In this document: positions 1 through 64,000 of the stretch, piece by piece
Numbering within the stretch: the first letter of the stretch is position 1
Layout of the letters: every line of letters begins with the position of its first letter
Assembly: GCA_947176385.1 (NCBI GenBank)
Contig: CAMWQN010000002.1
Span: 8,245-72,244, forward strand
Source of the DNA: an uncultured Rickettsiales bacterium
GTDB taxonomy: Bacteria > Pseudomonadota > Alphaproteobacteria > Rs-D84
Direction: 5' to 3'
DNA: 64,000 bases
The notes under the pieces: generated by a model
Told to the model about the DNA's origin: nothing
What the model saw: only the letters and a program-made list of their open reading frames with translations
Databases searched by the model: none
Position numbers and translations under genes: made by a program

Positions 1-135
1 GAAATGGCTGCAATCAAAAAAGCCATTGAAAAGAAACAGGGTAAACCTGCTGCACCAGCGAAAAAGCCTGCACACAAGCCAAACCGCAGCGCACGCTTGG
101 TTAAAAAGGTCGAAGCAAAATCAGCCGCAAAATAA
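1..135 (+). CDS. 3' end of a CDS with a Lys/Ala-rich C-terminal tail; partial, function unknown
   Basis: Frame 1 is open from the window edge to TAA at 133-135. It translates to ..AAIKKAIEKKQGKPAAPAKKPAHKPNRSARLVKKVEAKSAAK. Confidence 0.4.
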   Translation, partial: EMAAIKKAIEKKQGKPAAPAKKPAHKPNRSARLVKKVEAKSAAK

Positions 136-152
136 TTGATGCGGACGGTTTT

Positions 153-237
153 GGCCCCGTGGCGGAATTGGTAGACGCGCTTGACTCAAAATCAAGTTCT
201 GCGAGGAGTGTCGGTTCGAGTCCGACCAGGGCCACCA
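153..237 (+). tRNA. tRNA-Leu (anticodon CAA)
   Basis: 85-nt cloverleaf with a long variable arm. Anticodon loop is CUCAAAA with CAA at 187-189, T-arm is GGTTCGAGTCC, and the CCA end is encoded. There is one C-A mismatch in the acceptor stem. Confidence 0.85.
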
Positions 238-243
238 GAAATG

Positions 244-271
244 AAAAAAATCGGGTTTATCTCGATTTTTT
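244..271 (+). terminator. Intrinsic terminator after tRNA-Leu
   Basis: AAAAAAATCG-ggtttatct-CGATTTTTTTT hairpin followed by a T-run. Confidence 0.6.
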
Positions 272-286
272 TTATTTCTGGTGTTT

Positions 287-327
287 TTTGTTTCAGATTC
301 TCGAACCGACACGGTTCAGTCCGACCA
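287..327. repeat. 41-bp perfect direct repeat, copy 1, containing a degenerate tRNA-Leu T-arm/acceptor 3' segment
   Basis: TTTGTTTCAGATTCTCGAACCGACACGGTTCAGTCCGACCA is identical at 587-627. GGTTCAGTCCGACCAG resembles the tRNA segment GGTTCGAGTCCGACCAG. Confidence 0.9.
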
Positions 328-586
328 GTAATCGGGTCCCACAAAATTGTTAAATTTTGTGGGTGATTTGCCACCAGAATAAACAAGAAAATGTTCCCTT
401 GTGGAACGTTTTTTTGTTTACATTTTGATTGCCTGTGTCGAACGAAGAACCGACACTATCGGTTCGGGACGATAGTTGGCAAGAACAAGCAATGCGCAGT
501 TCGCGCCTTACGTGTCGTGAGCAAGCACCGCCAGGCGCGTTTGCACAGCGTGCAATGCGAACAATCCGACCAGGACATTTTATCAA

Positions 587-627
587 TTTGTTTCAGATTC
601 TCGAACCGACACGGTTCAGTCCGACCA
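587..627. repeat. 41-bp perfect direct repeat, copy 2
   Basis: Identical to 287-327, exactly 300 bp downstream. Confidence 0.9.
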
Positions 628-692
628 AGACATCTTTACCATAGCCCTCCTATCCTCAATCCAGAAAATATGACACTATTAAATTTTATCGG

Positions 693-721
693 TTGTTTTT
701 AATCAAAACATAAATTATACT
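693..721 (+). promoter_or_regulatory. Sigma70-like promoter TTGTTT-N17-TATACT
   Basis: TTGTTT at 693-698, a 17-nt spacer, and TATACT at 716-721. The same TTGTWT-N17-TATAAT design precedes the paralogous leaders at 22819-22847 and 41138-41166. Confidence 0.55.
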
Positions 722-739
722 TTCCATTGAACCAAGCAT

Positions 740-971
740 GGATGACTGGGTTCGGGACCTGAAAAATCCCATATAGAGACGATGCGGGTAATTACCATCA
801 TCGTAATCCGACACTACGTCGGTGCATTATTGCGCCGTTGTTTTATGAACCCGACTGTATTCCGGTCGGGGGTCTGTGATTATAAAACAGGACACGTCCA
901 AAGGTCACAGGGGTCATTTCTCTATATGATTTTTTCAATCCCCGACCGCCGGTTTTCATGGCGGTTTTTTT
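740..971 (+). promoter_or_regulatory. Structured 5' leader L1 with terminator/antiterminator architecture
   Basis: P1 is TGAAAAA (760-766) paired with TTTTTCA (931-937). Hairpin X1:X' is CCCGAC (850-855) with GGTCGGGGG (864-872). X2 CCCCGACC (940-947) overlaps the terminator ACCGCC-N9-GGCGGT plus T-run (945-971). Confidence 0.6.
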
Positions 972-1003
972 AGTAATCAATTTACAAACGGGGGAATAAT
1001 AAA

Positions 1004-1699
1004 ATGAAGAAAACTCAATTGATTATCGTATTGGCGGCTATATTCATAACCGTGTCACACACCAAATTATACGCAGACGCCTGTACAAACCTGGGGGCAA
1101 CAACCGGTGCCACATGTTACACTGGCAATCTGGCATCAACAAACATACGGACAGCTACGAACTGTACCAGCGCATCATCAGGATGCACATACAAGGCATG
1201 CAGTAACACTTGTCGTTGTATCAGCACCGCATGTCCATCAAATACAACTAATTGCTCTAGCACCACATGCAACCCAATATGGGGCGACATAGACAGTTCT
1301 ACACATATTCAAACCGGCACCAACCGCGAGCCAGACACATCCAACAACTGTAAATGCGAAAATCAAACAGACATCAATGGAAAGGTAATAAATGTATATC
1401 GTTGTGCGTCTGGATATTATGACACCAAAACAGGCATACAGCTTATTGGCGGCAAGCCATCATGCGAACAATGCCCATCACTGGGAAACAATAATGTCCC
1501 AGGACAATCTAATACAGGTGTAACAAGCAATCCAGCCAACAAAGGCATTACATCATGCTATATCCCATATAATACGGAAATAACAGATAATACCGGCACA
1601 TACATATTCTATAAAACCGGTATTCTTGCTACCAGTGGTGGATGCAGCTATTCAAATATTGGTGGGACTATAGATATGCCACAACTGCCAATGCCATAA
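1004..1699 (+). CDS. Small secreted cysteine-rich protein, paralogue of 21885-22580 and 40216-40890
   Basis: N-terminal signal peptide and many Cys residues. It carries the shared C-terminal module CxxGYY..C.QCP...SCYIP..DNTGTY..C.YS. Confidence 0.8.
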   Translation: MKKTQLIIVLAAIFITVSHTKLYADACTNLGATTGATCYTGNLASTNIRTATNCTSASSGCTYKACSNTCRCISTACPSNTTNCSSTTCNPIWGDIDSSTHIQTGTNREPDTSNNCKCENQTDINGKVINVYRCASGYYDTKTGIQLIGGKPSCEQCPSLGNNNVPGQSNTGVTSNPANKGITSCYIPYNTEITDNTGTYIFYKTGILATSGGCSYSNIGGTIDMPQLPMP

Positions 1700-1815
1700 C
1701 CATTATCCCGCAATTGCGGGATTTTTTACGACTTCTATCCTGTTAATTTGCGGTTGACATTATTTGCGCAATTTTACTATGATTTAACATATATCACAGC
1801 GGGGGAACCATAATT

Positions 1816-2547
1816 ATGACAAACCAATTTCACAGAAACTTGAACCGAATGGCGCTGTTTACGGCATTATTGGCAATTGGTCTGATACTGTTTCGGGCAC
1901 AGTTTCTGCAAATTGCGATATCAAACCTGTATCTGAATGGCGTAATCATTGGCGTTACATTATTTGGAATTGGGCTGTGCTTTGTCGAAATGTTTAAATT
2001 ATTGCCAGAATACAAATGGTTACGCGCATACGCGCGCGGTCGCCGTCGCATTGAATTGCCGCCCCAGTTATTGCGTCCAATTGCAATCATGTTGGCATCG
2101 CGTCCACGTCAGATTTCTGCATCTGGCTTAAACAACATGATGGATATGGTTTTATTAAGAATGGAAGATTCACGTGAATCAATCCGATACATAACAAACA
2201 CCCTGATATTCCTGGGATTATTGGGTACATTCTGGGGATTGATTTTAACCGTTGGCGGATTTGCAGATTTGATGGCAAATCTGAACTTTAATGATGAATC
2301 TGTTATGCTGGCAATGCAACAGGGATTGTCCAAACCATTGGCAGGCATGGGTACCGCATTTACCAGTTCGCTGATGGGACTGGGCGGCAGTTTGACCATC
2401 GGCTTCCTGGGATTACAGGTACAACTGGCACAAAATTCAATATTTAATGAATTAGAAGAATACTTTGCTGCGCACACACGCGTCGCCGCGCCAACTGAAT
2501 CTGTGGATATATTCACAGATGTGAATGTGGAATCTGCACAGCAATAA
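1816..2547 (+). CDS. MotA/TolQ/ExbB-family proton-channel protein
   Basis: Four predicted TM segments. Motifs LGLLGTFWGL and GMGTAFTSSLMGLGGS are typical of the MotA_ExbB family. Confidence 0.75.
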   Translation: MTNQFHRNLNRMALFTALLAIGLILFRAQFLQIAISNLYLNGVIIGVTLFGIGLCFVEMFKLLPEYKWLRAYARGRRRIELPPQLLRPIAIMLASRPRQISASGLNNMMDMVLLRMEDSRESIRYITNTLIFLGLLGTFWGLILTVGGFADLMANLNFNDESVMLAMQQGLSKPLAGMGTAFTSSLMGLGGSLTIGFLGLQVQLAQNSIFNELEEYFAAHTRVAAPTESVDIFTDVNVESAQQ

Positions 2548-2577
2548 GTATAAAAACTGAGAGAGAGGAAACACACA

Positions 2578-3690
2578 ATGCTAAATATACGTTTTCGCAA
2601 CCAGACAAACACATGGCCGGGCTTTGTTGACCTGTTTTCAAATTTGGTTATCATTTTGATATTCTTGTTAATTGTGTTTGTATTTCTGTGGACAACAACC
2701 AGCGTATTTAACAAAAGCACCGGTGCAAAAACCGTTGCGGAATTAAAGCAAACAAATGCTGCCCAGGCTGAAAAAATCGAACAAATGGTCGCAGACGAAG
2801 AAGAAGCAAAACGTCTGTTAATCCTGGCACGCAAAGAACTGGAAAATCTGGAAACAAACAACGCAGCACTGAACACAGAAATCCAAGAAATGGATTTAAG
2901 TATCGAAGATTTGATTTCTGCATATGAAACCAAGGTTGTCGAACTGCAAACCCAGGGCACCAATATGCAGCAAACAATCACGGCATTAACCGAACAATTA
3001 AACCAGGCAAAATTGGATAAACAGCGTGCATCCGAATTGGAACAGGAACGCAAGCAATTACAGGATGAAATGAACACCCAGCGAATGGCACTGTCTGACC
3101 AACTGGCAAAATTGCAAGCGGCATTGGATGCAGCCGAAGAAAAATCCCGCAACCAAGAAGTTGAATATGTCGAAATGTCAACACGCCTGAACAAGGCATT
3201 GGCGGACAAGGTTGCAGAATTAAACAACATGTCAAAATATCAGTCGGCATTCTACAAGGCTATCAAAGAAGCATTGGGCGACAACAGCGCCATTAAACAA
3301 GAAGGCGACCGCTTCGTATTGCCCAGTGATATTTTGTTCAGCAGTGGTTCATACACCATTTCACCCGAGGGTAAAAATCAACTGCGCATGATTGCGAATG
3401 TTATCAAGAATCTGGAAAGCGAAATTCCATCTGACGTCAAATGGATTATCCGTGTTGATGGGCACACAGATTCCAAGGCGGTAATCCCAGGCACACGTGG
3501 ATACAGAAACAATTTGCAATTATCATTATTGCGTGCAACCGCAGTTGTTGATGAATTGGCACGTGCGGGCGTCAATCGCAACCGTATGTTACCCAGTGGA
3601 TTTGGCGACCTGCATCCATATGCACCAGGCAACACGCCAGCAGATTTGCAAAAGAATCGACGCATAGAATTACAATTAACCAATCTGTAA
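2578..3690 (+). CDS. MotB/OmpA-like protein with a long coiled-coil linker
   Basis: N-terminal plug/TM region is WPGFVDLFSNLVIILIFLLIVF, with Asp preceding the TM as in MotB. A Q/E/L-rich coiled coil of about 200 aa follows. The C-terminal OmpA-like peptidoglycan-binding motif is RVDGHTD..NLQLSLLRA..NRRIELQ. Confidence 0.75.
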   Translation: MLNIRFRNQTNTWPGFVDLFSNLVIILIFLLIVFVFLWTTTSVFNKSTGAKTVAELKQTNAAQAEKIEQMVADEEEAKRLLILARKELENLETNNAALNTEIQEMDLSIEDLISAYETKVVELQTQGTNMQQTITALTEQLNQAKLDKQRASELEQERKQLQDEMNTQRMALSDQLAKLQAALDAAEEKSRNQEVEYVEMSTRLNKALADKVAELNNMSKYQSAFYKAIKEALGDNSAIKQEGDRFVLPSDILFSSGSYTISPEGKNQLRMIANVIKNLESEIPSDVKWIIRVDGHTDSKAVIPGTRGYRNNLQLSLLRATAVVDELARAGVNRNRMLPSGFGDLHPYAPGNTPADLQKNRRIELQLTNL

Positions 3691-3724
3691 AATCCACCGC
3701 CCCATAACAGGGGCGGTAAATTAT

Positions 3725-3752
3725 TTGCAAGCCCTGTTTTTTATGTTATAAT
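3725..3752 (+). promoter_or_regulatory. Promoter TTGCAA-N16-TGtTATAAT (extended -10)
   Basis: TTGCAA at 3725-3730 and TGTTATAAT at 3744-3752. The same TTATGTTATAAT string recurs at 15818-15829. Confidence 0.55.
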
Positions 3753-3784
3753 TCATATTGCAACGGGAAACCGGCGCATGGGTG

Positions 3785-3912
3785 TAAGAACCCACAAACG
3801 AAAATATTTACTCCACTTTATCGGTTGGAGGGCTGTGATATATCTAAATAAGCAGCACTATACGTTTGTAGTTCTTAACCTCCAGCCGTTTGGTTTTTAC
3901 CAGACGGTTTTT
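3785..3912 (+). promoter_or_regulatory. Structured 5' leader C1 upstream of an HTH gene
   Basis: P1 is TAAGAAC (3785-3791) paired with GTTCTTA (3871-3877). X' is GGTTGGAGG (3823-3831). X2 CCTCCAGCC (3879-3887) overlaps the terminator CCGTTTGG-N6-CCAGACGG plus T-run (3886-3912). Confidence 0.55.
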
Positions 3913-3943
3913 GTTTAATCAAAAAAAAGATGGAGATAAAGAA

Positions 3944-4270
3944 ATGACACTAACAATCAATGCACGAACAATCGGATTCGCCCTGCAACGTGCACGACAC
4001 AGTACATCAATATTGTCAGACGATGTGGCACAATTGCTGAAAATATCACGCGCTGAATTAACCCTCTTTGAAAATGGCGAGGTTGAAATTCCCCCACACA
4101 TCCTTGAATCACTGTTTGCATTGGGCTTAATAACAATGCACACACGTTCCAGAATACGGGACTATAACCGCATGGCACGACAATGGCGACATATGCATAA
4201 CCGCGCAATTGATTTGCATAATAAACTGCAAAAAATTACCGACGCCACCAGCCCAATATTAAAACAATAA
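3944..4270 (+). CDS. Small XRE-like helix-turn-helix protein
   Basis: Start chosen at the ATG with GGAG RBS; the ORF track begins at 3890. HTH-like segment is ILSDDVAQLLKISRAELTLFENGEVEIP. Confidence 0.6.
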   Translation: MTLTINARTIGFALQRARHSTSILSDDVAQLLKISRAELTLFENGEVEIPPHILESLFALGLITMHTRSRIRDYNRMARQWRHMHNRAIDLHNKLQKITDATSPILKQ

Positions 4271-4276
4271 CACCAA

Positions 4277-4298
4277 AAATCCCGCAATCGCGGGATTT
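4277..4298. terminator. Bidirectional intrinsic terminator between convergent genes
   Basis: AAATCCCGC-aatc-GCGGGATTT. Confidence 0.65.
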
Positions 4299-4323
4299 CA
4301 TAAACGAAAGAAATTACAATCCC

Positions 4324-4707
4324 CTACTCTGTTATTTTTTCTATGTAATTAACATCAACTTCGGTCGTCCACAACCCACGGTCAACATCACCATACAATT
4401 TGACAGTATCCTGTGGTGTGATTGTGATTCCACGCCAATTGTCATCATCAATTTCAACAGTAATTGAATCCGCAGAATCTTTGAACAGATACTTTTCATC
4501 GCCAACACGTTGAACAATATACCCCTGTAATACAACAGGCGTGTCATCCCGCATTTCTTTGACCTGGGTTACAGTAACAACTTCATTATTGCCACCCAAA
4601 AATCCGCCCGGTCCTGTGGCAACGGTTGTAATTGTTTCTTGGAATTCAGCATGGGCTGCGCCAACAGATAAAATCGCCCCCAGTACAAACATTGAACATT
4701 TTTTCAT
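4324..4707 (-). CDS. YgiW/BOF-family periplasmic OB-fold protein
   Basis: Signal peptide present. Motif VVLQGYIVQRVGDEKYLFKDSADSITVEIDDD is typical of the bacterial OB-fold (YgiW) family. Confidence 0.7.
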   Translation of the reverse strand: MKKCSMFVLGAILSVGAAHAEFQETITTVATGPGGFLGGNNEVVTVTQVKEMRDDTPVVLQGYIVQRVGDEKYLFKDSADSITVEIDDDNWRGITITPQDTVKLYGDVDRGLWTTEVDVNYIEKITE

Positions 4708-4829
4708 GTATTTTCCCCTTGGTTATCTTGTCTTTATCCGTGCAGAAATATTATAGCACAGGTCAAATTCAAAAGACCTAGGAATGAAATTTTCATAAAA
4801 AAAAATCCCCGGACGCACCGGGGAAATAT

Positions 4830-5678
4830 TTATTTGATAACATGAACATCCATTTGCGGGAATGGGAAATTCAACTTCTTCTTTGGCAGTGTTGCATAAA
4901 TCTGTTCACGAACCGATGCCGCTGTTGAATACATATCAGCATACGACGTCCAGAAACGTACCGTCAAAACAACCGCACTGTCTGCCAAATCAGACACAAA
5001 TATTGATGGCGCCGCTGGCTTGTCCAACACGCGCGGGTCTGCCGATAATATATCCATAATAATGCTACGAGCCCGGTCAACATTATCACCATATGAAATG
5101 CCAATTGTTAAATCTGTACGACGATTGCCACCACGTGACATATTTACAATCACACCACCCGACAATGTCGCATTCGGAACAATCACAACCTGATTATCAA
5201 ATGTCTGGATTTCTGTTGTGAAAATCAGAATTTTTTTGACCACACCAGTCTGTCCACCCGGGGCAATAATTGTATCGCCAACCTTGAACGGTTTAAAGAA
5301 CAGTATTACCAATCCCCCAGCAACATTTTGCATTGTGCCCGACAATGCCATACCAATTGCCAATGCACCAGCGCCCAACGCTGCCGTAATCGCGGTCATT
5401 TGAACACCGACAGTCGTCAGAACAACAACGAATACAAATATCTTGGATATTATGCTGACAAATGACGACAGGAACGATTGTAATGATGGTTCCAATTTCC
5501 GACGTTCCATGCCATTTTTTACAACCTTGGTCAATCGTGCTGACAGCCACAATCCAACCGACAAAATCAGTAACGCCAATGCGATTTTAAAACTGAACCG
5601 CAATGCGCCTTCTATCATCTGGTGCATCAAGTCATGAAAGTTTAATGAAACCAATGGTGATGATGTATCTGGTGTCAT
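4830..5678 (-). CDS. mscS: Small-conductance mechanosensitive channel (MscS family)
   Basis: TM helices are followed by the MscS beta-domain motif FKPFKVGDTI..GVVKKI.IFTTEIQTFDNQVVIVPN. Confidence 0.8.
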   Translation of the reverse strand: MTPDTSSPLVSLNFHDLMHQMIEGALRFSFKIALALLILSVGLWLSARLTKVVKNGMERRKLEPSLQSFLSSFVSIISKIFVFVVVLTTVGVQMTAITAALGAGALAIGMALSGTMQNVAGGLVILFFKPFKVGDTIIAPGGQTGVVKKILIFTTEIQTFDNQVVIVPNATLSGGVIVNMSRGGNRRTDLTIGISYGDNVDRARSIIMDILSADPRVLDKPAAPSIFVSDLADSAVVLTVRFWTSYADMYSTAASVREQIYATLPKKKLNFPFPQMDVHVIK

Positions 5679-5745
5679 AATTTATACCTTTTTTTGTTTT
5701 ACATTACTTGCCCGGCATTTCGCCGGGCTATTTATTATTTCAGGA

Positions 5746-8208
5746 TTACATTACGATATCTTCGCAATCTGGTCCCTGGGTTTGAACATCACAACTTTGT
5801 TTTTTGCCAATGCCCAAGAATCCGCCTTTCTTGGTACAACTCTGTGTAGAAATCGTTGTACACACATGGCATGTACGGTTTTCGCGATTGAATAATGCAG
5901 ATACAGTTTTGGTAACACCACTGCCTGCAGTTGTTGTATATTGCGATTCCATATTTGCAGCCTGGCTCATCAAATCAGACTTCGCCATACCAGCACTGAC
6001 ATCATAACTGATTGCATATGGTGCCGTCAATGGGGTATCAACCGCCGCGGTGCCAACACCGGCACTGCCACCATTTTGTGCAATCTTTTGACACATATAT
6101 TGCGCCTGGTCAGCCGATGCATCCTTGGTCGCATCTGCGATTGCCTGATTCAGTTTCGCATTATAGTTATTTTGCGCCTGACGCAACGCGGACACTGCAA
6201 TCTGCATTTTAACCTGGGTCAACAGGTTCGGGAAACGCCCTGTGGTTTTATCATTTGCCTTGCCCGTGATTTGTGACAGGTTACGTCCATTCACACAGAA
6301 TTGAATTTCTGGATCTTGTTCAATCATTTCAATCGTACGATTGATTGTACCGGCGATATTATTCAATTCTTCTTCGATTGATGACATAATGCCATCAGCA
6401 TTGGCAACATCTGCATTGCGATTGCGTACCTGGGTCAGGTATTCCTGAACACCGATTTCGCCCGGTCCCAATTTAGTTGTATTATCTTCGCCAACATCTT
6501 TTGTGCGACCAGTTGCATCACCCATTTTGATACTGCCGAATGAAATCATACCGGTTACGCGATATATATCACCATCCTTTTGTGAACGCAAAGAACCAGT
6601 TCCCATCGTATCGTCAGTCGCAAAACGGTTGCAATCGGTGGTACTGCCACAAACTTCTTCCATTTTTGCATCAACAATATTTTGACACTGTTCCAATGCA
6701 GCATTATCAATATTCAGATACAGCCCCATCAACATAGAATCCAAATCATCCATTGAAAATGCCGGATTATTCTGTTTGCAAACAACCAGTTTATCCAATG
6801 GGCAAATATCGTGGATATAGTCATAATCCATACCCAAACAATTTTCGAAATTCGGACCGCAACGATTTTCATCGGTAAAGCAATCTTTGACCTCTTGCGT
6901 ACAGGCATCGACACGCATTGCAGCCAATTTATCTTTGACATATCCCCAGATTAACGGTTCCATACGTTCACAAGGATCAATTTCGACCTTGCAAAAACTG
7001 CGCACCATATCCGGACGGGACAAGCATGCGTCCATAGTATCTACACCCTTGCCTACTATATCATCTCTACATGCGGTCTGAATACATTGTGAAATTGTAC
7101 TTAAACATGACTGACGGAATTTAGATTCAGCCTGATTTTCTGCCAGGCGGATTGTTGGCGCAGCCTCGCGCAGGAAAGCCGGCCATACTTCATCACGCAC
7201 GACCAAGCATTGGTCCAAAACATGTTCGCAAATAAAACGCTTTGATTCCAGCATTTCCAACGTTGATGCTGTGATATCATATTTATTAACAGTTGCAACG
7301 GTTGTATTCGCGGTGGACTTTGCCTTTTGATTCTGCATATTTTCCGACGCGATTGTCGAAACACAATTTTCCCAACCATTACCACAGGCATCATCAGTCT
7401 GCATGCACTTTTTAAATTCAACCATGCATTGACCCAGGTTATATTTGTTCGCAGAATCAAAACTTTCTTTTAATGCAGTGCGAACCTCGCCCTGGGCGGC
7501 GGCTAATTCAATTTCTGCCGCAGACTTCTTTTCAGCCAGGCTGTTTTTAAATCCTTCGCAGTCGGACACAATCTGACGTGCATATAATTGATGCAAGAAA
7601 TTTGTATCTTTTTCACAGTTGGCTGGAATTTGTGCCAGGCAAACCTCTTCTGCCGCTGCAAATAATGCAGTACCTGTTTTGGTTGAAATATCGTTTATGG
7701 TTTCTTCATCATCATCGTCGTCATACAGATTGCTGTTAAACAGCGCCATTAAATCTGCACGCTTTTTTGATTTTGTTTCAGCTGCCGATAACTGGTCAAC
7801 CTTTACTAAATTACCATTTTCATCATAACGACGTTCACCAGTAAATATAATATCCGCCTGGGCACCAGCTTTGACCTTTTCCACCTCTATCGTGCGGATG
7901 CGTTCTGCTTCGACCAATATATCCTGGATTTCAGAAAATTCTTTTTCATACTTTGCACTGTCATTACTGCATGCGCAACTGCCACCATTTGTGTTATCGG
8001 CAATACAGAATTGATCCAGACATCCGAAATACGCGTCATAACATTCCTGCTGATAAAGTCCTGTTGCCGTAACCTTGTTACGAACAAAAGTCCCCTTTTG
8101 AATTGCAGATTGTTTTCCGGTATTTTTGGTGGTTGCAGCATAACATGCGGGCATCATAACAATACCCGCAATTATCATAGCAATACCAACAAATGTATTT
8201 CGCTTCAT
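5746..8208 (-). CDS. Large secreted cysteine-rich coiled-coil protein, core family member (820 aa)
   Basis: Signal peptide present. N-terminal motif is CYDAYFGCLDQFC, with conserved Cys pairs (GQCMVEFKKC, CEHVLDQC, RQSCLSTISQC, DACTQEVKDC) and a C-terminal CHVC..C..C tail. Confidence 0.85.
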   Translation of the reverse strand: MKRNTFVGIAMIIAGIVMMPACYAATTKNTGKQSAIQKGTFVRNKVTATGLYQQECYDAYFGCLDQFCIADNTNGGSCACSNDSAKYEKEFSEIQDILVEAERIRTIEVEKVKAGAQADIIFTGERRYDENGNLVKVDQLSAAETKSKKRADLMALFNSNLYDDDDDEETINDISTKTGTALFAAAEEVCLAQIPANCEKDTNFLHQLYARQIVSDCEGFKNSLAEKKSAAEIELAAAQGEVRTALKESFDSANKYNLGQCMVEFKKCMQTDDACGNGWENCVSTIASENMQNQKAKSTANTTVATVNKYDITASTLEMLESKRFICEHVLDQCLVVRDEVWPAFLREAAPTIRLAENQAESKFRQSCLSTISQCIQTACRDDIVGKGVDTMDACLSRPDMVRSFCKVEIDPCERMEPLIWGYVKDKLAAMRVDACTQEVKDCFTDENRCGPNFENCLGMDYDYIHDICPLDKLVVCKQNNPAFSMDDLDSMLMGLYLNIDNAALEQCQNIVDAKMEEVCGSTTDCNRFATDDTMGTGSLRSQKDGDIYRVTGMISFGSIKMGDATGRTKDVGEDNTTKLGPGEIGVQEYLTQVRNRNADVANADGIMSSIEEELNNIAGTINRTIEMIEQDPEIQFCVNGRNLSQITGKANDKTTGRFPNLLTQVKMQIAVSALRQAQNNYNAKLNQAIADATKDASADQAQYMCQKIAQNGGSAGVGTAAVDTPLTAPYAISYDVSAGMAKSDLMSQAANMESQYTTTAGSGVTKTVSALFNRENRTCHVCTTISTQSCTKKGGFLGIGKKQSCDVQTQGPDCEDIVM

Positions 8209-8242
8209 ATTAAGTATTCCTGATATAAATCCGTTGGTTTTA

Positions 8243-18368: not shown

Positions 18369-19469
18369 TTATGCGGCTTTCTTCATATCGGACTTTATCG
18401 AACGGATGTATTTGCGCAAATCATCAATTGGAACAAGCGCCCCGTCCTGCTTTTGCGCAGACCAATAATCCCAACCATTAAAACTGACACTGTGTTGCAT
18501 CTTGGCAGCCATAACATGAATTGATGCCTTGCCATGCAAACTATGCGCCAGTTGCCCGTCACGCGTAATCATAACACGTTCGCCACGCGGACTGACCAAT
18601 GTCTGACCAACATACAGCAACCCTGCATCGATAAGTTCACGGAATGCAACGCGAACCTCTGACCGTTTGGGGGTTGTAACCTCTATATCCGACAAATCAA
18701 TTGGCTGCACTGCATCAACACGACGGCGGGCAGCGGCAACATATGATTCTTCGCGTTCAATACCGATAAATTTACGACCCAATTCCTTGGCGGCGGCGGC
18801 GGTTGTGCCACTGCCGACAAATGGGTCCAGGATTATATCACCAGGCTTGGTTGATGCCAGAATCACACGACGCAATAAATCCAATGGCTTTTGGGTGTTA
18901 TGCAAGCTTTTGCCATCGTCGCCCTTGACGCGTTCTTCGCCCAGACAAATATTTATACCCCAGTCAGACCGCATCTGTTTACCACCATTTAATTTCTTCA
19001 TTGTTTCGTAATTAAATGTGTACTTGCCTGTCTTGCGTGGGGTGGCCCAAATCAACGTTTCATGTGCATTGGTAAAACGCGTACCACGGAAATTCGGCAT
19101 CGGATTTGTTTTTACCCATACAATATCATTTAAAATCCAGAATCCCAGATCTTGCAAAATTGAACCAACACGGAAAATATTATGATACGAACCAATAACC
19201 CACATTGCACCATCTGGTTTCAATATGCGTTTGCATTCCGCCATCCATGCACGTGTAAAATCATCGTATTCTGCCATACTGCCGAACGCATCCCATGCGT
19301 CACGCACCGCACGTGCAGCGGTCTGGTCTTCGGGACGATACAAAGTCTTTGCCCCCAGTTGCAGATTATATGGACTGTCCGCAAAAATCGCATCAACAGA
19401 TGCATCGGGAATTTGTCGCATAACCTCTATGCAGTCACCAGATAAAATTTGGTTTAAATACTTTTCCAT
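18369..19469 (-). CDS. ccrM: CcrM-like N6-adenine DNA methyltransferase (beta class)
   Basis: Close resemblance to CcrM: GDCIEVM..P..SVD.IFAD(S)PYNLQL, NIFRVG..LQDLGFWILNDI.W.K.NPMPNF.G.RF.NAHETLIWA, and FVGSGTT. Motif IV reads DSPY rather than DPPY. Confidence 0.85.
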   Translation of the reverse strand: MEKYLNQILSGDCIEVMRQIPDASVDAIFADSPYNLQLGAKTLYRPEDQTAARAVRDAWDAFGSMAEYDDFTRAWMAECKRILKPDGAMWVIGSYHNIFRVGSILQDLGFWILNDIVWVKTNPMPNFRGTRFTNAHETLIWATPRKTGKYTFNYETMKKLNGGKQMRSDWGINICLGEERVKGDDGKSLHNTQKPLDLLRRVILASTKPGDIILDPFVGSGTTAAAAKELGRKFIGIEREESYVAAARRRVDAVQPIDLSDIEVTTPKRSEVRVAFRELIDAGLLYVGQTLVSPRGERVMITRDGQLAHSLHGKASIHVMAAKMQHSVSFNGWDYWSAQKQDGALVPIDDLRKYIRSIKSDMKKAA

Positions 19470-19630
19470 CTCTCTCTTATCTCGATGGATATTTTATCAT
19501 ATTTTCGACCTAAAAAAGCCGCAGCCCCCACCACGAAAATAAAATAAAAGACTTGATTTTTATAAAAATGTAATTTTTCGATTTTAAATTCTGCTTTACA
19601 GTCCGATTTAAGATTGCTACGATACGCCTT

Positions 19631-20131
19631 ATGAGATGTCCATATTGCAATTCAACCGACAGCCGGGTTACGGATTCCCGCCCTGATATCGAAGACGCGA
19701 TAATTCGCCGCCGCCGTGTATGTAATCAGTGTGGCGCAAAGTTCACAACAGTTGAACGCGTACAAATGCGTGATTTAATGGTACGCAAAAACAGCGGAAA
19801 ATTGGAACAATTTGACCGTGAAAAACTGCGTCGCAGTATCAAGCTTGCATGCCGAAACCGCGAGGTTGGCGACGAACAAATTGAAAAATTGGTAACATCA
19901 ATTCACCGCCGCTTGGAAACAGAAACCGCAGATGATACAGTAACCAGCGCAATGGTTGGTCAAATGGTATCTGATTCTTTGTTGAATCTGGACCCGATTG
20001 CATTTATACGTTTTGTATCTGTGTATCGTAAATTCTCGCGCATATCAGATTTCAAAAAGATTATCGAAAAAATACCAGAGGCAGAAGATGAAAAAACAGT
20101 CTGCAAACTGCCCAAGACATCTTTGTTTTAA
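19631..20131 (+). CDS. nrdR: Transcriptional repressor NrdR
   Basis: MRCPYC....RV.DSR......IRRRR.C..C..RFTT.E zinc ribbon followed by an ATP-cone region. Confidence 0.95.
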   Translation: MRCPYCNSTDSRVTDSRPDIEDAIIRRRRVCNQCGAKFTTVERVQMRDLMVRKNSGKLEQFDREKLRRSIKLACRNREVGDEQIEKLVTSIHRRLETETADDTVTSAMVGQMVSDSLLNLDPIAFIRFVSVYRKFSRISDFKKIIEKIPEAEDEKTVCKLPKTSLF

Positions 20132-20134
20132 ACT

Positions 20135-21859
20135 ATGAAAAAAATTCTGGGAATTTTAGTCGCTATGATTCTGCCTGTGTCTGCATGGGCAACTGAATAC
20201 ATTGATGTTTTGACTGATGCTGATGCCAGCCTGTATGAACAGATATTTAAATTGCAATCCAATGAAAAAATCGACAGCGCAATAAAGCTCGAAAAGCAAC
20301 TATCAGACCCACTCTTGATGAACGAGGTTTTATTACAACGCTACATTTCCAAAACATACCATACCAAGAGCAAGGAAGTCGCCGATTGGATGACAAAATA
20401 CTATGACACCCCCGGCGCAGTACGTATGGAAAAACTGGCCAAGATTAAAAAGGTAAAAGTAAAATCAGCAAAACTACCATTATCAATCAGCGGTGGCGCA
20501 TCAATTGAAACTGCACAATCAGAAACATGGACAGCCAAGAAATACCCAGCCGCAACAGAAAAAAAAATCACAGAATTTAAACGCGCAATCCGCAGTGGTT
20601 CAACCAAAACTGCACGCAAGATATTAGAAGATTATTCATTCAAACGCAAATTATCTGAATCAGACTATGGACGTCTGGCAGGACGCTTGTCATATATATA
20701 TTATACGAACGGTGAATTTGAATTGGCAAAAAAATGGGGATTTGTATCATCAGACCAAAATTCTGAATATGGTCTGTGGACAATGGGACTGCTGTATTTC
20801 AAGGAAGAAAAATACAAGGAATCCGAACGTTATTTCAGTAAAATATTGCAGTTAAAACAAATAAATAACGCCCGCAAGACCGAGGCTGCATTCTGGGCAG
20901 GTCGCGCCGCAGACATGGCGGGCGATGATGACGCTGCATATGAATACTGGCGGGTTGCTGCCGCACACCCAATGGCATTTTATGGTGCATTGTCTGCAAC
21001 AATGCTGGGTGATACACCACATTATGAATTCTTTGAACAAGATTGCACAGCCGAAGATATTGATGAACTGCGCAGTTCTAAATATGGAAAAATGGCACTG
21101 GCATTATTACAGGCGGGACAAAAGGAACGCGCAGAACAATACCTGAAACTGCTAATCACATCGCGTGCATCTGACCGCACATTACACGCTGTGAACTCAA
21201 TCGCGACCGCATTTGAATTGCCGCGCGTATCAATCCAGGCATCCAGCGTTGTCCGCGACCGTGGAATCTTGGAAATTGATGACGACATTATATATTCTGC
21301 GCAATATCCCCTGCCCGACTGGGAACCAATGGGCGGTTGGTCAATTGACCGTGCACTGCTGTTGGCAATAACAAAACAGGAAAGCGGATTTAAAACCAAC
21401 GCAAAATCCAGTGCCGGCGCAAATGGATTGATGCAGTTGATGCCGGGTACAGCAAAACTGGTTGCCCGCCGAAACAAAGTATCTATGTCAGACATTGATA
21501 TTTCAAAACCTGAACACAACATGTTCTTGGGTCAGCAATATATCGTTGACCTGTTGGCGCATCCAAATATCCAAAATAATATTATAAAAATGCTGGCTGC
21601 GTATAATGCCGGAATGGGTACAGTTGTAAAATTTGAAAAGTCATTTGATACATATGACCCGTTGTTGTATATCGAAAGTTTCCCTGCATATGAAACACGT
21701 GGATATATTAAACGCGTAATGTCAAATCTGTGGTTGTATCGTGCACGCTTAAACCAGCCACTGACCACCATGAAAGATTTAGCGGACGGTCAATGGCCAA
21801 TGTACAACAGCGAAGACGAATACGTCCAGAAACAAATCGCTGACCGCATGTCGATATAA
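20135..21859 (+). CDS. slt: Soluble lytic murein transglycosylase (Slt family)
   Basis: Signal peptide and a superhelical N-terminal region. The SLT catalytic motif is QESGFKTNAKSSAGANGLMQLMPGTA. Confidence 0.85.
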   Translation: MKKILGILVAMILPVSAWATEYIDVLTDADASLYEQIFKLQSNEKIDSAIKLEKQLSDPLLMNEVLLQRYISKTYHTKSKEVADWMTKYYDTPGAVRMEKLAKIKKVKVKSAKLPLSISGGASIETAQSETWTAKKYPAATEKKITEFKRAIRSGSTKTARKILEDYSFKRKLSESDYGRLAGRLSYIYYTNGEFELAKKWGFVSSDQNSEYGLWTMGLLYFKEEKYKESERYFSKILQLKQINNARKTEAAFWAGRAADMAGDDDAAYEYWRVAAAHPMAFYGALSATMLGDTPHYEFFEQDCTAEDIDELRSSKYGKMALALLQAGQKERAEQYLKLLITSRASDRTLHAVNSIATAFELPRVSIQASSVVRDRGILEIDDDIIYSAQYPLPDWEPMGGWSIDRALLLAITKQESGFKTNAKSSAGANGLMQLMPGTAKLVARRNKVSMSDIDISKPEHNMFLGQQYIVDLLAHPNIQNNIIKMLAAYNAGMGTVVKFEKSFDTYDPLLYIESFPAYETRGYIKRVMSNLWLYRARLNQPLTTMKDLADGQWPMYNSEDEYVQKQIADRMSI

Positions 21860-21884
21860 AAAAAGCGCCCCACACGGGGCGTTT

Positions 21885-22580
21885 TTATTCATAATAGCAA
21901 CGGCTGCCTGCCGGAACAATCTGATATACACCTGTAACATCATAACCTTGACTTTCGGTTAAATAGCAGCCTTGGATTGTTTCATTTGCCCCAGGGTCTG
22001 ATTCCCCTGCTTTTGTGGTGGCACTCATTGGACACTGCGTACATCCCGTCATTCCCATTGCACCAAAACCCTCAATATAATTTTCCTTAATCGCGGAACT
22101 GGAACCATAAAAACCTGCAGCGCAACGATGTTTTGAACGTTTTTCCCACGTACAGGTACTGGTATTACATTCGGTCCACGTATTTGTCTGATATCCATTC
22201 CAAGAATCTTTCCAGGCATCCTCGTCATACTCAATTTCTGAATTTGGGTCACATGTCTTTGCCACACTGCACGGTTGGCATACATATACACCACCATTTC
22301 TATTGCTGCACCCCATTGCCACAAAATCTGGGTCCAACGTCAGGATATAGCCATCTTCGCACATATGACATATCTGAAATTTTCCGGCTTTACCAGTTGA
22401 TTTATTTATATAGCACAACGAATACGGAAACATATACTGTTTACAATGTGCAATATTCTGTGCGGGTTCTGCAATTGATGCACACGTTTCGTTATCAGAT
22501 GGCGCCATTCCGCATTGTGCATATGCTAATTCGGTCGTTAAAAATGTTGACATTGTAACGATTAAGAGTTTTTTATTCAT
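21885..22580 (-). CDS. Small secreted cysteine-rich protein, paralogue of 1004-1699 and 40216-40890
   Basis: Signal peptide present. The shared C-terminal module is RCAAGFYG..GCTQCP..GCYL..D.TG.Y..C.YE. Confidence 0.8.
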   Translation of the reverse strand: MNKKLLIVTMSTFLTTELAYAQCGMAPSDNETCASIAEPAQNIAHCKQYMFPYSLCYINKSTGKAGKFQICHMCEDGYILTLDPDFVAMGCSNRNGGVYVCQPCSVAKTCDPNSEIEYDEDAWKDSWNGYQTNTWTECNTSTCTWEKRSKHRCAAGFYGSSSAIKENYIEGFGAMGMTGCTQCPMSATTKAGESDPGANETIQGCYLTESQGYDVTGVYQIVPAGSRCYYE

Positions 22581-22812
22581 TATTCAATCTCCTGCTGTTG
22601 TAAAAACAAAACCACCATTTTTGGTGGTCAGGAGGTTGATGACAATTACAGGAATTGTGTTGCGTATTGGATATTTCGCAAACCCTCCTGACCCTGGGTC
22701 AGGAGTTTGTTTTTCGTCTGAACATCAAAACAGGCGCAATACGCGCCACAAGAATCCATTCTGACGCCTGTATAGAGGTCATCACACCCCATCAACGGAA
22801 TCCCCGTTGACA
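22581..22812 (-). promoter_or_regulatory. Structured 5' leader L2, homologous to 40891-41131
   Basis: See findings for detail. Elements are P1 TGATGAC/GTCATCA, the X1:X' hairpin, and X2 overlapping the terminator ACCACC-N6-GGTGGT plus U-tract. Confidence 0.65.
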
Positions 22813-22818
22813 TTATTT

Positions 22819-22847
22819 ATTATATAATGCCGGGCATATAAATACAA
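22819..22847 (-). promoter_or_regulatory. Sigma70-like promoter TTGTAT-N17-TATAAT
   Basis: On the minus strand, TTGTAT runs 22847->22842 and TATAAT runs 22824->22819, with a 17-nt spacer. Confidence 0.6.
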
Positions 22848-23095
22848 GAAATAATATGATAATTATATGGCTACTCGACTCGTGATAAAAATCAGCGAAA
22901 TTTGGCATTATTTAACCTGATGCACAGCATAATTTAATATAATATATTAAATATACTTATTAAAAATATTGTTATTTAATAAATACACCCTATCTAAAAA
23001 TATAGACAGGGTGTAAATGGCAAATTTTATGCGAACAATTTTTTTATTAAAGTTTATCAGCGAACTTTCAAATTGTCCAAACATTAAACGAATTT

Positions 23096-25858
23096 TTAGA
23101 ATTTGTAATTTACCCCTATATTTAATTCCATATTTGAATAGTCTGATGCTGTTCCATATTTTGCAGATAAATAACCATCAAAAGCCCTACCCAAAGTGAC
23201 TGATAGCCCGCATTCCAATTGAGCGACATTGAAGTCTTCGACTGATTTTATATCGCCAATATCACTTATGTTCACATTATTCCCTTTGGTTGATGTAATC
23301 AAATATGAAGGTCTGATGAATAAATCTATTGCTCCTAATGATTGTGAAAAAGTAATACCAAAATCTGCCAGAATCTGATTTATATTATCATACTCAACCG
23401 TTCGTCCATAGACATCGGTCAAACTATCCAAGGAGAGATTTATATATGTTATGCCAGCCACAGGAGCAAATTTAAAGCCAGTCCCAACATCAATTAAATA
23501 TTGTGTTTTAAGCATTATGCCTGTTTGCGTCCCGGAAAAATCTGTCATGAATCCATCATCTGTTTTGACCTCAGACTGTAATAATCCACCATAAACCCCA
23601 GCAAAAACATTAAAGTTTTTAGGATTATAACGCATATAGCCACCAAATATTTGGCTGTGACCGTCTATCCAACTTTCTAAATCGGCATGAATTTCTTTGG
23701 CTTTACCAGAGAAAGAATGTTTAGCCTCTCGTATTGAACCCATTACTCCCATAGTCCAATTGTTGCCCAGCGATTTGTTGTATCCGAAATCACCCCCGAA
23801 TACCTTTGAATCCATTTCTGCAATCGTATCATTCTTTATTTGGGCAAAAACAGGTGTTATCCATATATTGCTGTTTTTCGGTACATAAAATGCGCGATTC
23901 ATTGAATTATGCGTTTGATCTAACATTGCGCTTTGCATGGCGGCATATGCCACTATTTCTGGATAAGAACGTACAATGTGCGGTAAATCTGGCTCAATAT
24001 CATTATTATCGTCATTATTATCATTATTGTCATTAAAGTCGCCATCATAATCAGGATTTTTGATATTATTCATTTCCAATGCCCAGGTTTTGGCGCTTCC
24101 ATCATAGAAATTCACATCATACATATATGGGCTGCCGAATACGCGAAATACGCTGAAAGAATTGTCATTTCCCTGACCAGTAGCCGTCGCAAACACAATA
24201 TCCTGTTTGCCACGAATATCCGTATCATCTAATGCATGGACCACAAGCTTTGTTTGCCCCGTAACATCCCCATCTATATTTAGAATATCAGCCGTCATAT
24301 CGGCTGGATTTACATTCAGATGAATATAGGAATTGCTTTGCGTAATCAATGCACCCAGACGAACACTTTCAATATACGTGTTTGCCATATCAAATGTGGC
24401 GTTATTCAATGTCATAATTGGGTATTTATCGTTTGACAGGAATTGTCCTTTGCCATATATGCCATTATCAAATTTCATGACGGCATTATTTATATTTATG
24501 TTACCCGCGTTAATAACAAAATTGTTGATATATAACGCCCCTGTTCCATCACCACTGATATTAATATCATATGGGTTCGCGCCATCTATGTTGTCATTAA
24601 AAGTATACGAACCCATATTTTGCAAATCAAAGTTTAATGCCTTACCATTCGTACCGCCCATATATATGGCATTATAATTAACACCATTTTTATCAATTAT
24701 ATGATTTCCACTGAACTTGTAATTATTATTATCGACACGAAATGATATGTTATTTTCCGAATAAATCGCACCACCACATGCATCGCCATTTGCGGAATTC
24801 GCGTAATTGTTAATGAAATTGCCGGATATTCTGTCTATTTGTCCCAATGTATAAATTGCACCACCCATTGCCTGGGATTCTCCGACCGCATAGTTATTGA
24901 TAAAATCCGCCTGGATATTGCTTAGTACCGTTGATGTGCCGGGCAGGATGCTATAAAACATCGCACCACCGCTGGCATGTGATTTAGAAACAGCATGATT
25001 GTCGATAAAATTTCCTGTAATATCAGATAATTTATATTGTTCATCATTTGCATCTTGAACTATATAAATTGCGCCACCGGTAGCCGCTTGGTCTGCATTA
25101 ACCGAATTGCTGATAAAATCTGCATTTATTTTTCCTGGAACCCCATTAACATATAATGCACCACCACGCGCGTCCCATGTCGCATTGATATAATTTGCAA
25201 TAAAGTTTGCATTTATGCTGGTTTGTATTTCATAAGTCTTATCATTTGTTCCGTTATAAATCGCACCACCATATCCGGATTTTGAGCCTGATATATAATT
25301 CCCTATGAAATTTCCAGAAATATGCTCTATTTCACCTCGGTCACCATTGCTTCCACGGGCACTGTAAATTGCCCCACCCATTGCATAATTACTTGCAGTC
25401 ATAATTCCATTATTAATAAAATCCCCATATAATTCCCGAATAAGGCTGGTATTATGTAACGCACCACCGTCAACCGAGCTATTTATTTCATGGGACGTAA
25501 TTTTGTTTGATATAAAATCCATGTATATTTTGTTTTCCCATGTGGAAACCTGTGTGGTCTTATCTGTGGTATTACGAACATATCCAATCATTTTTCCCAT
25601 TATCGGTGTAATGTTCGCGCCAACCGACGAAACCGAATAGTTCCAGTTTTGGTCAACAATGCCATCATTGGTTTCCATATATGTGGTTATGTTACCAGGT
25701 GATGATGTTTGTTGAAAATTCATTTCATATCCACTGGGGATTGATGATTGTCCGTTCGCATATAAATAGTCCAATGTAGGCGTATAATTTTCAAAATCAA
25801 ATGCCCCAAAAGCACTGTTAACAGATAAAATAAGCGGTAATATAAATATTTTTTGCAT
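23096..25858 (-). CDS. Autotransporter with polymorphic-membrane-protein (Pmp)-type repeats
   Basis: Signal peptide present. Seven alternating FxxN / GGA[ILM] repeats (for example GNFIGNY..YGGAIYNG). C-terminal beta-barrel region ends in ..GVNYKF. Confidence 0.85.
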   Translation of the reverse strand: MQKIFILPLILSVNSAFGAFDFENYTPTLDYLYANGQSSIPSGYEMNFQQTSSPGNITTYMETNDGIVDQNWNYSVSSVGANITPIMGKMIGYVRNTTDKTTQVSTWENKIYMDFISNKITSHEINSSVDGGALHNTSLIRELYGDFINNGIMTASNYAMGGAIYSARGSNGDRGEIEHISGNFIGNYISGSKSGYGGAIYNGTNDKTYEIQTSINANFIANYINATWDARGGALYVNGVPGKINADFISNSVNADQAATGGAIYIVQDANDEQYKLSDITGNFIDNHAVSKSHASGGAMFYSILPGTSTVLSNIQADFINNYAVGESQAMGGAIYTLGQIDRISGNFINNYANSANGDACGGAIYSENNISFRVDNNNYKFSGNHIIDKNGVNYNAIYMGGTNGKALNFDLQNMGSYTFNDNIDGANPYDINISGDGTGALYINNFVINAGNININNAVMKFDNGIYGKGQFLSNDKYPIMTLNNATFDMANTYIESVRLGALITQSNSYIHLNVNPADMTADILNIDGDVTGQTKLVVHALDDTDIRGKQDIVFATATGQGNDNSFSVFRVFGSPYMYDVNFYDGSAKTWALEMNNIKNPDYDGDFNDNNDNNDDNNDIEPDLPHIVRSYPEIVAYAAMQSAMLDQTHNSMNRAFYVPKNSNIWITPVFAQIKNDTIAEMDSKVFGGDFGYNKSLGNNWTMGVMGSIREAKHSFSGKAKEIHADLESWIDGHSQIFGGYMRYNPKNFNVFAGVYGGLLQSEVKTDDGFMTDFSGTQTGIMLKTQYLIDVGTGFKFAPVAGITYINLSLDSLTDVYGRTVEYDNINQILADFGITFSQSLGAIDLFIRPSYLITSTKGNNVNISDIGDIKSVEDFNVAQLECGLSVTLGRAFDGYLSAKYGTASDYSNMELNIGVNYKF

Positions 25859-26118
25859 TGCGATACCCCCATGTATAAAAAAAGACCGTCATTGGATGAC
25901 GGTCGGGGAGTTCACAAATCATTCTGTTATTGATTCCATTGGTCTTTCGGCGAACCGTATTATATAACCAACAGCCCCCCGACCAGTATATTTGGTCAGG
26001 GATAAATAACGATGCAAAAACAACAGAATGTCGGATTAACGACGCTTCTAAGATTTGCACCGAACAGAATAGACCTGTGAAAGTCCCGAACACGTTTCCC
26101 AACGAGTTCACAAAAAAT
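25859..26118 (-). promoter_or_regulatory. Structured 5' leader L3, homologous to 36753-37020
   Basis: P1 is TTCACA/TGTGAA. X1:X' is CCCTGACCA with TGGTCGGGGGG. X2 CTCCCCGACC overlaps the terminator GACCGTCAT-N3-ATGACGGTC plus U-tract. Confidence 0.65.
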
Positions 26119-26162
26119 CCTAGTAAAACAGGTAATGAAAATCAAGCATTTTATCATTCGGA

Positions 26163-26192
26163 CAAAAAACAAATCCGCCAATTGGCGGACTT
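26163..26192 (-). terminator. Additional intrinsic terminator inside the long upstream region of the Pmp-like gene
   Basis: The minus strand reads AAGTCCGCC-aatt-GGCGGATTTGTTTTTTG. Confidence 0.55.
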
Positions 26193-26533
26193 TAAATCAA
26201 TGGTTAGTTAAGTGGTTTGAGATATGGACTATCCATAAAATGCGGTCTTGTCGCACGTGCGCCAGCCAAATAATCCATACAGTCCAATTCATACAGTTTG
26301 ATATTCACTTCTACGAATTTTAAATTTGATATATATAGCATATTTTTTGAATCAAACAAGTACGACCATTGTTTTTTTATTTGGCTGATAGATACGATGC
26401 TTGAATTTTATTCTGTCCAATCCATTTCATTATCCACATGTTCTGGGAATAGTGGGATTGGCGCAGTTTCTGGTTTGTCGTCAATAATATAGCACCATGA
26501 AAAAAGTAATTTAATTATAATCCATAACGTGAT

Positions 26534-27163
26534 ATGCTGGAACACATGAAAACAAATCCCGACTTTTCAATTGAATGTGAATCTGGCGCAATTCCCGTCG
26601 CCGGTTGTGACGAAGCCGGTCGCGGTCCCCTGTGTGGTCCTGTTGTTGCCGCTGCCGTTATATTCCCCAACCGCGAAATTGATATCCCAGTTGTAATTCG
26701 CGATTCCAAACAAATGACCACTGCCCAACGCAATGCCGCATATGATTGGATTACACAAAACACAATCTGGGCAGTTGCTGAATGTAACCCAGCTGAGATT
26801 GATGAATTAAACATCCTGTGGGCATCAATGTTGGCGATGGAACGCGCTGTTGCAAAATTACCGACCCAACCTGCCCTGTGCCTGATTGATGGCAACCGCG
26901 TGCCCCGGAACTTAACAGGTCACCCGGTTATAAAAGGCGATGCAAAATCATTATCCATCGCCGCCGCATCCATTATTGCCAAGGTTACGCGCGACAACCT
27001 GATGCATGAATTATCAGAACAATATCCACAATACGATTGGGACAAAAATGCAGGATACCCAACACAATCACATTTGCGCGCCATTGATAAATATGGTATA
27101 AATGAACATTATCGAAAAAGTTTTGGTCCAATAAAAAAACTGATGGGAAAGGATAACAAATGA
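26534..27163 (+). CDS. rnhB: Ribonuclease HII
   Basis: GCDEAGRGPLCGPVVAAAV motif and DSK..T..QR. The stop overlaps the pgk start. Confidence 0.93.
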   Translation: MLEHMKTNPDFSIECESGAIPVAGCDEAGRGPLCGPVVAAAVIFPNREIDIPVVIRDSKQMTTAQRNAAYDWITQNTIWAVAECNPAEIDELNILWASMLAMERAVAKLPTQPALCLIDGNRVPRNLTGHPVIKGDAKSLSIAAASIIAKVTRDNLMHELSEQYPQYDWDKNAGYPTQSHLRAIDKYGINEHYRKSFGPIKKLMGKDNK

Positions 27164-28329
27164 AATTGCGTACAATTGAAAACTTAGACCTGCGTGGCAA
27201 ATATATATTGCTGCGCGATGACTTTAATGTACAAATCGTTGATGGCGTCATCACCGACGCATTCCGAATTGAACAGAGCATGCCAACCATTCGTGCCCTG
27301 AAAGACGCAGGCGCACGCATTGCAATATGCGCACACCTGGGGCGTCCAAAGGGCGAACGCAATATGGAATTTTCGCTGTCACCAGTTGCAAAATATATGA
27401 ACGTGCCGTTAATCCCGGACTGCCTGGACAAAGATTTCATGGCAAACATGCATGACGGGGACGTGGTATTGCTGGAAAACGTCCGGTTCTATGGCGGCGA
27501 AGAAAAAAATGACCCAGCATTTGCAAAGCGCCTGGCAGACGGGTTTGACATATTTATTAACGACGCATTTGCAGTATCGCACCGCGCACACGCCAGCACT
27601 GTTGGTGTTGCAGAAATCTTGCCGTCGTATGCAGGCAAATTATTGGCATCAGAAATTGAAAACCTGTCTGCGGTTATGGAAAACCCGACGCGTCCGTTAC
27701 TGTCAATCGTTGCCGGCAGCAAGGTTTCATCCAAAATCGGTGTCTTGAAAGCCCTGGCAAAATTATCAGACACATTGATAATCGGTGGTGCACTGGGGAC
27801 AACATTCAATTTCGCCCAGGGACACGAAGTCGGCAAATCTTTATATGAAGCAGATCAGAAAGACACTGCATTGGAAATATTGGCATACGCAGCCGAAAAC
27901 AATTGTCAGGTTTTATTACCATTGGACAAAGGTGTTGCCAAAGAATTTGCCCGTGATGCGAAACGTGAAAATCGTACGGTTGAAGAAATGAAATCTGATG
28001 ATGTTATAATTGATGCCGGAATCGAGACAACCGCCCGCAATATTGCAGAAATCAAAAAAGCCAAGACCGTAATCTGGAACGGCACAGTTGGTATGGCAGA
28101 ATGGGCACCTACATGGTCATATGGTTCATTTGCAATTGCACAAACCATTGCAGATGAAACACGCAAAGGCAATATCACCAGTGTCATCGGTGGTGGCGAC
28201 ACAGTTGCAGCATTGGAAGCATGTGGCGTAAAATCCGACATCACATACGTATCAACCGGCGGTGGCGCATTCTTGGAATTTATCGAAGGACGCACATTGC
28301 CTGGCATCGCAATATTGGAAGATAAATAA
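27160..28329 (+). CDS. pgk: Phosphoglycerate kinase
   Basis: RDDFNV.....I.D..RI....PTI......GA......HLGRPKG and the C-terminal STGGGA.LE..EG..LPG. Confidence 0.95.
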   Translation: MKLRTIENLDLRGKYILLRDDFNVQIVDGVITDAFRIEQSMPTIRALKDAGARIAICAHLGRPKGERNMEFSLSPVAKYMNVPLIPDCLDKDFMANMHDGDVVLLENVRFYGGEEKNDPAFAKRLADGFDIFINDAFAVSHRAHASTVGVAEILPSYAGKLLASEIENLSAVMENPTRPLLSIVAGSKVSSKIGVLKALAKLSDTLIIGGALGTTFNFAQGHEVGKSLYEADQKDTALEILAYAAENNCQVLLPLDKGVAKEFARDAKRENRTVEEMKSDDVIIDAGIETTARNIAEIKKAKTVIWNGTVGMAEWAPTWSYGSFAIAQTIADETRKGNITSVIGGGDTVAALEACGVKSDITYVSTGGGAFLEFIEGRTLPGIAILEDK

Positions 28330-28347
28330 AAACATAACTAAAACAAA

Positions 28348-28370
28348 AAATCCCGGCATCACCGGGATTT
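28348..28370. terminator. Bidirectional intrinsic terminator
   Basis: AAATCCCGG-catca-CCGGGATTT lies between the convergent pgk and autotransporter genes. Confidence 0.65.
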
Positions 28371-28385
28371 TATATTTGCCACATA

Positions 28386-30977
28386 TTAAAAATTATACCG
28401 CAGTTTCAGCATTCCTGTCTGGGACGTATAGTTTTGGTGTAAATCAATATCATAATTTACAGAAACCGTCAGCCCACGGTACAACACCGACAGCCCCATT
28501 CCAAATTCACCACCCAGACGTGATAATCTGTCTGCATTTACGATATATCCTGCGGCACCTGGTATCAGAACTGTTGCTGTCACGGCATCCGACACAAAAT
28601 CATATGTTGCGGCTGCACGCAATTCGGGGTGCAACATCAATGAACGCGTCGCCATAATATCAAACGTGTACTTTAACCCTGCAACCCCGGTCAAGAAATT
28701 GTTATCCGCAGGTTCAACATGGGCAATGCCATTATTATATCCATCCTGGGTTATATACAGATAACGCACCCCGACCGATGGCGTAACCCCAGACGCGAAA
28801 TCATAGCCTAATGCCAGTTGTCCACCGTATGAATCCACATCATAATCAGACGACATATGAACACCGAACAAATCTGTATGTTCCGTATAGTCTGCAAATG
28901 TATAATTAAGTGCACCATTTATAAACCACTGGTTCGGTTTATACTGGGCATATGCAAACAAAGTATCCGTTTTTATATCTGTTTTATGACCCCCGGCATG
29001 AACATCGGTATCACCATGCGCATACCCCAGTCCAAACATGTATTTACGATTAAATGTTGCATCAACACCGAATGCAGCCCCACGTGTATCCCCATGGAAT
29101 GCACCATTCATTTTGGACCGGTTGATTAAACCGTGTGCCCAGACACCGCTGCCGATTGTGACAAAGTCACCACCACTGCGCCCGGTCGCGCCACCCGCAA
29201 TACGTGATGCGACCAGTGACAAAACCTGATTCTGGACTGTTGTTGACACAGAATGTATTACAGGTTTATTAACAGGCGCAACCTTAGCCGTTTCGGCTTC
29301 GACATATTCAATGTCACCAGATGCCAGCGCATTCTGTGCCGCAATTGATACATCCGCCAGCGGTCCACCAACATTTACCAATCCCACCAATGCAGATGCC
29401 GCCGGCACAGACAATCCGATTTCAGACACCACCTGTTCCGATTTTTTGGCAGTAATAACAACGCCATCTGCGCCATTATTTGTAACATCAAACAACAAAC
29501 CTGCATTTATACGGTCAAAGTTATTATCAGATGTAAATATTTGATACGTGCCGGCGCATGCCACATTCAGATTCAATTCTGCATTGTCACCAAAGACAAC
29601 ATCACCAAACAACCGACCAAATTCACGCGCACTGATTACATCCGCATTCACGACGCCATTGATATTGATTTCAGACTGTTGAACAACACCGGTCCCCAGA
29701 TTCAAGACAGCACCATCAGACACTTCAAACGTGCCTTCGCCCAGCACACCGCCACCCAGTGTTGTTTCACCCCCAGATATTAAAATCGTACCATTATTAT
29801 AAATATCGTTAGCATTGTTGCCAACACGATTGCCAGAAAACACATTACGCCCAGCAAGTGTGATTGTTGCATTCTGTGCGTTATAAATTGCCCCGCCCTG
29901 CGCCGCGCTATAGTGATTTGCAAACACAGAATCTGTAATTGAAGCACTATTCTCTATTCCTACATGCCCACCGGTAAATTTTCCATTTTTTATATCTGCA
30001 TTATCCAATGTGATACCACGCGCGTCATCGGCAATATTAACATTACCGCCATTGACATTCAGATTATTCAAGCCCGTATAAAATGCCCCACCGTCGGCAC
30101 CATCAAAGTCTGTAATCCGTGTTGCATTCCACGTTGCGCCATCTGTCAATGTAACTGTCGCCTGATTAACATTTAATTTATTTATATCCGCAGGCTTTTT
30201 ATCATACCCCACAACTGTATTCCCAGTCCAATAAGAATCCGCCCCAGACAATACAACGTCAACCGTCGCATCAACCGATGTTCCAGATGTGGCCTGGTCA
30301 TAATTAAATTCTATATCGCCATTAATTTTTGTACTGTGCACGCCGGATTTATTAACAATCACCTGGGCACCGCCACGTGTTATAATCGCACGTTCTGCAC
30401 CATTGATAGAAACATCACCATCTAATTCAACGATACCTTCGCTGAATGCAAGAATAGCGTTCGGCGCATCAATATTAATTTTGTCACCTGTGATTTTAAG
30501 GCTGGCTCTGTCGTCCATACTGACGTTACCACCCAAAGTCTTATTCTGAACCCAAATTCCACCATAACCCGAATTTTTTATATTAATTTCACCCCCCGTA
30601 ATATTTATATGCCCATTCTGGTCAATCCAAACAGCCCCCATCGGGTCTTTATTACCACCCACCATACTGATTGTATCGCCAGTTATATTGACAGTCCCAC
30701 CACTGGCATAAATAACATCATATCGCCCACCCAATAAATCAATCTTATTCCCAATCAAATCCAGATTTCCATTTACCACATAAACAGCATCCGATACAGA
30801 CGAAAGCCCTAATTTTATATCATCAACATCCAATACAGAATGATTGCCATTTAATACAGTAACTATTTTCAATTGACCATTATTATATTTATCATTCAGA
30901 TTTATAACATCCGCCATTGCCGGCATAACCAACAATGCCAGTAACACAGATACGGCATACAAAATATTGTGGGACAT
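28386..30977 (-). CDS. Autotransporter adhesin-like protein
   Basis: Start placed at MSHNILYAVSVLLALLVMPAMA with AAAGGAG RBS; the ORF track begins at 31040. The passenger is Gly/Asn/Thr-rich and beta-helix-like with one GGAIYN motif. The C-terminal barrel ends in ..LKLRYNF. Confidence 0.8.
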   Translation of the reverse strand: MSHNILYAVSVLLALLVMPAMADVINLNDKYNNGQLKIVTVLNGNHSVLDVDDIKLGLSSVSDAVYVVNGNLDLIGNKIDLLGGRYDVIYASGGTVNITGDTISMVGGNKDPMGAVWIDQNGHINITGGEINIKNSGYGGIWVQNKTLGGNVSMDDRASLKITGDKINIDAPNAILAFSEGIVELDGDVSINGAERAIITRGGAQVIVNKSGVHSTKINGDIEFNYDQATSGTSVDATVDVVLSGADSYWTGNTVVGYDKKPADINKLNVNQATVTLTDGATWNATRITDFDGADGGAFYTGLNNLNVNGGNVNIADDARGITLDNADIKNGKFTGGHVGIENSASITDSVFANHYSAAQGGAIYNAQNATITLAGRNVFSGNRVGNNANDIYNNGTILISGGETTLGGGVLGEGTFEVSDGAVLNLGTGVVQQSEININGVVNADVISAREFGRLFGDVVFGDNAELNLNVACAGTYQIFTSDNNFDRINAGLLFDVTNNGADGVVITAKKSEQVVSEIGLSVPAASALVGLVNVGGPLADVSIAAQNALASGDIEYVEAETAKVAPVNKPVIHSVSTTVQNQVLSLVASRIAGGATGRSGGDFVTIGSGVWAHGLINRSKMNGAFHGDTRGAAFGVDATFNRKYMFGLGYAHGDTDVHAGGHKTDIKTDTLFAYAQYKPNQWFINGALNYTFADYTEHTDLFGVHMSSDYDVDSYGGQLALGYDFASGVTPSVGVRYLYITQDGYNNGIAHVEPADNNFLTGVAGLKYTFDIMATRSLMLHPELRAAATYDFVSDAVTATVLIPGAAGYIVNADRLSRLGGEFGMGLSVLYRGLTVSVNYDIDLHQNYTSQTGMLKLRYNF

Positions 30978-31169
30978 CTCTTCTCCTTTCTTGGCAATAT
31001 CAGCGTATTTCAGTGCACCCACAAACACAATAAGAACCAAATACTAAAAAACGCCCCACCTGGGGCGTTTAAATTTTGGTTGCGCACGGCGTGCAAATTT
31101 CGAACTGATTTATTGGAAATAAGACAAAAGATTGATGTGTTAAAAAATCTGCCACTTGTTCAAGTGATT

Positions 31170-31847
31170 TCATTCATATTTTTTAAGCAAATCTTTCCAC
31201 GCTTGCGGTGCATTAACTTCATCAAAGTAGGCATTCAAAAAACTAATGATTGTTTGATGTTTCTTTTCTGCATACTTGCGCCCTGGTTCGGTTAAACACA
31301 TATCGCGCAAATGAAATATTTTAACAAAGAAGTGATTTACACACGGATCAACCTTTGATTTTCTATACATCTCGGCATCCATTTCTTGCGGGAAACAATC
31401 CGGATCAAAGAATGTTTGACCGGTTCCAGCGCGATATTCAATACACCGCAAAATACCTGTGCACCCAGATGCATCGCACATATCCGCATCAGATACAATG
31501 GCACCTTCGATACCGTATGCCGCGATACCTTTTAACCGCTTGCTGAATCCAATAGTTTTTACAATATTGATACATTTTTCACAGAATTCAGCATCAAATC
31601 CAGAACCTGATAATATACGTTTGGTATTTGTCATCAAACGTTCTGATTCTTCGCCAAACAGCTTATAATCATCGCAATCATGCAATAAGGCAGCTGCTGC
31701 AACCAAATCACGATTAGCAGATGGAATTTCTTCACAGAATTTCATTGCCGTGTTATAAACGCGAAATACATGCTTGTCATCATGTCCATTAGAATTGGTT
31801 TTAAACAATTCAAATACTGCGTTTTTTATATATTCAATACCTGTCAT
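31170..31847 (-). CDS. HD-domain phosphohydrolase
   Basis: H..RV......, the ...LLHD.DD HD motif, and the overall pattern of HD superfamily metal-dependent hydrolases. Confidence 0.65.
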   Translation of the reverse strand: MTGIEYIKNAVFELFKTNSNGHDDKHVFRVYNTAMKFCEEIPSANRDLVAAAALLHDCDDYKLFGEESERLMTNTKRILSGSGFDAEFCEKCINIVKTIGFSKRLKGIAAYGIEGAIVSDADMCDASGCTGILRCIEYRAGTGQTFFDPDCFPQEMDAEMYRKSKVDPCVNHFFVKIFHLRDMCLTEPGRKYAEKKHQTIISFLNAYFDEVNAPQAWKDLLKKYE

Positions 31848-31916
31848 GTGGAACCTTTTCTTGTTGTATGGTATGCTGGCATAAAAATTTTACAATTCAT
31901 AGTTATTTTTAATAAG

Positions 31917-31951
31917 GTTCGAAAAACGGCAAAAAATGGAAATTTTCGAAC
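31917..31951. repeat. Palindromic element GTTCGAAAA..TTTTCGAAC, upstream flank of the GNAT gene
   Basis: A 9-bp inverted repeat with a 17-nt loop. A related element lies at 32557-32605. Confidence 0.6.
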
Positions 31952-32018
31952 TCTATGAAAATATTGCAAATGTAAGCACTGGGTATATAATACTTCATAT
32001 CAATAATAGGAATTTCTT

Positions 32019-32549
32019 ATGGATTTTGAAAAACATATTTATTGTGAAGATTTTGCACTGGTAAAGCTGGCGCCAACGGACGAAAATGCCGATGCTTTGT
32101 TGCGCGAAATCGATGAAAATCGTGAATTTTTGGGACGCTTTTTAGACTGGGTGGATGCATACACAAACATTGAAAAGACCAAGGCAAATATAGCAAAGTC
32201 TTATCCCATAGACATTTGTTCATACTTTATCATTGTTGACGAGAAAATCGCCGGCAAAATAGGCTTTGTTGATGTCGATGACAATATGGGGGAAATCAGT
32301 TATTGGTTGACACGCGAATACACAGGTCGTGGAATAATGACACGTGCGTTGAATTTGATGACCGATATCGGGTTTAATAAAATGGGTCTTAATCGCATTC
32401 AATTGACATTGGATGTTGACAATACGGGTTCAGACGCGGTTGCCCGTCGATGTGGTTTTAAATTAGATGGCGTTTTGCGTCAGTATTTTCTGTTACGCGG
32501 GGCGCCACGTGATATGAAAATGTATTCAAAACTCAAGACTGATGAATAA
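32019..32549 (+). CDS. GNAT-family N-acetyltransferase (RimJ/RimL-like)
   Basis: GEISYWL...YTGRG.MT.A...M.D.GF....L.RI.L..D..N..S..VA.R.GF..DG.LR. Confidence 0.8.
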   Translation: MDFEKHIYCEDFALVKLAPTDENADALLREIDENREFLGRFLDWVDAYTNIEKTKANIAKSYPIDICSYFIIVDEKIAGKIGFVDVDDNMGEISYWLTREYTGRGIMTRALNLMTDIGFNKMGLNRIQLTLDVDNTGSDAVARRCGFKLDGVLRQYFLLRGAPRDMKMYSKLKTDE

Positions 32550-32556
32550 CGCCTTG

Positions 32557-32605
32557 GTTCGAAAGTTAGTGAAATTTAGCAATGTTCAAAATCCTACTTT
32601 CGAAC
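32557..32605. repeat. Palindromic element GTTCGAAAGT..ACTTTCGAAC, downstream flank of the GNAT gene
   Basis: A 10-bp inverted repeat. It has the same GGTTCGAAA...TTTCGAACTC ends as 31916-31953 and is in direct orientation. Confidence 0.6.
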
Positions 32606-32746
32606 TCGACACAAAGCGTCTATGGTGAAACTGTAACAAGCCGACAGCATTACATTTGTCCCACCAGTGTCCCACGGCACACAAAAATAAAATCCGCCGA
32701 AGCGGATTTTTATCATACAACCAGTTGATTTTACTGATTAAATTCT

Positions 32747-32865
32747 TGGTTGGGACAGCTGATTCCCTCGGACTAACATCCTGCGGGGCAACCGTGACGG
32801 CTCGATTGTGCTTTGCTTATCTCGCCTACTTGTTGTCGAACCTTGGTTCTCACCTCATTACCCCA
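32747..32865 (-). other. 119-nt tRNA-Gln-related tRNA-like element of uncertain status (pseudo-tRNA or ncRNA)
   Basis: The 5' end TGGGGTA can pair with the 3' end TGTCCCA (including G-U pairs) and is followed by ACCA. It contains a GGTTCGAC motif. The 3' 20 nt match the tRNA-Gln 3' end. No valid T-arm or anticodon arm is present. It is followed by its own terminator at 32683-32712. Confidence 0.3.
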
Positions 32866-32904
32866 TAACCAAAATTAAAACGCCCACAAGGGGCGTTTGA
32901 ATTT

Positions 32905-32978
32905 TGGTTGGGGCAGCTGGATTCGAACCAACACTGACGGAGTCAGAGTCCGGAGTTCTACCGTTAAACTATGCCCCA
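32905..32978 (-). tRNA. tRNA-Gln (anticodon CUG)
   Basis: 74 nt. Acceptor is TGGGGCA/TGCCCCA, D-arm GTTT/GAAC, anticodon loop CUCUGAC, T-loop TTCGAAT, and the CCA is encoded. Confidence 0.85.
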
Positions 32979-33035
32979 AGTGCGCCTATTATATGAACAT
33001 TCTTTTTATATTTCAAGTCTTAATTTATAAATTTT

Positions 33036-33398
33036 CTACCGTTCAATACCTAATTCTTTTATCGCGGCACTTAACTGTGCAATCTTTTGACGCAATACCT
33101 TCTTTTGAAATGGCTTGAATGGATTAAATCCGCCCTGTTCCCAAAATGCGGTGCCATCGGTTACCCATTCGCCACCTTCGACAGCATGCAAGATATCCCC
33201 TGCACGCTTTTTAAATTCTGCCGATTTGGATTTAGCCGACGCATTTGCAATTACCTGAATTGCTGCATAATATTGTCCAATTAAACTTTCTTGACCGCTG
33301 TATTTATTTATAAGGTCACGCATCCCCAGCTTGAATTTTTTGACTGTTGGATTTTCAAATTTTGTTTTTGGTGTTGGAACCTTGCGCATTGCTGACAT
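33036..33398 (-). CDS. Hypothetical protein (120 aa)
   Basis: The ORF has a plausible start and no overlapping alternative. I recognise no motif. Confidence 0.5.
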   Translation of the reverse strand: MSAMRKVPTPKTKFENPTVKKFKLGMRDLINKYSGQESLIGQYYAAIQVIANASAKSKSAEFKKRAGDILHAVEGGEWVTDGTAFWEQGGFNPFKPFQKKVLRQKIAQLSAAIKELGIER

Positions 33399-33539
33399 AA
33401 TATCCCCTTGGTTATATTTCGTATATATTATAGCACATAACCGTGAAAAAACAAGCAGATGCCCACACAGGAAAACATACCGGGCAGTCTGAAACCACTC
33501 CTATAACTTTGTGCATATGACAAGTGATACAATCACAAT

Positions 33540-34694
33540 ATGCAAACAAAAAAAATTATTTCTGCGCTGGCATTGGTTGTTGGTTTGCTGGCTGCAAACA
33601 GGGCTGACGCCTGTACAGGTATCACCCTGAAATCCCAAGACGGTGGCACAGTCGTTGCCCGAACAATTGACTGGTCTGGCGCCGAAATGGATAACATGTA
33701 TGTAATTATGCCACGTGCAACAACACAAACATCACTATTGCCGAACGGTGTATCCGGCGGGATGCAATTCATCAGCAAATATGGATTTGTTGGACTGGCA
33801 GTTGAAATTCCGCAATTCGTTGTAGATGGCACAAACGAAGCAGGTTTGTCCGCCGCCCTGTTCTATTTCCCGGGCTTTGGCGAATACCCGGAATACAATC
33901 CAGCCGACAAAGACAAAAGTATTGCAGACTTTCAATTAGTATCATGGATACTGTCGAACTTTTCAACAATTGACGAAGTCAAGGCAGCAATCCAAGACAT
34001 CAGTGTCATAAATATTGACCGGCGTGCTGCAACAACACACTGGCGTATAACCGAACAATCCGGACGCCAGGCAATTTTGGAAATCGTCGATGGGGTACCC
34101 CACTTCTATGACAGCAAGGTTGGCGTATTAACAAACGCCCCAGGATATCCGTGGCACCTGACAAATCTGAACAACTATATAAATCTGACGTCTGGGACAA
34201 TGAATCCACATAAATTGGGATTTGGTTCAACAACCCTGAAATCACTCAGTAATGGTACAGGATTCCTGGGGATGCCGGGCGACATGACGTCCCCATCACG
34301 CTTTGTACGTGCTGCATTCTTTTCACAATATTCACGCCCGCAAAAATCAACATATAAAAGCGTAATGCAGGCATTCCATTTATTAAATAACTTTGATGTG
34401 CCAATCGGTGCCCAGTACGCAATTGATGACACCCCACCAAACATGCCATCAGCGACCCAGTGGACAATTGCGACAGACCTGAAGAATCACATCATATATT
34501 ACCATACAATGTATGATCGCACGATACGCAGAATTGATTTTAATGATATTGATTTTGCACGTGTTCCATACCAGGCACATCCATTGGATGAACACAACAC
34601 CCAAACAATAATTGACGTACCAATCAGCACAACCAGTAATATCCCGTCAATGAAAGAACTGGAAAAAATCGCCGAAAAAGTATTCAAGCGATAA
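33540..34694 (+). CDS. Secreted linear amide C-N hydrolase (choloylglycine hydrolase / penicillin V acylase family)
   Basis: The signal peptide ends ..NRADA, followed by the Ntn nucleophile CTGITLKS.DG..V.ART.DW. Length and motifs fit the CBAH family. Confidence 0.8.
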   Translation: MQTKKIISALALVVGLLAANRADACTGITLKSQDGGTVVARTIDWSGAEMDNMYVIMPRATTQTSLLPNGVSGGMQFISKYGFVGLAVEIPQFVVDGTNEAGLSAALFYFPGFGEYPEYNPADKDKSIADFQLVSWILSNFSTIDEVKAAIQDISVINIDRRAATTHWRITEQSGRQAILEIVDGVPHFYDSKVGVLTNAPGYPWHLTNLNNYINLTSGTMNPHKLGFGSTTLKSLSNGTGFLGMPGDMTSPSRFVRAAFFSQYSRPQKSTYKSVMQAFHLLNNFDVPIGAQYAIDDTPPNMPSATQWTIATDLKNHIIYYHTMYDRTIRRIDFNDIDFARVPYQAHPLDEHNTQTIIDVPISTTSNIPSMKELEKIAEKVFKR

Positions 34695-34787
34695 AAGACA
34701 TAACAAAACACCGCCCAAACGGGCGGTGGGTTTATTATTCCTATACACATACGGTCGTCCATCACATTTGGGTGCCGACATAGCATA

Positions 34788-36752
34788 TCAATCAATATCC
34801 ATATTATACACAGAATACACACTTCCATTATATTCAACATTCAACGCCTTTTTTCTGGATTCTGGTATCATATCACCATATAACACATGATTTCCATATT
34901 GTACTGACAAACTGGGGTGCGTGCGCCAGTCATTATGCAACCATACGGAATATTGTCCAAATCGCATAACCCGACCACAATCAGTCAAACTGTCGGCGCC
35001 ACGCCCATACCCGATTGTCATTAAATTATCCGGACACTTGTTACGTTTACCACTGTTACCATAATTTGTATAATTTATATCATTCCAATACCCAGGTCCA
35101 ACATTCGCGCACTGCGTCGCACGTGCCGTTGCCAAATACGTACCCGCATCACACTTTATCTGACATTCATTAATCGACTGCGGTGCTGTATTATCAGGTG
35201 CACGGTCAGCATAATAATCCGGACAATCTTGACAAGAATTCCCAGACGCATACTGTCCCATCGGACATACGATTTTGCCATCAATACACACAAAATCAGC
35301 TGGACAAACCGTACACACATCACCATCACGAAAATATCCGTCATTACACCGCCAGGGGCAATCGTTACCATCAGGACTGCCTGCACCAATATAAATTGCA
35401 TTTTCCGGTGCATTTGTACATGCTTTATTATACTTAAACCGCATATACTCCCCTAAATGTACAGCATTCGCCAGATATCGACCGACGGTATCTGTCTGAA
35501 CCCAGTAAATATCAGAGCTCCAATATCTATCTCCTTGCCATGGCAAATCTTTAGTATATACGCCATCAGGTGTTTCAAACAACGCCCCCCCTATCCTACA
35601 ATTGGCAGCGTTTGTAATAAGCCCACTAACAGAATATGTAGTCACCCTTAAATTGTCAGCATTAATCAGCCTGTCCTCAGATGGCAATACAGATTCCAGT
35701 ACACCAGCATCAAATTCAGGACACCGAAACATTGTATTATTATTGCAATAATTGGCACCAGTGCACACAGAACACATATTGCCATTCAACCAATATCCAT
35801 CAAAACAATTAATTTGTGTGCTGCCGGCGGGACAAGTTGAATTCTGCGGACAGACATCACACCGATTGACATTCTTATAAAATCCTGAAACACAATCAAA
35901 ATCCGTCACAGATCTGCACGTTGAATTTTCCACAGGACACATTTCGCATACGGCACCATTATCAAAAAAGCCCGGATTACAATTTGGTGGCATACCAGAA
36001 TCGCCCGACGCATACGATAGACATTGACCATCTGAATGCCAGAACAACCCATCCGGACATTTTTGTTCCTTGTGTCCGGGACATACAACACCATCGGGAC
36101 ATGGAACACATTCTGCACCCATTTTATAAAATCCGGGGGCGCAATATTGCATATAATTGCTAATTGTCGCGATACCATCTGGACAATAATATTCACCCGG
36201 ACACTGAAAACAATGGTATGAACTTTTATAATAACCTTCGATACACGTAACAGATGAAATCGTTGAACCAGCGGGACAATGCAATTCAGCCCCACAGTCC
36301 ATACAATACGTACCATTCCAATTATAATACAAATACCCAGCACCACAACTGATTAATTTTTCACCATCACAAACATGCCCAGCACAAGACCGACACATAA
36401 ACCCATCACGAAACCAGCCGTCATCACAATGAAATGTATCGGTCCCACCCACGCATGTTGCATTATTAACACATTGTGAACAAACACCGTTATATAAATA
36501 TGTTCCAGGCATGCACGAAAATTCTGTGGGTCCTGTACATGTGCTGTTTGGTGGGCATGCCAGACATTGGTTATTACCATCTGCATAAAATCCGTCATTA
36601 CAAGAATATGTTTCACCATCACATGTTGCGTTATACATACAGTTGACACAATTACCACCAGATAAATACTGATTCACATCACATGTTGCAGCATTGGCAA
36701 CACCACCTGCGCCCACCAACAACAGTACAACAGAAACCAACAGTCGTATCAT
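34788..36752 (-). CDS. Secreted protein made of furin/VSP-like cysteine-rich repeats
   Basis: Start placed at MIRLLVSVVLLLVGAGGVANA with AAGGGGA RBS. The ORF-track start at 36782 falls inside the leader terminator. Repeats have the form C..G.Y...G.C..CP.NSTC throughout. Confidence 0.8.
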   Translation of the reverse strand: MIRLLVSVVLLLVGAGGVANAATCDVNQYLSGGNCVNCMYNATCDGETYSCNDGFYADGNNQCLACPPNSTCTGPTEFSCMPGTYLYNGVCSQCVNNATCVGGTDTFHCDDGWFRDGFMCRSCAGHVCDGEKLISCGAGYLYYNWNGTYCMDCGAELHCPAGSTISSVTCIEGYYKSSYHCFQCPGEYYCPDGIATISNYMQYCAPGFYKMGAECVPCPDGVVCPGHKEQKCPDGLFWHSDGQCLSYASGDSGMPPNCNPGFFDNGAVCEMCPVENSTCRSVTDFDCVSGFYKNVNRCDVCPQNSTCPAGSTQINCFDGYWLNGNMCSVCTGANYCNNNTMFRCPEFDAGVLESVLPSEDRLINADNLRVTTYSVSGLITNAANCRIGGALFETPDGVYTKDLPWQGDRYWSSDIYWVQTDTVGRYLANAVHLGEYMRFKYNKACTNAPENAIYIGAGSPDGNDCPWRCNDGYFRDGDVCTVCPADFVCIDGKIVCPMGQYASGNSCQDCPDYYADRAPDNTAPQSINECQIKCDAGTYLATARATQCANVGPGYWNDINYTNYGNSGKRNKCPDNLMTIGYGRGADSLTDCGRVMRFGQYSVWLHNDWRTHPSLSVQYGNHVLYGDMIPESRKKALNVEYNGSVYSVYNMDID

Positions 36753-37020
36753 CAAAATCCCCTTGTAAAAAAAGACCGTCATCAGAACACGACGGTCGGG
36801 GTGGTTCGAAAATCATCTTATCATTGATTCTGTCAGTCTTTCGGCGGAACCGTGTTTTATAACCGACAGCCCCCCGACTGAGATAGTCAGGGATAAATAA
36901 CGATACAAAGTCACAGGAAATTATTGGAATAACGATGACCTATGCTTTTGCACCGGATAAGAATAGCCTTCGACAGCCCCGAACCTGTGTCCCCACAAGT
37001 TCGTTTAAATAATAACATAA
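36753..37020 (-). promoter_or_regulatory. Structured 5' leader L4, homologous to 25859-26118
   Basis: P1 is TCGAA/TTCGA. X1:X' is CCCTGACT with AGTCGGGGGG. X2 CCACCCCGACC overlaps the terminator GACCGTC-N10-GACGGTC plus U-tract. Confidence 0.65.
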
Positions 37021-37104
37021 ATCATGATGGTCGTCCACCACATTTGTGTGGAGATAGATTTTTTAACGACAATGCGTTTTTCATGCGATGGACAACCATA
37101 AGAA

Positions 37105-37260
37105 CAAAAAAATGCCACCTAAAAAAACACAGGCGGCTGGAGGTTGAGACCAATAATCAAGTAGTATTGTCGGTTTATTCAATATATTCACCGAACTCCA
37201 ACCAGTGTTGGATTACAATATCCGCAATGCGGATACGACTTGATATGGGGTCTCAATCCC
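37105..37260 (-). promoter_or_regulatory. Structured leader module C3, stacked upstream of L4
   Basis: P1 is TTGAGACC (37256->37249) paired with GGTCTCAA (37151->37144). The hairpin is CCAAC-ACTG-GTTGG. X2 CCTCCAGCC (37143->37135) overlaps the terminator GCCGCCT-N10-AGGTGGC plus U-tract. Confidence 0.55.
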
Positions 37261-37374
37261 AGCGCAACAAATCGTTGCACCGGCTGCATTATACTACAAC
37301 TTTTTTATTTCGCTACAATTTTATTAAAAAAAGTTCCGATAAATATCGGAACTTTTTTTACGCATTTGTAATTT

Positions 37375-38787
37375 TTATTTTGCAAAGAATCTGTTATATA
37401 CACGTTCATTTACCTTGACCGGATATTCGCGCTTTAAAAACGCATTATAGTCATCGGTTATCTGACGTGCAGATGTATTTTGCATTTCGGTTTGGATATT
37501 CGCCATTTTTACTGTATCCATTGCGGGCATTTTTTCCGCATCAATATGCAATACATAAAATGCGCCATTGTCCTCGACAATTGAATTTGTTCCGACCGAC
37601 CCATTAAATGCCGCAGTCAAAACCGCAACAGGCGCACCAGATGCACGTGATGCTGTAACTGATTTTTTCCCCTGCAATTCATTGCCTTTGTTTAAATCAA
37701 CCAGCAATTCATTTGCACGAACATATGCCTGCTTTTTCTGTTCCGCTGCACGCCACGCGTTGGTTAAACCGGACTTTACAGCATCAAAATCAGCATTATG
37801 TTCTGGGATAACTTTGTCAACACGGGCAATTACAAAACCAGATTTTGTTTCAATCAATTCGCTTTCTGTTCCTTCATCAATATGGAACATGCGTGAAACC
37901 ATCGCTGGATTCATAATTTCATCTTTTGATACAGTGTCTGCATGTAAATCATCAATCGATACAAACTTTACATTATGACGTTTTGCTGCCGCGTCCATTG
38001 CATCACCTGAAATAATATCATCTTCGACCTTCTGCGCGATAGTAAATGCCGCATCATAACTGTCCGGCTGGTCCATTTTTGCAGGTATCAATACATATGA
38101 TACATTACGTGATTCCGGTACAGTATGTAGATTCTGATTATAGAACGTACGCAATTGTTCATCTGTTGGTGTGCCAACATTAAATGTATTGAAATCAACA
38201 GTTGAATATTCAATTTCACGTGTTCCATAGCGTGCATTATATGCCGCAGTTTTCGCAAACTGTGGCACTGCCATTGGAACAGACATCGAACCCAACACCA
38301 TAGAACGCAATACCTGACCACGCAGATAATTTGCGAATTCAGATTCACTTAACCCGGAATTTGACAATACAGTATCAAACAAATATGTAGAAAATTTCCC
38401 ATCTTCTTGAAATTCTGGGAACTGACGAATTTCTGTTGCGATGCGTTTATCACTGACAACAAAGCCCAAATCATTTGCACGATTTTCAGCCATCTGTTGT
38501 GAAGCCAACTTTTCCAAGATACCATCTGTAAACTTCTGCATTGCGGCAGGATCGGTATATGTTTCACGTTGCTGTTCACGTGTCATTTCCGCCAGCCCAC
38601 GCGATTTTTCATTATTAAATTGCTGGGCGCTGATTTTTTCGCCACCGACTGTCACCAATGTATTATCACTGACCGCGCCACCAAATATCCATTCTGCGAC
38701 GCCCCAACCGACGAACGAAAACATTAAGATACCAATTAAAACCTTGGCAATTGGTTTTTCTGATGCATTACGTAAATATTCTAGCAT
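37375..38787 (-). CDS. ppiD: Periplasmic chaperone PpiD-like (SurA N-terminal domain / PPIase-like)
   Basis: N-terminal anchor is MLEYLRNASEKPIAKVLIGILMFSFVGWG. The length and overall pattern match PpiD. Confidence 0.7.
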   Translation of the reverse strand: MLEYLRNASEKPIAKVLIGILMFSFVGWGVAEWIFGGAVSDNTLVTVGGEKISAQQFNNEKSRGLAEMTREQQRETYTDPAAMQKFTDGILEKLASQQMAENRANDLGFVVSDKRIATEIRQFPEFQEDGKFSTYLFDTVLSNSGLSESEFANYLRGQVLRSMVLGSMSVPMAVPQFAKTAAYNARYGTREIEYSTVDFNTFNVGTPTDEQLRTFYNQNLHTVPESRNVSYVLIPAKMDQPDSYDAAFTIAQKVEDDIISGDAMDAAAKRHNVKFVSIDDLHADTVSKDEIMNPAMVSRMFHIDEGTESELIETKSGFVIARVDKVIPEHNADFDAVKSGLTNAWRAAEQKKQAYVRANELLVDLNKGNELQGKKSVTASRASGAPVAVLTAAFNGSVGTNSIVEDNGAFYVLHIDAEKMPAMDTVKMANIQTEMQNTSARQITDDYNAFLKREYPVKVNERVYNRFFAK

Positions 38788-38854
38788 TTAATCCCCTTTT
38801 GCGATACCATAGCAAAACGATATCAAAAAAATCAACGAAAAAAAGGGGAAAATT

Positions 38855-39559
38855 ATGAAAATAATTGCCGGAAATTGGAAAATGAACGGTTCACGCGATG
38901 CTTTACAGAAAATGGCAGACGCACTGCGTGATGTCAAAACACAAAATCGTGTTATTTTATGCGTGCCTTTTACTATGCTGGGCGCGCAGTATGACAGCGT
39001 TGCCCTGGGTGCCCAAGATGTCAGCACACATGACCACGGCGCATTCACAGGCGAAGTTTCTGCATCTATGTTGAAAGACGCCGGTGCCAAATATGTAATC
39101 GTCGGTCACAGCGAATGTCGCCAATACCATTGCGACAACAACAACACAGTACGCAAAAAAGCAGCCAACGCATTGGCAAATGGATTGACACCGATTATCT
39201 GTGTTGGCGAAACAATGGAAGAAAAACAAGACGGCAAAACAATGTCTGTCATTGAATCGGGTGTACGTGAATCAATCCCATCAGATGTAGATGGCGACAT
39301 TATTGTTGCATACGAACCACGTTGGGCAATCGGCGCAGGTCTGACACCAACAGATGAAGAAATCGCCACCGCACACAAATTGATTGCAGATACATTGACA
39401 TCTATGGGGCTGTCCGGCACACCTGTTCTGTATGGCGCCAGTGTCAAAGGTAGTAACGCAGCACAAATTATGTCTATCCCGAATGTTGATGGTGTATTAG
39501 TTGGTGGTGCATCCTTGAAACCGGATGATTTCATACCTATAATAACCAGTGTAAAATAA
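38855..39559 (+). CDS. tpiA: Triosephosphate isomerase
   Basis: AGNWKMNG, VGHSE(C)R, AYEP.WAIG.G and GGASL motifs. Confidence 0.95.
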   Translation: MKIIAGNWKMNGSRDALQKMADALRDVKTQNRVILCVPFTMLGAQYDSVALGAQDVSTHDHGAFTGEVSASMLKDAGAKYVIVGHSECRQYHCDNNNTVRKKAANALANGLTPIICVGETMEEKQDGKTMSVIESGVRESIPSDVDGDIIVAYEPRWAIGAGLTPTDEEIATAHKLIADTLTSMGLSGTPVLYGASVKGSNAAQIMSIPNVDGVLVGGASLKPDDFIPIITSVK

Positions 39560-39622
39560 ATATATAGTAACGATGTGGGGGCAATCCGTCGCCCCCACAT
39601 TACAACAGTCGCAGGTGTAAAT

Positions 39623-40150
39623 ATGGAAGACAAAGACGTAACAATAGACCAGGTTTCAATTACTGATTCTGACGCAACCCCAGAAAAGGATAATAAAACA
39701 GAAACAGTTGCAGAATCTGATTCCAAATCCCAAACAGATGAATTGATCGCCCAAATTAACGAATTAAATGACAAATACCTGCGCACGGCAGCAGAACTGG
39801 AAAACACACGGCGCCGTGCAGCCCTGGATGCCGAATCGCGTGCAACGCGGCGTGCAATGGGTGTGGCTGAAAAAATATTGCCAGTTATGGATGCAATAGA
39901 TGCTGCATTAAAACATAATCCTGATGACGCAGGTATTCAATCAATGGCACGTGCGATGGAATCTGCATTTGCGCAAATCGGAATTACAAAAATTGAATCT
40001 GTGGGTCAAATCTTGAATCCACAGTTCCACAATGCAATCCAAGTCATAGAATCTGATAAACCAACAAACACAATTATCGAAGATATGCAACCCGGATACA
40101 TGTTCGGTGACACAGTTCTGCGAACAGCAATGGTTATTGTTGCGAAATAA
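39623..40150 (+). CDS. grpE: Nucleotide exchange factor GrpE
   Basis: Start placed at MEDKDV; the ORF track begins at 39575. YLRTAAELENTRRR and the C-terminal GY.....V.R.A.V.V motif are present. Confidence 0.9.
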   Translation: MEDKDVTIDQVSITDSDATPEKDNKTETVAESDSKSQTDELIAQINELNDKYLRTAAELENTRRRAALDAESRATRRAMGVAEKILPVMDAIDAALKHNPDDAGIQSMARAMESAFAQIGITKIESVGQILNPQFHNAIQVIESDKPTNTIIEDMQPGYMFGDTVLRTAMVIVAK

Positions 40151-40215
40151 AAAATAACGCCCATTTGGGCGTTAAATATTAACTGGTGTTTCTCCGAAAA
40201 TGTTTTTTAGTAAAA

Positions 40216-40890
40216 TTATGGTTTAATAGGTTCCAATTCAACAATTTCACCGCCGGTTAACCCATTGGAATATTCACAATTTTCTGTATATGTACCACTG
40301 CCAGTTGTATCTGAGAAAGATGTTCCTGCAGGCAAATAGCAACTTGTGACATATTTGCTGCCGGCTGCACTGGTACCGTATGTGCCACTGCCAGATTGTG
40401 GACATCTGGTACAACCTGATGTTCCATTGGTACTGGAACCATAATATCCTGCGGCGCAACGATATGTAGTTGATATTACAGCACAACCACCTGTACATGT
40501 GCATGAACGTCTTGCCTGTTGTTCGTATCCAGCGGTTCCAGTTGCAGTGAAACCGATATCACTGGCGCATGTACCGCATGATATGCAACATTGATACACC
40601 AGTTCATATGTAGTGTTACACGAATTGCTGAGTTCTGATATTGATACTTGTTTTCTTTCTGTGCCACTTGGGCATGATGTACAACTTTGAAAACGTATTA
40701 CATTTCCCGAACCACTTTTATAACATACATTTGTATGGTTGCCTTCCCGACATGTTGTTATTGCCTCCATTGGGGCAGCAGTACATGTTGTTGACGTACA
40801 CACGCCATTATCGAGTGAAAGTACAGCATTGGCTGGTTTTTCTATTGGCATGATTGTTATCATTGCCAATATAATTAGTTTATGTTTCAT
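40216..40890 (-). CDS. Small secreted cysteine-rich protein, paralogue of 1004-1699 and 21885-22580
   Basis: The shared C-terminal module is YRCAAGYYGSS..GCTRCP...SCYLPAGTSFSDTTGSGTYTENCEYS. Confidence 0.8.
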   Translation of the reverse strand: MKHKLIILAMITIMPIEKPANAVLSLDNGVCTSTTCTAAPMEAITTCREGNHTNVCYKSGSGNVIRFQSCTSCPSGTERKQVSISELSNSCNTTYELVYQCCISCGTCASDIGFTATGTAGYEQQARRSCTCTGGCAVISTTYRCAAGYYGSSTNGTSGCTRCPQSGSGTYGTSAAGSKYVTSCYLPAGTSFSDTTGSGTYTENCEYSNGLTGGEIVELEPIKP

Positions 40891-41131
40891 TATTCAATCT
40901 CCTGTTTTTTCGTAATGAAAAACCACCCAAAATTCAGGTGGTCAGGAGGTTGATGACAATCCATAGAATTGTGTGCTTATTCGTTATATTCGCAACCCTC
41001 CTGCCCACAAATTGGTCAGGAGTTGTTTTTCCGTCGTAACAGTAAAATTGGCGCAAAATGCGCGCCCCTATAAACATATTCCGACGCTATGGCAGAGGTC
41101 ATCACACCTCATCATTGGAATTCCCAATGAC
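40891..41131 (-). promoter_or_regulatory. Structured 5' leader L5, homologous to 22581-22812
   Basis: Same helices as L2 with compensatory changes. The terminator is ACCACC-N9-GGTGGT plus U-tract (40922-40942). Confidence 0.65.
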
Positions 41132-41137
41132 AAAATT

Positions 41138-41166
41138 ATTATATACGCTATATATGATTAAAACAA
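41138..41166 (-). promoter_or_regulatory. Sigma70-like promoter TTGTTT-N17-TATAAT
   Basis: On the minus strand, TTGTTT runs 41166->41161 and TATAAT runs 41143->41138. Confidence 0.6.
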
Positions 41167-41207
41167 GTAATAAAAAAAATCTGGCGATGCCAGATTTTTG
41201 AAATCCA

Positions 41208-44200
41208 CTATATTCCCAAGCGATGTGTTAATTTCATCATGAATATAGATTCGTTTCCATAATCATCACAGTTGTTTGGATTTACACGATAAATAAATCC
41301 CAACGCCCCATCTGTAAACGCGCCAAAATTATGTCGGACGGACCCAGCAAAACGCAATTCGCGCACATCCGGACGCAGGTCAACATCTGCGACATGACTG
41401 TCACGGATAACCAGATCATAATTACCATCGTCACTGCCAACCACATCATACTGGGCAGATGCATATTTCATTGCGCCATGCGATACCGCCAATGGGCGCG
41501 CAACAGATAAACTGATATTTCCCCAATCCAGACCAATACCAAACGCATTTGAATCAACATCTGACATACCCAATATAAAGTCCCCACTTGCGTCCGCACG
41601 CGTTCTGGCAAATGTAGCGCGCGCCGTCAATGCGAATTTATCCCACGGTGCATAACGCATAACTGTATCAATATATGTTGTATCACCCCCGCCCAAATTC
41701 AGCAATCCGCCCGTCTGCGCCCCCAGAATTGTATTTGATTCTGTGGCATGACCAACAGCGGTTGTAAACCCAAACTTATCGCCATGCCACGCCAGGTGCG
41801 ATTGCCCGCCCTGGAACAATCCCAGACGTGCTGGATTAAATTGTGACGTTACGGTCGGGTCATTTTCCAATAAACCTTCGTCTGTTATTTCACCGGAAAA
41901 TACGCGTCCACCAAATGACCAGCGACCATGATTATATATCGCATCAGACACAATTGAATTTGACGCCATTGATAATATTGGATTCGCCATTCCATCAAAG
42001 CGTGACGCGCCATCTGTCAAATAATGCTGATATCCCGCATTCAAATTCCAATTACCACGTGAATAATCAAAACGCAATGCATCCAGTCCTGACAAATTGT
42101 CATTGTATGCACGCGGCGAACGCATCAATGAAAAACCAAAGTTTCCAATCTGAGCACGCTGAACATTATCGTCGCGTGTTTTCAATTCACCCAATACATC
42201 CCCCATATACAAAGCCCGACGTCCCGCGTCACCAGATACCGCAAATTCATTTTGCCACACACGTGGCATGCGCAAACTGCCATCCGAACTTTCCAACACA
42301 TCAAAGAATGGTGCACTGATTTTATCAACAGATGGTCTGAAGGCACTGGACCCGCGGAACATTGTATTTGATGCCGCGCGCCAATATGCATCGCCATTGC
42401 TGGACACAATATCCGTACCATTATAATAATAAACCTTGGTTCCAGGTTTGGTCGCGCGTTCCAAATTTATCAGACCATATCCAAAGACTTCTTTGAACAC
42501 ATCCAAATAATCTTCACCATCTTGCATCCAGCGCACATTATATTCATTTGGTAACACATACATTGATTGTAAATAACTGCGCAAAGAATCCTGGGTTGTA
42601 GCCACACCATTGGTAAATGTTCCCAAATATGGTCCATCCGCCGTCAATGCCAACAATGCAAATACTTGCTTGTTATCCAAATAATCAAATGCAGACTTTA
42701 CCACACCCGCAGCACCTGCGGCACTGGCGACCGCCATTTCTGCATTTACACCCGCTGATGCAAAACACCATGGGTCGATACTGCTGCTGCCACGACCGGC
42801 TGCGCCACAAACGCGTGCGCGATAATATGTATCATCTTCTGTCGTAGTGGTTCCATTGGTATCCGACCACTGTGATAATGCATATTTACCAGATGGTGAA
42901 AATCCAGCAATTGAATCTGTCCCGGATGTACCAGCTGTACCGGTTATACCAACAGCAACCACTGACATAAACAAATGTTCCAAATTCTTAAAAACTAATG
43001 GTGCTGCGTTTTCAAATGTTGCCTCTCTTGTTCTGCCGGTAAAATTACTGTCTGTTTCATATCCACCTGTTGAAAATACCAACAATGGTGTCGTACTGTT
43101 TCCGACCGCAGTAAACAACGTCGCCGCATATGCACTGGGCAAATCATTTGAACCACTGATACCATCACCCTTATCGCGGTCATAATATAAATCAACAAAT
43201 TTTGCAAATTCAGTACGGTAATCACTGGTTTCCGCAGCCAATATATCATCAATTACTTTTGTATCAATTGAATACAACGGCGCAATAACAGATGCATTTG
43301 CCAACACATCCGCTCTGGATCGCCCATTACCGTCTTTATTTAAAGTGGCAGCCAGTGATAAAGCCTGATAGTTATGATAATCAACATTCCCCAATTCGCG
43401 ATTTAATACCAACTGTTTGGTGTCACCAGCAACAACCTGCAAATATGCCACATCCACGGCACCATCTGCATTACTGTCAAAATACAGAAAATTATTTTTT
43501 ATACCGATATATCCAGTATATGTCGGACTGTTGTCACCAGCAGCCTTGGCAGTAAACTTATTACCATCCATTGTCAACGTTAATGTTCCCAGTCCCGGCA
43601 ATGTTATCGTATCACCGGTGGCAAAAGTGTCACTTGCCCTTTCAAATGTACCATTGCGCGCATCATCTGATACTTCTTTGAAGCCCCGTCCACCACCGGT
43701 GCGGAAAATAGTCATTTGACCATTTGGCATAAACCCAACATAGTCAGCATTTGGATATCCCGAAAGACTGCCCCCCAGAACCTTGGCCAGGCGATTATCA
43801 TCATTGCTGGCACTGGCATTTTGAACTGCGGTATTTGATCCGGATAAATCGAACAAATCCACCATATTTGGATCTTCGTACGTTGAATCATCCAACAATG
43901 AATTATTATCCGTACCACGTTTAATCAAATTATTGTAATACTTGCTGGACAGCAGATCATTACTGGCACCATTCAGACTGGTTGAATCATTTAATGTCGT
44001 CCAAACCAACAAAACATCATCCAATGAATCTTTCCCAGCAGAATAATCCCCAGCAGGCTTCATCGCAGCATTTACACCGTTTGCAGTAACCAACGCAACA
44101 TTTGTTGGACGTCCGCCCTGAATATCATATTCGCCCAATGCGCCACTTAATGGAATCGGCGCATTTGAAAATTGATTACGCAATGTACGCATCCCCAGAT

Positions 44201-44906
44201 ACCCACGTGCAAATGGCGAATACCCATGCATCATCAACAGATAGTTTTGTTTGAATGCATTCGACATAAGTTCAAAATTCTGTTTGTAAATCGCTGTAGA
44301 ACTGCTGGGACCATATACTTCCAAGTTTGCAGAATACGATTGCGCTTCGTCTGCCGCGGTTGGCAATGCCGGTCCATAATTCAATGCAAACGCTTCTTTG
44401 CCAAGACCACTTTCACCACCACCGGAATTATCACCACCGATTGGGCGATTTCCTGCCGTCCCGGAATTATCGTTTCCATTGCCAGGGTCAAATACATCCG
44501 TTAATAAAAACAGTCCACCTATAACAACGGCGGCACCCGCCGCCGCCAATGTCAAACTCTGGGCGGATGATAGCCCACCAAACAAACCACCGCTGCCCTT
44601 GGGCTTATTACGACTGTTATAATTCTTTATTTGTCGGTCACAACGCGATGCATCTGCGCCATACATCTGTAAAATCTGGGCAGCACGCATATCATTATTC
44701 ATCAGTGCAGTACAAACCAGTGACAATCCTGTTGAATCGGTATAGTTAACATCTGCCCCGCTGTTTATCAGAATCTGAACCTGTTGAATATCAGCATTTT
44801 TTGCCGCAGACAACAATTGTGCTGCCACCATAAAATCATTAGATGCCGCATGCACCGACAGTGGCGCAAAAAATATCATAAACAACAATAATCTGATGTA
44901 TTTCAT
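41208..44906 (-). CDS. Large envelope protein: signal peptide, ankyrin repeat, glycine-zipper segment, large passenger-like region, C-terminal beta-rich domain
   Basis: The ANK-like segment is NADIQQVQILINSGADVNYTDSTGLSLVCTALMNNDMRAAQILQMYGAD. The glycine-zipper is GGLFGGLSSAQSLTLAAAGAAVVIGGLF. The last ~300 aa show an alternating beta-strand pattern. Confidence 0.7.
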   Translation of the reverse strand: MKYIRLLLFMIFFAPLSVHAASNDFMVAAQLLSAAKNADIQQVQILINSGADVNYTDSTGLSLVCTALMNNDMRAAQILQMYGADASRCDRQIKNYNSRNKPKGSGGLFGGLSSAQSLTLAAAGAAVVIGGLFLLTDVFDPGNGNDNSGTAGNRPIGGDNSGGGESGLGKEAFALNYGPALPTAADEAQSYSANLEVYGPSSSTAIYKQNFELMSNAFKQNYLLMMHGYSPFARGYLGMRTLRNQFSNAPIPLSGALGEYDIQGGRPTNVALVTANGVNAAMKPAGDYSAGKDSLDDVLLVWTTLNDSTSLNGASNDLLSSKYYNNLIKRGTDNNSLLDDSTYEDPNMVDLFDLSGSNTAVQNASASNDDNRLAKVLGGSLSGYPNADYVGFMPNGQMTIFRTGGGRGFKEVSDDARNGTFERASDTFATGDTITLPGLGTLTLTMDGNKFTAKAAGDNSPTYTGYIGIKNNFLYFDSNADGAVDVAYLQVVAGDTKQLVLNRELGNVDYHNYQALSLAATLNKDGNGRSRADVLANASVIAPLYSIDTKVIDDILAAETSDYRTEFAKFVDLYYDRDKGDGISGSNDLPSAYAATLFTAVGNSTTPLLVFSTGGYETDSNFTGRTREATFENAAPLVFKNLEHLFMSVVAVGITGTAGTSGTDSIAGFSPSGKYALSQWSDTNGTTTTEDDTYYRARVCGAAGRGSSSIDPWCFASAGVNAEMAVASAAGAAGVVKSAFDYLDNKQVFALLALTADGPYLGTFTNGVATTQDSLRSYLQSMYVLPNEYNVRWMQDGEDYLDVFKEVFGYGLINLERATKPGTKVYYYNGTDIVSSNGDAYWRAASNTMFRGSSAFRPSVDKISAPFFDVLESSDGSLRMPRVWQNEFAVSGDAGRRALYMGDVLGELKTRDDNVQRAQIGNFGFSLMRSPRAYNDNLSGLDALRFDYSRGNWNLNAGYQHYLTDGASRFDGMANPILSMASNSIVSDAIYNHGRWSFGGRVFSGEITDEGLLENDPTVTSQFNPARLGLFQGGQSHLAWHGDKFGFTTAVGHATESNTILGAQTGGLLNLGGGDTTYIDTVMRYAPWDKFALTARATFARTRADASGDFILGMSDVDSNAFGIGLDWGNISLSVARPLAVSHGAMKYASAQYDVVGSDDGNYDLVIRDSHVADVDLRPDVRELRFAGSVRHNFGAFTDGALGFIYRVNPNNCDDYGNESIFMMKLTHRLGI

Positions 44907-45033
44907 ATTATAAATTCTCTCTTACAGGGATAGTTTAACATACATACAATTTGTATGTCTAGCAAAAAAACAACTATGTGAATACAGCCCGCCAATTGGC
45001 GGGCTGCACTTCTAACAAACAAAGGGGAAAAGA

Positions 45034-45738
45034 TTATTTACAATAACTTTGACGTGTAACGTATGTATTTACAGTCAATTTTGTTTCCGCTGTTGCGACA
45101 ACGCGACGTGTAACAGTCTTGGTTGTATCAGCAGAGTTTGCATTACCATTGTTGCTGATGGTAACTGTGTTATTATTACCATTGATAACAACATTTGCAT
45201 TCTGATCATCACCACAACCGTTTGCGTTTTGTACCGCTGGTGCAACTACTGGTACTTCTTTAACAACAATAACTGTATCAGGTTTTACCGGCGCCGGTAC
45301 ATTATTTGGACGTGTTGGACGTTGTGCAGGCTTTTTTGCTGGCTTTGGGTTAATGCATGGGCATTTTTCCTGACGTTGTGCGATTGTATCAACACGAGCA
45401 GTCAAACTGTCTGTACGCATTTCAACTGTATCAACACGCAATTTCAGACTGTCAATATCTGCACGATGTGCTTCAATGCTGTCCTCTGCCGCACTCATAC
45501 GAGTTTTCAAGTTGTTGATTTCACGCAAATTGCTTGAGATTCTACTTTCATGATTCTCAATCGATTCAATAATTTGATGTTGAACCATACCTAATGTATC
45601 AACTGTTGCTTCGACGCCGTCAACGCGTGCGCTAACCGCTTCGTTACCATTGCAACTTTTGACACTGGCAGCCAACGCAACAACTGCGATAACACCAGCT
45701 GTCAAACCAACATAATGTTTCTTTAACCAATCTTTCAT
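45034..45738 (-). CDS. Membrane-anchored coiled-coil protein with a Pro/Lys-rich linker
   Basis: Start placed at MKDWLKK with AAGGAA RBS; the ORF track begins at 45768. An N-terminal TM segment is followed by heptad-like repeats (RVDTVEMRTDSLTARVDTI). Confidence 0.65.
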   Translation of the reverse strand: MKDWLKKHYVGLTAGVIAVVALAASVKSCNGNEAVSARVDGVEATVDTLGMVQHQIIESIENHESRISSNLREINNLKTRMSAAEDSIEAHRADIDSLKLRVDTVEMRTDSLTARVDTIAQRQEKCPCINPKPAKKPAQRPTRPNNVPAPVKPDTVIVVKEVPVVAPAVQNANGCGDDQNANVVINGNNNTVTISNNGNANSADTTKTVTRRVVATAETKLTVNTYVTRQSYCK

Positions 45739-45892
45739 CTTTATTCCTTTTGTTTGATGACAAGACAAATATAGACAAACAAATGTGTTTTGTCAAGATA
45801 CAAATAATAAAAAATCTAATTTTTTGCCCCGCCCCCTTTTTTTCACTTTTCACGCCATGCGTTTTTTGATATAGTTCTTAGCAAGAGAGAAC

Positions 45893-46759
45893 ATGAAAAA
45901 ACATAACATACTTTTTATAGTCTGCAGTTTCTTGGCAATGTCAACCGCACATGGTGCCCAATCATGCTCGCGTGCGAACCTGACACGATGCCTGGATTCT
46001 GCCTGTGCAATTAACGTCAGTTCAAATCCTGCAGCACGTTGTCAGTATTGTGGTACGGACTCTGCCGGCACACCACCCACCAGTGGGATGCGTAATGTAT
46101 CTGCGGGCGCGTCTGCGAAATACAACCTGACGGACAAGGAATTAAAGAACGCGCCATCTGACCCCGGCAGTCGTTATGCTTGGGCAACTGCGCAATGTAT
46201 TAACAAGGTCACAGGCTGTACCACAGATGATGTATCTGAAGCATACGATTCATTGATTGAACAATCCTGCAAGGCAGCCGGCATCAGTGCACAAATGGCA
46301 ATATTACAAGCCGAAGCACGTAAAAAACCAACTAAAACAGCATGTACGACCAGCATCCGTTCATGCATTGTTGATGCAAAACGCTGTGGCGCAGATTGGC
46401 GCGCATGCCAGACAGATGCAGATTTTGATAAATTCTTTTCCACATGCGGTGTCGAAGCCACTGGTTGCGACACATATATGTCTGCGATACGTACAGAATT
46501 GTCTGGCGCACGTAACAGCGCAATCGCCAGTGCCGCAGCAGCCGTCCAAGGTATCGTAAAGAGTTATCAAAACGCACGTGAAACAAAATTGACCGCGGCA
46601 CGCACATCATGCCACGACAACGCCAGTCGCGATACATGTATTGAAAGTGTATGCGCCAATAATATGCGCAACAATTGCAGCCCAGATTTTCCGGGCGAAC
46701 GCGTAATGGCAACACAATTGTGCAAGTTCTATGAACTGGCATGCAACGTATTAAAATAG
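45893..46759 (+). CDS. Secreted cysteine-rich protein, small divergent member of the large Cys-rich family
   Basis: Signal peptide present. Cys-pair pattern is CSRANLTRCLDSAC.., SIRSCIVDAKRCGADWRAC and DTCIESVC. Confidence 0.75.
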   Translation: MKKHNILFIVCSFLAMSTAHGAQSCSRANLTRCLDSACAINVSSNPAARCQYCGTDSAGTPPTSGMRNVSAGASAKYNLTDKELKNAPSDPGSRYAWATAQCINKVTGCTTDDVSEAYDSLIEQSCKAAGISAQMAILQAEARKKPTKTACTTSIRSCIVDAKRCGADWRACQTDADFDKFFSTCGVEATGCDTYMSAIRTELSGARNSAIASAAAAVQGIVKSYQNARETKLTAARTSCHDNASRDTCIESVCANNMRNNCSPDFPGERVMATQLCKFYELACNVLK

Positions 46760-46785
46760 TACAACCGATAAAAAGCATACTTACA

Positions 46786-48255
46786 ATGACAAACAAAACA
46801 CATTTTAATTTTTACAACAAAATTGCCCATACAGCATTATGTGGCACAATGTTTGTTTTCATTGCATACGGCATTATGCCAGCATCGGCCGCGATTATTG
46901 ACCGAACAACACCTGCAGCGACAACCGCAACAACACCACGCCCGGCATCACAACGCATGCCGACAATGAGTGCAAAATTACCAACGGTCAGCCAGTCCAA
47001 CACCAGCACAAGCAACACAAATACCCAGACCAATAATAATACAAATAACGGAACAAACAATAATACCAGCAATAACAGCACCAATAATTCCGCTGCCACG
47101 ACGAACACAAATGATGCAGCAAACACAATTGCCAACGAAATAATAGAAGACAAAACATCCCAGTTTGATGCGATACTGGAATCGGCAACCACAGGCAGTA
47201 TCGACGCATCGACACAAAGTCTGGCAGATTTAATCCGTGCACAACGTGCGGCACTGGATGCGGCAGCTGCCGAAGAATTCTCTTCTAAAAACACAAAATC
47301 CGCAACCGCAGGACTCAGCACATGCGACAGCGGTCTGCGTGCATGCATGCAGGAAAAATGCGGTCCTAATTTTACGAAATGCAGCGGTGATGGCGACACG
47401 ATTTGGGGTGACAAAATGGACGCATGCCGTCGCGGTGTAACGTGCAGCGGTGAAGAATACAAATTATTTTCTATCGAAATCAAGGCTGACCGTGATCTGA
47501 ATGCTAAATTGGATTCATATCAGAAGATATTAGACTGCGGTAATTCATATAATTCATGTATTGAACAACAATGCGGCGCAACATTTAACAAATGCTTGGG
47601 CAAATCAGCGGGGGACGCCGCAATTGCAAAATGCGCATCAATTGCACGCGATTGCACACAGCAAGACAGTGGTTTAGCCGCCCGCGCAATGGAGGTTTTT
47701 GCGACCCTGCGCCAAGACGCAGAAAAACAAATCAAGAAAGACGAAGCACGCCTGTATGAACTGCGTGATACAATGCGTAGCCGCTGCCAATCATTGGGCG
47801 CATTATTTGACGAACGCAGCCTGGATTGCGTATTTACTGTTGAATTCTGGGCGGGTCAGCCAACAACATCGCTGTATGCATCTAAAAAAGCATACGCTGG
47901 TTCAACATTTGATTGCACGCAAACCTGGTTCGGTGTCGACATAACCACATTCAAAGAAAACGCATATCGTCTGACACGCGAACAAACATCTGCAACATCT
48001 GCATTATTGGGTTCTGGTGTCGGTATGGCGGTTGGCTCAATTACATCTGGCGCAATTGATCGCGCAATCGACAGACACAAGGCTGAACAAGCGGTCAAGA
48101 AAGCAGAAAAAGAAGACAAAGAAGCAGCCAAGGCACGCCAGGCTTCGAATTCAGCTGATAGCGACACATCCAGCCAACAGGAATGCACCACCGACAGTGA
48201 TTGTGGCGATGGCGAAACATGCAACAATCGCGTGTGTAAAAAAAAAATTAACTGA
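46786..48255 (+). CDS. Secreted cysteine-rich protein with Asn/Thr-rich linker and glycine-zipper; ends in an A10 tract
   Basis: Alternative start at 46741. Motifs are CDSGLRACMQEKCGPNFTKC, a glycine-zipper GSGVGMAVGSITSGA, and a C-terminal knot-like ECTTDSDCGDGETCNNRVCKKK. Confidence 0.75.
   Translation: MTNKTHFNFYNKIAHTALCGTMFVFIAYGIMPASAAIIDRTTPAATTATTPRPASQRMPTMSAKLPTVSQSNTSTSNTNTQTNNNTNNGTNNNTSNNSTNNSAATTNTNDAANTIANEIIEDKTSQFDAILESATTGSIDASTQSLADLIRAQRAALDAAAAEEFSSKNTKSATAGLSTCDSGLRACMQEKCGPNFTKCSGDGDTIWGDKMDACRRGVTCSGEEYKLFSIEIKADRDLNAKLDSYQKILDCGNSYNSCIEQQCGATFNKCLGKSAGDAAIAKCASIARDCTQQDSGLAARAMEVFATLRQDAEKQIKKDEARLYELRDTMRSRCQSLGALFDERSLDCVFTVEFWAGQPTTSLYASKKAYAGSTFDCTQTWFGVDITTFKENAYRLTREQTSATSALLGSGVGMAVGSITSGAIDRAIDRHKAEQAVKKAEKEDKEAAKARQASNSADSDTSSQQECTTDSDCGDGETCNNRVCKKKIN
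48238..48247 (+). repeat. Homopolymeric A10 tract at the junction of two ORFs
   Basis: Ten consecutive A residues. Loss of 1 A (or gain of 2) fuses ORF 46786-48255 to the frame of 48239-49045. Confidence 0.95.
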
Positions 48256-49045
48256 CACACATGGCGACACTAATCCCGCAAATGATACCGCTGTAATTCC
48301 ATCATTTAATTCATCCACGCCACAGACGCCGCAATGTACAACAAATTCAGATTGTGGTTCAGAACAAATTTGTGACAATGGTGTATGTAAAAATAAACCT
48401 GCTACAAATCCGCCAGCAACACAAAATGCGGGCAACACATGTTTCACCAAAAACACATCTGGCGCCAAACGCTACATTCCACCCGTCAATACAACAGGAC
48501 GCCGATATTTCTGGATTGGCGACTCACGCATGCAGGGAATGGCCAGGGATGAAATCGTCGGCAACAAACCAAACGAAGGTGTAATTGCCCAAGGCAGCAT
48601 GGGACATTCCTGGTTTCAAGACACTGCAATACCAATGCTCAATAACTGCCTTCATGATGGTGACGTCGTTATTTTAGCAATGGGCGCAAATGATATCGGA
48701 TCTACAAATGAATCTGCCACACGTGGTGCAAATAATTATATCGCAACATATGGCGATTTAATACGGAATCACCCCAACATAACGTTCCGCATTTTATCTG
48801 TTAATCCAGTACAAGAGCAACTTGCTAAACAAAGTGGCTATAAATTAACTAATACACTAATAACAAAATTTAATAACACATTACAAAGTGCTTTAAATCA
48901 ATACTGGATTGACACATACACACCAACCCTGCCAATGATAACAGCATTGACAGCAGGCGACGGTTTGCATTATGCAGGTGGAAAAAAAAGCAATAAAATC
49001 GAAAACAAAATCTATGATACAGTTATGTCATCAATAGGTGGATAA
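48239..49045 (+). CDS. SGNH/GDSL-type hydrolase domain ORF with no start of its own; continuation of the upstream ORF in the +1 frame
   Basis: It repeats the knot motif QCTTNSDCGSEQICDNGVCKNK. It then carries GDS (FWIGDSRMQG), GANDIG and DGLHY (DxxH) blocks. There is no in-frame ATG before the GDS block downstream of the upstream stop. Confidence 0.6.
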   Translation, partial: KKKLTDTHGDTNPANDTAVIPSFNSSTPQTPQCTTNSDCGSEQICDNGVCKNKPATNPPATQNAGNTCFTKNTSGAKRYIPPVNTTGRRYFWIGDSRMQGMARDEIVGNKPNEGVIAQGSMGHSWFQDTAIPMLNNCLHDGDVVILAMGANDIGSTNESATRGANNYIATYGDLIRNHPNITFRILSVNPVQEQLAKQSGYKLTNTLITKFNNTLQSALNQYWIDTYTPTLPMITALTAGDGLHYAGGKKSNKIENKIYDTVMSSIGG

Positions 49046-49143
49046 AATTTATCAATTTTGGTAAACAATCACCCCATTTTACATTGCCACGCCATGGACT
49101 TTTATGATATACTGATACATACAAATAGAAGGGACATTTTCGT

Positions 49144-52100
49144 ATGAAAAAATTATTATCAGTACTATTCGCAATAATTATCACCCTGCCCGCGTTGGCA
49201 ATGGATGTCAGTATCACTATTATTGATGAAAACAATGAACCATTGATTGGTGCCTCTGTCATCGTGGCAAACACACAAAATGGTGTAGTCACCGATACAG
49301 CGGGTCACGCAACTTTACGAAATATCCCAGACGACTCATCTATACGTATCAGCTATGTTGGATACCAAGAACAAACATTGCCAGCACAATCAACAATGTC
49401 TGTCAAAATGGAACCAACCACTCTGAATTTAGAAAGTGTAGTAGTAGTCGCATGTTCCCGTGCCAACGGTATAAAAACAACTAAGTGCGAAAACTGTGCC
49501 GATCCTGACAAATGTACCATCGACAGCTGCTCGGGTACATGTGTTGTACAGGAATGCCATGAACCATGCTACAAGAAAAAAGGTAACAAATGCGAAATGC
49601 AAAGTGTTACTGGTGGTACATTTACATTCATAAACAATCAATGCGGATTAACCTGTTTATCAATTGCAGGTTATGCCCAAGATCCAAAGAATCAATGGAA
49701 ATGTACACAAGATTGCACATCATCCATTACCGACCCAAATGTAAAGAAGGCACAATACAAAGGAAGCATAACACCAAACAACCTAAAATGCGAAATTATT
49801 GATTGCAAGGGTAAATATCATCCATCTGATGACAAACAAAGTTGCATCCCAGACCAAGGCGATTGCACCCCTGAACAATTGCAAGCCGTGCATGCCACCA
49901 CCGGATATTTAATCACCAGGACCAATAAATGTGTTCCAAAGGAATGTATCCAACCACAATACAGACCAGATGGCAAAGGCGATGACCGCGTATGCGTTGA
50001 CATGGTTGGCACAGCATGCAATGTAAAAAATGCGACCAGTGCAAAATTCGCAGTCCGTGATAATAAATTGATATGTGTTGTTGATACATGCGACACTGCC
50101 AATGGTTATGTAAAATCTGCTGATAGCTTATCATGCATCAAAGACTGCCTGAGTACTATCAAGGAAAAAGTTCCACTGGCAAGCGCTGCCGAATACGACA
50201 GCACTGGTAAGTGTGTAATTAAAAAATGCGATAAAAAGAATGGTAAAAAATACATCCCCAGTGATGATGGTCAAGATTGTGAAGAAACCGAACGTGATTG
50301 CAATAAACAAACCGACAGCCAAATCTGGCCGGAACATGCAACCGCCGCATTATACAAGAAATCAAAAACAGGTGGCACTGCAAAATGCGTTGCAACAGAT
50401 TGTGAACCAGGATACAAACCAGTCAAAGGACAATGTGTCAATCAGGTCGGACAACCATGTAAAGTATCACATGCCAAAGAAGCCAAATTTGAACTGCGTG
50501 ACAATAAATTGGTATGCGTAGTCGTATCATGCGACACCGCCAAGGGTTACACAAAAACCGCGGACGGTTTGGAATGTATCAAAGACTGTCTGTCAACAGC
50601 GAAAAACAAAGAACCCCTGGCAACCAAGGCTGAGTTCGACAGCAACGGTAAATGCATAATCAAAAAGTGTGATAAAAAGGATGGTAAAAAATACATCCCC
50701 AGTGATGACGGTCAAAAATGTGAAGAAACCGAACGTGACTGCAATAAACAAACCGACAGCAACATATGGCCGGAACACGCAACCGCCGCAGCATACAAAA
50801 AATCAAAAACGGGTGGTGCTGCAAAATGTGTCGCAACAGAATGTGAAGACGGCTATGACGTTGAGGGTGGTAAATGCACATCTGTAAATGATTCAGACTG
50901 TGATAAAAAACCTGAAAATTCAAAAAAATCACATCGTTACTATGACGTCAGCCAGCAACAAACATTGTGCATCATCGACGAATGCAAGGATGGATATAAA
51001 ATCAGCAACGACATGCTGTCATGCATACTGGAATCTGCATTAAGCGAAGAAGATGCAAAAAAACGTATGGATGAATTAAAAGAAAACGCCCTGAAAATGA
51101 AAGAAAAAGAACAGTCTATTGAAAATAAACTGTTGGGCGCCGCTGGTATGGCAACGGTTGGTATTGGCGGAATGAATATCGCATCTGCCCTGTCTGAACA
51201 AAGCGCTGACCGCAAAGCAGAAGATGATATGAAAGCATATCTGGCAACATTCCGCTGTGACTATGGTCAGGGTCGCAATATCCTGGGTGGTGAAACAAAT
51301 ATTCAATTACCAGGTGCCAGCGAATTGATGCAATACACAACCGAATATAAACAATTGGCATTAAACCTGAAATCTGACAAAGCCGCATTGGGAATGATGC
51401 CGGGCATTGAATCAGAAACCGTATTTGATTCTGCAACAACTGGTCTTTATGATGATGTTGGTATCGGCACACAGAAAGGTGCATTTACATCATTGTCACG
51501 TGCCCTCTTGGATGAAAATGGCGCTGACGCCGCCGAATGGCAGGCAATGAAAGACGCCACCGCAAAAAAATTAAAGACCGGTGTAATTGTTGCTGGTGCG
51601 GGCGCATTGGGAACATTGGCGGGCAACCTGGCTATCAATCATGGCAATGGTGACCAATCCGCTAATATAATGAACCAATACGAAGGCTTACAGGAAGATA
51701 TTCCAGACATCACACTGCCACGCATACCATGTTCTAATTTCCCAGATACAACTGGTGTTGGTTATGTACCAAACTGTGAATGCAAAACCCCAAATTCATA
51801 CTTTGATGAACAGACTCGCAAATGTGAACAATGCGGTACAAATGAACACGTCGAAAACAAACAATGCGTATGCAACGACGGCTTCCACCGTGATGCAAAC
51901 AGTGGCAACTGCATTGCAAATCAACCGGAACAAACCTGTCAGAATTTGCCAGCCGGCAGTGGCGCAACAGGTTCAGGCAATTTCCCAAATTGTGATTGCA
52001 AAGATCAAAATGCAACATTTGATAAACAATCATTGAAATGCAAATGCAAGGACGGATTTTCAAATCCAAATGGGGGTCAATGCCTGCAAATATGCGCAGG

Positions 52101-52854
52101 GTTACCTGGGGTCGATAACAGTCGGGCATCCAATTATAACGTGCCGCAGTGCCCATGTGAATACGATGGCGCAAAATTTGACCCGTCACAAAAAGCCTGC
52201 CTTTGCCCACAAGGTCAAACACCAGCCATTGAAAACGGTCAGAAAAAATGTATCACACCGTTAACAGGTACACAATGTGATACAATCCCTGGTGCAACAG
52301 GCACAATTGTTCCGAACTGCACATGCACTGACCCCAACAAACAATTTATCAAGAAACAAGGAAAATATGGCTGTCACTGCAAATCTGGTATGCGTGAAGA
52401 TGAATCTGGCAACTGCGTCAGTGGCAGTGATCCTGTATTCTCAGGTAACTTTAGCGCGAATGAAACATTTGACCTAGGCAAATCCGAAATCAGTGACAAC
52501 AGATGCACACAAATCATAAATAAAATTAAGACAGATTCTAGATATGATGCAAACATATCTGGCACATTATGTATCAGTGCAATCGGTCATACTGACACAA
52601 AATACTTCAAAAACACCCCTAAAAAAGAAGCAATCAATAAACAAAAGAATCAAGAACTGTCAAAAGACCGCGCTCAGGCAATGCATGATTGCATCAACAG
52701 AAATATCCGCAGTTTGTTCCCAAGAGCGACAGTCACCAGTCCAAATGTCGTCGGCAAGGGTTGGCAAGAATGCGTGGTACAAGACTTAGATAAAGATACC
52801 CCATCATGTCGCAGGGTAGAAGTAAAAATCCAACTGAACAGTTGCCATAACTAA
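49144..52854 (+). CDS. 1236-aa mosaic envelope protein: CarboxypepD_reg-like N-domain, Cys-rich repeats, coiled coil, glycine zippers, EGF/furin-like repeats, OmpA-like C-domain
   Basis: The N-terminal region is IIDENNEPLIGASVIVANTQNGVVTDTAGHATLRNIP..IRISYVGYQEQTL. The C-terminal region is AIGHTD..N.ELSKDRAQAM...CRRVEVKI. Confidence 0.8.
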   Translation: MKKLLSVLFAIIITLPALAMDVSITIIDENNEPLIGASVIVANTQNGVVTDTAGHATLRNIPDDSSIRISYVGYQEQTLPAQSTMSVKMEPTTLNLESVVVVACSRANGIKTTKCENCADPDKCTIDSCSGTCVVQECHEPCYKKKGNKCEMQSVTGGTFTFINNQCGLTCLSIAGYAQDPKNQWKCTQDCTSSITDPNVKKAQYKGSITPNNLKCEIIDCKGKYHPSDDKQSCIPDQGDCTPEQLQAVHATTGYLITRTNKCVPKECIQPQYRPDGKGDDRVCVDMVGTACNVKNATSAKFAVRDNKLICVVDTCDTANGYVKSADSLSCIKDCLSTIKEKVPLASAAEYDSTGKCVIKKCDKKNGKKYIPSDDGQDCEETERDCNKQTDSQIWPEHATAALYKKSKTGGTAKCVATDCEPGYKPVKGQCVNQVGQPCKVSHAKEAKFELRDNKLVCVVVSCDTAKGYTKTADGLECIKDCLSTAKNKEPLATKAEFDSNGKCIIKKCDKKDGKKYIPSDDGQKCEETERDCNKQTDSNIWPEHATAAAYKKSKTGGAAKCVATECEDGYDVEGGKCTSVNDSDCDKKPENSKKSHRYYDVSQQQTLCIIDECKDGYKISNDMLSCILESALSEEDAKKRMDELKENALKMKEKEQSIENKLLGAAGMATVGIGGMNIASALSEQSADRKAEDDMKAYLATFRCDYGQGRNILGGETNIQLPGASELMQYTTEYKQLALNLKSDKAALGMMPGIESETVFDSATTGLYDDVGIGTQKGAFTSLSRALLDENGADAAEWQAMKDATAKKLKTGVIVAGAGALGTLAGNLAINHGNGDQSANIMNQYEGLQEDIPDITLPRIPCSNFPDTTGVGYVPNCECKTPNSYFDEQTRKCEQCGTNEHVENKQCVCNDGFHRDANSGNCIANQPEQTCQNLPAGSGATGSGNFPNCDCKDQNATFDKQSLKCKCKDGFSNPNGGQCLQICAGLPGVDNSRASNYNVPQCPCEYDGAKFDPSQKACLCPQGQTPAIENGQKKCITPLTGTQCDTIPGATGTIVPNCTCTDPNKQFIKKQGKYGCHCKSGMREDESGNCVSGSDPVFSGNFSANETFDLGKSEISDNRCTQIINKIKTDSRYDANISGTLCISAIGHTDTKYFKNTPKKEAINKQKNQELSKDRAQAMHDCINRNIRSLFPRATVTSPNVVGKGWQECVVQDLDKDTPSCRRVEVKIQLNSCHN
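49993..50874 (+). repeat. Two tandem 441-bp (147-aa) intragenic repeats
   Basis: Unit 1 starts at CVDMVGTACNV (49993) and unit 2 at CVNQVGQPCKV (50434). Long stretches are near-identical at DNA level, for example around KKYIPSDDGQ.CEETERDCNKQTDS. Confidence 0.9.
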
Positions 52855-52860
52855 AGTAAA

Positions 52861-52890
52861 AAACCAAACGCCCACATGGGCGTTTGGTTT
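52861..52890 (+). terminator. Intrinsic terminator
   Basis: AAACCAAACGCCCA-catg-GGGCGTTTGGTTTT. Confidence 0.7.
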
Positions 52891-52914
52891 TATCCCCCTG
52901 GTCCGCCCCCCTTT

Positions 52915-52943
52915 GTCATTGCGAGTGCAGCGCAACAATCCAG
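52915..52943. repeat. Fragment of a 'cattgcgag...caatcc' palindromic-element type repeat
   Basis: GTCATTGCGAGTGCAGCGCAACAATCCAG. A related copy lies at 63087-63125. Confidence 0.4.
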
Positions 52944-53215
52944 TTAATAATAATGTACAGCACATATTTAAGTTCCGCCCCTAGGACGGGCTGATCTTTT
53001 ATCATATTGCGTTTTTTTACCCCCCAGCCACCCACAAGCATATTTACAAATCGACATATTGCTTTTATTAACATGGATCCGGGTGTCAGGCACCGAGATG
53101 AATACGAGTATACGAGAATTTATTTAAACAACTAGGAGGATACGCACAGACCGCAGTACCGAGCAATAAAAAAGCAATGTTCACAGATTAGTTATTTTTC
53201 GATTTACTTCTCTCT

Positions 53216-53248
53216 GGTGTCACCCAGTGGCTTGACCACGTGGTCCAG
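53216..53248. repeat. Hairpin repeat fragment (GGTGTCACCCAGTGGCTTGACCACGTGGTCCAG)
   Basis: Imperfect hairpin CCAGTGG-cttga-CCACGTGG. It resembles hairpin repeats I recall from Rickettsiales-type genomes. Confidence 0.35.
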
Positions 53249-53413
53249 ATTAATCAATCCCATGCAGTACTGAACCCTAGTTCACTGTACTGCGGATATT
53301 ATTATTCGCACAACAGATATATTATATATCTGCTACCCTGCCGAATACTTAACGACAAAAAAATTCAGGTCGCAGGACGACCTGAATTGGACACATTTTA
53401 TTAAATATTTTTA

Positions 53414-55639
53414 TTACTGTGCGGTTGTATCAGAATTATCCTTGTTAGAATCATCGGATGCGTCTTGTGGTACACACGCCCCATATGATTTTGCAACTGG
53501 ATAGTTTTCAATACATACGCTGCCCGATGGGATACATGCCGCATGAATCAATGTTATTGCTGGCGCACCCGCTGGTTTGTAATTTATCTGGGCAGATTTG
53601 CACTGTTCCAAATCTGTTATTTCAGCGCATGCACGACGCCATGAATTACAATCAACAACCATCGCCGTTGGTGCGACATTTTCCGGCAGACGCAGGTTCC
53701 ATTTTACATAGAAATCACGCAGACTGCCAATTGACATCGATTTGCCATATCCAATCTGATCCAAACCATCACCCAGGCGGCAATTGATATTATTCTTTTC
53801 AACAAATGCCGTTATCGCTGTTGCCAAACCACCGGTACCCGCACCAATCGCAGCACCGGTCAATGTTGTCTTTACACGATTGTTTTTATCACCCTTGGAA
53901 ATAACATCGCCAACACCTGATAACGCCTGTTTTAAGCGATTAACATCAGAATCAATACGGTCAACAGACCAACAATCCGGACCACATTCCTGCTTGGTGC
54001 ATCCATTCAGACAGTAAATATCATCACCAAAGACAAATGCCTGATTTATCGGTTTAAAGAAACAACGCAAATCTGTACCATCTGCTGTCAGACCAAGTTT
54101 GTTCAGTTGATTGGTCGCGATTTGCTTTCCTTTTTCTAACAGTGCATTGTTCAATTCATTCATACATTCTTCTGCATTGCCAGTATTTTCACAAATAGCC
54201 ACAGCATCAATATCTGTTACAGCAACACCACGACTATCAACCAGTTTCAGATTTTCTCTGCACGTCGCCCAATCTGCTGCTTCAGTTATATCGATATTAT
54301 TATCAGAAACTTCGCATTTCACAGTGACAGATAAACTAACATCTGATATTGCGCCACCTGTACCCTTACATCTGTTCAATGCAGTCTGCAACTGATTATA
54401 TTTGTCATACAAATTGACAATTTCACGACACTGGGATTCTGTCATATTATTCGCAGATGCTTCCATTGTTGCATCACGATTGACCAAAAATTCATTCATC
54501 ACACCGACATTACGTTTTTCTTTTAATAATTTCATCAAACGTTCACGATGATCAGAATTACCGCAATCAAAATCACGGTCGCCATGTCCTGCCAATGCAC
54601 CAATACCGGCACCGACCAATGTTCCACCGCCAATACCAACCACTGCAACAGTGTTTGTATTTTTATACAGTGAAAATCCAAACAGGTCTTTGTTACATGT
54701 AAATGTACTGCCTGCGCGTTCCCATGCCTCTGCCAATCTGTCGTCACCGACAGCACCAAACAACCAACTGTTTTTAATTGGTGTATCTTTGTTATACGCC
54801 GCAACACGGATATGACATTCGGCGGTTGTTGCATCCCAACGTGCATAGTGCCCACGTCCACCATCAACGCCATCATTGCCATTGTTTAATGTTGCGCCCT
54901 GTGGATTCTTCTTGATAATATTGGCACCACCCTGCCCGTTATATGCACCAACACGGTTGTTATATTCGTATGTTGTAACACCGGAATTTGCAACCGCATC
55001 AAATGATTTGCCATAGGTATTCTTGTCCAACAACCAGCATGTATTTTCTGCCTGACGTGGTGTTAATCCTGTCTTGCGCAGGACAAAACTGTAATATTCT
55101 GGTTGCACCTTGCGTGCGTTAAAGTCAATCCATACATCAGCGGATGAATGATATATATTTTCGCAATCGCGGCGAACTTCGGCAATGCAGCGTTCAACCT
55201 GGGCAGAACACAATCCCATACCATTTATAATGGAATTACGCAGTTCTTCATTGAACATATCGTTTATGCCATTTGGTAATGCGCCATTATTAACACATGC
55301 AAATACGTCACGCATACAGTTATCAACCGTATATTCAGAATTCTTGACACCACCATCCGGGCATTCTGGGGTCGGTTCATCCGGTGTATCTGGGGTATCC
55401 GGTGTATTCGGCACAGTTGGGGTCGGCTGTGTTGGCAAATCAACCGTCATATTACCTGTCGTATTGATTGGCAATGTCGGCATTGACGGCATACGTTGCG
55501 TACCCGACAACCCTGCACGGTTCATACGATTAACATTATATGCAGCGCGTCCAGATTCTGCGGCACCTGCCACCCCAAATACACACATAGCCGCAATACT
55601 CGCCACGGGTAAACCAAACATTTTCAGCCGATTTTGCAT
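53414..55639 (-). CDS. Large secreted cysteine-rich protein, divergent family member (741 aa)
   Basis: Signal peptide and a Pro/Thr linker. Cys pairs are NCMRDVFAC and LCSAQVERCIAEVRRDC. There are two glycine-zipper segments and a Cys-rich C-terminus. Confidence 0.8.
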   Translation of the reverse strand: MQNRLKMFGLPVASIAAMCVFGVAGAAESGRAAYNVNRMNRAGLSGTQRMPSMPTLPINTTGNMTVDLPTQPTPTVPNTPDTPDTPDEPTPECPDGGVKNSEYTVDNCMRDVFACVNNGALPNGINDMFNEELRNSIINGMGLCSAQVERCIAEVRRDCENIYHSSADVWIDFNARKVQPEYYSFVLRKTGLTPRQAENTCWLLDKNTYGKSFDAVANSGVTTYEYNNRVGAYNGQGGANIIKKNPQGATLNNGNDGVDGGRGHYARWDATTAECHIRVAAYNKDTPIKNSWLFGAVGDDRLAEAWERAGSTFTCNKDLFGFSLYKNTNTVAVVGIGGGTLVGAGIGALAGHGDRDFDCGNSDHRERLMKLLKEKRNVGVMNEFLVNRDATMEASANNMTESQCREIVNLYDKYNQLQTALNRCKGTGGAISDVSLSVTVKCEVSDNNIDITEAADWATCRENLKLVDSRGVAVTDIDAVAICENTGNAEECMNELNNALLEKGKQIATNQLNKLGLTADGTDLRCFFKPINQAFVFGDDIYCLNGCTKQECGPDCWSVDRIDSDVNRLKQALSGVGDVISKGDKNNRVKTTLTGAAIGAGTGGLATAITAFVEKNNINCRLGDGLDQIGYGKSMSIGSLRDFYVKWNLRLPENVAPTAMVVDCNSWRRACAEITDLEQCKSAQINYKPAGAPAITLIHAACIPSGSVCIENYPVAKSYGACVPQDASDDSNKDNSDTTAQ

Positions 55640-55752
55640 AAAAAATACTCCCTTTCTATCTGTTTAATTATACTATAAACAGACACTAAAAAAAAGTACT
55701 TTTTTGCCCAATAAAATATTGACAAATATTATAAATAGTCTATATTTGTAAC

Positions 55753-56829
55753 ATGAATAAAATCATAGAAATTTTGAAAAGCAATAAATATGTCATTATG
55801 TGGACCGTCGCATATATCGCGATTGCATGGGCAATATTGCTGTTTATGTTTAATTTTAATATATTTGTCGGACACCAGTGGCAATTATTAATGCACGCTG
55901 AAATCAAGGGCTTTGCAGGATTTGTCTTTGGAATATTGATGCTGGCAGCATTGCCAATGTACATTGCAACAACCGCGGTTATTATACGAACCAAGCAACC
56001 ATTGATAACTGTAAATATCAAACCTGTTATTAAAATATTCACAGCAATTATTCCGCAACCCGTCCCGGCAGCAATCGCTGAAAAAATCACAAATACAGAT
56101 TATGCGCCACAAATTACAACCGAAACAGAAAATGGCACACCTGTGCAATCTGATGTCGAATTTCCAAACGCCATGCCCGAAGAACTGCGTGGTGCATTTA
56201 TTCGCGCCCGCCAACACATTGACCAATTCGCAACATCAGCATTTAATGCCACACCGAACGCTGAACCCATCTCAAACATTCCAGTATCAGATGCAACACC
56301 GGCATCAGACGTTGCCGAATTACCATTACCAACCGATTTTAATTTTGATTCGCCCGTCGATTCTGATTTTGCGCCCAGCATTGCAATGCCAACATTTACA
56401 GATATAAGTTTTGACGATGACGATAACGTTAACGACAACAAATCAGATGCCCCAACCAACGACACAACCGCTGTCCCAACAAGCACAAACAAAGACAATA
56501 ATGACAATGTTGTAAACTATCTGACAGAACACGGCTACGCCCCACGTCGTGACGGTGACATGATTATTGCAAATAATATTATTATCGCGACGCACGATGA
56601 CCCAGCCTTTTGGATCGCAGACCCTGAAACCTGGTTCGCCGCTGGCAAACAAAAACCATCCCCAATAAATCAATTGATTAAAGAATCTGCCAAGAATGGA
56701 TTGCGCCCTGTTTTATATTTGGCACAAACAAACATTCTGGAACTGGACACATGTCGTGCAGCCTGGGACACGATGGGTGTCACCAGCATCACAGATTTAA
56801 GCGAACTGCCACTGGCATCTGACAAATAA
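55753..56829 (+). CDS. Membrane protein of unknown function with an acidic low-complexity linker
   Basis: There are 2-3 N-terminal TM segments. The TTGACA-N16-TATATT promoter ends 6 nt before the ATG, so the mRNA may be leaderless. Confidence 0.6.
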   Translation: MNKIIEILKSNKYVIMWTVAYIAIAWAILLFMFNFNIFVGHQWQLLMHAEIKGFAGFVFGILMLAALPMYIATTAVIIRTKQPLITVNIKPVIKIFTAIIPQPVPAAIAEKITNTDYAPQITTETENGTPVQSDVEFPNAMPEELRGAFIRARQHIDQFATSAFNATPNAEPISNIPVSDATPASDVAELPLPTDFNFDSPVDSDFAPSIAMPTFTDISFDDDDNVNDNKSDAPTNDTTAVPTSTNKDNNDNVVNYLTEHGYAPRRDGDMIIANNIIIATHDDPAFWIADPETWFAAGKQKPSPINQLIKESAKNGLRPVLYLAQTNILELDTCRAAWDTMGVTSITDLSELPLASDK

Positions 56830-56859
56830 AAAATCCCGCCGTTTTGGCGGGATTGTTAC

Positions 56860-59847
56860 TTAGAACTGAGTATCCGAACATGTTTCCACAGGATCAGCCC
56901 ATGATTTGCAATACTTTTTACCAAACAAAGGATTTCCTTTCTTGGTGCATTGCTGGCTGCGAACACATTTATGACAATTCAATGTTTCCCATTCAAATGT
57001 CGATGTGATTACTTCCTTGTAATTCCATTGATTCAACTGTTTAGAACCAGTCAATTCACGCTGTTCAGATGCATCTGCACCATTTGATTTTCCATCTTTT
57101 GATGAACTGACCATACCGGCAATTCCTGCCCCAACCAAGGCCGCACCACCTGCTGTTAATCCCAAACTTAACCCACCGGTAAATGGAACAGCAACAACAC
57201 CAACAGCCGCAGCAACACCACCAACTACAGTCGAAAGAGCCCCACCGACTGCACCAAAGAACTGACTGCCGAATCCTTTTGGTGGGTTTGGTGACTTAGG
57301 CAAAGAAGATATTTCCGCGAAAGACACACATGCAACACGGGCAAATTCACGGCGTGCATCCATTGCGTTTTCACCCTGGATTTTTGCCATACGTTCACCC
57401 ATTGTGGCATAATCCTGTAACATCTTTTGATTCAATTCATCAAACTTCTTATAATAATTTTCCTTGGCAACCTTTAACGCCTGGGTTGCGATAAGCATAC
57501 GCATCTGTTTGGTCAGCCCCGGGAATCGTGCCGCATCCGCAGATTTTTCGCCAATTCTGCTGCGGGTGTCATTACCACTGCGTTTCATACCCTGAACTTC
57601 GCGTCCTGTCATACAGAATTGAACCGTTGTATCTGATTCTATAATATTGATAGCGGTATCAATATTTTTCTGTAACAAAGCCAGTTCCGCACGTACGCGT
57701 TCTTTTTGCGCATCGGTTGCATCCTTTTGATTTGCACGATCCAGATATTCATCAACAGAAACCAGACGACCGTCATCATCAAAGTCAACACTTTCCCAAT
57801 ATATTGTACCATCCAAGACCCCAGCAAATGGTGTAATTGGTCCCAATCCCGCCGATGTAGAACCTTCGACACGTCCTAATTCAGAATCTTGGATTTGTGC
57901 TATATCAGTACGGCAACCTGAATACGATATATCCATTGTATTATTATCTGACTTATATTCACAAATCTTATATTCCAGGGAACGTGCGCCAATATTTTCA
58001 TCAACGGCAAGCCCATTACAAGATTCAGTATCGCCACAAACTTTAATCATAGCCTCGTTTGCGGCATTTTGGCATTGAGTCAAGAAAGTATTATCGATAT
58101 TCAACATAATACCCTGAACCATATCAGCCAGTTTGTCATATACTTCATTACTTTTGACTTGTGTATTACCATACAGTTCGACACAGCCTGTTAACTTTTC
58201 ATATGGGCACATACGAATAATAGAGTCTGTATCCAAACCGACGCACTGCGAGAAGTCGGATCCGCATCGATCATCGGATGTCAAGCAAGCTTTAACTTCT
58301 TTGGTACAAGAATCGACACGCATAGAAGCAAGACGTGCGACAACAAACTGCCAGATTTGAGAACTTTCAGCATCTTTTTTAGAATTTGTGCTGATACCGC
58401 ATGCATTCAATGGAATCTTACAAACATTTAACATTGTCAACGGACGTGACAAGCACATGTCATAAGAACCATCTGGGTCATTTGGATCCATGGTATCTTT
58501 ACAAGCCTTTTGGAAGCAGGCAGAGATATTACCAACGCATTCTTGTCTTGCTTTGTCTTCTGCAATCAATTCAGCGGATTTAATTTGCGGTGCGATTTCT
58601 CTCAGGAAAGTATCCCAAACTTTATCTTTTACTGCAACACAGGATTCAGTAATACCCATACACAGTGGCTTTTTACCTTCCAATGTGTCATAAGTTGATG
58701 CAAAAATTTCTATCGTTGTAGCACTGCCCTTAATCGCATACATCTTTGTTGCGTTCTTGGTGCTTTTGGTTGTGTTTGTGCTATCCATTGCAGATACAGA
58801 TGCACAGTTTGAAAAATCTTCACCACAACCACCGGTAGTAATCATACATTTTTTAAATTCTGTTGTACACTGACCCAAGTCATACTTGTTTGCAATATGT
58901 AATTGTTCCAATGCAGCCTCTCTTAACGCCTGTTCTGCTGCATATAATTTTTGTGCACTGGCATTCTTTTGCTGTTTCAGACTGTTTTCATATGCCGTAC
59001 AATCTGAACGGATTTTTTGTGAATACATCATCTGCAACATTGACAGATCGCTGCCACATTCAGGCATTTGTTGTGTGCAAAGTTGTGCGGCTGCACGATG
59101 TAATGCATCACCTTCTTTGCCATCAACCATGCTTTGCATGCTGTTTGTTTCACCAAATATATCGTCTGTATCAAAATCAACCACAGTATTCCAGGCAGAC
59201 AAATCCAATGCTTTACGTGCACTTTTCTTCTTTACCTGTTCTTCTTTCTTTATTACAGACTGCGCGGCAGCATTTGCATTGGCAATTGCCTGGTCAGCAT
59301 CGCTGCCCATTTCAATTTTTTCAACCCCAAATGTTGCCATTTGATAACTTTGTTGATCCAATTTTTCAATTTCTGCCAATATATCGTCTAATTCTGCGCT
59401 TCTATCACTGCAAATACAGCGTCCACCACTTGTATTGTCCAGCATACAGAAAGAATCCATGCAACCTTCATATTTCTGGCGACACTCTTCGCTGACAACA
59501 GTATTTTGTGTTGCTGCTGCAACCTTGGTACCAGAATTAATAACCTTCTGAGTGGTTGCTGCACGTGCGCCAACTGCTGCCGGCTGTGCTGCTGGGGCTG
59601 CACCACGTGTTGCCACTGCGCGTCCTGTGGTCGCTGCCCGCGCTGCTGCCGCTGGTGCGGCTGCATTTGTTGCGGGGGCACTATTTCGTACTGCCGCACG
59701 GGCAGACGTTGCACTTCGTGCCGCTGATGTCCCAGCTGATGACGAGGCTGTCGTTGCCGTGCCACCGCGACGTTGTCCCGCCGTTGCAGCATTTGCGTTT
59801 GTACCCAAAGCCGCTAAAACCATAATAAAAAAGGCAAATAATCTCAT
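56860..59847 (-). CDS. Large secreted cysteine-rich coiled-coil protein, core family member (995 aa)
   Basis: Signal peptide and an Ala/Arg/Thr-rich linker. Motifs are CRQKYEGCMDSFC, conserved Cys pairs collinear with 5746-8208, a long glycine zipper, and a C-terminal NCHKC..C..C tail. Confidence 0.85.
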   Translation of the reverse strand: MRLFAFFIMVLAALGTNANAATAGQRRGGTATTASSSAGTSAARSATSARAAVRNSAPATNAAAPAAAARAATTGRAVATRGAAPAAQPAAVGARAATTQKVINSGTKVAAATQNTVVSEECRQKYEGCMDSFCMLDNTSGGRCICSDRSAELDDILAEIEKLDQQSYQMATFGVEKIEMGSDADQAIANANAAAQSVIKKEEQVKKKSARKALDLSAWNTVVDFDTDDIFGETNSMQSMVDGKEGDALHRAAAQLCTQQMPECGSDLSMLQMMYSQKIRSDCTAYENSLKQQKNASAQKLYAAEQALREAALEQLHIANKYDLGQCTTEFKKCMITTGGCGEDFSNCASVSAMDSTNTTKSTKNATKMYAIKGSATTIEIFASTYDTLEGKKPLCMGITESCVAVKDKVWDTFLREIAPQIKSAELIAEDKARQECVGNISACFQKACKDTMDPNDPDGSYDMCLSRPLTMLNVCKIPLNACGISTNSKKDAESSQIWQFVVARLASMRVDSCTKEVKACLTSDDRCGSDFSQCVGLDTDSIIRMCPYEKLTGCVELYGNTQVKSNEVYDKLADMVQGIMLNIDNTFLTQCQNAANEAMIKVCGDTESCNGLAVDENIGARSLEYKICEYKSDNNTMDISYSGCRTDIAQIQDSELGRVEGSTSAGLGPITPFAGVLDGTIYWESVDFDDDGRLVSVDEYLDRANQKDATDAQKERVRAELALLQKNIDTAINIIESDTTVQFCMTGREVQGMKRSGNDTRSRIGEKSADAARFPGLTKQMRMLIATQALKVAKENYYKKFDELNQKMLQDYATMGERMAKIQGENAMDARREFARVACVSFAEISSLPKSPNPPKGFGSQFFGAVGGALSTVVGGVAAAVGVVAVPFTGGLSLGLTAGGAALVGAGIAGMVSSSKDGKSNGADASEQRELTGSKQLNQWNYKEVITSTFEWETLNCHKCVRSQQCTKKGNPLFGKKYCKSWADPVETCSDTQF

Positions 59848-59989
59848 ATCCTATCCCTTTACATTCTTGTTTATAATATCATATTCATGGGAATAAAAAA
59901 AGACAAAATATGTAACTACACCCAAAATTATCTTGATTAAATCGTTTAAAACAATGTTTTTTACAGACACGTATTTTATAAATAAAAAA

Positions 59990-60009
59990 ATCCCGCCGAA
60001 TGGCGGGAT
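59990..60009 (-). terminator. Intrinsic terminator after rplQ
   Basis: The minus strand reads ATCCCGCC-attc-GGCGGGAT followed by TTTTTTT. Confidence 0.7.
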
Positions 60010-60026
60010 GTATTCAGCAGCCAACA

Positions 60027-60524
60027 TTATTCTTTATCTGCTGCTTTCTTTGTCTTTTTTGCCTTTGGTGCCGCTTTTTCTTCGACAACTTCTTCGGCTG
60101 CTGCTTCTGCAACTGGTGCAGCGGCGTCTGATGCAACTGTTTTTGCTTTTTTCGCATTTACATCGCGATCAACCAATTCAATAATCGCCATAGGTGCTGC
60201 ATCACCATAACGGAAACCAGCCTTTAATACGCGTGTATAACCACCTGGGCGCTGTGCATAACGTGGTCCCAAAACTGTGAACAATTTTTTAACTGCGTCA
60301 CCTGAATTGTTGCCCAATTCAGACGCTGTCAAACGACGGTTTGCAACAGTGTCAACCTTGGCACGGGTAATCAATTTTTCAACAACACTGCGCAAATCTT
60401 TCGCTTTTGGCAATGTAGTTTTAATTTGTTCTTTTTCAATCAAGTTCTTTGCCAATCCAATAAACAAAGCCTTGCGTGCATTTGTATCACGATTAAATGT
60501 GCGACCTGCGCTTTTATGTCTCAT
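60027..60524 (-). CDS. rplQ: 50S ribosomal protein L17 with an Ala/Lys/Glu-rich C-terminal extension
   Basis: MRHK..GR.F.R....R.A........L...E.I.TT..KAK.LR..VE.LIT.AK. Confidence 0.95.
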
Positions 60525-60681
60525 CGATTACTCCTATTTTTATCTTGTTTCTGCCCCAGAATACTGGGGATTAAATTAACACCAGTGCCTGAAATAGTCT
60601 GTTCAGTAACACCAGCGCCACAAATTCTAATATATTTCAAGAAAAAAGCAAGGGATTTTTACCCTTGCTTTTAATCTCTTA

Positions 60682-61710
60682 TTATTTATAAGGATCTTCG
60701 TATTTTTTTGCCAATTCAGCAATATTTTCTGGTGGCCAACCAGGGACTTCCATACCCAAACCTAAGCCCATTGCTTCCAACTGAACTTTGATTTCGTTCA
60801 AAGACTTGCGACCAAAGTTTGGTGTTTTCAGCATATCTGCTTCTGTTTTCTGGACCAATTCGCCCAACCAGTTAATCTTGTCGTTCTTCAAGCAATTGTT
60901 TGCACGAACTGACAATTCCAGTTCATCAACATGCTTTAACAATTTTGGATCAAATGGCAACGCGTCTTTTGCTTTTTCTTCTTCGCTTGGTGCGTTGATT
61001 TGTGCTGGGTCTTCAAAGTTAATAAAGACAACCAACTGATCTGTCAAAATACGTGCTGCATATGCGATTGCATCTTCTGGGGAAACAGAACCGTTTGTTT
61101 TAACAGTCATTTCCAGTTTATCATAATCTGTTGACTGACCGACACGTGTTGCAGAAACTTCGCTGGCAACATTCAAAATCGGTGAAAAGATAGAATCAAC
61201 AGGAATCACACCCAGTGGCAAACCATCTGCATGCTGCGACGCTGGAACATATCCACGACCTGTTGACAATGTGATTTCCATATCCAGGCTGGCACCTTTG
61301 TCCAATGTGCACAGTTCAACATCTTTGTTCATAACTTCGACGTTACCGGTTGTTTCAATCATGCCTGCGGTAACAACAGCTGGACCTTTTACTTTCAGGT
61401 ATGCTTTGTGCTGACCTTCGGTCAAAGCCTTGAAATATACGCCCTTTAAGTTCAAGATAATATCTGTTACATCTTCGCGGACACCCGAAATGCTAGAAAA
61501 TTCATGCTGAACGCCATCAATTTTGATATAAATTGGCGCGCAACCCTGTAATGATGACAACAGCACACGACGCAATGCGGTACCCAATGTCAAACCAAAA
61601 CCTTTTTCCAGTGGTTCTGCAACTAATTTTGCGATATTTGAATTATGTTCATCAACTTTGATTGTCAATTTTTTTGGCTTAATCAAAGTCATCCAGTTTT
61701 TTTCAATCAT
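60682..61710 (-). CDS. rpoA: DNA-directed RNA polymerase alpha subunit
   Basis: [33 protein letters not shown], and the C-terminal domain [12 protein letters not shown]. Confidence 0.97.
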
Positions 61711-61946
61711 GAATTTACTCCATTCGGCTTAGTTTATTATTTTCGCCAATCGGCACGTCATAAAACCTTTTATGCGCGTGGGAATTTTATATCACAAATT
61801 AGCAAAAGTCAAATCTTTTATCATCCGCCCTGCCCCAATATCCGAACAAAATTTAACATAATAATTAGTATATATTATTTTACACAAAAATATTGACATC
61901 TTGATTTTTTTGTACTATCGTCACATTAACCATAAAAGGGAATAAA

Positions 61947-62291
61947 ATGAAAAAAGCAATTTTAGCATCTTTGTTCGCAGCAACTGTTTGCGGCACAGCG
62001 ATCGCATCAGACGGTGGCGTTTATTATGAAACAGAAACTGTTACCCAAAACGTTTCTGTAAAAATGGATACCACAACATATGATGCTGACACATACGTTG
62101 CACCAAGTCGCACGATTGTTGCAGTACGTCCATGTGCACGTGTTGCAGCAAAACCTGTTCGCGTAAAAACATATACCGAAGTTGTTGACCATTACCAGGT
62201 ATATCAGCCTGTAACGGTTTATCAGCCAGTTGGTGCATATGCACAGCGTCGCATAATTGAATCTGCCCGTCCATGCGGATGCGGTAAATAA
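61947..62291 (+). CDS. Small secreted hypothetical protein
   Basis: Signal peptide is MKKAILASLFAATVCGTAIA. A TTGACA / TGTACTAT promoter lies upstream and a strong terminator lies downstream. Confidence 0.65.
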   Translation: MKKAILASLFAATVCGTAIASDGGVYYETETVTQNVSVKMDTTTYDADTYVAPSRTIVAVRPCARVAAKPVRVKTYTEVVDHYQVYQPVTVYQPVGAYAQRRIIESARPCGCGK

Positions 62292-62310
62292 TCATTAACG
62301 CATAAAATAA

Positions 62311-62338
62311 AAAATCCGCCAATTGGCGGATTTTTTTT
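62311..62338. terminator. Bidirectional intrinsic terminator
   Basis: AAAATCCGCC-aatt-GGCGGATTTTTTTT. Confidence 0.75.
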
Positions 62339-62381
62339 ATATTCCCAAAACGGTGCAAGTTACCATCTATGGTGGGATTTT

Positions 62382-63011
62382 TTACCGCACATGTGCCGCA
62401 AACAATGCTGCGCGGAAAGTAGAAAAATAAGCACCACTGCGCACAAACCAGTCCGCCACACTGGATACAGCGCATTCTGGATAGCTATAATTGCCGTCAC
62501 CAACCCAGGATTTGCAATACAATTCGTATTTACCTGTTAATTTGTTTTTAACGATTATGTTGCCAACAACTGCTCTGCCCTTTTGGTTATATTTTGGATT
62601 GCTTATCGGATTACCATAGCCTTTGAATGATACACTATCTATTGTCATTGTTATGGATGCCGCAAATTCATACTGCTGACTGAATTTTGGTTCTCTTTCC
62701 ATCGCAGTCTTAAATTCTTTTACGTGCTCAGCATTTTCAACCTGACCGTCTATCGTGTAACCGTTATATTTATTTGTGTTCCACATGTTAGTTTCACAGT
62801 TGTAATATACAACGTTTGTATGACCAACTAAACGCTGTACAACAGCATCATTCAATTTTTCTGATGTCCCAGCTGATTTGACCTGTGGCGCTTTATCATC
62901 ATGTACCACAGTGGCACGCGATAAAATTTGCTGTTGCAATTCCCAATCCGCGGGGGACAACTTATAGCGAACACCATCAATGACTATATCTTTATTCTTT
63001 TTGTCTGCCAT
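62382..63011 (-). CDS. Hypothetical protein, tandem paralogue A
   Basis: Start placed at MADKKNKDIVIDGVRYKL; the ORF track begins at 63101. It is highly similar to 63202-63849 and has its own promoter and terminator. Confidence 0.65.
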   Translation of the reverse strand: MADKKNKDIVIDGVRYKLSPADWELQQQILSRATVVHDDKAPQVKSAGTSEKLNDAVVQRLVGHTNVVYYNCETNMWNTNKYNGYTIDGQVENAEHVKEFKTAMEREPKFSQQYEFAASITMTIDSVSFKGYGNPISNPKYNQKGRAVVGNIIVKNKLTGKYELYCKSWVGDGNYSYPECAVSSVADWFVRSGAYFSTFRAALFAAHVR

Positions 63012-63201
63012 GATATTTCTCTTGTTTTTTATTGACATACAAGATAGCAATATTTCATATTTTGTCAAATGATTTATAAAAACACAGGATTGCCACGTCA
63101 TGGCTTACACCATTCCTCGCAATGATAATGGGGATACACTCTGGACACTGAACTCTATAAAAAAATCCCCCAACTGGGGGATTTTTTATTGCACGCATAG
63201 A

Positions 63202-63849
63202 TTACCGCGTATGCGCCGCCAACAATGCGGCACGGAAAACGGAATACCTGGCACCGTAGTCCGCAAACCCGAACGCCCCGCTGCGGACAGCGCCGCGCGG
63301 ACTGAAGAAATCGTAAACGCCAACCCAGGATTTACAATACAATTCATATTTACCTGTTGCCTTGTTTTTAACAATTATGTTTCCAACAACCGCTTCACCA
63401 TTTTGGCTGTATTGTGGGTTGCTTATCATCTTAGCCCAGCCTGGGTAAAATGCCTTACCTATTGTCATTGTTACAGATGCTGCAAATTCATACTGTTGAT
63501 TGAATGCTGGAATGTTTTCCATCACAGACTTAAATTCTTTTACACGCTTGGTATCTGTGTCCTGACCGTTTATCGTATAGCCATTATACTTACTTGTGTT
63601 CCACACATTTGTTTCACAATTATAATACACAACGTTTATATGACCAACCAGGCAATTTACTACGATATCTGTCAGTTTCTCAGATATTACTATTACTTTT
63701 TCTGTCGCGACTGGTTTGATATCTGATTTAACAGGTGATGCTTTATCATTATTTACCACAATGGCACGCGATAAAATTTGCTGTTGCAATTCCCAATCCG
63801 CGGGGGACAACTTATAGCGAACACCATCAATAACTATATTTTTATCCAT
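63202..63849 (-). CDS. Hypothetical protein, tandem paralogue B
   Basis: MDKNIVIDGVRYKLSPADWELQQQILSRA... About 60 nt of its 5' coding sequence are identical to paralogue A. Confidence 0.65.
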   Translation of the reverse strand: MDKNIVIDGVRYKLSPADWELQQQILSRAIVVNNDKASPVKSDIKPVATEKVIVISEKLTDIVVNCLVGHINVVYYNCETNVWNTSKYNGYTINGQDTDTKRVKEFKSVMENIPAFNQQYEFAASVTMTIGKAFYPGWAKMISNPQYSQNGEAVVGNIIVKNKATGKYELYCKSWVGVYDFFSPRGAVRSGAFGFADYGARYSVFRAALLAAHTR

Positions 63850-64000
63850 ATAAAATCCACCTTATTATATTTGACAAATATAATAAAACACAGACTATAT
63901 TTTGTCAAATATTTTCATAAAAACATGTGGGGATTTAGGTCATTAATTATTATTTGTACTCTGTTATTTGTTCTTTGAAAAAAATCCCCCAACCGGGGGA

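Follow-up and report, generated by a model that had tools for sequence, protein, structure and literature searches.

L1 is a structured leader RNA of 310 bases that lies directly 5' of a gene for a small cysteine-rich protein in the window, which is the whole 64-kb stretch of DNA that was analysed. The 231-amino-acid protein has no Pfam match, and its N-terminal hydrophobic stretch looks like a signal peptide, which suggests that the protein is secreted. The gene had been taken for the third of a set of cysteine-rich paralogues, and this agrees with its 26-35% identity to the ORFs 21885-22580 (-) and 40216-40890 (-). The leader has a folding z of -4.4, ends in a predicted terminator and can, as modelled, adopt two mutually exclusive folds. 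The analysis relied on profile HMMs and hand-defined structures. When the sequence was checked, every element listed in an earlier, sequence-only reading of this DNA was found in place. The features of the leader and its gene are listed below.

693-721, + strand: putative promoter TTGTTT-N17-TATACT (sequence)
729-753, + strand: P0, hairpin at the 5' end of the RNA (GAACCAAG...CUGGGUUC), present in both leader types
754-757, + strand: GGGA, pairing with UCCC 939-942 inside X2 (P1a) or with the nearby UCCC 767-770
760-766, + strand: P1b 5' strand UGAAAAA (P1 of the sequence-only reading), pairing with 931-937
770-779, + strand: P1c 5' strand CAUAUAGAGA, forming a 10-bp helix with 919-928
780-847, + strand: central arm, with hairpin 780-803, CCGAC 808-812 paired with GUCGG 818-822, and GC hairpin 820-837 followed by a U-rich tail
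821-836, + strand: hairpin GGTGC-ATTATT-GCGCC (sequence)
850-855, + strand: X1 CCCGAC (sequence)
850-857, + strand: extended X1 (CCCGACUG), forming an 8-bp hairpin with 863-870
864-872, + strand: X' GGTCGGGGG (GGUCGGGGG), 5' strand of the closing helix in the sRNA-Xcc1 model (cmscan alignment)
875-909, + strand: P2 hairpin with asymmetric internal loop (UUAUAAAACA / AAA), matching P2 of RF02221
911-932, + strand: P3 hairpin GGGUCA ... UGAUUU of the Xcc1 model, arms 911-916/927-932
931-937, + strand: P1b 3' strand UUUUUCA, equal to junction J3/1 of the Xcc1 model
939-947, + strand: X2 as 3' strand of the closing helix (UCCCCGACC), overlapping the terminator 5' arm
940-947, + strand: X2 CCCCGACC (sequence)
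944-971, + strand: intrinsic terminator GACCGCCG-loop-UGGCGGUU with U run (scan call)
945-971, + strand: terminator ACCGCC-N9-GGCGGT with T run (sequence)
990-995, + strand: Shine-Dalgarno GGGGGA, 8 nt upstream of the ATG (sequence)
1004-1699, + strand: putatively regulated gene for the 231-amino-acid cysteine-rich protein (ORF list)

The hexamers proposed as the promoter are present at 693-721, 140 nt upstream of X', and the -10 box has the same spacing to the first hairpin in most of the homologues that align this far upstream, but the -35 hexamer is weak, agreeing with TTGACA at three of six positions only, and the promoter scan made no call there. An intrinsic terminator with eight pairs and a T run was called by a scan at 944-966. 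All 54 aligned leaders keep this terminator, with pairing of 97% for type A and 95% for type B, the two leader types described below. The hairpin at 820-837 in the central arm was also called terminator-like; the arm is homologous to P4/P5 of the type B leaders, which covary. Between the terminator and the ATG, no + strand promoter was called by the promoter scan and the distance from the U run to the ATG is about 32 nt, so expression of the gene would need read-through. The Shine-Dalgarno sequence GGGGGA is complementary to UCCCC of X2.

Copies of the leader in the window and in other genomes

Two leader types were distinguished: type A, which includes L1, and type B, which includes L2 and L5. 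L1 is matched by two profiles whose member sequences come from other genomes: 12 related leaders of gut Alphaproteobacteria (E 7.9e-49) and 39 leaders of the L2/L5 type, the latter matching 821-1003 (E 1.3e-5); blastn gave no similarity between L1 and L2/L5. L1 had been described as a diverged member of one family with L2 and L5, and both the match to the 39-leader profile and the same order of helices in the two types bear this out. The family has at least eight copies within the window, which include, besides L1, the following.

3745-3946, + strand: short type-B-like leader before a 107-amino-acid ORF (nhmmer E 1e-14)
15825-16044, + strand: short type-B-like leader before a 78-amino-acid ORF with its ATG at 16045 (nhmmer E 1.5e-9)
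22581-22830, - strand: sister leader L2, type B (sequence/profile)
25859-26110, - strand: type A leader before the autotransporter gene 23096-25858 (-) (nhmmer E 1e-17; gene by Pfam)
36783-36990, - strand: type A leader before a 664-amino-acid ORF, 34788-36782 (-) (nhmmer E 6e-14)
37095-37260, - strand: short type-B-like leader with terminator but lacking its own ORF, upstream of and in tandem with the leader at 36783-36990 (nhmmer E 5e-9)
40891-41145, - strand: sister leader L5, type B (sequence/profile)

The 107-amino-acid ORF has a weak Pfam match to HTH_31 (helix-turn-helix), below the curated cut-off. Seven of the eight copies are located at a fixed distance and in a fixed orientation ahead of a start codon, and the orphan at 37095-37260 indicates that the RNA can exist without a gene directly behind it. 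A metagenome scan with GGTCATN{4,10}TRTGATTTT returned 120 unrelated loci with no leader among them.

Helices of the two folds

In fold I, the presumed ground state, 754-779 would pair with 919-942 through P1a, P1b and P1c. The pairing TGAAAAA/TTTTTCA, proposed earlier as P1, is strongly supported: as P1b it is fully paired (100%) in the 13 type A leaders, where three of its seven pairs have changed on both sides. P1c is 96.9% paired in these 13 leaders, with compensatory changes in seven of its ten pairs, and P1a is 100% paired (13 sequences) with one-sided changes only. GGGA and UCCC 767-770 form a small hairpin in which the loop is the P1b strand, and a local hairpin of this type is also found in phage copies of sRNA-Xcc1 (GGUG-CUCAAAA-CACC). 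At the 5' end, P0 is 100% paired in type B, where all seven pairs have changed on both sides, and 72% paired in type A on the MAFFT alignment.

The strands of P1b and P1c are hypervariable between copies and fit their own partners (duplex test, self -14.5 vs non-self -4.4 kcal/mol). In the type A duplex test of the same strands, the values are -14.3 and -5.9 kcal/mol, respectively, and L1 ranks its own strand first. Across 41 type B leaders, 94% of the cells of fold I are paired, compared with 36-50% when the partners are slid; 33 pairs have changed on both sides, and the covariation score is 0.389 vs 0.163 for shuffled alignments, with none of 500 shuffles as high. In type A (13 leaders), 93% of cells are paired vs 37-56% after sliding. 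Folding without constraints gives fold I as the structure of lowest energy for 36 of the 41 type B leaders and for 7 of the 13 type A leaders. Fold I is more stable than fold II by 7.7 kcal/mol in L1, and its advantage averages 14.8 kcal/mol among type A leaders and 10.5 kcal/mol among type B leaders.

Fold II is built on X', which is complementary to both X1 and X2. All nine positions of X':X2 are paired (864-872 with 939-947), and this helix and the terminator stem exclude each other, as both use G944-C947. X':X2 is paired at 92% in type A and 96.3% in type B, with two compensatory pairs in the latter. The sequence GGTCGGGG occurs six times in total on the two strands of the window (0.66 expected; none of 100 shuffles reached six), and five of these occurrences are within the three type A leaders. 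The joint change of X1, X' and X2, which the sequence-only reading had noted between L1 and L2/L5, recurs in at least five sequence classes among about 60 leaders; other co-varying classes are CUCCAACC / GGUUGGAGG / CCUCCAACC, GGGCAGGAGG / CCUCCUGCC and GGUCGGGAA / UUCCCGACC. Three X classes coexist in the window, and the classes are related by descent. Whatever the class, X2 stays complementary to X' over 9-10 nt, some of which lie beyond the terminator stem, and at one locus (L054) a U-to-C change in X' compensates an A-to-G change in X2, so that X' tracks X2 and not X1. There is next to no variation of the X elements inside a class, and the co-variation therefore rests on few class-level events. 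This near-invariance, together with the hypervariability of P1b/P1c, points to an extra sequence-specific constraint on X.

The two other helices of fold II differ in their relation to fold I. P2 is compatible with both folds, and its distal stem is 100% paired with two of three pairs compensatory. In type A, P3 is 98.7% paired and shows hardly any change; among type B sequences, one of its pairs is A-U in 37 and U-A in four. P3 and P1c are mutually exclusive, because the loop and 3' arm of P3 make up the P1c 3' strand (919-928), and the P3 arms are conserved and covarying although they are unpaired in fold I. Fold I is thus supported by extensive covariation, and fold II is supported by X':X2, limited P3 covariation and a match to the RF02221 consensus. 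Pairing of X2 with the ribosome-binding site beyond the generic CUCC:GGAG was considered as a side hypothesis; in type B, the conserved AUUGAA after the Shine-Dalgarno sequence ignores changes in the strand preceding X2.

Relation to sRNA-Xcc1 and c4

sRNA-Xcc1 is a small RNA of Xanthomonas integrons that is also found in prophages and genomic islands and has been in Rfam since 2012; to our knowledge, no mode of action has been described. Judged from its sequence, the 3' half of L1 is related to this RNA (RF02221), and X':X2 corresponds to its closing helix. L1 864-955 aligns with model positions 1-87, the full length, at 37.1 bits (E 1.6e-5), which is below the curated gathering threshold of 53 bits. 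Among the homologues, one exceeds this threshold (L050:2188-2279, 56.4) and others score 46.5 (L035) and 34.4 (L043); E. coli prophage copies of sRNA-Xcc1 score 79.8 bits. Type B leaders gave no match to the RF02221 model. The features of RF02221 seen in L1 are the three-way junction, the 9-bp G+C-rich closing helix (X':X2), P2 with its AUA..AA / AAA internal loop, P3 and, ahead of the 3' strand, a junction rich in U. The sequence-only reading had missed this identity of the X':X2 domain, as well as the P1c helix, the gap in stability between the folds and five more copies in the window.

A position just 5' of a gene on the same strand is common to sRNA-Xcc1 and the leaders. Phage copies precede an ORF6N, BRO-N, KilA-N or Ant gene, and they also have, further upstream, strands that can pair with the junction and with the P3 loop. 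The leaders have three features beyond RF02221: X' is sequestered by a hairpin with X1, a central arm is present, and X2 is overlapped by an intrinsic terminator. In the phage copies, a non-terminator hairpin occupies the position of the leader terminator, and a terminator is located upstream of the junction instead. In Xanthomonas, sRNA-Xcc1 lies just 5' of symE on the same strand (bioRxiv 10.1101/2025.06.18.660453). The published sRNA-Xcc1 is described as a trans-acting small RNA of 88 nt, whereas here it is a leader; in Xanthomonas it is abundant and 88 nt long (PMC2996969), and in EHEC it was found as an 89-nt RNA with low ribosome coverage (PMC5331693). The sRNA-Xcc1 coordinates of PMC5331693 fall on a hok/sok locus in NZ_CP008957.1 (EDL933), and the assembly differs.

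The phage copies of sRNA-Xcc1 have the layout of the P1 c4 antisense RNA ahead of antirepressor genes. In P1/P7 (immI operon; RF01695, C4), the regulatory c4 RNA is co-transcribed with the gene that it controls, as is the case here, and its antisense segments are complementary to upstream and downstream copies on the same transcript, a topology also found in X1-X'-X2. The order of the c4 segments is reportedly a1 b1 - a' b' - a2 b2, as described by Citron and Schuster in 1990 and 1992. P1/P7 heteroimmunity involves specificity classes with matched changes, and the X classes resemble these. Upstream complementary copies on the same transcript are present in the leaders, since P1b/P1c are self-specific and X1 is complementary to X'. 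Antisense to the downstream ribosome-binding site is found in the phage Xcc1 copies; in the leaders, no self-specific target was found from the terminator to ATG+40, and L1 ranks its own region 10th of 13. The Rfam C4 model has no match in the window, where a scan at gathering thresholds found two tRNAs only. The downstream partner in the leaders overlaps the terminator, unlike the ribosome-binding site in c4, and pairing would therefore activate rather than repress. It is known that c4 controls Ant (PMC8201110), and a c4-a1b1 motif is listed by Weinberg et al. 2010 (PMC2864571).

A candidate attenuator and its alternatives

The leaders also resemble attenuators (trp-type, T-box and on-type riboswitches), in which the middle one of three successive segments can pair with the one before or the one after it, an intrinsic terminator overlaps the third, and no promoter lies between terminator and gene. 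In L1, an intrinsic terminator is located between the putative promoter and the start codon, and an alternative helix sharing 944-947 with it co-varies across classes. Unlike attenuators, the leaders have no conserved leader peptide, tRNA-binding features or identified ligand, and a 20-bp long-range helix encloses the whole element. A leader peptide was rejected, as several type B copies have GCG, ACG or UUG in place of the AUG that starts the frame, and covariation of the helices takes no account of codons. T-box-like tRNA sensing was considered for the terminator 3' arm UGGUGG/UGGCGG, which could pair with NCCA, and was dropped since this arm is not conserved (UGACGG at locus L003). Candidate CsrA sites (GGA in the P0 loop and in X') are inconsistent in type A.

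We favour the reading, with a probability of roughly 0.55, that the cysteine-rich protein gene is transcribed with L1 as its 5' leader and that L1 acts as a transcription attenuator, off by default, which builds on an RNA of the sRNA-Xcc1 type. In fold I, X1 would keep X' in a local hairpin and leave X2 free, so that the last bases of X2 form the terminator at 944-966 and RNA polymerase halts at the U run, before the ribosome-binding site. In fold II, X' would capture X2 and form the three-way junction of sRNA-Xcc1 with P2 and P3; this would remove the 5' arm of the terminator and let transcription proceed into the gene. As X2 is complementary to the Shine-Dalgarno sequence, its capture may free translation as well. 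The terminator fold is far more stable, and the local X1:X' hairpin forms before X2 is made, so fold II would need a trigger to form in the cell. This could be a protein, RNA or small molecule that binds X1 or the 5' strand or stabilizes the junction. Besides the gap in stability and the early X1:X' hairpin, three points count against the attenuator: L1 scores below the Rfam threshold, the co-variation of X consists of few class-level events, and the orphan copy at 37095-37260 has no gene directly behind it.

The terminated leader might itself be the product, either as a small RNA of about 240 nt or as a processed Xcc1-like 3' domain, acting in trans like P1 c4; we consider this unlikely. The X' of finished RNAs would then pair with the nascent X2 of loci of the same class, resulting in trans antitermination, or X1 and X2 would pair with matching ribosome-binding sites. 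The 88-nt RNA abundant in Xanthomonas (PMC2996969) and the 89-nt RNA of EHEC (PMC5331693) are consistent with such a product, as are the c4 layout of the phage copies, the three X classes in one window and the orphan copy without an ORF. In addition, X is frozen within classes while the helices that act in cis only drift, as pairing among many copies would give. The type of Shine-Dalgarno sequence also follows the X class, CAGGAG being present in 33 of 38 class 1 leaders and in none of the 22 others, a link that may reflect common descent only. However, X' is paired in cis in both folds and so is not obviously free to act in trans, and the variable loops have no downstream target (type B, self -7.10 vs non-self -7.01 kcal/mol; type A, -8.78 vs -8.48 kcal/mol). 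Action in trans and the cis attenuator can coexist.

A strict riboswitch, in which the Xcc1 junction is a small-molecule aptamer and a ligand stabilizes X':X2 to turn the gene on, is improbable. E. coli phages and these leaders do share a conserved P2 internal loop and junction, and the closing helix has bases in common with the terminator, as in many on-switches, but the genes behind the leaders are heterogeneous (cysteine-rich secreted proteins, an autotransporter, small proteins and phage antirepressors), and none is metabolic or a transporter. Also, the phage junction and P3 loop serve RNA-RNA pairing, and competing strands upstream of the junction are unusual for riboswitches. Equally improbable is a constitutive structured 5' UTR, in which the long helix and the 5' hairpin stabilize the mRNA and the terminator is a fixed, leaky damper without switching. 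It would fit with fold I being the energy minimum nearly everywhere and with P0, as a 5'-terminal hairpin is a classic mRNA stabilizer. It leaves unexplained why X2 retains its complementarity to X' through the class changes, why X' follows X2 at L054 and why the P3 arms are conserved and covary. A MITE-like mobile repeat with terminal inverted repeats that mimic an RNA helix, as the copy number in 64 kb and the complementary ends might suggest, was rejected as highly implausible, because the terminal strands are unconserved and differ per copy with compensatory changes, which indicates that RNA pairing is selected and not a transposase site, only the leader strand tolerates G-U pairs, and the orientation ahead of start codons is not random.

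Beyond the attenuator at L1, a broader and rather doubtful idea is that the sRNA-Xcc1 superfamily is a c4-like, self-addressed RNA module. The loops of the phage forms would repress antirepressor translation, and in gut Alphaproteobacteria (Ca. Enterousia, order Rs-D84) the module would have been rebuilt as a multiplied terminator switch, in which the frozen X elements are address codes and finished leaders of the same class open the terminators of other loci. If true, this would be an RNA-only regulon for secreted and surface proteins in a reduced-genome organism with maybe few protein regulators.

For the RNA family, the curated 87-nt RF02221 model is part of a larger element with conserved upstream partner strands and two exclusive folds, and the c4 layout of the phage copies provides a testable mechanism for sRNA-Xcc1. 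In the tiny-genome gut Alphaproteobacteria, the Xcc1 scaffold carries a terminator and is found ahead of many genes for cysteine-rich secreted proteins and of an autotransporter gene. The genes preceded by the leaders are likely to act at the interface with host or partner cells, and since Xcc1-type terminator leaders precede this set of secreted-protein and autotransporter genes, the leader may be a main control point for it.

The L1 leader and its surroundings

Leader L1 (693-1003, +) precedes an ORF at 1004-1699 (+), which encodes a 231-aa cysteine-rich protein whose N-terminus looks, from its sequence, like a signal peptide. The Pfam scan gave no match for this product, and its paralogues (26-35% identity) are encoded at 21885-22580 (-) and 40216-40890 (-). 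Every sequence string named for L1 in the sequence-only reading was found at the position given for it:

Elements of L1 (sequence)
693-721, +: promoter-like TTGTTT-N17-TATACT
760-766 with 931-937, +: TGAAAAA with TTTTTCA
821-836, +: hairpin GGTGC-ATTATT-GCGCC
850-855, +: X1, CCCGAC
864-872, +: X', GGTCGGGGG
940-947, +: X2, CCCCGACC
945-971, +: ACCGCC-N9-GGCGGT, then a T run

For the proposed promoter, the hexamers are found at 693-721 and the -10 box is kept in homologues, but the -35 box is weak and the scan did not call this promoter. The proposed terminator was called by the scan tool at 944-966, and the 8-mer GGTCGGGG occurs six times in the whole window against 0.66 expected; both the enrichment and the terminator call are above chance. 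The promoter scan called no own promoter for gene 1004-1699, and only about 32 nt separate the U run from its ATG, so that expression would depend on read-through of the terminator. The scan tool also called a second terminator-like hairpin at 820-837. This GC hairpin belongs to the central arm and has a U-rich tail behind it (820-847), and E. coli phage copies of sRNA-Xcc1 carry a strong terminator with seven U at the matching place; the L1 hairpin is perhaps a relic, or else a second stop.

Upstream, a tRNA-Leu(CAA) gene (153-237) lies ahead of two perfect 41-nt direct repeats (287-327 and 587-627, 300 bp apart). Both terminate in GGTTCAGTCCGACCA, which resembles the tRNA-Leu(CAA) 3' end, and they look like attachment-site remnants of integration beside this gene. 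Another repeat pair, 350-369 and 679-698 at 80% identity, overlaps the region of the L1 -35 box. Directly after the L1 gene, 1816-3690 (+) holds an ORF with a weak MotA/ExbB-like match that falls under the Pfam cut-off, and an OmpA-domain ORF. ARAGORN called a tRNA-Ser with anticodon ACT at 14617-14695 (-), which the Rfam tRNA model did not report at its threshold; it is likely to be either a false positive or a degenerate gene.

Members of the leader family

No similarity between L1 and the leaders L2 (22581-22830, -) and L5 (40891-41145, -) was detected by blastn. The proposal that L1 is a third, diverged member was borne out by profile searches, in which a type B (L2/L5-like) profile built without window sequences found L1 821-1003 at E 1.3e-5. 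With the three paralogues as queries, a protein search of species-representative genomes gave 55 loci, all from uncultured gut Alphaproteobacteria, Candidatus Enterousia among them; gut Alphaproteobacteria of this type have reduced genomes of <1 Mb and belong to the order Rs-D84 (PMC12306168). Leaders of two types precede almost every one of the paralogue genes at these loci. The type A alignment (A3) contains L1 and 12 others, and the type B alignment (A4) contains L2, L5 and 39 others. A profile built from the 12 type A leaders of other genomes found L1 at E 7.9e-49, and the same type A and B profiles found five additional copies in the window:

Additional leader copies (profile)
25859-26110, -: type A, autotransporter gene behind
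36783-36990, -: type A, 664-aa ORF behind
37095-37260, -: short B-like orphan without a gene, in tandem with 36783-36990
3745-3946, +: short B-like, 107-aa ORF with a weak helix-turn-helix match
15825-16044, +: short B-like, 78-aa ORF behind

A second autotransporter is encoded in the window at 28386-31040, and a 1232-aa ORF has a borderline ankyrin-repeat match, just under the cut-off.

Two mutually exclusive folds

The unconstrained minimum-energy fold has one and the same layout in nearly every leader. In this fold I, a 5' hairpin (P0) is followed by a long interrupted helix, a central arm, the X1:X' hairpin, P2 and the terminator, and the long helix joins a 5' strand to the region immediately before X2. 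In L1, it consists of:

Long helix of fold I in L1
754-757 with 939-942, +: P1a, GGGA with UCCC
760-766 with 931-937, +: P1b, the P1 of the sequence-only reading
770-779 with 919-928, +: P1c, absent from that reading

Pairing was counted for a hand structure on MAFFT alignments, separately for the two types. In fold I, 94.0% of cells are paired in type B and 93.3% in type A, against 36-50% and 37-56% with the partners slid. The covariation scores are 0.389 (shuffled mean 0.163) and 0.407 (0.157), respectively, with 0/500 shuffles reaching the observed value in either type, and type B has two-sided changes at 33 pairs. Type A pairing reaches 100% in P1b, with compensatory changes at 3/7 pairs, and 97% in P1c, with 7/10 pairs compensatory. 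The sequences of P1b and P1c differ in almost each copy; their 3' strand is predicted to pair with its own 5' strand at -14.5 kcal/mol and with foreign ones at -4.4 in type B (-14.3 and -5.9 in type A), the own strand ranking top in both types. For L1 itself, the unconstrained minimum lies at -88.9 kcal/mol and fold I at -87.1; that minimum joins 728-775 to 941-968, so that the P0 region pairs with the 5' arm and loop of the terminator (CAUGGA with UUCAUG, GACUGGG with CCGGUU). Partial equivalents occur in the loci L035 and L050 (AUUGG with CCAAU), and this pairing is not general.

In the relaxed Rfam search, L1 864-955 is a full-length match to RF02221 (sRNA-Xcc1) at 37.1 bits (E 1.6e-5), under the threshold of 53. 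Its close homologue at locus L050 reaches 56.4 bits, over the threshold, while L035 and L043 score 46.5 and 34.4 bits. Type B leaders gave no match to RF02221; they share the layout, with P2 shortened. The closing helix of RF02221 is exactly X':X2 of L1, and this fold II encloses two further helices:

Helices inside X':X2 (RF02221 alignment)
875-909, +: P2
911-916 with 927-932, +: P3

The two folds exclude each other, because X' cannot take X1 and X2 together, X2 overlaps the terminator stem at 944-947 and P1a at 939-942, and P3 draws its loop and 3' arm from the P1c strand. In energy, fold I is favoured over fold II by 7.7 kcal/mol in L1 and by averages of 14.8 (type A) and 10.5 (type B). Pairing of X':X2 reaches 96.3% in type B, with two-sided changes at two pairs, and 92% in type A. 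One P3 pair of type B is A-U in 37 leaders and U-A in 4, and in locus L054 a U-to-C change in X' matches an A-to-G change in X2 and breaks X1:X'. The X':X2 pairing, the P3 exchange and the L054 change are evidence for selection on fold II.

The claim that X1, X' and X2 change together is confirmed by matched sets in five classes, seen in the leader alignments and window copies, and the alternative-pairing model is supported by these comparative data:

Classes of X elements (X1 / X' / X2)
CUCCUGACC / GGUCAGGAGG / CCUCCUGACC
CUCCAACC / GGUUGGAGG / CCUCCAACC (or CCUCCAGCC)
CUCCUGUC / GGGCAGGAGG / CCUCCUGCC
CCCGAC / GGUCGGGGG / UCCCCGACC
UCCCGACU / GGUCGGGAA / UUCCCGACC

Three classes co-occur in this window, the third (CUCCA[A/G]CC / GGUUGGAGG) in the three short copies.

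An sRNA-Xcc1-type RNA as a cis leader

In Xanthomonas, sRNA-Xcc1 is an 88-nt RNA (PMC2996969). Further descriptions place it ahead of symE in integron cassettes (bioRxiv 10.1101/2025.06.18.660453), ahead of an ORF6N gene in APSE phages (bioRxiv 10.1101/2020.03.17.996009) and in a genomic island of Xylella, where it forms arrays (PMC12189769). The comparison set comprised 14 distinct copies from E. coli prophages, an Acinetobacter phage, a Pasteurella phage and 10 viral contigs (L181, L192, L201, L202, L204, L206, L229, L235, L276, L291). Against RF02221, the two from E. coli prophages reach 79.8 and 79.6 bits. The four annotated phage copies (L057:1360-1612, L058:1360-1610, L059:310-576, L060:310-577) each precede an antirepressor-type gene of the same strand by 35-45 nt, and antB adjoins annotated sRNA-Xcc1 in Stx phages.

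In 13/14 distinct copies, an upstream hairpin carries CUCAAAA, the complement of the junction GUUUUGAG, in its loop. In most of the 14, the P3 loop has one complement upstream and another 27-37 nt beyond X2; at least 11 different loop sequences are matched in this way, and the downstream complement covers the ribosome-binding site in each of the four fully read copies. These phage copies thus share the a1 b1 - a' b' - a2 b2 layout of P1/P7 c4 antisense RNA, which Citron and Schuster reportedly described. Copies with this layout are in gammaproteobacterial phages. The c4 RNA is known to take part in controlling Ant (PMC8201110), and a c4-a1b1 motif is listed in PMC2864571; no paper likening phage sRNA-Xcc1 to the c4 layout was found. 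Compared with the phage RNAs, the Alphaproteobacteria leaders have kept the upstream partners (P1b, P1c), lost the downstream targets, and gained X1 and a terminator on X2. In L1, an RNA of the sRNA-Xcc1 type has been extended into a cis leader that carries a terminator.

The simplest reading, and the most likely, is that L1 acts as a default-off attenuator. X1 would lock X', leaving X2 free and allowing the terminator to form; once released, X' would capture X2 and prevent terminator formation. The Shine-Dalgarno sequence, too, is complementary to X2; it is CAGGAG in 33/38 leaders with X2 CCUCCUG and a G run in 22/22 other leaders. By this complementarity the exchange of X2 may free translation as well, although the association could equally reflect common descent.

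Under the attenuator reading, fold II would need a trigger. The X elements are frozen inside classes, whereas the cis-only helices P1b and P1c drift freely, which suggests a reader of X common to the copies, either a protein or the RNA of other copies. The leader family is multiplied ahead of genes for secreted and surface proteins.

Follow-up and report, generated by a model that had tools for sequence, protein, structure and literature searches.

A probable bistable attenuator related to sRNA-Xcc1 precedes small HTH and cysteine-rich surface-protein genes in Rs-D84 gut Alphaproteobacteria

sRNA-Xcc1 is an 88-nt RNA that was first found in Xanthomonas campestris and also occurs in integron cassettes upstream of symE. 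In the c4/immI system of phages P1 and P7, a small structured antisense RNA controls the antirepressor, and specificity is set by co-varying codes whose targets lie on the same transcript. Reportedly, as described by Citron & Schuster in 1990 and by Biere et al. in 1992, two short exposed segments of c4, a' and b', are directed against a1 and b1 upstream and against a2 and b2 at the ribosome-binding site of icd-ant. In the literature sRNA-Xcc1 is described as trans-acting; Northern blots detect it as a stable species of 88 nt (PMC2996969), Hfq-binding signatures have been proposed for its Xylella homologues (PMC12189769), and the control of Ant by C4 is cited in a passage of PMC8201110.

The window analysed here, a 64-kb stretch of DNA from an uncultured bacterium of the Rs-D84 lineage, carries at 3725-3943 a structured RNA leader roughly 150 nt long (copy C1), for which sequence and folding allow two alternative folds, referred to as states A and B (Table 1). 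Members of Rs-D84/Candidatus Enterousia have genomes smaller than 1 Mb, are thought to depend on other cells, and inhabit the gut of humans, mice, ruminants, horses, and chickens (PMC12306168). The minimum free energy (MFE) of the 189-nt leader is -60.1 kcal/mol, compared with -38.3 +/- 3.6 kcal/mol for shuffled sequences (z = -6.0, 0/200). The sequence-only reading had proposed an attenuator-type leader at this position, and the promoter, P1, X1, X', X2, terminator, ribosome-binding site, and ATG are all present where it placed them; helix H and the hairpins P(-1), P0, P3, and P4 are further elements that its list did not contain. The promoter is the top match within 3000-5000 (10/12, TG present), and its position makes a transcription start near 3759-3760 likely; TTGCA-N17-TGnTATAAT also occurs at the orthologous loci L001 and L002, and a -10 box with a match of at least 5/6 in 83/85 relatives. 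In the alignments, the P(-1) loop is typically GAAA in HTH-type leaders and GNGUU in surface-protein leaders. The start codon follows X2 by about 40-60 nt, too little space for a second promoter, and none fits the 31 nt 3' of the terminator in C1. The 108-aa product matches Pfam HTH_31 at E = 0.005, the profile of its orthologues matches XRE-type HTH structures at E = 2e-4 to 5e-3, and no relation was found between the 78-aa and 108-aa HTH proteins of the window.

Table 1. Elements of leader C1 and further leader copies in the window
Feature	Position	Strand	Evidence or context
Promoter: -35 TTGCAA 3725-3730, 16-nt spacer, extended -10 TGtTATAAT 3744-3752	3725..3752	+	
P(-1), 5'-terminal hairpin, GAAA tetraloop 3767-3770	3759..3778	+	fold, alignments
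P0 hairpin, 3779-3783 : 3790-3794, state B only	3779..3794	+	fold, covariation
P1 5' strand (a1) TAAGAAC, partner 3871-3877 in state A	3785..3791	+	covariation
Helix H 5' strand (b1) ACAAACG, partner CGTTTGT 3863-3869 in state A	3794..3800	+	own- versus mismatched-partner test
X1 CTCCA, anti-antiterminator strand, partner X' in state A	3811..3815	+	95.8% paired; triple covariation
X' GGTTGGAGG, switching strand, partner X1 (state A) or X2 (state B)	3823..3831	+	covariation
P3 hairpin, 3832-3836 : 3852-3856, conserved A/U-rich loop GATATATCTAAATAA	3832..3856	+	covariation
P4 hairpin, 3857-3862 : 3867-3872, state B only, overlaps H and P1	3857..3872	+	fold, covariation
Helix H 3' strand (b') CGTTTGT	3863..3869	+	own- versus mismatched-partner test
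P1 3' strand (a') GTTCTTA	3871..3877	+	covariation
X2 CCTCCAGCC, antiterminator strand, partner X' in state B	3879..3887	+	97% paired, 4/9 pairs compensatory
Intrinsic terminator, stem-loop 3884-3909, T-run 3908-3912	3884..3912	+	11 pairs
SD GGAG 3932-3935 and 108-aa XRE-like HTH gene, ATG 3944, stop 4270	3932..4270	+	sequence, Pfam
Type-II leader and terminator	738..949	+	R1 14 bits (weak), read by eye; before Cys-rich gene 1004-1699
Type-I leader	15840..15994	+	R1 86.4 bits; before 78-aa HTH-like ORF 16045-16281
Type-I leader, triple CUCCUGACC / GGUCAGGAGG / CCUCCUGACC	22624..22806	-	R1 54.6 bits
Type-II leader	25893..26061	-	before 920-aa secreted protein 23096-25858; core matches RF02221
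Type-II leader	36801..36957	-	weak R1 match; second of tandem pair before gene 34788-36782
Type-I leader	37133..37277	-	R1 78.4 bits; first of tandem pair before 664-aa Cys-rich gene 34788-36782
Type-I leader, triple CUCCUGACC / GGGCAGGAGG / CCUCCUGACC	40938..41126	-	R1 65.6 bits

On covariance-model evidence, the leader family is distantly related to the phage and integron sRNA-Xcc1 (RF02221) and is expanded by comparison. Over its whole length (positions 1-87), the RF02221 model can be aligned to the X'-to-X2 cores of several leaders, scoring 36-40 bits, below its gathering score of 53 bits, with matches in L039 (37.0 bits), in L071 (38.8 and 39.6 bits), and at 25893-25984 of the window (36.0 bits, E = 6e-5); a genuine sRNA-Xcc1 member, L122, scores 72.6 bits. 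The same model gave no match to C1 at E <= 10 and none against the whole window at E <= 0.5. Conversely, the core model R2, built from 38 Rs-D84 cores including four of type II, recovers the exact element in L124 (41.5 bits, E = 1e-8), L123 (30.4 bits, 6e-6), and L122 (19.6 bits, 2e-3), these E-values being rough. The full-length state-A model R1 gave no match to L122; only the R2 core model joins the leaders to sRNA-Xcc1.

Common to the leaders and sRNA-Xcc1 are a 9-bp closing stem (X':X2, G-rich/C-rich), P3, P4, and a 6-7-nt single-stranded linker (3873-3878 in state B of C1), and in both each copy immediately precedes an ORF of the same strand. The P3 of sRNA-Xcc1 has an internal loop AAUACAA...GAAUA around a distal CCC-GAAA-GGG hairpin; type-II copies retain UAUAAUAC and GAAAG on the two sides of the hairpin, type-I copies with an insert retain GAAUAA and AAAUAA in the same arrangement, and C1 has a 15-nt loop only (GAUAUAUCUAAAUAA), without the distal hairpin. 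The loop motif GA(A/U)AUA...AAUAA is retained in all copies and resembles the P3 of sRNA-Xcc1. The leaders differ in being chromosomal, at 5-8 copies per 64 kb, whereas sRNA-Xcc1 resides in integron cassettes, prophages, and plasmids; in preceding surface-protein/HTH genes rather than symE, ant, or BRO (antirepressors, toxins); in carrying X1 plus a canonical terminator fused to X2; and in having no second target copy at the ribosome-binding site, where mobile-element sRNA-Xcc1 has one (L124, L122).

As in c4, two segments of each leader are complementary to an upstream pair (a' to a1 and b' to b1), and the c4 covariance model RF01695 found no match in the window or the leaders. c4 also has a2/b2 at the ribosome-binding site, whereas the leaders carry upstream a1/b1 targets only, and their output is an intrinsic terminator instead of a translational block with Rho termination. 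The layout is that of a generic transcription attenuator, with a terminator stem opposed by an alternative helix, upstream of an ORF and with no intervening promoter, and the three-way competition of X1:X', X':X2, and X2:terminator during transcription is that of classical terminator/antiterminator leaders (riboswitch platforms, T-box, trp-type). No known aptamer, tRNA-binding element, or leader peptide was found in the leaders, and, unlike in classical attenuators, the sensor consists of largely copy-specific long-range helices, P1 and H, each set against a local hairpin (P0 and P4, respectively).

Including C1, the window contains five strong type-I and three diverged type-II copies, roughly one per 8-13 kb, flanked by housekeeping genes (MotA/ExbB-like, OmpA-like, BOF, MscS, DsbA-like, and ClpX). 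A topology common to this leader and those of the surface-protein genes, as suggested from the sequence alone, is borne out by the single model R1, which gives the two HTH leaders scores of 84-86 bits and the leaders of Cys-rich secreted proteins scores of 55-78 bits. The proteins downstream of the leaders at 22624..22806 and 40938..41126 are Cys-rich secreted proteins of 231 aa (21885-22580, 7.4% Cys) and 224 aa (40216-40890, 8.5% Cys). The sequence-only reading had also named 37105-37260 as a seed for a covariance-model search; a true copy is indeed located there, on the other strand (minus 37133-37277 by the covariance model), and a plus-strand MAFFT alignment of 37040-37330 is poor. In the diverged leader 738..949, X1 is CCCGAC, X' is GGUCGGGGG, and X2 is CCCCGACC, with P1 formed by TGAAAAA/TTTTTCA and H by ATATAGAGA/TCTCTATAT.

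Beyond the window, about 96-100 copies occur in metagenome-assembled genomes of gut Alphaproteobacteria (Candidatus Enterousia/order Rs-D84), all with fixed orientation, a short distance to the downstream ORF, and their own promoter and terminator. The downstream genes encode small XRE-type HTH proteins or signal-peptide/secreted proteins, often Cys-rich, and also include two ABC exporters. Because one covariance model fits both leader sets and the downstream genes split into HTH and signal-peptide classes, the HTH genes are probably controlled together with the Cys-rich surface-protein genes by one RNA family; of the two roles first suggested for the small HTH proteins, regulators or co-regulated targets, these matches support the latter. 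The leader is kept upstream of orthologous HTH genes whose proteins are only 55-75% identical, and compensatory substitutions occur in P1, H, and P3; the P1 strands, for example, read ATGATAAC/GTTATCAT and TAAAGGC/GTCTTTA in orthologues. A literature search on Enterousia, Rs-D84, RF32, and the X'/X2 strings found no description of the leader RNA, a Rfam 15 gathering scan of the window returned two tRNAs only, and E-value scans of the window and leaders with known riboswitch and cis-regulatory models gave nothing else significant. The leaders define what would be a large RNA regulon, new to the literature, in a lineage that is uncultured.

Evidence for two competing folds comes from covariation. 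Among 86 homologues, P1 is 97.5% paired, with changes on both sides in 5/6 pairs; helix H, with 83 distinct sequences in 86 copies, has a mean length of 7.9 nt with its own partner versus 5.2 nt with mismatched partners. P0 shows changes on both sides in 3/3 pairs (GC 51/AU 19/GU 12), the central pair of P3 varies among GC (31), UA (28), and CG (24), and P4 covaries through UA/AU/CG exchanges. The state B fold on alignment A5 is 95% paired, with 10/18 pairs compensatory. These first 86 copies were gathered by a pattern that fixes X' and X2, so that the invariance of X' and X2 in alignment A2 is uninformative, and their variation was taken only from later covariance-model matches and from the window copies. 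There, X1, X', and X2 vary as a triple, as in CUCCAACC / GGUUGGAGG / CCUCCAACC, CUCCUGACC / GGUCAGGAGG / CCUCCUGACC, and CCCUGACC / GGUCGGGGGG / CCCCGACC; the terminator, the antiterminator X':X2, and the anti-antiterminator X1:X' expected of an attenuator-type leader are present, conserved, and co-varying. A terminator (at least five contiguous base pairs plus a T-run) follows X2 in 81/85 relatives, and in 75/81 its 5' arm begins 3-4 nt inside X2.

As judged from this covariation, both helix sets are real and maintained by selection; since they overlap, only one of the two can form at a time. The loop and 3' strand of P0 contain the 5' strand of P1, the loop and 3' strand of P4 contain the 3' strand of H, and the last bases of X2 form the base of the terminator stem. 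Since H abuts or overlaps the 3' strand of P4 across copies, H and P4 cannot coexist; P0 together with P1, as a pseudoknot, is sterically possible.

The leader is probably a bistable attenuator that acts in cis, a chromosomal version of the sRNA-Xcc1/c4-like type of RNA. Under such a model, 3725-3943 would be the self-contained start of a transcription unit, comprising promoter, leader, intrinsic terminator, and Shine-Dalgarno sequence, and would govern the downstream HTH gene in cis via the choice of fold. In state A (OFF), the address segments a1 and b1 would pair with a' and b' 70 nt downstream to form P1 and H, enclosing the X1:X' hairpin (X1 being only 5 nt long in C1) and P3, while X2 would remain free, allowing the full terminator to form and RNA polymerase to halt at the T-run. 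In state B (ON), the local hairpins P0 and P4 would cap a1 and b', and X' would pair with X2, closing the three-helix fold that defines sRNA-Xcc1 and stripping 3-4 basal G-C pairs from the terminator, with read-through into the HTH gene as the predicted outcome.

Constrained folding of C1 favours B before the terminator is made (-42.0 versus -38.3 kcal/mol) and A afterwards (-53.5 versus -50.2 kcal/mol), and A is favoured in 79/81 full leaders. From sequence and folding we infer that state A corresponds to termination and state B to read-through, the leader being mostly OFF by default. Read-through in state B is a prediction, because the X2/terminator overlap is short (2-4 nt in C1, 3-4 in most copies) and the full-length leader has an MFE structure that combines X':X2 with a terminator hairpin shortened to 7 bp. 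As A is calculated to be the more stable state in nearly all copies, a leader without a modulator would behave as a constitutive damper. By analogy, we favour a competitor for a1/b1 or a'/b' that acts at the level of RNA or of protein/processing, rather than a metabolite, in view of the antisense-RNA ancestry of the element (phage antirepressor control) and its gene-specific address helices.

Three other readings, each considered unlikely, deserve attention. One holds that the main product is a trans-acting sRNA, a role claimed for sRNA-Xcc1 and shown for phage c4. It would base-pair with other transcripts, either as the roughly 150-nt terminated RNA or as an X'-to-X2 core released by processing, and the HTH gene would be expressed by leak-through. 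Such a role would be consistent with the mutual matches between the core and sRNA-Xcc1, itself a stable RNA (PMC2996969), with the exposure of a' and b' in state B, and with the strong terminator and favoured state A, by which short RNAs should be abundant. Some sibling leaders of one genome also have a P1 code in common (TAAGAA in C1 and 15840, TGATGAC in 22624 and 40938). Against this reading, H codes are almost all unique, and significant complements of a'/b' are found only upstream in the same leader (own 7.68 versus cross 5.21 nt); near the ribosome-binding site there are none (own 5.37 versus cross 5.34 nt in 84 leaders, and none by eye in C1), and the pairing is therefore taken as intramolecular. 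Additionally, a short and constant spacing separates every copy from an ORF without its own promoter. A trans-acting product and attenuation in cis are not mutually exclusive.

Comparably improbable is a riboswitch for a metabolite, ion, or second messenger, in which the junction (P1/H, Pv, P2, P3) would be the aptamer and a ligand would stabilise A (OFF) or B. The large fold with 7-8 covarying helices on a terminator/antiterminator platform would suit this reading, as would the invariant unpaired nucleotides of the P3 loop and the A-rich linker before X1. c-di-GMP riboswitches in other bacteria control adhesin-like surface proteins and regulators, a set of targets that the leader regulon resembles; the likeness to c-di-GMP-I/II riboswitches, a multi-copy leader with terminator over surface proteins and regulators, is one of functional analogy only, and Rfam scans found no similarity to the GEMM (c-di-GMP) models. 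Against a ligand stand the lack of a match to any known riboswitch family, the absence downstream of any metabolic or transport gene pointing to a ligand (HTH proteins, secreted proteins, and the two ABC exporters being what is found), the phage/plasmid relatives, which use antisense-like a/b target pairs with no need for a ligand, and the dominance of the fold by copy-variable helices (P1, H) rather than a constant pocket.

Attenuation that depends on an RNA-binding protein at the P3 loop or the A-rich linker is likewise doubtful; the protein would decide between the folds, and candidates include Hfq, a dedicated antiterminator, and an RNase, for instance RNase P, with the closed X':X2 stem as its substrate. 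The c4 precursor is a substrate of RNase P, by which it is cut, and RCCA follows the closing stem in the phage/plasmid copies L122 and L124, but C1 has GUUU in place of RCCA directly 3' of X2. The conservation of the P3 motif from gammaproteobacterial phages to Rs-D84 suggests a conserved partner, and Hfq-binding signatures have been proposed for the Xylella homologues (PMC12189769).

Far less credible is a REP/MITE-like repeat, mobile DNA, or chance complementarity without RNA function, for which the multiple copies and their highly similar cores might speak, since it is contradicted by compensatory double changes between copies in six helices, as well as by the fixed orientation and distance to the ORF, the own promoter and terminator, and the shuffle z of -6. 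A ribosome-mediated leader-peptide attenuator, hinted at by a Shine-Dalgarno-like X' and an ORF at 3778-3918 (46 aa) in C1, can practically be dismissed, as leader ORFs range from 3 to 57 codons, AUG is present in only 23/86 copies, and indels in P3 and Pv break the frame.

Some specific partners and motifs were also considered. A trans factor recognising a fixed X' (16S anti-SD, a CsrA GGA site, or one sRNA) was rejected, as X1, X', and X2 change together within one genome, including the GGA-less GGUCGGGGG; a K-turn or 11-nt receptor in P3 does not fit on sequence inspection; and the alphaproteobacterial CCUCCUCCC 'cuckoo' sRNAs and other alphaproteobacterial sRNA families gave no Rfam match. 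A search of the window for antisense partners of the P3 loop returned only the leaders themselves.

One leader type serves secreted Cys-rich proteins and small HTH regulators in Rs-D84, and covariation reveals both conformations of the presumed switch, a rare situation that opens its mechanism to direct testing. Probably, a phage-immunity RNA device has been recruited for chromosomal gene control. A more speculative extension, to which we give little weight, is that the leaders are private switches: core RNAs in the closed fold, with a'/b' exposed, would bind in trans to a1/b1 of transcripts still being made from their own gene, but not to those of other genes, and would block the OFF fold, thereby creating gene-specific positive feedback and heritable ON/OFF expression. 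If this were true, dozens of surface proteins and regulators of a host-dependent gut bacterium with a reduced genome would be under phase-variation-like control by a domesticated phage-immunity RNA module, needing neither DNA rearrangement nor many protein regulators, and phage/integron sRNA-Xcc1 would be the antisense part of a c4-like a1b1/a2b2 antirepressor/toxin switch, not a free-standing virulence sRNA.

Through sRNA-Xcc1 the leaders are linked to an RNA known since 2010. In Stx2, Mannheimia, and Aggregatibacter phages, and likewise on a P. aeruginosa plasmid, sRNA-Xcc1 elements precede Ant/BRO antirepressor genes, and the comparison suggests that these elements belong to a wider c4-like module whose paired targets lie upstream and at the ribosome-binding site of antirepressor/BRO/symE genes. 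The mobile-element copies have the exact c4-like layout a1b1 - RNA - a2b2/SD upstream of ant, and the phage/plasmid copies, like the leaders, carry an upstream P0-like hairpin whose loop pairs with the linker and whose adjacent segment pairs with the P4 loop.

The leader in front of the gene for the 108-aa XRE-like protein (C1) is a real element, best explained, on comparative sequence grounds, as a cis-acting bistable leader of that HTH gene. Reading the sequence of 3400-4500 recovered every element that the sequence-only reading had listed, each at the position given there, together with one helix, H, that it had overlooked. The upstream OmpA-like gene ends in its own terminator, and the leader therefore opens a new transcription unit. 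The segment 3758-3946 (189 nt) folds at -60.1 kcal/mol, compared with -38.3 +/- 3.6 for dinucleotide shuffles (z = -6.0), and the orthologue profile of the encoded protein matches XRE-type HTH structures (E = 2e-4 to 5e-3).

Features of the leader family in the window, in related loci (L010) and in mobile elements (L122-L124)
Feature	Coordinates	Strand	Details
OmpA-like gene	2578-3690		own terminator 3696-3717
C1 promoter	3725-3730; 3744-3752	+	TTGCAA, 16-nt spacer, TGtTATAAT; best promoter-like site in 3000-5000
C1 helix H	3794-3800; 3863-3869		ACAAACG with CGTTTGT
C1 terminator	3884-3909	+	CCGTTTGG-N6-CCAGACGG plus T-run; called as 11 pairs
C1 downstream ORF	3944-4270		108 aa; weak HTH_31 match, E = 0.005
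Type-I copy (C1)	3763-3889	+	R1 84.5 bits
Type-I copy, second	15840-15994	+	R1 86 bits; precedes 78-aa HTH-like ORF
Type-I copy	22624-22806	-	R1 55 bits
Type-I copy	37133-37277	-	R1 78 bits
Type-I copy	40938-41126	-	R1 66 bits
Type-II leader	738-949	+	precedes Cys-rich gene 1004-1699
Type-II leader	25893-26061	-	precedes 920-aa secreted protein 23096-25858
Type-II leader	36801-36957	-	precedes 664-aa Cys-rich gene 34788-36782
Common type-I triple			X1 CUCCAACC; X' GGUUGGAGG; X2 CCUCCAACC
Type-I triple of 22624 and 40938			X1 CUCCUGACC; X' GGUCAGGAGG; X2 CCUCCUGACC
Type-II triple			X1 CCCUGACC; X' GGUCGGGGGG; X2 CCCCGACC
Genuine sRNA-Xcc1, Stx2 phage AP012539 (L124)	1397-1630		directly upstream of Ant/BRO gene
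Genuine sRNA-Xcc1, Aggregatibacter phage S1249 (L123)	1400-1600		directly upstream of Ant/BRO gene
Genuine sRNA-Xcc1, P. aeruginosa plasmid NZ_CP093017 (L122)	1090-1320		directly upstream of Ant/BRO gene
BSnc120 weak match, window	62267-62355	+	
BSnc120 weak matches, L010	592-653; 3712-3819		

From 5' to 3', the leader comprises the promoter, hairpin P(-1), hairpin P0 (whose loop is the P1 5' strand), the variable segment H5', an optional hairpin Pv, an A-rich linker, X1, X', P3 with a conserved A/U-rich loop, hairpin P4 (whose loop is H3'), the P1 3' strand, X2, the terminator and the SD. Across 86 sequences, P1 is 97.5% paired with two-sided changes in five of its six pairs (for example AU 44, CG 30, GC 4 and UA 4), and covariation extends to P0, P3 and P4. 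Paired with the complement from its own copy, H forms a helix of 7.9 nt on average, versus 5.2 nt when the complement is taken from another copy, and it takes 83 distinct sequences in the 86 copies. H3' runs up to or into the P4 3' strand, and P1 shares bases with both P0 and P4, so that P1 with H and P0 with P4 are alternatives. X':X2 is 97% paired, four of its nine pairs being compensatory when variant copies are included, and X1, X' and X2 vary jointly among the copies of the window, a triple covariation that is a prediction of a three-way switch.

The absence of these helices upstream of orthologous HTH genes had been named as evidence against the leader; instead, leader and compensatory changes were found in all three contigs examined, whose HTH proteins are 55-71% identical to the 108-aa protein, relatives of which number only six among 5.8 billion clustered proteins. 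The P1 strands read TAAGAAC/GTTCTTA in C1, ATGATAAC/GTTATCAT in the related locus L001 and TAAAGGC/GTCTTTA in L002, and the P3 stem GCTG/CAGC, GTCG/CGAC and CCCG/CGGG, respectively. In a single MAG (CAJOGD01; L030, L063 and L066), three paralogous secreted-protein genes have the P1 code TAACGAC in common, and each has an H helix of its own, diverged through compensatory changes (TTTAAGGATG, TTCAAGCTG and TTCCGAG); H seems to be the fast-evolving specificity element.

In 81 of 85 copies, X2 is followed by a terminator with a T-run and a stem of no fewer than 5 contiguous pairs; in 75 of these 81, the two overlap, the 5' arm of the terminator beginning 3-4 nt into X2. The distance of ~40-60 nt from X2 to the start codon leaves no room for a further promoter. 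The proposed attenuator-type organization is supported by covarying, mutually exclusive helices that overlap the terminator. State A (P1, H, X1:X' and the full terminator) would lead to termination, and state B (P0, P4 and X':X2), a closed sRNA-Xcc1-like fold, would weaken the terminator and permit transcription of the HTH gene; we infer that A is OFF, B is ON and OFF is the default. In constrained folding, A is stabler than B in 79 of 81 full leaders (mean difference -7.8 kcal/mol). The energies are close in C1, with B favoured until the terminator has been transcribed (-42.0 vs -38.3) and A from then on (-53.5 vs -50.2); the pre-terminator balance is closer in small-HTH leaders (-3.3) than in secreted-protein leaders (-7.1 kcal/mol). 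No conserved leader ORF was found among the leaders.

A degenerate pattern derived from two copies (C1 and 15840-15994) matched at least 118 stretches in a species-representative genome collection; the matches listed include 87 true copies, almost all from gut or rumen MAGs under the names Candidatus Enterousia or uncultured Alphaproteobacteria; a single genome gave up to 4 pattern hits. Genomes of the order Rs-D84 are smaller than 1 Mb, and dependence on other cells is predicted (PMC12306168). Typical leaders also occur on three contigs (L006, L012, L044) of CAZJGX01, a MAG labelled uncultured Muribaculaceae (Bacteroidota), likely reflecting mis-binned Alphaproteobacteria contigs rather than a broader host range. 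R1, the full-length state-A covariance model, finds 96 copies in the collected loci. In the window it has five strong hits, before both HTH and surface-protein genes, supporting the suggested common leader type. The third stretch proposed as a search seed holds a genuine copy by R1, but its strand had been misread, the copy lying on the minus strand.

An Rfam 15 scan of the window yielded no RNA-element family at threshold, and E-value scans of the C1 copy returned nothing; weak sub-threshold matches to the Brucella sRNA BSnc120 (24-32 bits, cut-off 114) in the window and a related MAG are probably chance or low complexity. The X'-to-X2 core of consensus-like relatives and of one type-II window copy gave full-length sub-threshold matches to RF02221, sRNA-Xcc1 (36-40 bits vs a cut-off of 53; E = 3e-5 to 6e-5 in local scans), whose Rfam structure is exactly state B. 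The core model R2, built from Rs-D84 leaders only, recovers the mobile-element copies in their correct positions (41.5, 30.4 and 19.6 bits); these were not matched by the full-length R1. The C1 leader falls outside RF02221 by Rfam's criterion and is filed as a new chromosomal variant of the sRNA-Xcc1 kind. Published work describes sRNA-Xcc1 as a trans-acting RNA of 88 nt that is carried by integrons, lies upstream of symE and has seven copies in Xylella; no description of RNA elements in Enterousia or Rs-D84 was found there.

On a P. aeruginosa plasmid, 38 nt separate one genuine RF02221 member (72.6 bits) from the BRO-family gene downstream of it, and in phages of the Stx2, Mannheimia and Aggregatibacter groups similar elements directly precede antirepressor genes. 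In the mobile-element copies, too, the linker pairs with the loop of a P0-like hairpin, and the P4 loop with a segment next to that hairpin. Downstream complements are present in two of three copies checked (L124, TTCAGAA and CTAAAGGAGG; L122, CCAAGCAGAGG), at least one overlapping the SD of the downstream gene. At these loci, a terminator-like hairpin separates the core from the upstream targets. The c4 antisense RNA of phages P1 and P7 is laid out as a1 b1 - c4 - a2 b2 - icd/ant. Mobile-element sRNA-Xcc1 has the same a1b1/a2b2 layout in a unit larger than the Rfam model, an arrangement that is at odds with the label of a free-standing trans-acting sRNA. Control of Ant by C4 is cited in a passage of PMC8201110. 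Rs-D84 leaders differ in having the terminator in place of downstream targets, none of which was detected beyond background (complementarity own 5.37 vs cross 5.34).

By analogy with the c4-like relatives, which act in this way, the preferred switching signal would be an RNA-level competitor or a processing event; a protein binding the conserved P3 loop is the second candidate and a small ligand the third. A single trans factor reading a fixed X' sequence is ruled out by the joint change of X1, X' and X2.

The type-II leaders of the window were recognised by eye after weak model hits. Their X1 reads CCCUGAC(C), their P3 CUGUNGGUUAUAWAAYACGG..CCGAAAGAC and their terminator GACCGUC..GACGGUCUUUUUUU; with a match of 36 bits, type II is nearer than type I to sRNA-Xcc1. 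The 664-aa Cys-rich gene is separated from a single promoter by two leaders at 36801-37277(-), type I and then type II, each with its own terminator, an arrangement resembling tandem riboswitches. Two type-I leaders lie head to tail, ~195 nt apart, at 3400-3737 of the related locus L100; the first, having neither an ORF behind it nor a clear terminator, may be a decaying copy.

Leaders in the window precede two small HTH genes (the 78-aa HTH-like ORF being unrelated to the 108-aa protein), four signal-peptide proteins whose Cys content is 7.4-8.7% (the tandem pair precedes one of these) and the 920-aa secreted protein. In a Pfam scan of 79 downstream proteins of the family, XRE-type HTH domains were commonest (HTH_31 15, HTH_19 11, HTH_3 6, multiple matches per protein being possible), alongside Listeria-Bacteroides-repeat proteins (5), ABC exporters (2), Ephrin-receptor-like Cys-rich proteins (2) and many secreted proteins lacking a Pfam match. 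R1 detected no leader at the large signal-peptide genes (4-7% Cys) at 5746-10411(-), 49144-52854(+), 53414-55639(-) and 56860-59847(-); either some Cys-rich secreted genes lie outside leader control or their leaders have diverged beyond detection. The 15840 leader is immediately preceded by a gene, 14754-15707(+), for a DsbA-like protein that combines a thioredoxin fold with an N-terminal membrane domain; a disulfide-forming enzyme is in keeping with the abundance of secreted Cys-rich proteins in this genome.

Follow-up and report, generated by a model that had tools for sequence, protein, structure and literature searches.

Four large proteins (A, B, C and D) encoded by an uncultured gut alphaproteobacterium appear, from sequence comparison and structure prediction, to be a genuine, undescribed, lineage-specific family of exported helical proteins stapled by predicted disulfide bonds. 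The window analysed is a 64-kb stretch of DNA from a Candidatus Enterousia MAG (Alphaproteobacteria, order Rs-D84), a lineage with genomes of about 0.9 Mb. The initial annotation had placed three genes of a shared plan around infA and a fourth core member in a second cluster; the ORF listing returns exactly the same coordinates, the paralogy of all four is borne out by BLASTP, and the start of gene C at 10887 is backed by an 813-aa database protein with 100% identity. The core genes, and the gene that three of them flank, are as follows.

5746-8208, minus strand: gene A, 820 aa (ORF and BLASTP paralogy)
8243-10411, minus strand: gene B, 722 aa (ORF and BLASTP paralogy)
10550-10795, plus strand: infA, encoding IF-1 (TIGR00008, E 2.7e-25)
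10887-13328, plus strand: gene C, 813 aa (ORF and BLASTP paralogy)
56860-59847, minus strand: gene D, the fourth core member, 995 aa (BLASTP paralogy and synteny)

The pairwise BLASTP E-values are 1e-50 (A with B), 1e-19 (A with C), 1e-12 (B with C), 1e-115 to 1e-119 (A with D), 1e-48 (B with D) and 1e-22 (C with D); the four proteins are anciently diverged paralogues of one family. They have in common a hallmark N-terminal motif, C-x-[DQ]-[AK]-Y-x2-C-[ML]-D-x-F-C-x9-C-x-C-S, the columns of which are invariant in alignments of 4, 98 and 74 sequences and which holds an odd number of cysteines (five). The motif had been described before with a spacer of four to eight residues; the spacer is nine residues in all four proteins. 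The motifs and the membrane-associated candidate segments are located as follows.

7966-8043, minus strand: hallmark motif of A, C-x-D-A-Y-x2-C-L-D-x-F-C-x9-C-x-C-S, residues 56-81 (alignments)
10055-10132, minus strand: hallmark motif of B, residues 94-119 (alignments)
11304-11381, plus strand: hallmark motif of C, residues 140-165 (alignments)
59407-59484, minus strand: hallmark motif of D, residues 122-147 (four-protein alignment)
8297-8449, minus strand: glycine-zipper segment of B, approximately residues 655-705, kept in B orthologues
57103-57261, minus strand: hydrophobic, Gly-rich helical hairpin of D, residues 863-915 (Kyte-Doolittle score up to 2.06 in a 19-residue window)

Signal peptides had been proposed for the family, and a heuristic reading of the sequences agrees: Sec-type leaders with a positive n-region, a hydrophobic core and an AxA-like site are visible in A-D, with putative cleavage at CYA|A (A), ALA|A (B), ANA|A (C) and ANA|A (D). 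The leader sequences vary among orthologues, the n-, h- and c-regions and the AxA-like site being always present, and no conserved lipobox Cys is found at the cleavage site in the orthologues of A, B, C or D. The collinear cysteine motifs listed earlier are all present in the alignment of A-D, in the form of a ladder consisting of KYNxGxC..F.xC......CG..F.NC, CE..LDQC, RQ.CL..I..C, D.C...V..C......CG..F..C.G and MCP. A recurring element is a 22-residue module, C-x6-C-x4-6-CG-x2-3-[FWY]-x1-2-C.

In gene A, a short linker with a conserved KQSAIQxGTTVRTKV motif is followed by the ladder and an N-C-H-V-C...C...C-E-D-I-V-M tail. Gene B carries a conserved VRVGVxRMSMAG motif, a Gly/Asn/Thr/Ser-rich linker, the ladder and, at the C-terminus, a glycine zipper placed between the CHVC...C motif and the terminal C-x5-C-E-D-V-N-M. 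Gene D has an Ala/Thr/Arg-rich linker with a ARAATTQKVINSGTKV motif, the full ladder (38 Cys), a two-helix hydrophobic hairpin and an NCHKC...C tail. Gene C has diverged furthest among the core members: its hallmark motif comes after a Thr/Ala/Ser/Arg-rich linker of about 115 aa, only the N-terminal ~470 residues follow the common plan, and towards the C-terminus these give way to a Cys-rich module of another kind, made up of beta strands and helices. The C-terminal tail and zipper, previously assigned to two of the three infA-flanking proteins, are to be divided: A, B and D all have the N-C-H-x-C tail, with the conserved N-C-H-[VIFK]-C at the start of a predicted helix; the zipper or hairpin is convincing in B and D and only vestigial in A; and both tail and zipper are missing from C. 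No membrane anchor is seen in A or C.

In the AlphaFold models of B and C, the stretches first called coiled coils are better described as very long helices of 45-56 residues. The model of B, made from a trimmed protein, is 76% helix and reaches pLDDT 85-92 between residues 110 and 450, and that of C has a pLDDT of 76; pTM is only 0.42-0.50. The predicted fold is a long-helix, all-alpha one.

The view that no characterised family carries this signature held up in searches of Pfam, NCBIfam, the PDB and Foldseek, and PHROGs gave no meaningful match. Neither Pfam nor NCBIfam returned a family for A-D, and the only PHROGs match was a function-unknown family on the Gly-rich tail of B (E 3e-5). No paper in the literature describes the family, and the proteins are called "hypothetical" in every source; in the one genomic study of the lineage, they could be covered by no more than the phrase "hypothetical membrane-bound proteins" (PMC12306168).

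B precedes A by 35 bp on the same strand, and B-A is probably one operon. On the other side of infA, C is followed after 44 bp by a co-oriented gene E, which ends at a strong hairpin terminator (14093-14109). The infA gene sits between the B-A and C-E units with its own terminator-like hairpin at 10799-10814 and is a housekeeping gene, not a family member. E has no homology to A-D detectable with the family HMM; it is a fifth conserved cluster member, a non-homologous but co-inherited partner. D forms a monocistronic unit directly after rpoA-rplQ, flanked by two intrinsic terminators, in the gene order RpoA-L17-D-TM358-H-I-G-F, as established by synteny across relatives. Promoter, RBS and terminator signals of the family genes are canonical by sequence reading. 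The clusters are surrounded by further large exported proteins, autotransporters and an Ank-repeat protein among them. The second cluster had been said to contain divergent relatives; F and G are significant in the family HMM search, and H has the cysteine-spacing signature only, being undetected by the HMM. The additional genes are listed below.

13372-14088, plus strand: gene E, 238 aa, exported (leader reading), with 9 invariant Cys including two C-x6-C pairs
14883-15707, plus strand: membrane-anchored DsbA-family thiol-disulfide oxidoreductase with an FSCPYC active site (PF01323, E 4.7e-21; PF13462, E 2.2e-22; both scores exceed the Pfam cut-offs)
45893-46759, plus strand: F, 288 aa, exported (leader reading), 21 Cys (family HMM E 1.7e-4)
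46741-48255, plus strand: G, 504 aa, exported (leader reading), 20 Cys (family HMM E 1.7e-6)
53414-55639, minus strand: H, 741 aa, exported (leader reading), 29 Cys, with glycine-zipper-like segments

F contains one copy of the 22-residue module (C-x6-C-x6-CG-x2-W-x2-C; similarity z = 10) and six i/i+7 Cys spacings against 0.8 expected, and G contains two copies of the module (z = 5-10 for F and G together). Both are distant relatives of A-D, the similarity being weak but significant. H shows the i/i+7 Cys signature and synteny with D.

A, B, C and E are present as 1:1 orthologues in the fixed order E-C-infA-B-A in essentially all of the 80 species-level genomes examined (E adjoins C in 65 of 80 loci, and the place of infA is kept in about 78 of 80), and D and its neighbours are also syntenic across relatives. 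There are at least 1250 homologues of gene A, clustering at 50% identity divides the family into 948 groups, and orthologues share 60-80% identity across gut species of mouse, human, bird and ruminant. Intact orthologues have been assembled independently hundreds of times, from many hosts, and no family member is known so far from outside the gut alphaproteobacterial lineage Rs-D84/Candidatus Enterousia. The dN/dS values (A, 0.077; B, 0.069; C, 0.118; E, 0.104) are similar to or below those of RecO (0.115), MscS (0.130) and Dsb (0.109). Decay into pseudogenes, which the initial annotation had raised as a concern, is not what these data indicate: with dN/dS of 0.07-0.12 and reading frames intact in about 80 species, the genes are by their substitution patterns under strong purifying selection and not pseudogenes. 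The conservation level and the strict keeping of four paralogues, together with the canonical expression signals and a genome cost of about 15 kb (approximately 1.6% of a 0.96-Mb genome), suggest that the role is of the housekeeping type and not that of a variable surface antigen.

Cysteine makes up 3.8-7.3% of these proteins vs 0-0.8% of ordinary exported proteins in the same window, and in orthologue alignments Cys conservation is 0.87-1.00 vs 0.33-0.62 for other residues. In A, Cys conservation is 0.96 and 90 of 104 orthologues have 36 mature Cys; in B, each of the 36 Cys is kept in at least 95% of orthologues; D orthologues mostly have an even mature count, and C orthologues mostly an odd one, with a modal count of 29 (40 of 82). 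Variable cysteines are gained and lost as correlated pairs in A (569/576, phi 0.86; 783/815, phi 1.0), D (629/645 and 961/990, phi 0.97) and C (671/682, phi 0.92). Adjacent Cys are exactly 7 residues apart 10 times in A, 8 in B, 5 in C and 11 in D, where about one is expected in each (about 1.2 for the counts of 8-11; P<=0.002), and in the AlphaFold model of B, 23 of the 36 Cys lie inside predicted helices, the rest being at helix ends or in loops. The DsbA-family gene is located 1.5 kb from the cluster and near it in many relatives, in an exact place that varies; its product is the presumed oxidase of the A-D family. Cys conservation, paired gain and loss, even parity and the DsbA-family neighbour lead us to predict disulfides in A-D, and disulfide bonding is thus supported indirectly.

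The spacing recalls, by analogy, the CHCH twin-CX9C/twin-CX3C proteins of the mitochondrial intermembrane space, a compartment topologically equivalent to the alphaproteobacterial periplasm, where Cys at whole-turn spacing are disulfide-bonded to a matching pair on the neighbouring helix. A-D differ in that CX6C (i/i+7) predominates, often in chains of the form C-x6-C-x6-C-x6-C, in their size (720-995 aa with about 18 putative disulfides vs approximately 10 kDa with two), and in the oxidase, presumed to be of DsbA type instead of Mia40. CHCH membership was rejected on these differences of spacing and size, and Pfam gives no match.

Our best guess, tentatively held and with somewhat less than an even chance of being right, is that the A-D set is an envelope scaffold. 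Each protein would be exported by Sec via a cleavable non-lipoprotein signal peptide and would fold as a long-helix, all-alpha protein around the five-Cys N-terminal motif and the 22-residue modules. Its 30-38 Cys, many of them i/i+7 on one helix face, would be oxidised, presumably by the neighbouring membrane-anchored DsbA-family enzyme, so that disulfides staple neighbouring helices. The four paralogues may then form a hetero-assembly of fixed stoichiometry in the cell envelope, held to the membrane by the glycine zipper of B and the hydrophobic hairpin of D, and C and E may be joined by an intermolecular disulfide, as the odd Cys counts of both and their adjacent, co-oriented genes suggest. 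As a structural scaffold, such an assembly would lend stability to the envelope of a minimal-genome anaerobe. The export, fold and disulfide steps draw on sequence, evolutionary and model evidence; the assembly and scaffold steps we infer, the hetero-assembly and the C-E bond solely from parity and synteny.

A proposed parallel for such a scaffold is the chlamydial OmcB/OmcA and MOMP complex. In both cases several different, exported and unusually Cys-rich proteins (here with 3.8-5.0% Cys) are kept together in a host-associated bacterium with a reduced genome, and disulfide bracing of the envelope is proposed (for A-D as a hypothesis by analogy). OmcB is built of beta-rich repeat domains and differs from A-D, which are predicted to be all-alpha with long helices, and a lipoprotein partner like OmcA is not evident, no lipobox being present. 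The earlier statement that A-D and the chlamydial proteins have no sequence relationship is upheld; OmcB/OmcA homology was rejected, as A-D have no Pfam or NCBIfam match and 55 diverse homologues none in Pfam. Vibrio cholerae CrvA, a periskeletal coiled-coil filament that assembles in the periplasm as a structural element, is likewise Sec-exported and helix-rich and may serve as a precedent for a periplasmic scaffold; it is not Cys-rich, and no homology to A-D was detected. Enterousia differs from the chlamydial case in having kept peptidoglycan and rod-shape genes (PMC12306168), and no need for a protein corset of the chlamydial kind is therefore evident.

The hydrophobic hairpins, as read from sequence, seem to resemble pore-formers and translocators as much as anchors. 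The main rival to the scaffold, possible but rather doubtful, is that A-D are surface-exported or released factors that interact with a partner (bacterium, protist or host epithelium), by attachment or by insertion or pore formation, and so feed a metabolically dependent, Patescibacteria-like lifestyle; disulfides would harden extracellular rods, and the B and D hairpins would enter the target membrane. The lineage is predicted to be partner-dependent and to be without standard transporters, and cell-cell interaction has been suggested as the role of its "hypothetical membrane-bound proteins" (PMC12306168). The large exported neighbours of the clusters fit such a role, as does the richness in disulfides typical of extracellular proteins, and colicin Ia is among the non-significant Foldseek matches of C (E = 6). 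The best matches of the D hairpin are to membrane-inserting regions of ApoL (E 5.5e-5, 23.2 bits vs a cut-off of 25.9), SseC (E 0.007, 16.4 vs 30.2) and NheB (E 0.003, 16.6 vs 500); all are below the curated cut-offs, however, and fall in low-complexity Gly/Ala/Val segments. Against this reading, no route of secretion across the outer membrane is evident, there being no beta-barrel, no T1SS-type signal and no T2SS genes within the window. Housekeeping-level conservation, with no diversifying selection seen, is unusual for host- or prey-contact proteins, and exposed disulfides would be at a disadvantage in the reducing gut lumen.

The cysteines of A-D could also bind metals instead of forming disulfides. 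That the proteins are periplasmic and non-structural, with Cys that bind Zn, Fe or Cu for storage or buffering or that serve as a thiol/disulfide redox reservoir or sensor, we consider very unlikely. The anaerobe is reported to be without respiratory chains (PMC12306168), and large-scale oxidative folding is hence hard to account for. The conserved N-C-H-[VIFK]-C resembles CxxC redox or metal sites, and the odd Cys number of the N-terminal motif points in the same direction. Even parity and pairwise gain and loss are, however, what disulfides predict; metal sites more often have 3-4 ligands including His, Asp or Glu, stapling between helices would account for the i/i+7 spacing along such long helices, there is a DsbA-family oxidase, and four conserved paralogues of 720-995 aa would be a costly metal buffer for a 0.9-Mb genome.

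A diverged member of a known helical family (Sel1-like/Hcp, spectrin-like, apolipoprotein/ClyA-type or glycine-zipper lipoprotein) might have been missed, since Foldseek is poor at long-helix proteins, pTM is modest and weak Gly-zipper, ApoL, SseC and NheB matches exist; we regard this as highly improbable. A single-protein search of PDB sequences was empty, as was a 98-sequence profile search of all of them even at E<=10, 55 diverse members searched singly gave no recurrent Pfam family (E<=0.01), and Foldseek searches of the PDB and BFVD with two AlphaFold models gave best E-values of only 2.1, 1.7 and 0.55 (the last from BFVD) with TM of about 0.1. The weak matches are limited to the low-complexity hairpins and never reach the Cys-ladder core. 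Of the individual candidates, spectrin-repeat/alpha-actinin rods were rejected on the best Foldseek match (1hci, E 2.1, TM 0.09-0.11, rmsd 47 A), Sel1 repeats (PF08238) on the absence of a match in about 60 members scanned (E<=1 for A-C, E<=0.001 for D and E<=0.01 for 55 homologues), and alpha pore-formers/translocators (ClyA-Hbl-Nhe, ApoL, SseC) on finding no match beyond the D hairpin and none by Foldseek. Helicobacter Hcp, a secreted, all-alpha, multi-paralogue family of Sel1-like repeats, does resemble A-D in its regularly spaced Cys pairs, which tie helices together by disulfides (as is predicted for A-D), in a gut-associated proteobacterium; A-D are much larger, with very long helices and 22-residue CG modules in place of a regular 36-residue repeat, and with housekeeping-level conservation, not that of a variable antigen family. 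The GxxxG-rich segment of B has its best Pfam likeness, below threshold, to Gly-zipper_Omp (E 0.0076) and Gly-zipper_YMGG (E 0.0098), the type of the Rickettsia 17-kDa antigen and SlyB/Pcp; the best case among homologues (E 1.7e-4) is also under the gathering threshold. Membership in these outer-membrane lipoproteins (PF13488/PF13441) was rejected at 16.6 bits against 25 and 16.0 against 28.9; B is without a lipobox, its zipper is an appendix that accounts for about 50 of some 720 residues, and neither A nor C has one, but the lipoproteins hint at a way for a Gly-rich hairpin to lodge in a membrane leaflet. A phage or mobile-element origin was rejected, there being no informative PHROG or BFVD match and the context being chromosomal, housekeeping and syntenic. 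The idea that A-D are chance ORFs, assembly chimeras or decaying pseudogenes has a negligible chance, being refuted by intact orthologues in at least 80 species-level genomes under strong purifying selection, by canonical expression signals and by a confidently predicted AlphaFold core.

Candidatus Enterousia/Rs-D84 is widespread in human, mouse, bird and ruminant guts; the genomes are below 1 Mb, none of the bacteria has been cultured, and they are without respiration and standard transporters. A family that takes about 1.6% of such a genome, is conserved like core repair and channel genes and has no relative in curated libraries of sequences or structures makes a strong candidate for a structural or interaction apparatus that defines the lineage. 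The hallmark motif and the 22-residue CG module are clean signatures on which a new Pfam/DUF family could be based and by which the lineage could be traced in metagenomes, and the A-D proteins are good candidate antigens for visualising uncultured cells. Approximately 70 predicted disulfides per A-D set pose a biochemical puzzle in an anaerobe reported to be without a respiratory chain to re-oxidise DsbA. It is conceivable, though unlikely, that A-D and E together with F, G and H are a new envelope organelle specific to Rs-D84, a hetero-oligomeric, disulfide-stapled helical lattice or conduit that links the cell physically to a partner or replaces missing envelope-tethering systems; if so, its folding by a Dsb pathway without a respiratory chain would be a new redox solution.

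Four genes of the window, A, B, C and D, encode paralogous cysteine-rich exported proteins, three of them (cluster 1) lying around infA, and the features on which the description below relies are as follows.

5746-8208, minus strand: A, ORF of 820 aa
8243-10411, minus strand: B, ORF of 722 aa, 35 bp upstream of A
10550-10795, plus strand: infA, between B and C
10799-10814: terminator-like hairpin after infA
10887-13328, plus strand: C, ORF of 813 aa
14093-14109: terminator-like hairpin after E, the exported protein gene downstream of C
14883-15707, plus strand: membrane-anchored DsbA-family oxidoreductase (PF01323, E 5e-21)
56854-56832: terminator-like hairpin after D
56860-59847, minus strand: D, ORF of 995 aa, the fourth member
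60009-59990: terminator-like hairpin after rplQ

The ORFs of A, B and C are present where the initial annotation had placed them, and the start of C is matched by an identical database protein (P0121). All-against-all BLASTP of the window ORFs links A with D at E values of 1e-115 to 1e-119, A with B at 1e-50 and B with D at 1e-48, the links of C being weaker (1e-22 to D, 1e-19 to A and 1e-12 to B). The alignment of the four proteins contains a collinear ladder of invariant cysteines and an invariant N-terminal motif, C-x-[DQ]-[AK]-Y-x2-C-[ML]-D-x-F-C-x9-C-x-C-S, whose spacer is nine residues long and not four to eight as first claimed. Sec-type leaders with AxA-like cleavage sites can be read at the start of all four, and no conserved lipobox is found in these leaders; A was rejected as a lipoprotein (MPAC|YA) because that cysteine occurs in only 2% of A orthologues. 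Promoter-like sites and Shine-Dalgarno sequences were found upstream of C and D as consensus matches, and the likely transcription units predicted here are B-A, infA, C-E and D; co-transcription with infA or rplQ was rejected in view of the terminator-like hairpins 3' of both. Neither E (13372-14088, plus strand) nor H (53414-55639, minus strand), a Cys-rich protein of the second cluster, was detected by the family HMM, and they are kept as a syntenic partner and as a protein sharing the Cys-spacing signature, respectively.

The claim that this family is undescribed held up in every library searched. Pfam gave no above-threshold match for single proteins, C-terminal pieces or 55 diverse members, and all that was found there, in NCBIfam or in PHROGs was sub-threshold matches on Gly-rich hairpins, which were dismissed as compositional. 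The weak library signals are limited to the Gly/Ala/Val-rich C-terminal segments of B (Gly-zipper_Omp/YMGG, E ~0.008) and D (ApoL 5.5e-5, SseC 0.007, NheB 0.003), all below the cut-offs. No PDB sequence was matched by sequence or by a 98-sequence profile. AlphaFold2 models were built with 98- and 74-sequence alignments for B and C, respectively. The B model has a mean pLDDT of 72 and a pTM of 0.42, with pLDDT rising to 85-92 across its core (110-450 in the numbering of the trimmed protein). Helix accounts for 76% of the model, including stretches of 55, 45 and 49 residues, and its final ~100 residues (glycine zipper and tail) are of low confidence. The C model (mean pLDDT 76, pTM 0.50) has the same long helices in its N-terminal ~470 residues and a distinct C-terminal region made of a small Cys-rich beta module plus more helices. 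Foldseek against PDB returned nothing significant for B (best E 2.1, an alpha-actinin rod, TM 0.1) or for C, where the single locally plausible match was a TNFR-like Cys-rich module of ~60 residues in the C-terminal region (64 columns, probability 0.75, E 1.7); against BFVD, one AlphaFold model reached a best E of 0.55, and TM was ~0.1 across these searches. That the family consists of Sec-exported, all-alpha proteins is firmly, if indirectly, supported.

Within orthologue groups, cysteine conservation is 0.96 in A, 0.99 in B, 0.87 in C, 0.93 in D and 1.00 in E, against 0.33-0.62 for other residues. Those cysteines that do vary are gained and lost jointly: 569/576 (phi 0.86, spacing 7) and 783/815 (phi 1.0) in A, 629/645 and 961/990 (phi 0.97) in D, and 671/682 (phi 0.92) in C. 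The mature proteins carry even numbers of cysteines in A (36 in 90/104 orthologues) and mostly even ones in D, and B of the window has 36, all conserved across its orthologues; counts in C are mostly odd (29 in 40/82 orthologues) and E has nine invariant cysteines. Adjacent cysteines are separated by exactly seven residues 10 times in A, 8 in B, 5 in C and 11 in D, where about one is expected (P<=0.002). An excess of this i/i+7 type is also found in F (45893-46759, plus strand) and G (46741-48255, plus strand) of the second cluster and, more weakly, in H and E. A 22-residue module, C-x6-C-x4-6-CG-x2-3-[FWY]-x1-2-C, occurs twice each in A, D and G and once each in B and F, and is an internal duplication (z = 7-10 vs shuffles). 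Other exported proteins in the window contain 0-0.8% cysteine. Taken together with the DsbA-family gene, the conservation, paired gain and loss, parity, spacing, module and Cys-poor contrast provide strong indirect evidence that the family's cysteines behave as structural disulfides. Because C and E are adjacent genes and both have odd cysteine numbers, we suggest that an intermolecular disulfide may join their products. RecO and the DsbA-family gene stay together in relatives and shift position relative to cluster 1.

The closest named protein in a cluster look-up is MDE6250575.1, from a MAG of 'Alphaproteobacteria bacterium'. Three homologue searches returned >900 matches each, every one annotated 'hypothetical' and lacking any Pfam domain, and an exhaustive profile search gave 948 clusters at 50% identity, 438 of them at E<=1e-30 and none named. 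Looking up the clusters of ten divergent representatives likewise yielded no names. A scan of GTDB species representatives confirmed 529 loci, of which the best 80 all belong to Candidatus Enterousia or to unnamed gut Alphaproteobacteria or 'Rickettsiales' MAGs, from human, mouse, chicken, rabbit, deer, yak, sheep and other hosts; one of these 80 (L054) is a circular genome of 958,618 bp. Enterousia belongs to the order Rs-D84, has genomes under 1 Mb without TCA cycle, respiratory chain or standard transporters, retains MreB, RodA and MrdA, and is predicted to live in dependence on a partner (PMC12306168). No description of the A-D family was found in the literature on Enterousia, Rs-D84, CX6C and epibiont Cys-rich proteins. 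An exported protein of bile-salt-hydrolase type at 33540-34694 (plus strand; choloylglycine-hydrolase family PF02275, E 8e-63), in this genome of ~0.9 Mb, is in keeping with an adaptation to the gut of vertebrates. The order E-C-infA-B-A is retained in essentially every locus long enough to show it among the best 80 of the 529, and a second block, RpoA-L17-D-TM358-H-I-G-F, is likewise conserved in metagenome contigs. Measured against a relative at ~87% identity (L081), dN/dS is 0.077 for A, 0.069 for B, 0.118 for C and 0.104 for E, compared with 0.115 for RecO, 0.130 for MscS, 0.109 for the DsbA-family gene, 0.046 for infA and 0.033 for ClpX. Judged by these ratios (0.069-0.118), A, B, C and E are functional and under purifying selection of housekeeping strength; they are not rapidly diversifying antigens, nor are they decaying pseudogenes, which would have told against the initial annotation. 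That the family is genuine, and to date known only from the Rs-D84/Enterousia lineage, has firm though indirect support.

Two Cys-rich exported proteins, I (49144-52854, plus strand; 1236 aa, 81 Cys) and that at 34788-36782 (minus strand; 664 aa, 58 Cys, 8.7%), lack the 7-residue excess and were excluded as relatives of A-D, their cysteine spacing being different and EGF/furin-like. The latter contains C..C....C.G...C..G[FY][YF]..G..C..CP modules resembling furin/VSP/GCC2_GCC3 repeats and has no Pfam match at 1e-4. In relatives, I occurs in synteny with D, H, G and F. A CarboxypepD_reg domain (E 5e-14) lies at its N-terminus, its Cys-rich units have undergone a large tandem duplication within the protein, glycine-zipper-like segments and EGF-like repeats are also present, and its C-terminal tail has an OmpA-like appearance (GHTD...LS..RA); the sequence points to a Cys-rich envelope protein anchored to peptidoglycan. 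A GDSL-lipase-like protein (48209-49045, plus strand) carries an N-terminal mini Cys-knot, CTTNSDCGSEQICDNGVCKNK, and G ends in the same knot, CTTDSDCGDGETCNNRVCKKK; with 36% identity over 61 aa (BLASTP), this looks like a small module common to both proteins, perhaps with a role in targeting or docking. TM358 (55753-56829, plus strand; 358 aa), which related contigs always carry between D and H (34-40% identity), has no Pfam match; transmembrane helices at its N-terminus are accompanied by a long low-complexity region of acidic character and by a C-terminal domain that is conserved. In the 1232-aa exported protein at 41208-44906 (minus strand), Pfam gives a borderline match to an ankyrin repeat at the N-terminus (E 1.5e-4); the sequence also has a segment that is hydrophobic or rich in Gly, its C-terminal part reads as beta-barrel-like, and it may be a novel surface-display protein. 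Upstream of cluster 1 lie a MotA/TolQ/ExbB-like protein (1816-2547, plus strand; borderline E 3.6e-4) and, after it, a coiled-coil protein whose C-terminal domain is of the OmpA family (2578-3690, plus strand; E 1e-14), and the two may form a Tol/Mot-like envelope pair. No Pfam match was found for a tandem paralogue pair (62382-63101 and 63202-63849, minus strand; 64% identity, E 2e-93) or for a weakly related dispersed trio (1004-1699, plus strand; 21885-22580 and 40216-40890, minus strand; E 1e-7 to 1e-9). Two autotransporters (23096-25858 and 28386-31040, minus strand; PF03797, E 2e-18 and 2e-29) contain almost no cysteine (0.1-0.2%); they mark the organism as diderm and demonstrate an avoidance of cysteine in its ordinary surface proteins.

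As the function of A-D we tentatively favour a disulfide-braced envelope scaffold. The chlamydial OmcA/OmcB complex, with which the family had been compared, is a functional analogy only: the absence of any sequence relationship was borne out, and the fold class is different. The principle of helix-stapling Cys pairs would be shared with mitochondrial intermembrane-space twin-CXnC hairpins and with the Helicobacter Hcp/Sel1 proteins, and by the tests of membership the family belongs to neither group. The family is new in sequence and fold, while exported disulfide-rich envelope proteins are a general kind already known, and it is rather improbable that A-D represent something categorically new. 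Residues 863-915 of D have the hydrophobicity needed for a two-helix membrane hairpin, and such translocator-like hairpins, like the predicted partner-dependent lifestyle, would suit the main rival, an apparatus to contact or permeabilise a partner cell; we consider this somewhat unlikely, as no outer-membrane export route is visible and diversifying selection is absent. A metal-binding or redox role of the cysteines, kept in view because the lineage reportedly has no respiratory chain that could power a Dsb system, is improbable.

The low-complexity linkers after the signal peptides hold short conserved motifs (KQSAIQxGTTVRTKV in A, VRVGVxRMSMAG in B, AAVRD..S.SR and NTFGTGYN in C, and ARAATTQKVINSGTKV, repeated in some cases, in D) that could serve in docking or beta-augmentation. 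A D-type motif, ARAxxxQKV(I/V)xxGTKV, to which that of A is related, is present in up to three copies in some homologues (P0306 among them). A and B orthologues share the conserved carboxy-terminus C-E-D-[IV]-x-M, preceded in A by N-C-H-x-C...C...C. An assembly of fixed composition that would have a core cellular role is suggested by the strict retention of all four paralogues together with E, by constraint at housekeeping level, by putative membrane anchors in B and in D, and by the large share of a minimal genome that these genes occupy.

Follow-up and report, generated by a model that had tools for sequence, protein, structure and literature searches.

We report here that positions 22581-22847 (minus strand) of the window, by which we mean the whole 64-kb stretch of DNA that was analysed, probably encode a new cis-acting transcription-attenuation RNA of ~210 nt, which on the evidence of its sequence and of its homologues can be described as an orphan riboswitch-like leader. 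The preliminary description of this DNA had proposed a structured 5′ leader that recurs in the window and carries an intrinsic terminator at its end, and our analysis agrees with it on both points. The MFE z-score of the 22581-22847 leader is −5.7, and the protein encoded downstream matched no Pfam family. The elements of this leader (copy D, type II) are as follows.

22847-22842 and 22824-22819, minus strand: predicted sigma-70-type promoter, from sequence, TTGTAT and TATAAT with a 17-nt spacer
22810-22804 / 22798-22792, minus strand: P0, the 5′-terminal hairpin TCAACGG-ggatt-CCGTTGA
22775..22790, minus strand: P2 hairpin of 4 bp, GGGG (22790-22787) with CCTC (22778-22775)
22784-22778, minus strand: pseudoknot 5′ strand TGATGAC, in the P2 loop
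22772-22767 / 22652-22647, minus strand: true long-range P1, TACAGG with CCTGTA, closing a multi-helix junction
22715..22766, minus strand: type II-specific arm, P1.1 (CGTCAGAA / TTCAGACG) around hairpin P1.2
22747-22733, minus strand: P1.2 hairpin GGCGC-gtatt-GCGCC, inside P1.1
22705-22697 / 22693-22684, minus strand: X1:X′ hairpin (anti-antiterminator), X1 CTCCTGACC, loop CAG, X′ GGTCAGGAGG
22660..22681, minus strand: P3 hairpin TTGCG-aaatatccaata-CGCAA, directly 3′ of X′
22642..22658, minus strand: P4, ACAAT (22658-22654) with ATTGT (22646-22642), around the P1 3′ strand
22643-22637, minus strand: pseudoknot 3′ strand GTCATCA, just 5′ of X2
22635-22626, minus strand: X2 CCTCCTGACC, pairing with X′ as antiterminator
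22601..22628, minus strand: intrinsic terminator ACCACC-aaaaat-GGTGGT (22628-22611), then U-tract TTTTGTTTTT
22594-22589 and 22580-22578, minus strand: RBS CAGGAG and ATG of the gene for a 231-aa cysteine-rich secreted protein

All the elements listed in the preliminary description were found at their minus-strand coordinates, and the list proved to be incomplete, the true P1, P3 and P4 having been overlooked. Its GGCGCG/CGCGCC hairpin exists, in fact as a 5-bp stem GGCGC/GCGCC with the loop GTATT. The main revision concerns TGATGAC/GTCATCA, which had been taken for a nested closing helix and named P1: since TGATGAC sits in the loop of the 4-bp P2, this pairing forms an H-type pseudoknot. The overlap that had been noticed between X2 and the terminator is real, the last 3 nt of X2 being part of the terminator 5′ arm. 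Transcription is predicted to start at ~22812, at the foot of P0; in the family, the −10 element ends 3-4 nt 5′ of the start of the covariance model, and TTG..N17..TATAAT is present in most of 127 homologues.

Covariation with more homologues had been put forward as a check, and it gave strong support to the fold. In 128 distinct sequences the proportion of paired cells is 93.8%, versus 68.7% in shuffles, with double-sided changes at 52/54 pairs. P1 is 97.7% paired and shows all four Watson-Crick types at 6/6 pairs; P0 is 97.3% paired in the 128 sequences with 7/7 pairs covarying, and in P2 (95.6%) GC, AU and GU pairs alternate. The X1:X′ hairpin is 92.3% paired, the 3′ end of X1 being often G.U or mismatched, and the terminator 99.1% across the family, with a mean hairpin energy of ~−11.6 kcal/mol. 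The stem of P3 covaries as well, around an A/U-rich loop with a universal ..UAU..AA.. pattern; support for P4 is modest (85.6% paired; types II and III differ by an A-U to U-A swap). The pseudoknot was left out of the model and is still 95.8% paired, with double-sided changes at 5/6 pairs. When instances were picked by X′, X2 and the terminator alone, 65 of 74 contained a perfect 7-mer pseudoknot, as compared with a mean of 11 and a maximum of 17 in 200 permutations. The covariance model and this permutation test superseded our early structural descriptors, which were too loose (59/192, 450/728 and 68/171 matches in reversed-sequence controls). A further pairing suggested by the ViennaRNA nested MFE, between the P2 5′ arm and the 5′ half of X2, was rejected, being 90.8% paired versus 89.3% in shuffles and lacking covariation support.

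The preliminary description also gave X′ two possible partners, X1 and X2. Each of these pairings is indeed conserved, and the three strands change jointly, with triple compensations of the U-A-U, A-U-A and C-G-C types. X′:X2 is 89.8% paired and covaries both between and within subtypes. It has 1 bp more than X1:X′ and, in 70/80 sequences, more Watson-Crick pairs; X2 still forms Watson-Crick pairs with X′ at positions where X1 has decayed to U or A. Its computed duplex energy is −18 to −21 kcal/mol, versus −10 to −14 kcal/mol for the X1:X′ hairpin. For nearly all copies, the nested MFE structure is the one with the terminator, and the best nested X′:X2 state lies 11-19 kcal/mol above it; read-through would thus have to come from kinetics, from a pseudoknotted ON fold or from a factor. 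X′ is nearly invariant inside each subtype (GGTCAGGAGG, GGTTGGAGG and GGTCGGGGAG), whereas P1, the pseudoknot and P0 drift freely, the pseudoknot and P1 sequences differing in every copy. Few unpaired nucleotides are universal across the three subtypes, fewer than in most small-molecule aptamers.

A covariance model trained only on type II relatives and run over the window returned exactly eight full-length matches (32-213 bits, E 6e-9 to 4e-68), the same number of loci as had been counted by eye; the ninth-best match is partial and scores 13.9 bits. The eight copies form three subtypes distinguished by their junction arms, the P1.1/P1.2 arm of type II being shortened or substituted in types I and III. 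The seven other copies are listed below.

40917..41134, minus strand: copy E, type II, 199.8 bits, before the gene for a 224-aa paralogue
3756..3912, plus strand: copy F, type III, 55.3 bits, before the gene for a 108-aa HTH-like protein
15833..16019, plus strand: copy G, type III, 49.2 bits, before the gene for a 78-aa protein
37110..37284, minus strand: copy H, type III, 45.7 bits, in tandem, upstream of copy C
36770..37005, minus strand: copy C, type I, 32 bits, before the gene for a 664-aa cysteine-rich protein
25880..26112, minus strand: copy B, type I, 38.3 bits, before the gene for a 920-aa autotransporter (Pfam Autotransporter match)
745..970, plus strand: copy A, type I, 33.2 bits, before the gene for a 231-aa cysteine-rich secreted protein

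Copies E and D are 75-78% identical in blocks. No leader in the window precedes a housekeeping gene. The genes found instead encode cysteine-rich secreted proteins without a Pfam family, the autotransporter and small HTH-like proteins (that behind copy F gives a weak Pfam HTH_31 match), and have no coherent function that would point to a ligand; an exact-sequence look-up of two window proteins returned no record. We considered and rejected the idea of a dispersed repeat or mobile element, as the copies are divergent, with ~52% identity and compensatory changes.

The family extends well beyond the window, with 135 matches in 1.46 Mb of loci from related gut MAGs (Rs-D84 / Candidatus Enterousia-like) ~70 more in gut metagenome contigs, and a count of 77 for metagenome and viral loci. 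In most copies the start codon lies 19-35 nt 3′ of the U-tract and the gene is in the same orientation; one locus (L102) contains three tandem copies. No variant with another expression platform was found among the copies, and our literature search found no description of Rs-D84 riboswitches or of similar attenuators. Rs-D84 / Enterousia are uncultured gut Alphaproteobacteria with genomes below 1 Mb (PMC12306168). With more than 200 sequences and covariation in all helices, these leaders form a well-supported, previously uncatalogued RNA family. Eight copies in 64 kb precede a large part of the genes for secreted and surface proteins as well as genes for small HTH-like proteins, and the family is therefore probably a principal control of how Rs-D84 / Enterousia appear to host or partner cells. 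Its architecture is unusual, terminator, antiterminator and anti-antiterminator being drawn from a triplicated sequence within a pseudoknot-clamped junction, and it is open to in vitro transcription and ligand screening without cultivation.

We can propose the following model for these leaders. Transcription would start at the sigma-70 promoter and the RNA would fold during its synthesis: P0 first, then P2, immediately followed by the P1 5′ strand, then the variable arm(s), the X1:X′ hairpin and P3. The P1 3′ strand would next shut the multi-helix junction, and the following 7 nt would bind the P2 loop, so that an H-type pseudoknot would clamp the domain at its base. X2, whose sequence nearly repeats that of X1, would emerge directly after the pseudoknot strand. 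As long as X1 keeps X′, the 3 nt at the 3′ end of X2 would be free to begin the terminator hairpin, making RNA polymerase stop ~25 nt short of the start codon; should X2 oust X1 from X′, the terminator stem would lose its base and the gene would be transcribed. Because of these 3 nt in common, X′:X2 and the terminator are expected to be mutually exclusive. We infer that the choice of partner by X′ would be regulated, possibly by a ligand or a factor, and that the pseudoknot-clamped junction could act as the sensor. By analogy with PyrR-type control or with an OFF-riboswitch, our guess would be that the compact X1:X′ fold is the effector-bound, terminating form and that the relaxed state allows X2 invasion and read-through.

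Such a scheme recalls the three-structure attenuators, such as the pyr leaders (PyrR) and the trp leader (TRAP) of B. subtilis and the trp leader with its 1:2 / 2:3 / 3:4 pairings. As in these systems, one strand (X′) has a choice of two partners, X1 on its 5′ side and X2 on its 3′ side; X2 shares a few nt with the 5′ arm of the terminator, and the element lies between promoter and RBS. The leader described here differs from them in the ~50 nt of structured RNA (P3, P1 3′ strand and pseudoknot strand) that separate X′ from X2, and in the H-type pseudoknot that clamps the domain. Attenuation by a leader peptide as in trp was rejected from the counts of ORFs over X1: where X1 could be aligned (121 copies), a 5′ ATG is lacking in 33 and an ORF that begins with ATG reaches X1 in only 36; an SD-preceded ORF spans X1 in 1/128 copies, with no conserved leader peptide. 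T-box models gave no Rfam match at either gathering or E-value thresholds, the PyrR model gave none, and no triplet-repeat array such as the (G/U)AG repeats of TRAP is visible in 22581-22847.

The leader shares with riboswitches that have a terminator platform a large covarying multi-helix fold with a pseudoknot, a cis location, tandem arrangements, and a terminator and an antiterminator that are mutually exclusive and both conserved. Many copies per genome are also known for c-di-GMP riboswitches or T-boxes in some species. In contrast with a generic riboswitch, the gene set is metabolically incoherent, and sensor and platform are inseparable because X1:X′ is itself one arm of the junction. 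The phage P1 c4 RNA is another case in which one segment (a′/b′) is complementary to an upstream and a downstream copy (a1/b1 and a2/b2) on the same transcript; there, translation is blocked by the pairing and Rho termination follows. The c4 antisense RNA (Rfam RF01695) is listed in PMC2864571. The concept of one segment with two complementary copies is similar; the outcome would differ, as pairing here would prevent intrinsic termination, and chromosomal genes are concerned rather than a prophage immunity region. For c4 and isrK (RF01394), the sole match is isrK on copy H (16.9 bits, E = 0.32) and the 22581-22847 leader has none.

What reads the leader can be considered in two ways. The family may tentatively be seen as a new riboswitch class, in which a pseudoknot-clamped four-way junction would bind a small molecule or second messenger and the exchange of X2 for X1 would control dozens of genes for surface and secreted proteins and small regulators; if so, it would be a major regulatory device in these sub-megabase gut Alphaproteobacteria (Rs-D84 / Enterousia). 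It is possible too, and we hold it with similar reserve, that a protein (like PyrR, TRAP or other RNA-binding antiterminators) or a trans RNA reads X1/X′ or the P3 loop, the junction being a scaffold. The near invariance of X′ per subtype while P1, the pseudoknot and P0 drift would fit such a factor, as low variation of the X strands within a subtype could reflect recognition beyond pairing; an element with three partners is, however, expected to evolve slowly anyway, because one change needs two compensations. The scarcity of universal unpaired positions and a regulon of surface and secreted proteins, with no metabolic pathway, are also consistent with a factor. Against it, no candidate RNA-binding regulator was found in the window, X-like sequences are absent outside the leaders, and Rfam models for leaders that bind a protein, PyrR among them, have no match.

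Other readings give up attenuation as the main function. The terminated leader could itself be the product, a ~200-nt trans-acting small RNA as claimed for sRNA-Xcc1, with incidental read-through into the gene. That copy H precedes another leader and not a gene, the tandems of L102, the sub-threshold likeness of type I to sRNA-Xcc1, and the A-rich loops and U-tail would all suit this explanation, which we nonetheless find unlikely: most copies lie 19-35 nt ahead of a co-oriented start codon, X1 sequesters X′ in the terminated form, and the pseudoknot and P1 are intramolecular, because their sequences are unique to each copy. Control could also act mainly or additionally on translation, X1 and X2 (CUCCUG) being anti-Shine-Dalgarno mimics and the copy freed by X′ masking the RBS. 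CAGGAG is the RBS of ~40/55 type II genes, those of type I tend to GGGGG or GGAAG like their own X′, and X2 resembles the 16S rRNA 3′ end. But CCUCC-like sequences complement any Shine-Dalgarno, the similarity of the RBSs may stem from common descent of the entire 5′ UTR with its paralogous gene, and a canonical terminator with its U-tract is always there, which makes this reading quite improbable. Finally, a constitutive structure without switching (an RNA-stabilising 5′ domain with a leaky terminator, or a dispersed repeat), in which X2 would owe its complementarity simply to being a repeat of X1, agrees with the preference of the nested MFE for the single state X1:X′ plus terminator. We regard it as very unlikely, since X2 follows X′ through independent changes and stays Watson-Crick where X1 decays, the divergence and compensatory changes noted above mean that the copies are not recent repeats, and their position is fixed relative to promoters and start codons.

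The preliminary description did not recognise the leader as a known riboswitch, T-box or leader-peptide class. This holds in so far as no Rfam family was matched at its gathering score, the scan of the window at gathering thresholds returning only two tRNAs; it has to be qualified by the sub-threshold likeness of type I copies to sRNA-Xcc1 (RF02221). In permissive Rfam scans of type II, types I+III and type III, the 22581-22847 leader had no match, and sub-threshold sRNA-Xcc1 and isrK matches occurred only elsewhere. Two type I copies score 24.5 (copy C) and 31 bits with sRNA-Xcc1, for a gathering score of 53 and 69-73 bits for true members. Membership was rejected on score and architecture, and our family covariance model (R1) does not detect true sRNA-Xcc1 members. 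The match spans X′ to X2. Of the leaders, only type I shows the G-rich/C-rich closing helix and the first hairpin of sRNA-Xcc1, whose internal loop is AUACAA...GAA/AAA; a U-rich stretch 5′ of the C-rich strand is shared as well. True sRNA-Xcc1 members have no X1, P0, P2, pseudoknot or P1, and in place of the second local hairpin of their three-way junction the leaders carry strands that pair far upstream (the 3′ strands of P1 and of the pseudoknot). The closing helix is the 3′-terminal structure of the 88-nt sRNA-Xcc1 (PMC2996969). A stand-alone RNA of this kind would have its 5′ end at the closing helix; the predicted promoter sets the 5′ end of our leader ~120 nt upstream of X′. True sRNA-Xcc1 members are likewise found upstream of genes (symE, BRO or ORF6N), by ~40-50 nt. 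The family also suggests that sRNA-Xcc1 could be a related leader in reduced form.

We found that the leader of copy D, one of eight 5′ leaders (copies A to H) in the window, lies in cis, close to its promoter, and covaries; one of its strands, X′, has two conserved partners, the second overlapping a canonical terminator. Sequence comparison gives good support to the view that it represents a new, genuine RNA family with three subtypes. The elements listed in the preliminary description are all in place (window 22847-22578, minus strand):

Minus strand, promoter: TTGTAT, 17-nt spacer, TATAAT
Minus strand, hairpin: TCAACGG/CCGTTGA
Minus strand, paired strands: TGATGAC ... GTCATCA
Minus strand, switch hairpin: X1 CTCCTGACC, loop CAG, X′ GGTCAGGAGG
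Minus strand, X2: CCTCCTGACC, immediately 3′ of GTCATCA-A
Minus strand, terminator: ACCACC-N6-GGTGGT, then TTTTGTTTTT
22580, minus strand: ATG, start of a 231-aa downstream ORF

The GC hairpin is also present, with 5 bp (GGCGC/GCGCC) rather than the 6 bp originally proposed. Aligning the copies showed that the earlier anatomy was incomplete, the true P1, P3 and P4 having been missed, and changed its main pairing. The TGATGAC strand, formerly taken for the 5′ strand of a nested helix P1, sits in the 7-9-nt loop of hairpin P2 (GGGG-tgTGATGA-CCTC in copy D), and because this loop pairs with the segment immediately 5′ of X2, the result is an H-type pseudoknot (PK). The true P1 is a long-range helix starting directly 3′ of P2 (TACAGG/CCTGTA in copy D, different in each copy), and its 3′ strand lies 1-4 nt 5′ of the PK 3′ strand. 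The junction within P1 holds at least one variable arm, the X1:X′ hairpin and hairpin P3 with its A/U-rich loop; another hairpin, P0, opens the RNA at its 5′ end. The elements follow in the order promoter, P0, P2 (PK 5′ strand in its loop), P1 5′ strand, arms, X1:X′, P3, linker, P1 3′ strand, PK 3′ strand, X2, terminator and ribosome-binding site (RBS). A short helix around the P1 3′ strand, P4 (ACAAU/AUUGU in type II, CUAU/AUAG in type III), appears modestly supported. In copy D (22642-22658, minus) it encloses the P1 3′ strand and shares the first 2 nt of the PK 3′ strand, and it may be an alternative or auxiliary structure.

The other copies were first found by eye and repeat search, then by R1, a covariance model built from alignment A5 (28 type II relatives in other genomes, together with copies D and E). 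With filters off, R1 matched eight loci in the window, and only eight, over their full length: copies D (213 bits), E (200), F (55), G (49), H (46), B (38), A (33) and C (32), the best match after these being a 13.9-bit fragment. Since this type II model matches all eight at full length, the number of loci first reported is right, and the visibly unlike types I (A, B, C), II (D, E) and III (F, G, H) are homologous. At 36770-37284 (minus) two leaders stand in tandem, type III copy H first and type I copy C immediately after it. On a metagenome contig (L102, 8588-9381, plus), three tandem copies lie 5′ of a 62-aa HTH-like gene adjoining clpX; in the window, copy G and its 78-aa gene also adjoin clpX.

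The copy D leader folds at -80.4 kcal/mol (z = -5.7), and 0 of 200 shuffles were equally stable. In A5, paired cells amount to 93.8% versus 80.8% in shuffles, and PK is paired in 100% of cells, with four pair types. In A6, a model-derived alignment of all subtypes (135 hits, 128 distinct sequences), the proportion is 93.8% versus 68.7% in shuffles and 40-48% with slid partners, and double-sided changes are seen in 52 of 54 pairs. The helices covary strongly across the 128 distinct sequences: P0 (97.3% paired, 7/7 covarying pairs), P2 (95.6%, 4/4), PK (95.8%, 5/6), P1 (97.7%, 6/6), X1:X′ (92.3%, 9/9) and the terminator (99.1%, 5/6). The PK counts are not fitted, because PK was left out of the model. 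As some sequences had originally been gathered with a descriptor demanding these helices, PK was also tested separately on instances selected by X′ motif, X2 and terminator alone, with upstream regions swapped among instances: a perfect 7-mer PK lies in the own upstream region of 65 of the 74 instances, against a permuted mean of 11 and maximum of 17. An alternative nested minimum free energy (MFE) fold (ViennaRNA) pairs the P2 5′ arm GGGGU with the X2 5′ half ACCUC, as the P2 3′ arm and X2 share an initial CCUC; this pairing would lengthen the PK helix to 12 bp (22626-22790, minus) and has no covariation support.

The antiterminator X′:X2 is also kept and covarying (89.8% paired, in a region that is not structure-aligned). 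At the central position, the X1/X′/X2 triplets are U-A-U (56), A-U-A (26) and C-G-C (10), the strands changing jointly. The two outer positions have G in X′ and invariably C in X2, with C, U or A in X1, and for this reason X′:X2 has more Watson-Crick pairs than X1:X′ (70 of 80 sequences) and is the stronger (-18 to -21 kcal/mol for the duplex versus -10 to -14 for the X1:X′ hairpin; 110 of 111 sequences). X′ carries one additional 3′ G that X2 alone can pair, and this could be a minimal toehold for strand invasion. The switch logic first put forward is essentially right, X′ having two conserved partners and X2 overlapping the terminator 5′ arm (3 alignment columns in common); its topology had to be corrected, and control by a ligand or factor is something that we can only infer. 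Nested folding gives X1:X′ with the terminator as the MFE for nearly every copy and places the best nested X′:X2 state 11-19 kcal/mol higher, a comparison that makes P1 and PK open, as X′:X2 crosses P1. By reasoning rather than computation, a pseudoknotted ON fold keeping P1 and PK should have about the same energy as the OFF fold as long as the terminator 3′ arm has yet to be transcribed, so that the outcome should be kinetic and easily biased.

We propose that partner choice would be regulated, with the clamped junction as putative sensor. In a compact fold X1:X′ would be locked and transcription would terminate; in a loosened fold X2 would invade and allow read-through, a direction that we favour but that is conjectural. 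A typical metabolite signal agrees poorly with downstream genes that are not metabolic and with the few universal unpaired positions, whereas structural complexity, the pseudoknot and tandem use argue for a specific fold. That X′ hardly varies within subtypes could reflect factor recognition or the slow evolution to be expected of a three-partner element. The nearest known mechanism is that of three-structure attenuators such as the pyr/PyrR and trp leaders. Copy D has a 55-codon ORF that starts with an ATG at 22813 and runs through X1, X′ and P3 (22649-22813, minus); it is not conserved, ending after 15 codons in copy E, and 33 homologues lack a 5′ ATG. No conserved leader peptide was found among the homologues, nor any T-box, PyrR or c4 match.

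The leader had at first not been recognised as any known riboswitch, T-box or leader-peptide class, and Rfam 15 at gathering score reported two tRNAs only in the whole window; a permissive scan of the copy D leader gave nothing better than E about 1. The sRNA-Xcc1 family (RF02221), described as an 88-nt sRNA (PMC2996969), matches two type I copies from X′ to X2 only, at 24.5 bits (E 0.067) and 31 bits (E 0.001). True sRNA-Xcc1 members (a Pseudomonas plasmid, a Nitratidesulfovibrio plasmid and a Neisseria record; 69-73 bits) have the G-rich/C-rich closing helix and the AUACAA...GAA hairpin in common with the type I copies, but they lack X1, P0, P2, PK and P1 and are not found by R1. With these absences and scores below the gathering score of 53 bits, membership was rejected; the type I 3′ half may be distantly related. 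About 40-50 nt downstream of the members at L085 1198-1280 and L084 1182-1272 there is a same-strand gene (BRO family protein and hypothetical protein), so this "sRNA" family may likewise consist of 5′ leaders or attenuators; at L083 1185-1270 there is no gene annotation. sRNA-Xcc1 has been found upstream of symE and ORF6N genes (bioRxiv 10.1101/2025.06.18.660453; 10.1101/2020.03.17.996009).

The TTG..N17..TATAAT promoter ends 3-4 nt 5′ of the model start in most homologues, and 19-35 nt separate U-tract and start codon in most copies. Behind A, D and E lie genes for three weakly related cysteine-rich secreted proteins of no Pfam family, behind C a 664-aa cysteine-rich protein, behind B an autotransporter, and behind F and G small HTH-like proteins. 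The window housekeeping genes clpXP, nrdR, recO, rnhB, pgk, tpiA, grpE, rpoA and rplQ have no such leader. Four large secreted paralogues (5746-8208, 8243-10411, 10854-13328 and 56860-59847; 22-34% identity) share conserved cysteine motifs and have neither Pfam family nor leader. Nearly all type II-controlled genes have CAGGAG as their RBS (22589-22594, minus, in copy D), exactly complementary to CUCCUG of X1 and X2, and type I RBSs tend towards GGGGG or GGAAG, in keeping with the X′ of the same leaders; these matches could signify additional control at the level of translation or a shared ancestry of the entire 5′ UTR.

The window (GC 42%; CcrM, ClpX/P and RpoA encoded) comes from an uncultured alphaproteobacterium, and one of its proteins is 100% identical to a protein of a MAG labelled "Alphaproteobacteria bacterium". 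It is related to Candidatus Enterousia and allied gut MAGs of order Rs-D84, whose genomes are mostly below 1 Mb (PMC12306168). The exact type II pattern GGTCAGGAGG-N40-70-AACCTCCTGRCC occurs in 98 stretches of metagenome sequence, some of them in named human-gut assemblies, and about 70 of 82 fetched metagenome loci have full-length matches. A full-length type II leader (L184 10386-10594, minus; 153.9 bits) lies on one IMG/VR "viral" contig of 12 kb; the contig may be bacterial and wrongly assigned, or the leader may be carried by a phage. Elsewhere in the window, two paralogues (62382-63101 and 63202-63849) are 64% identical, and a perfect 41-nt direct repeat (287-327 and 587-627, plus; 300 nt apart) just 3′ of a long-variable-arm tRNA (153-234) could be the trace of an integration or a duplication. 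A choloylglycine (bile salt) hydrolase family gene (33540-34694, plus) fits a gut habitat.
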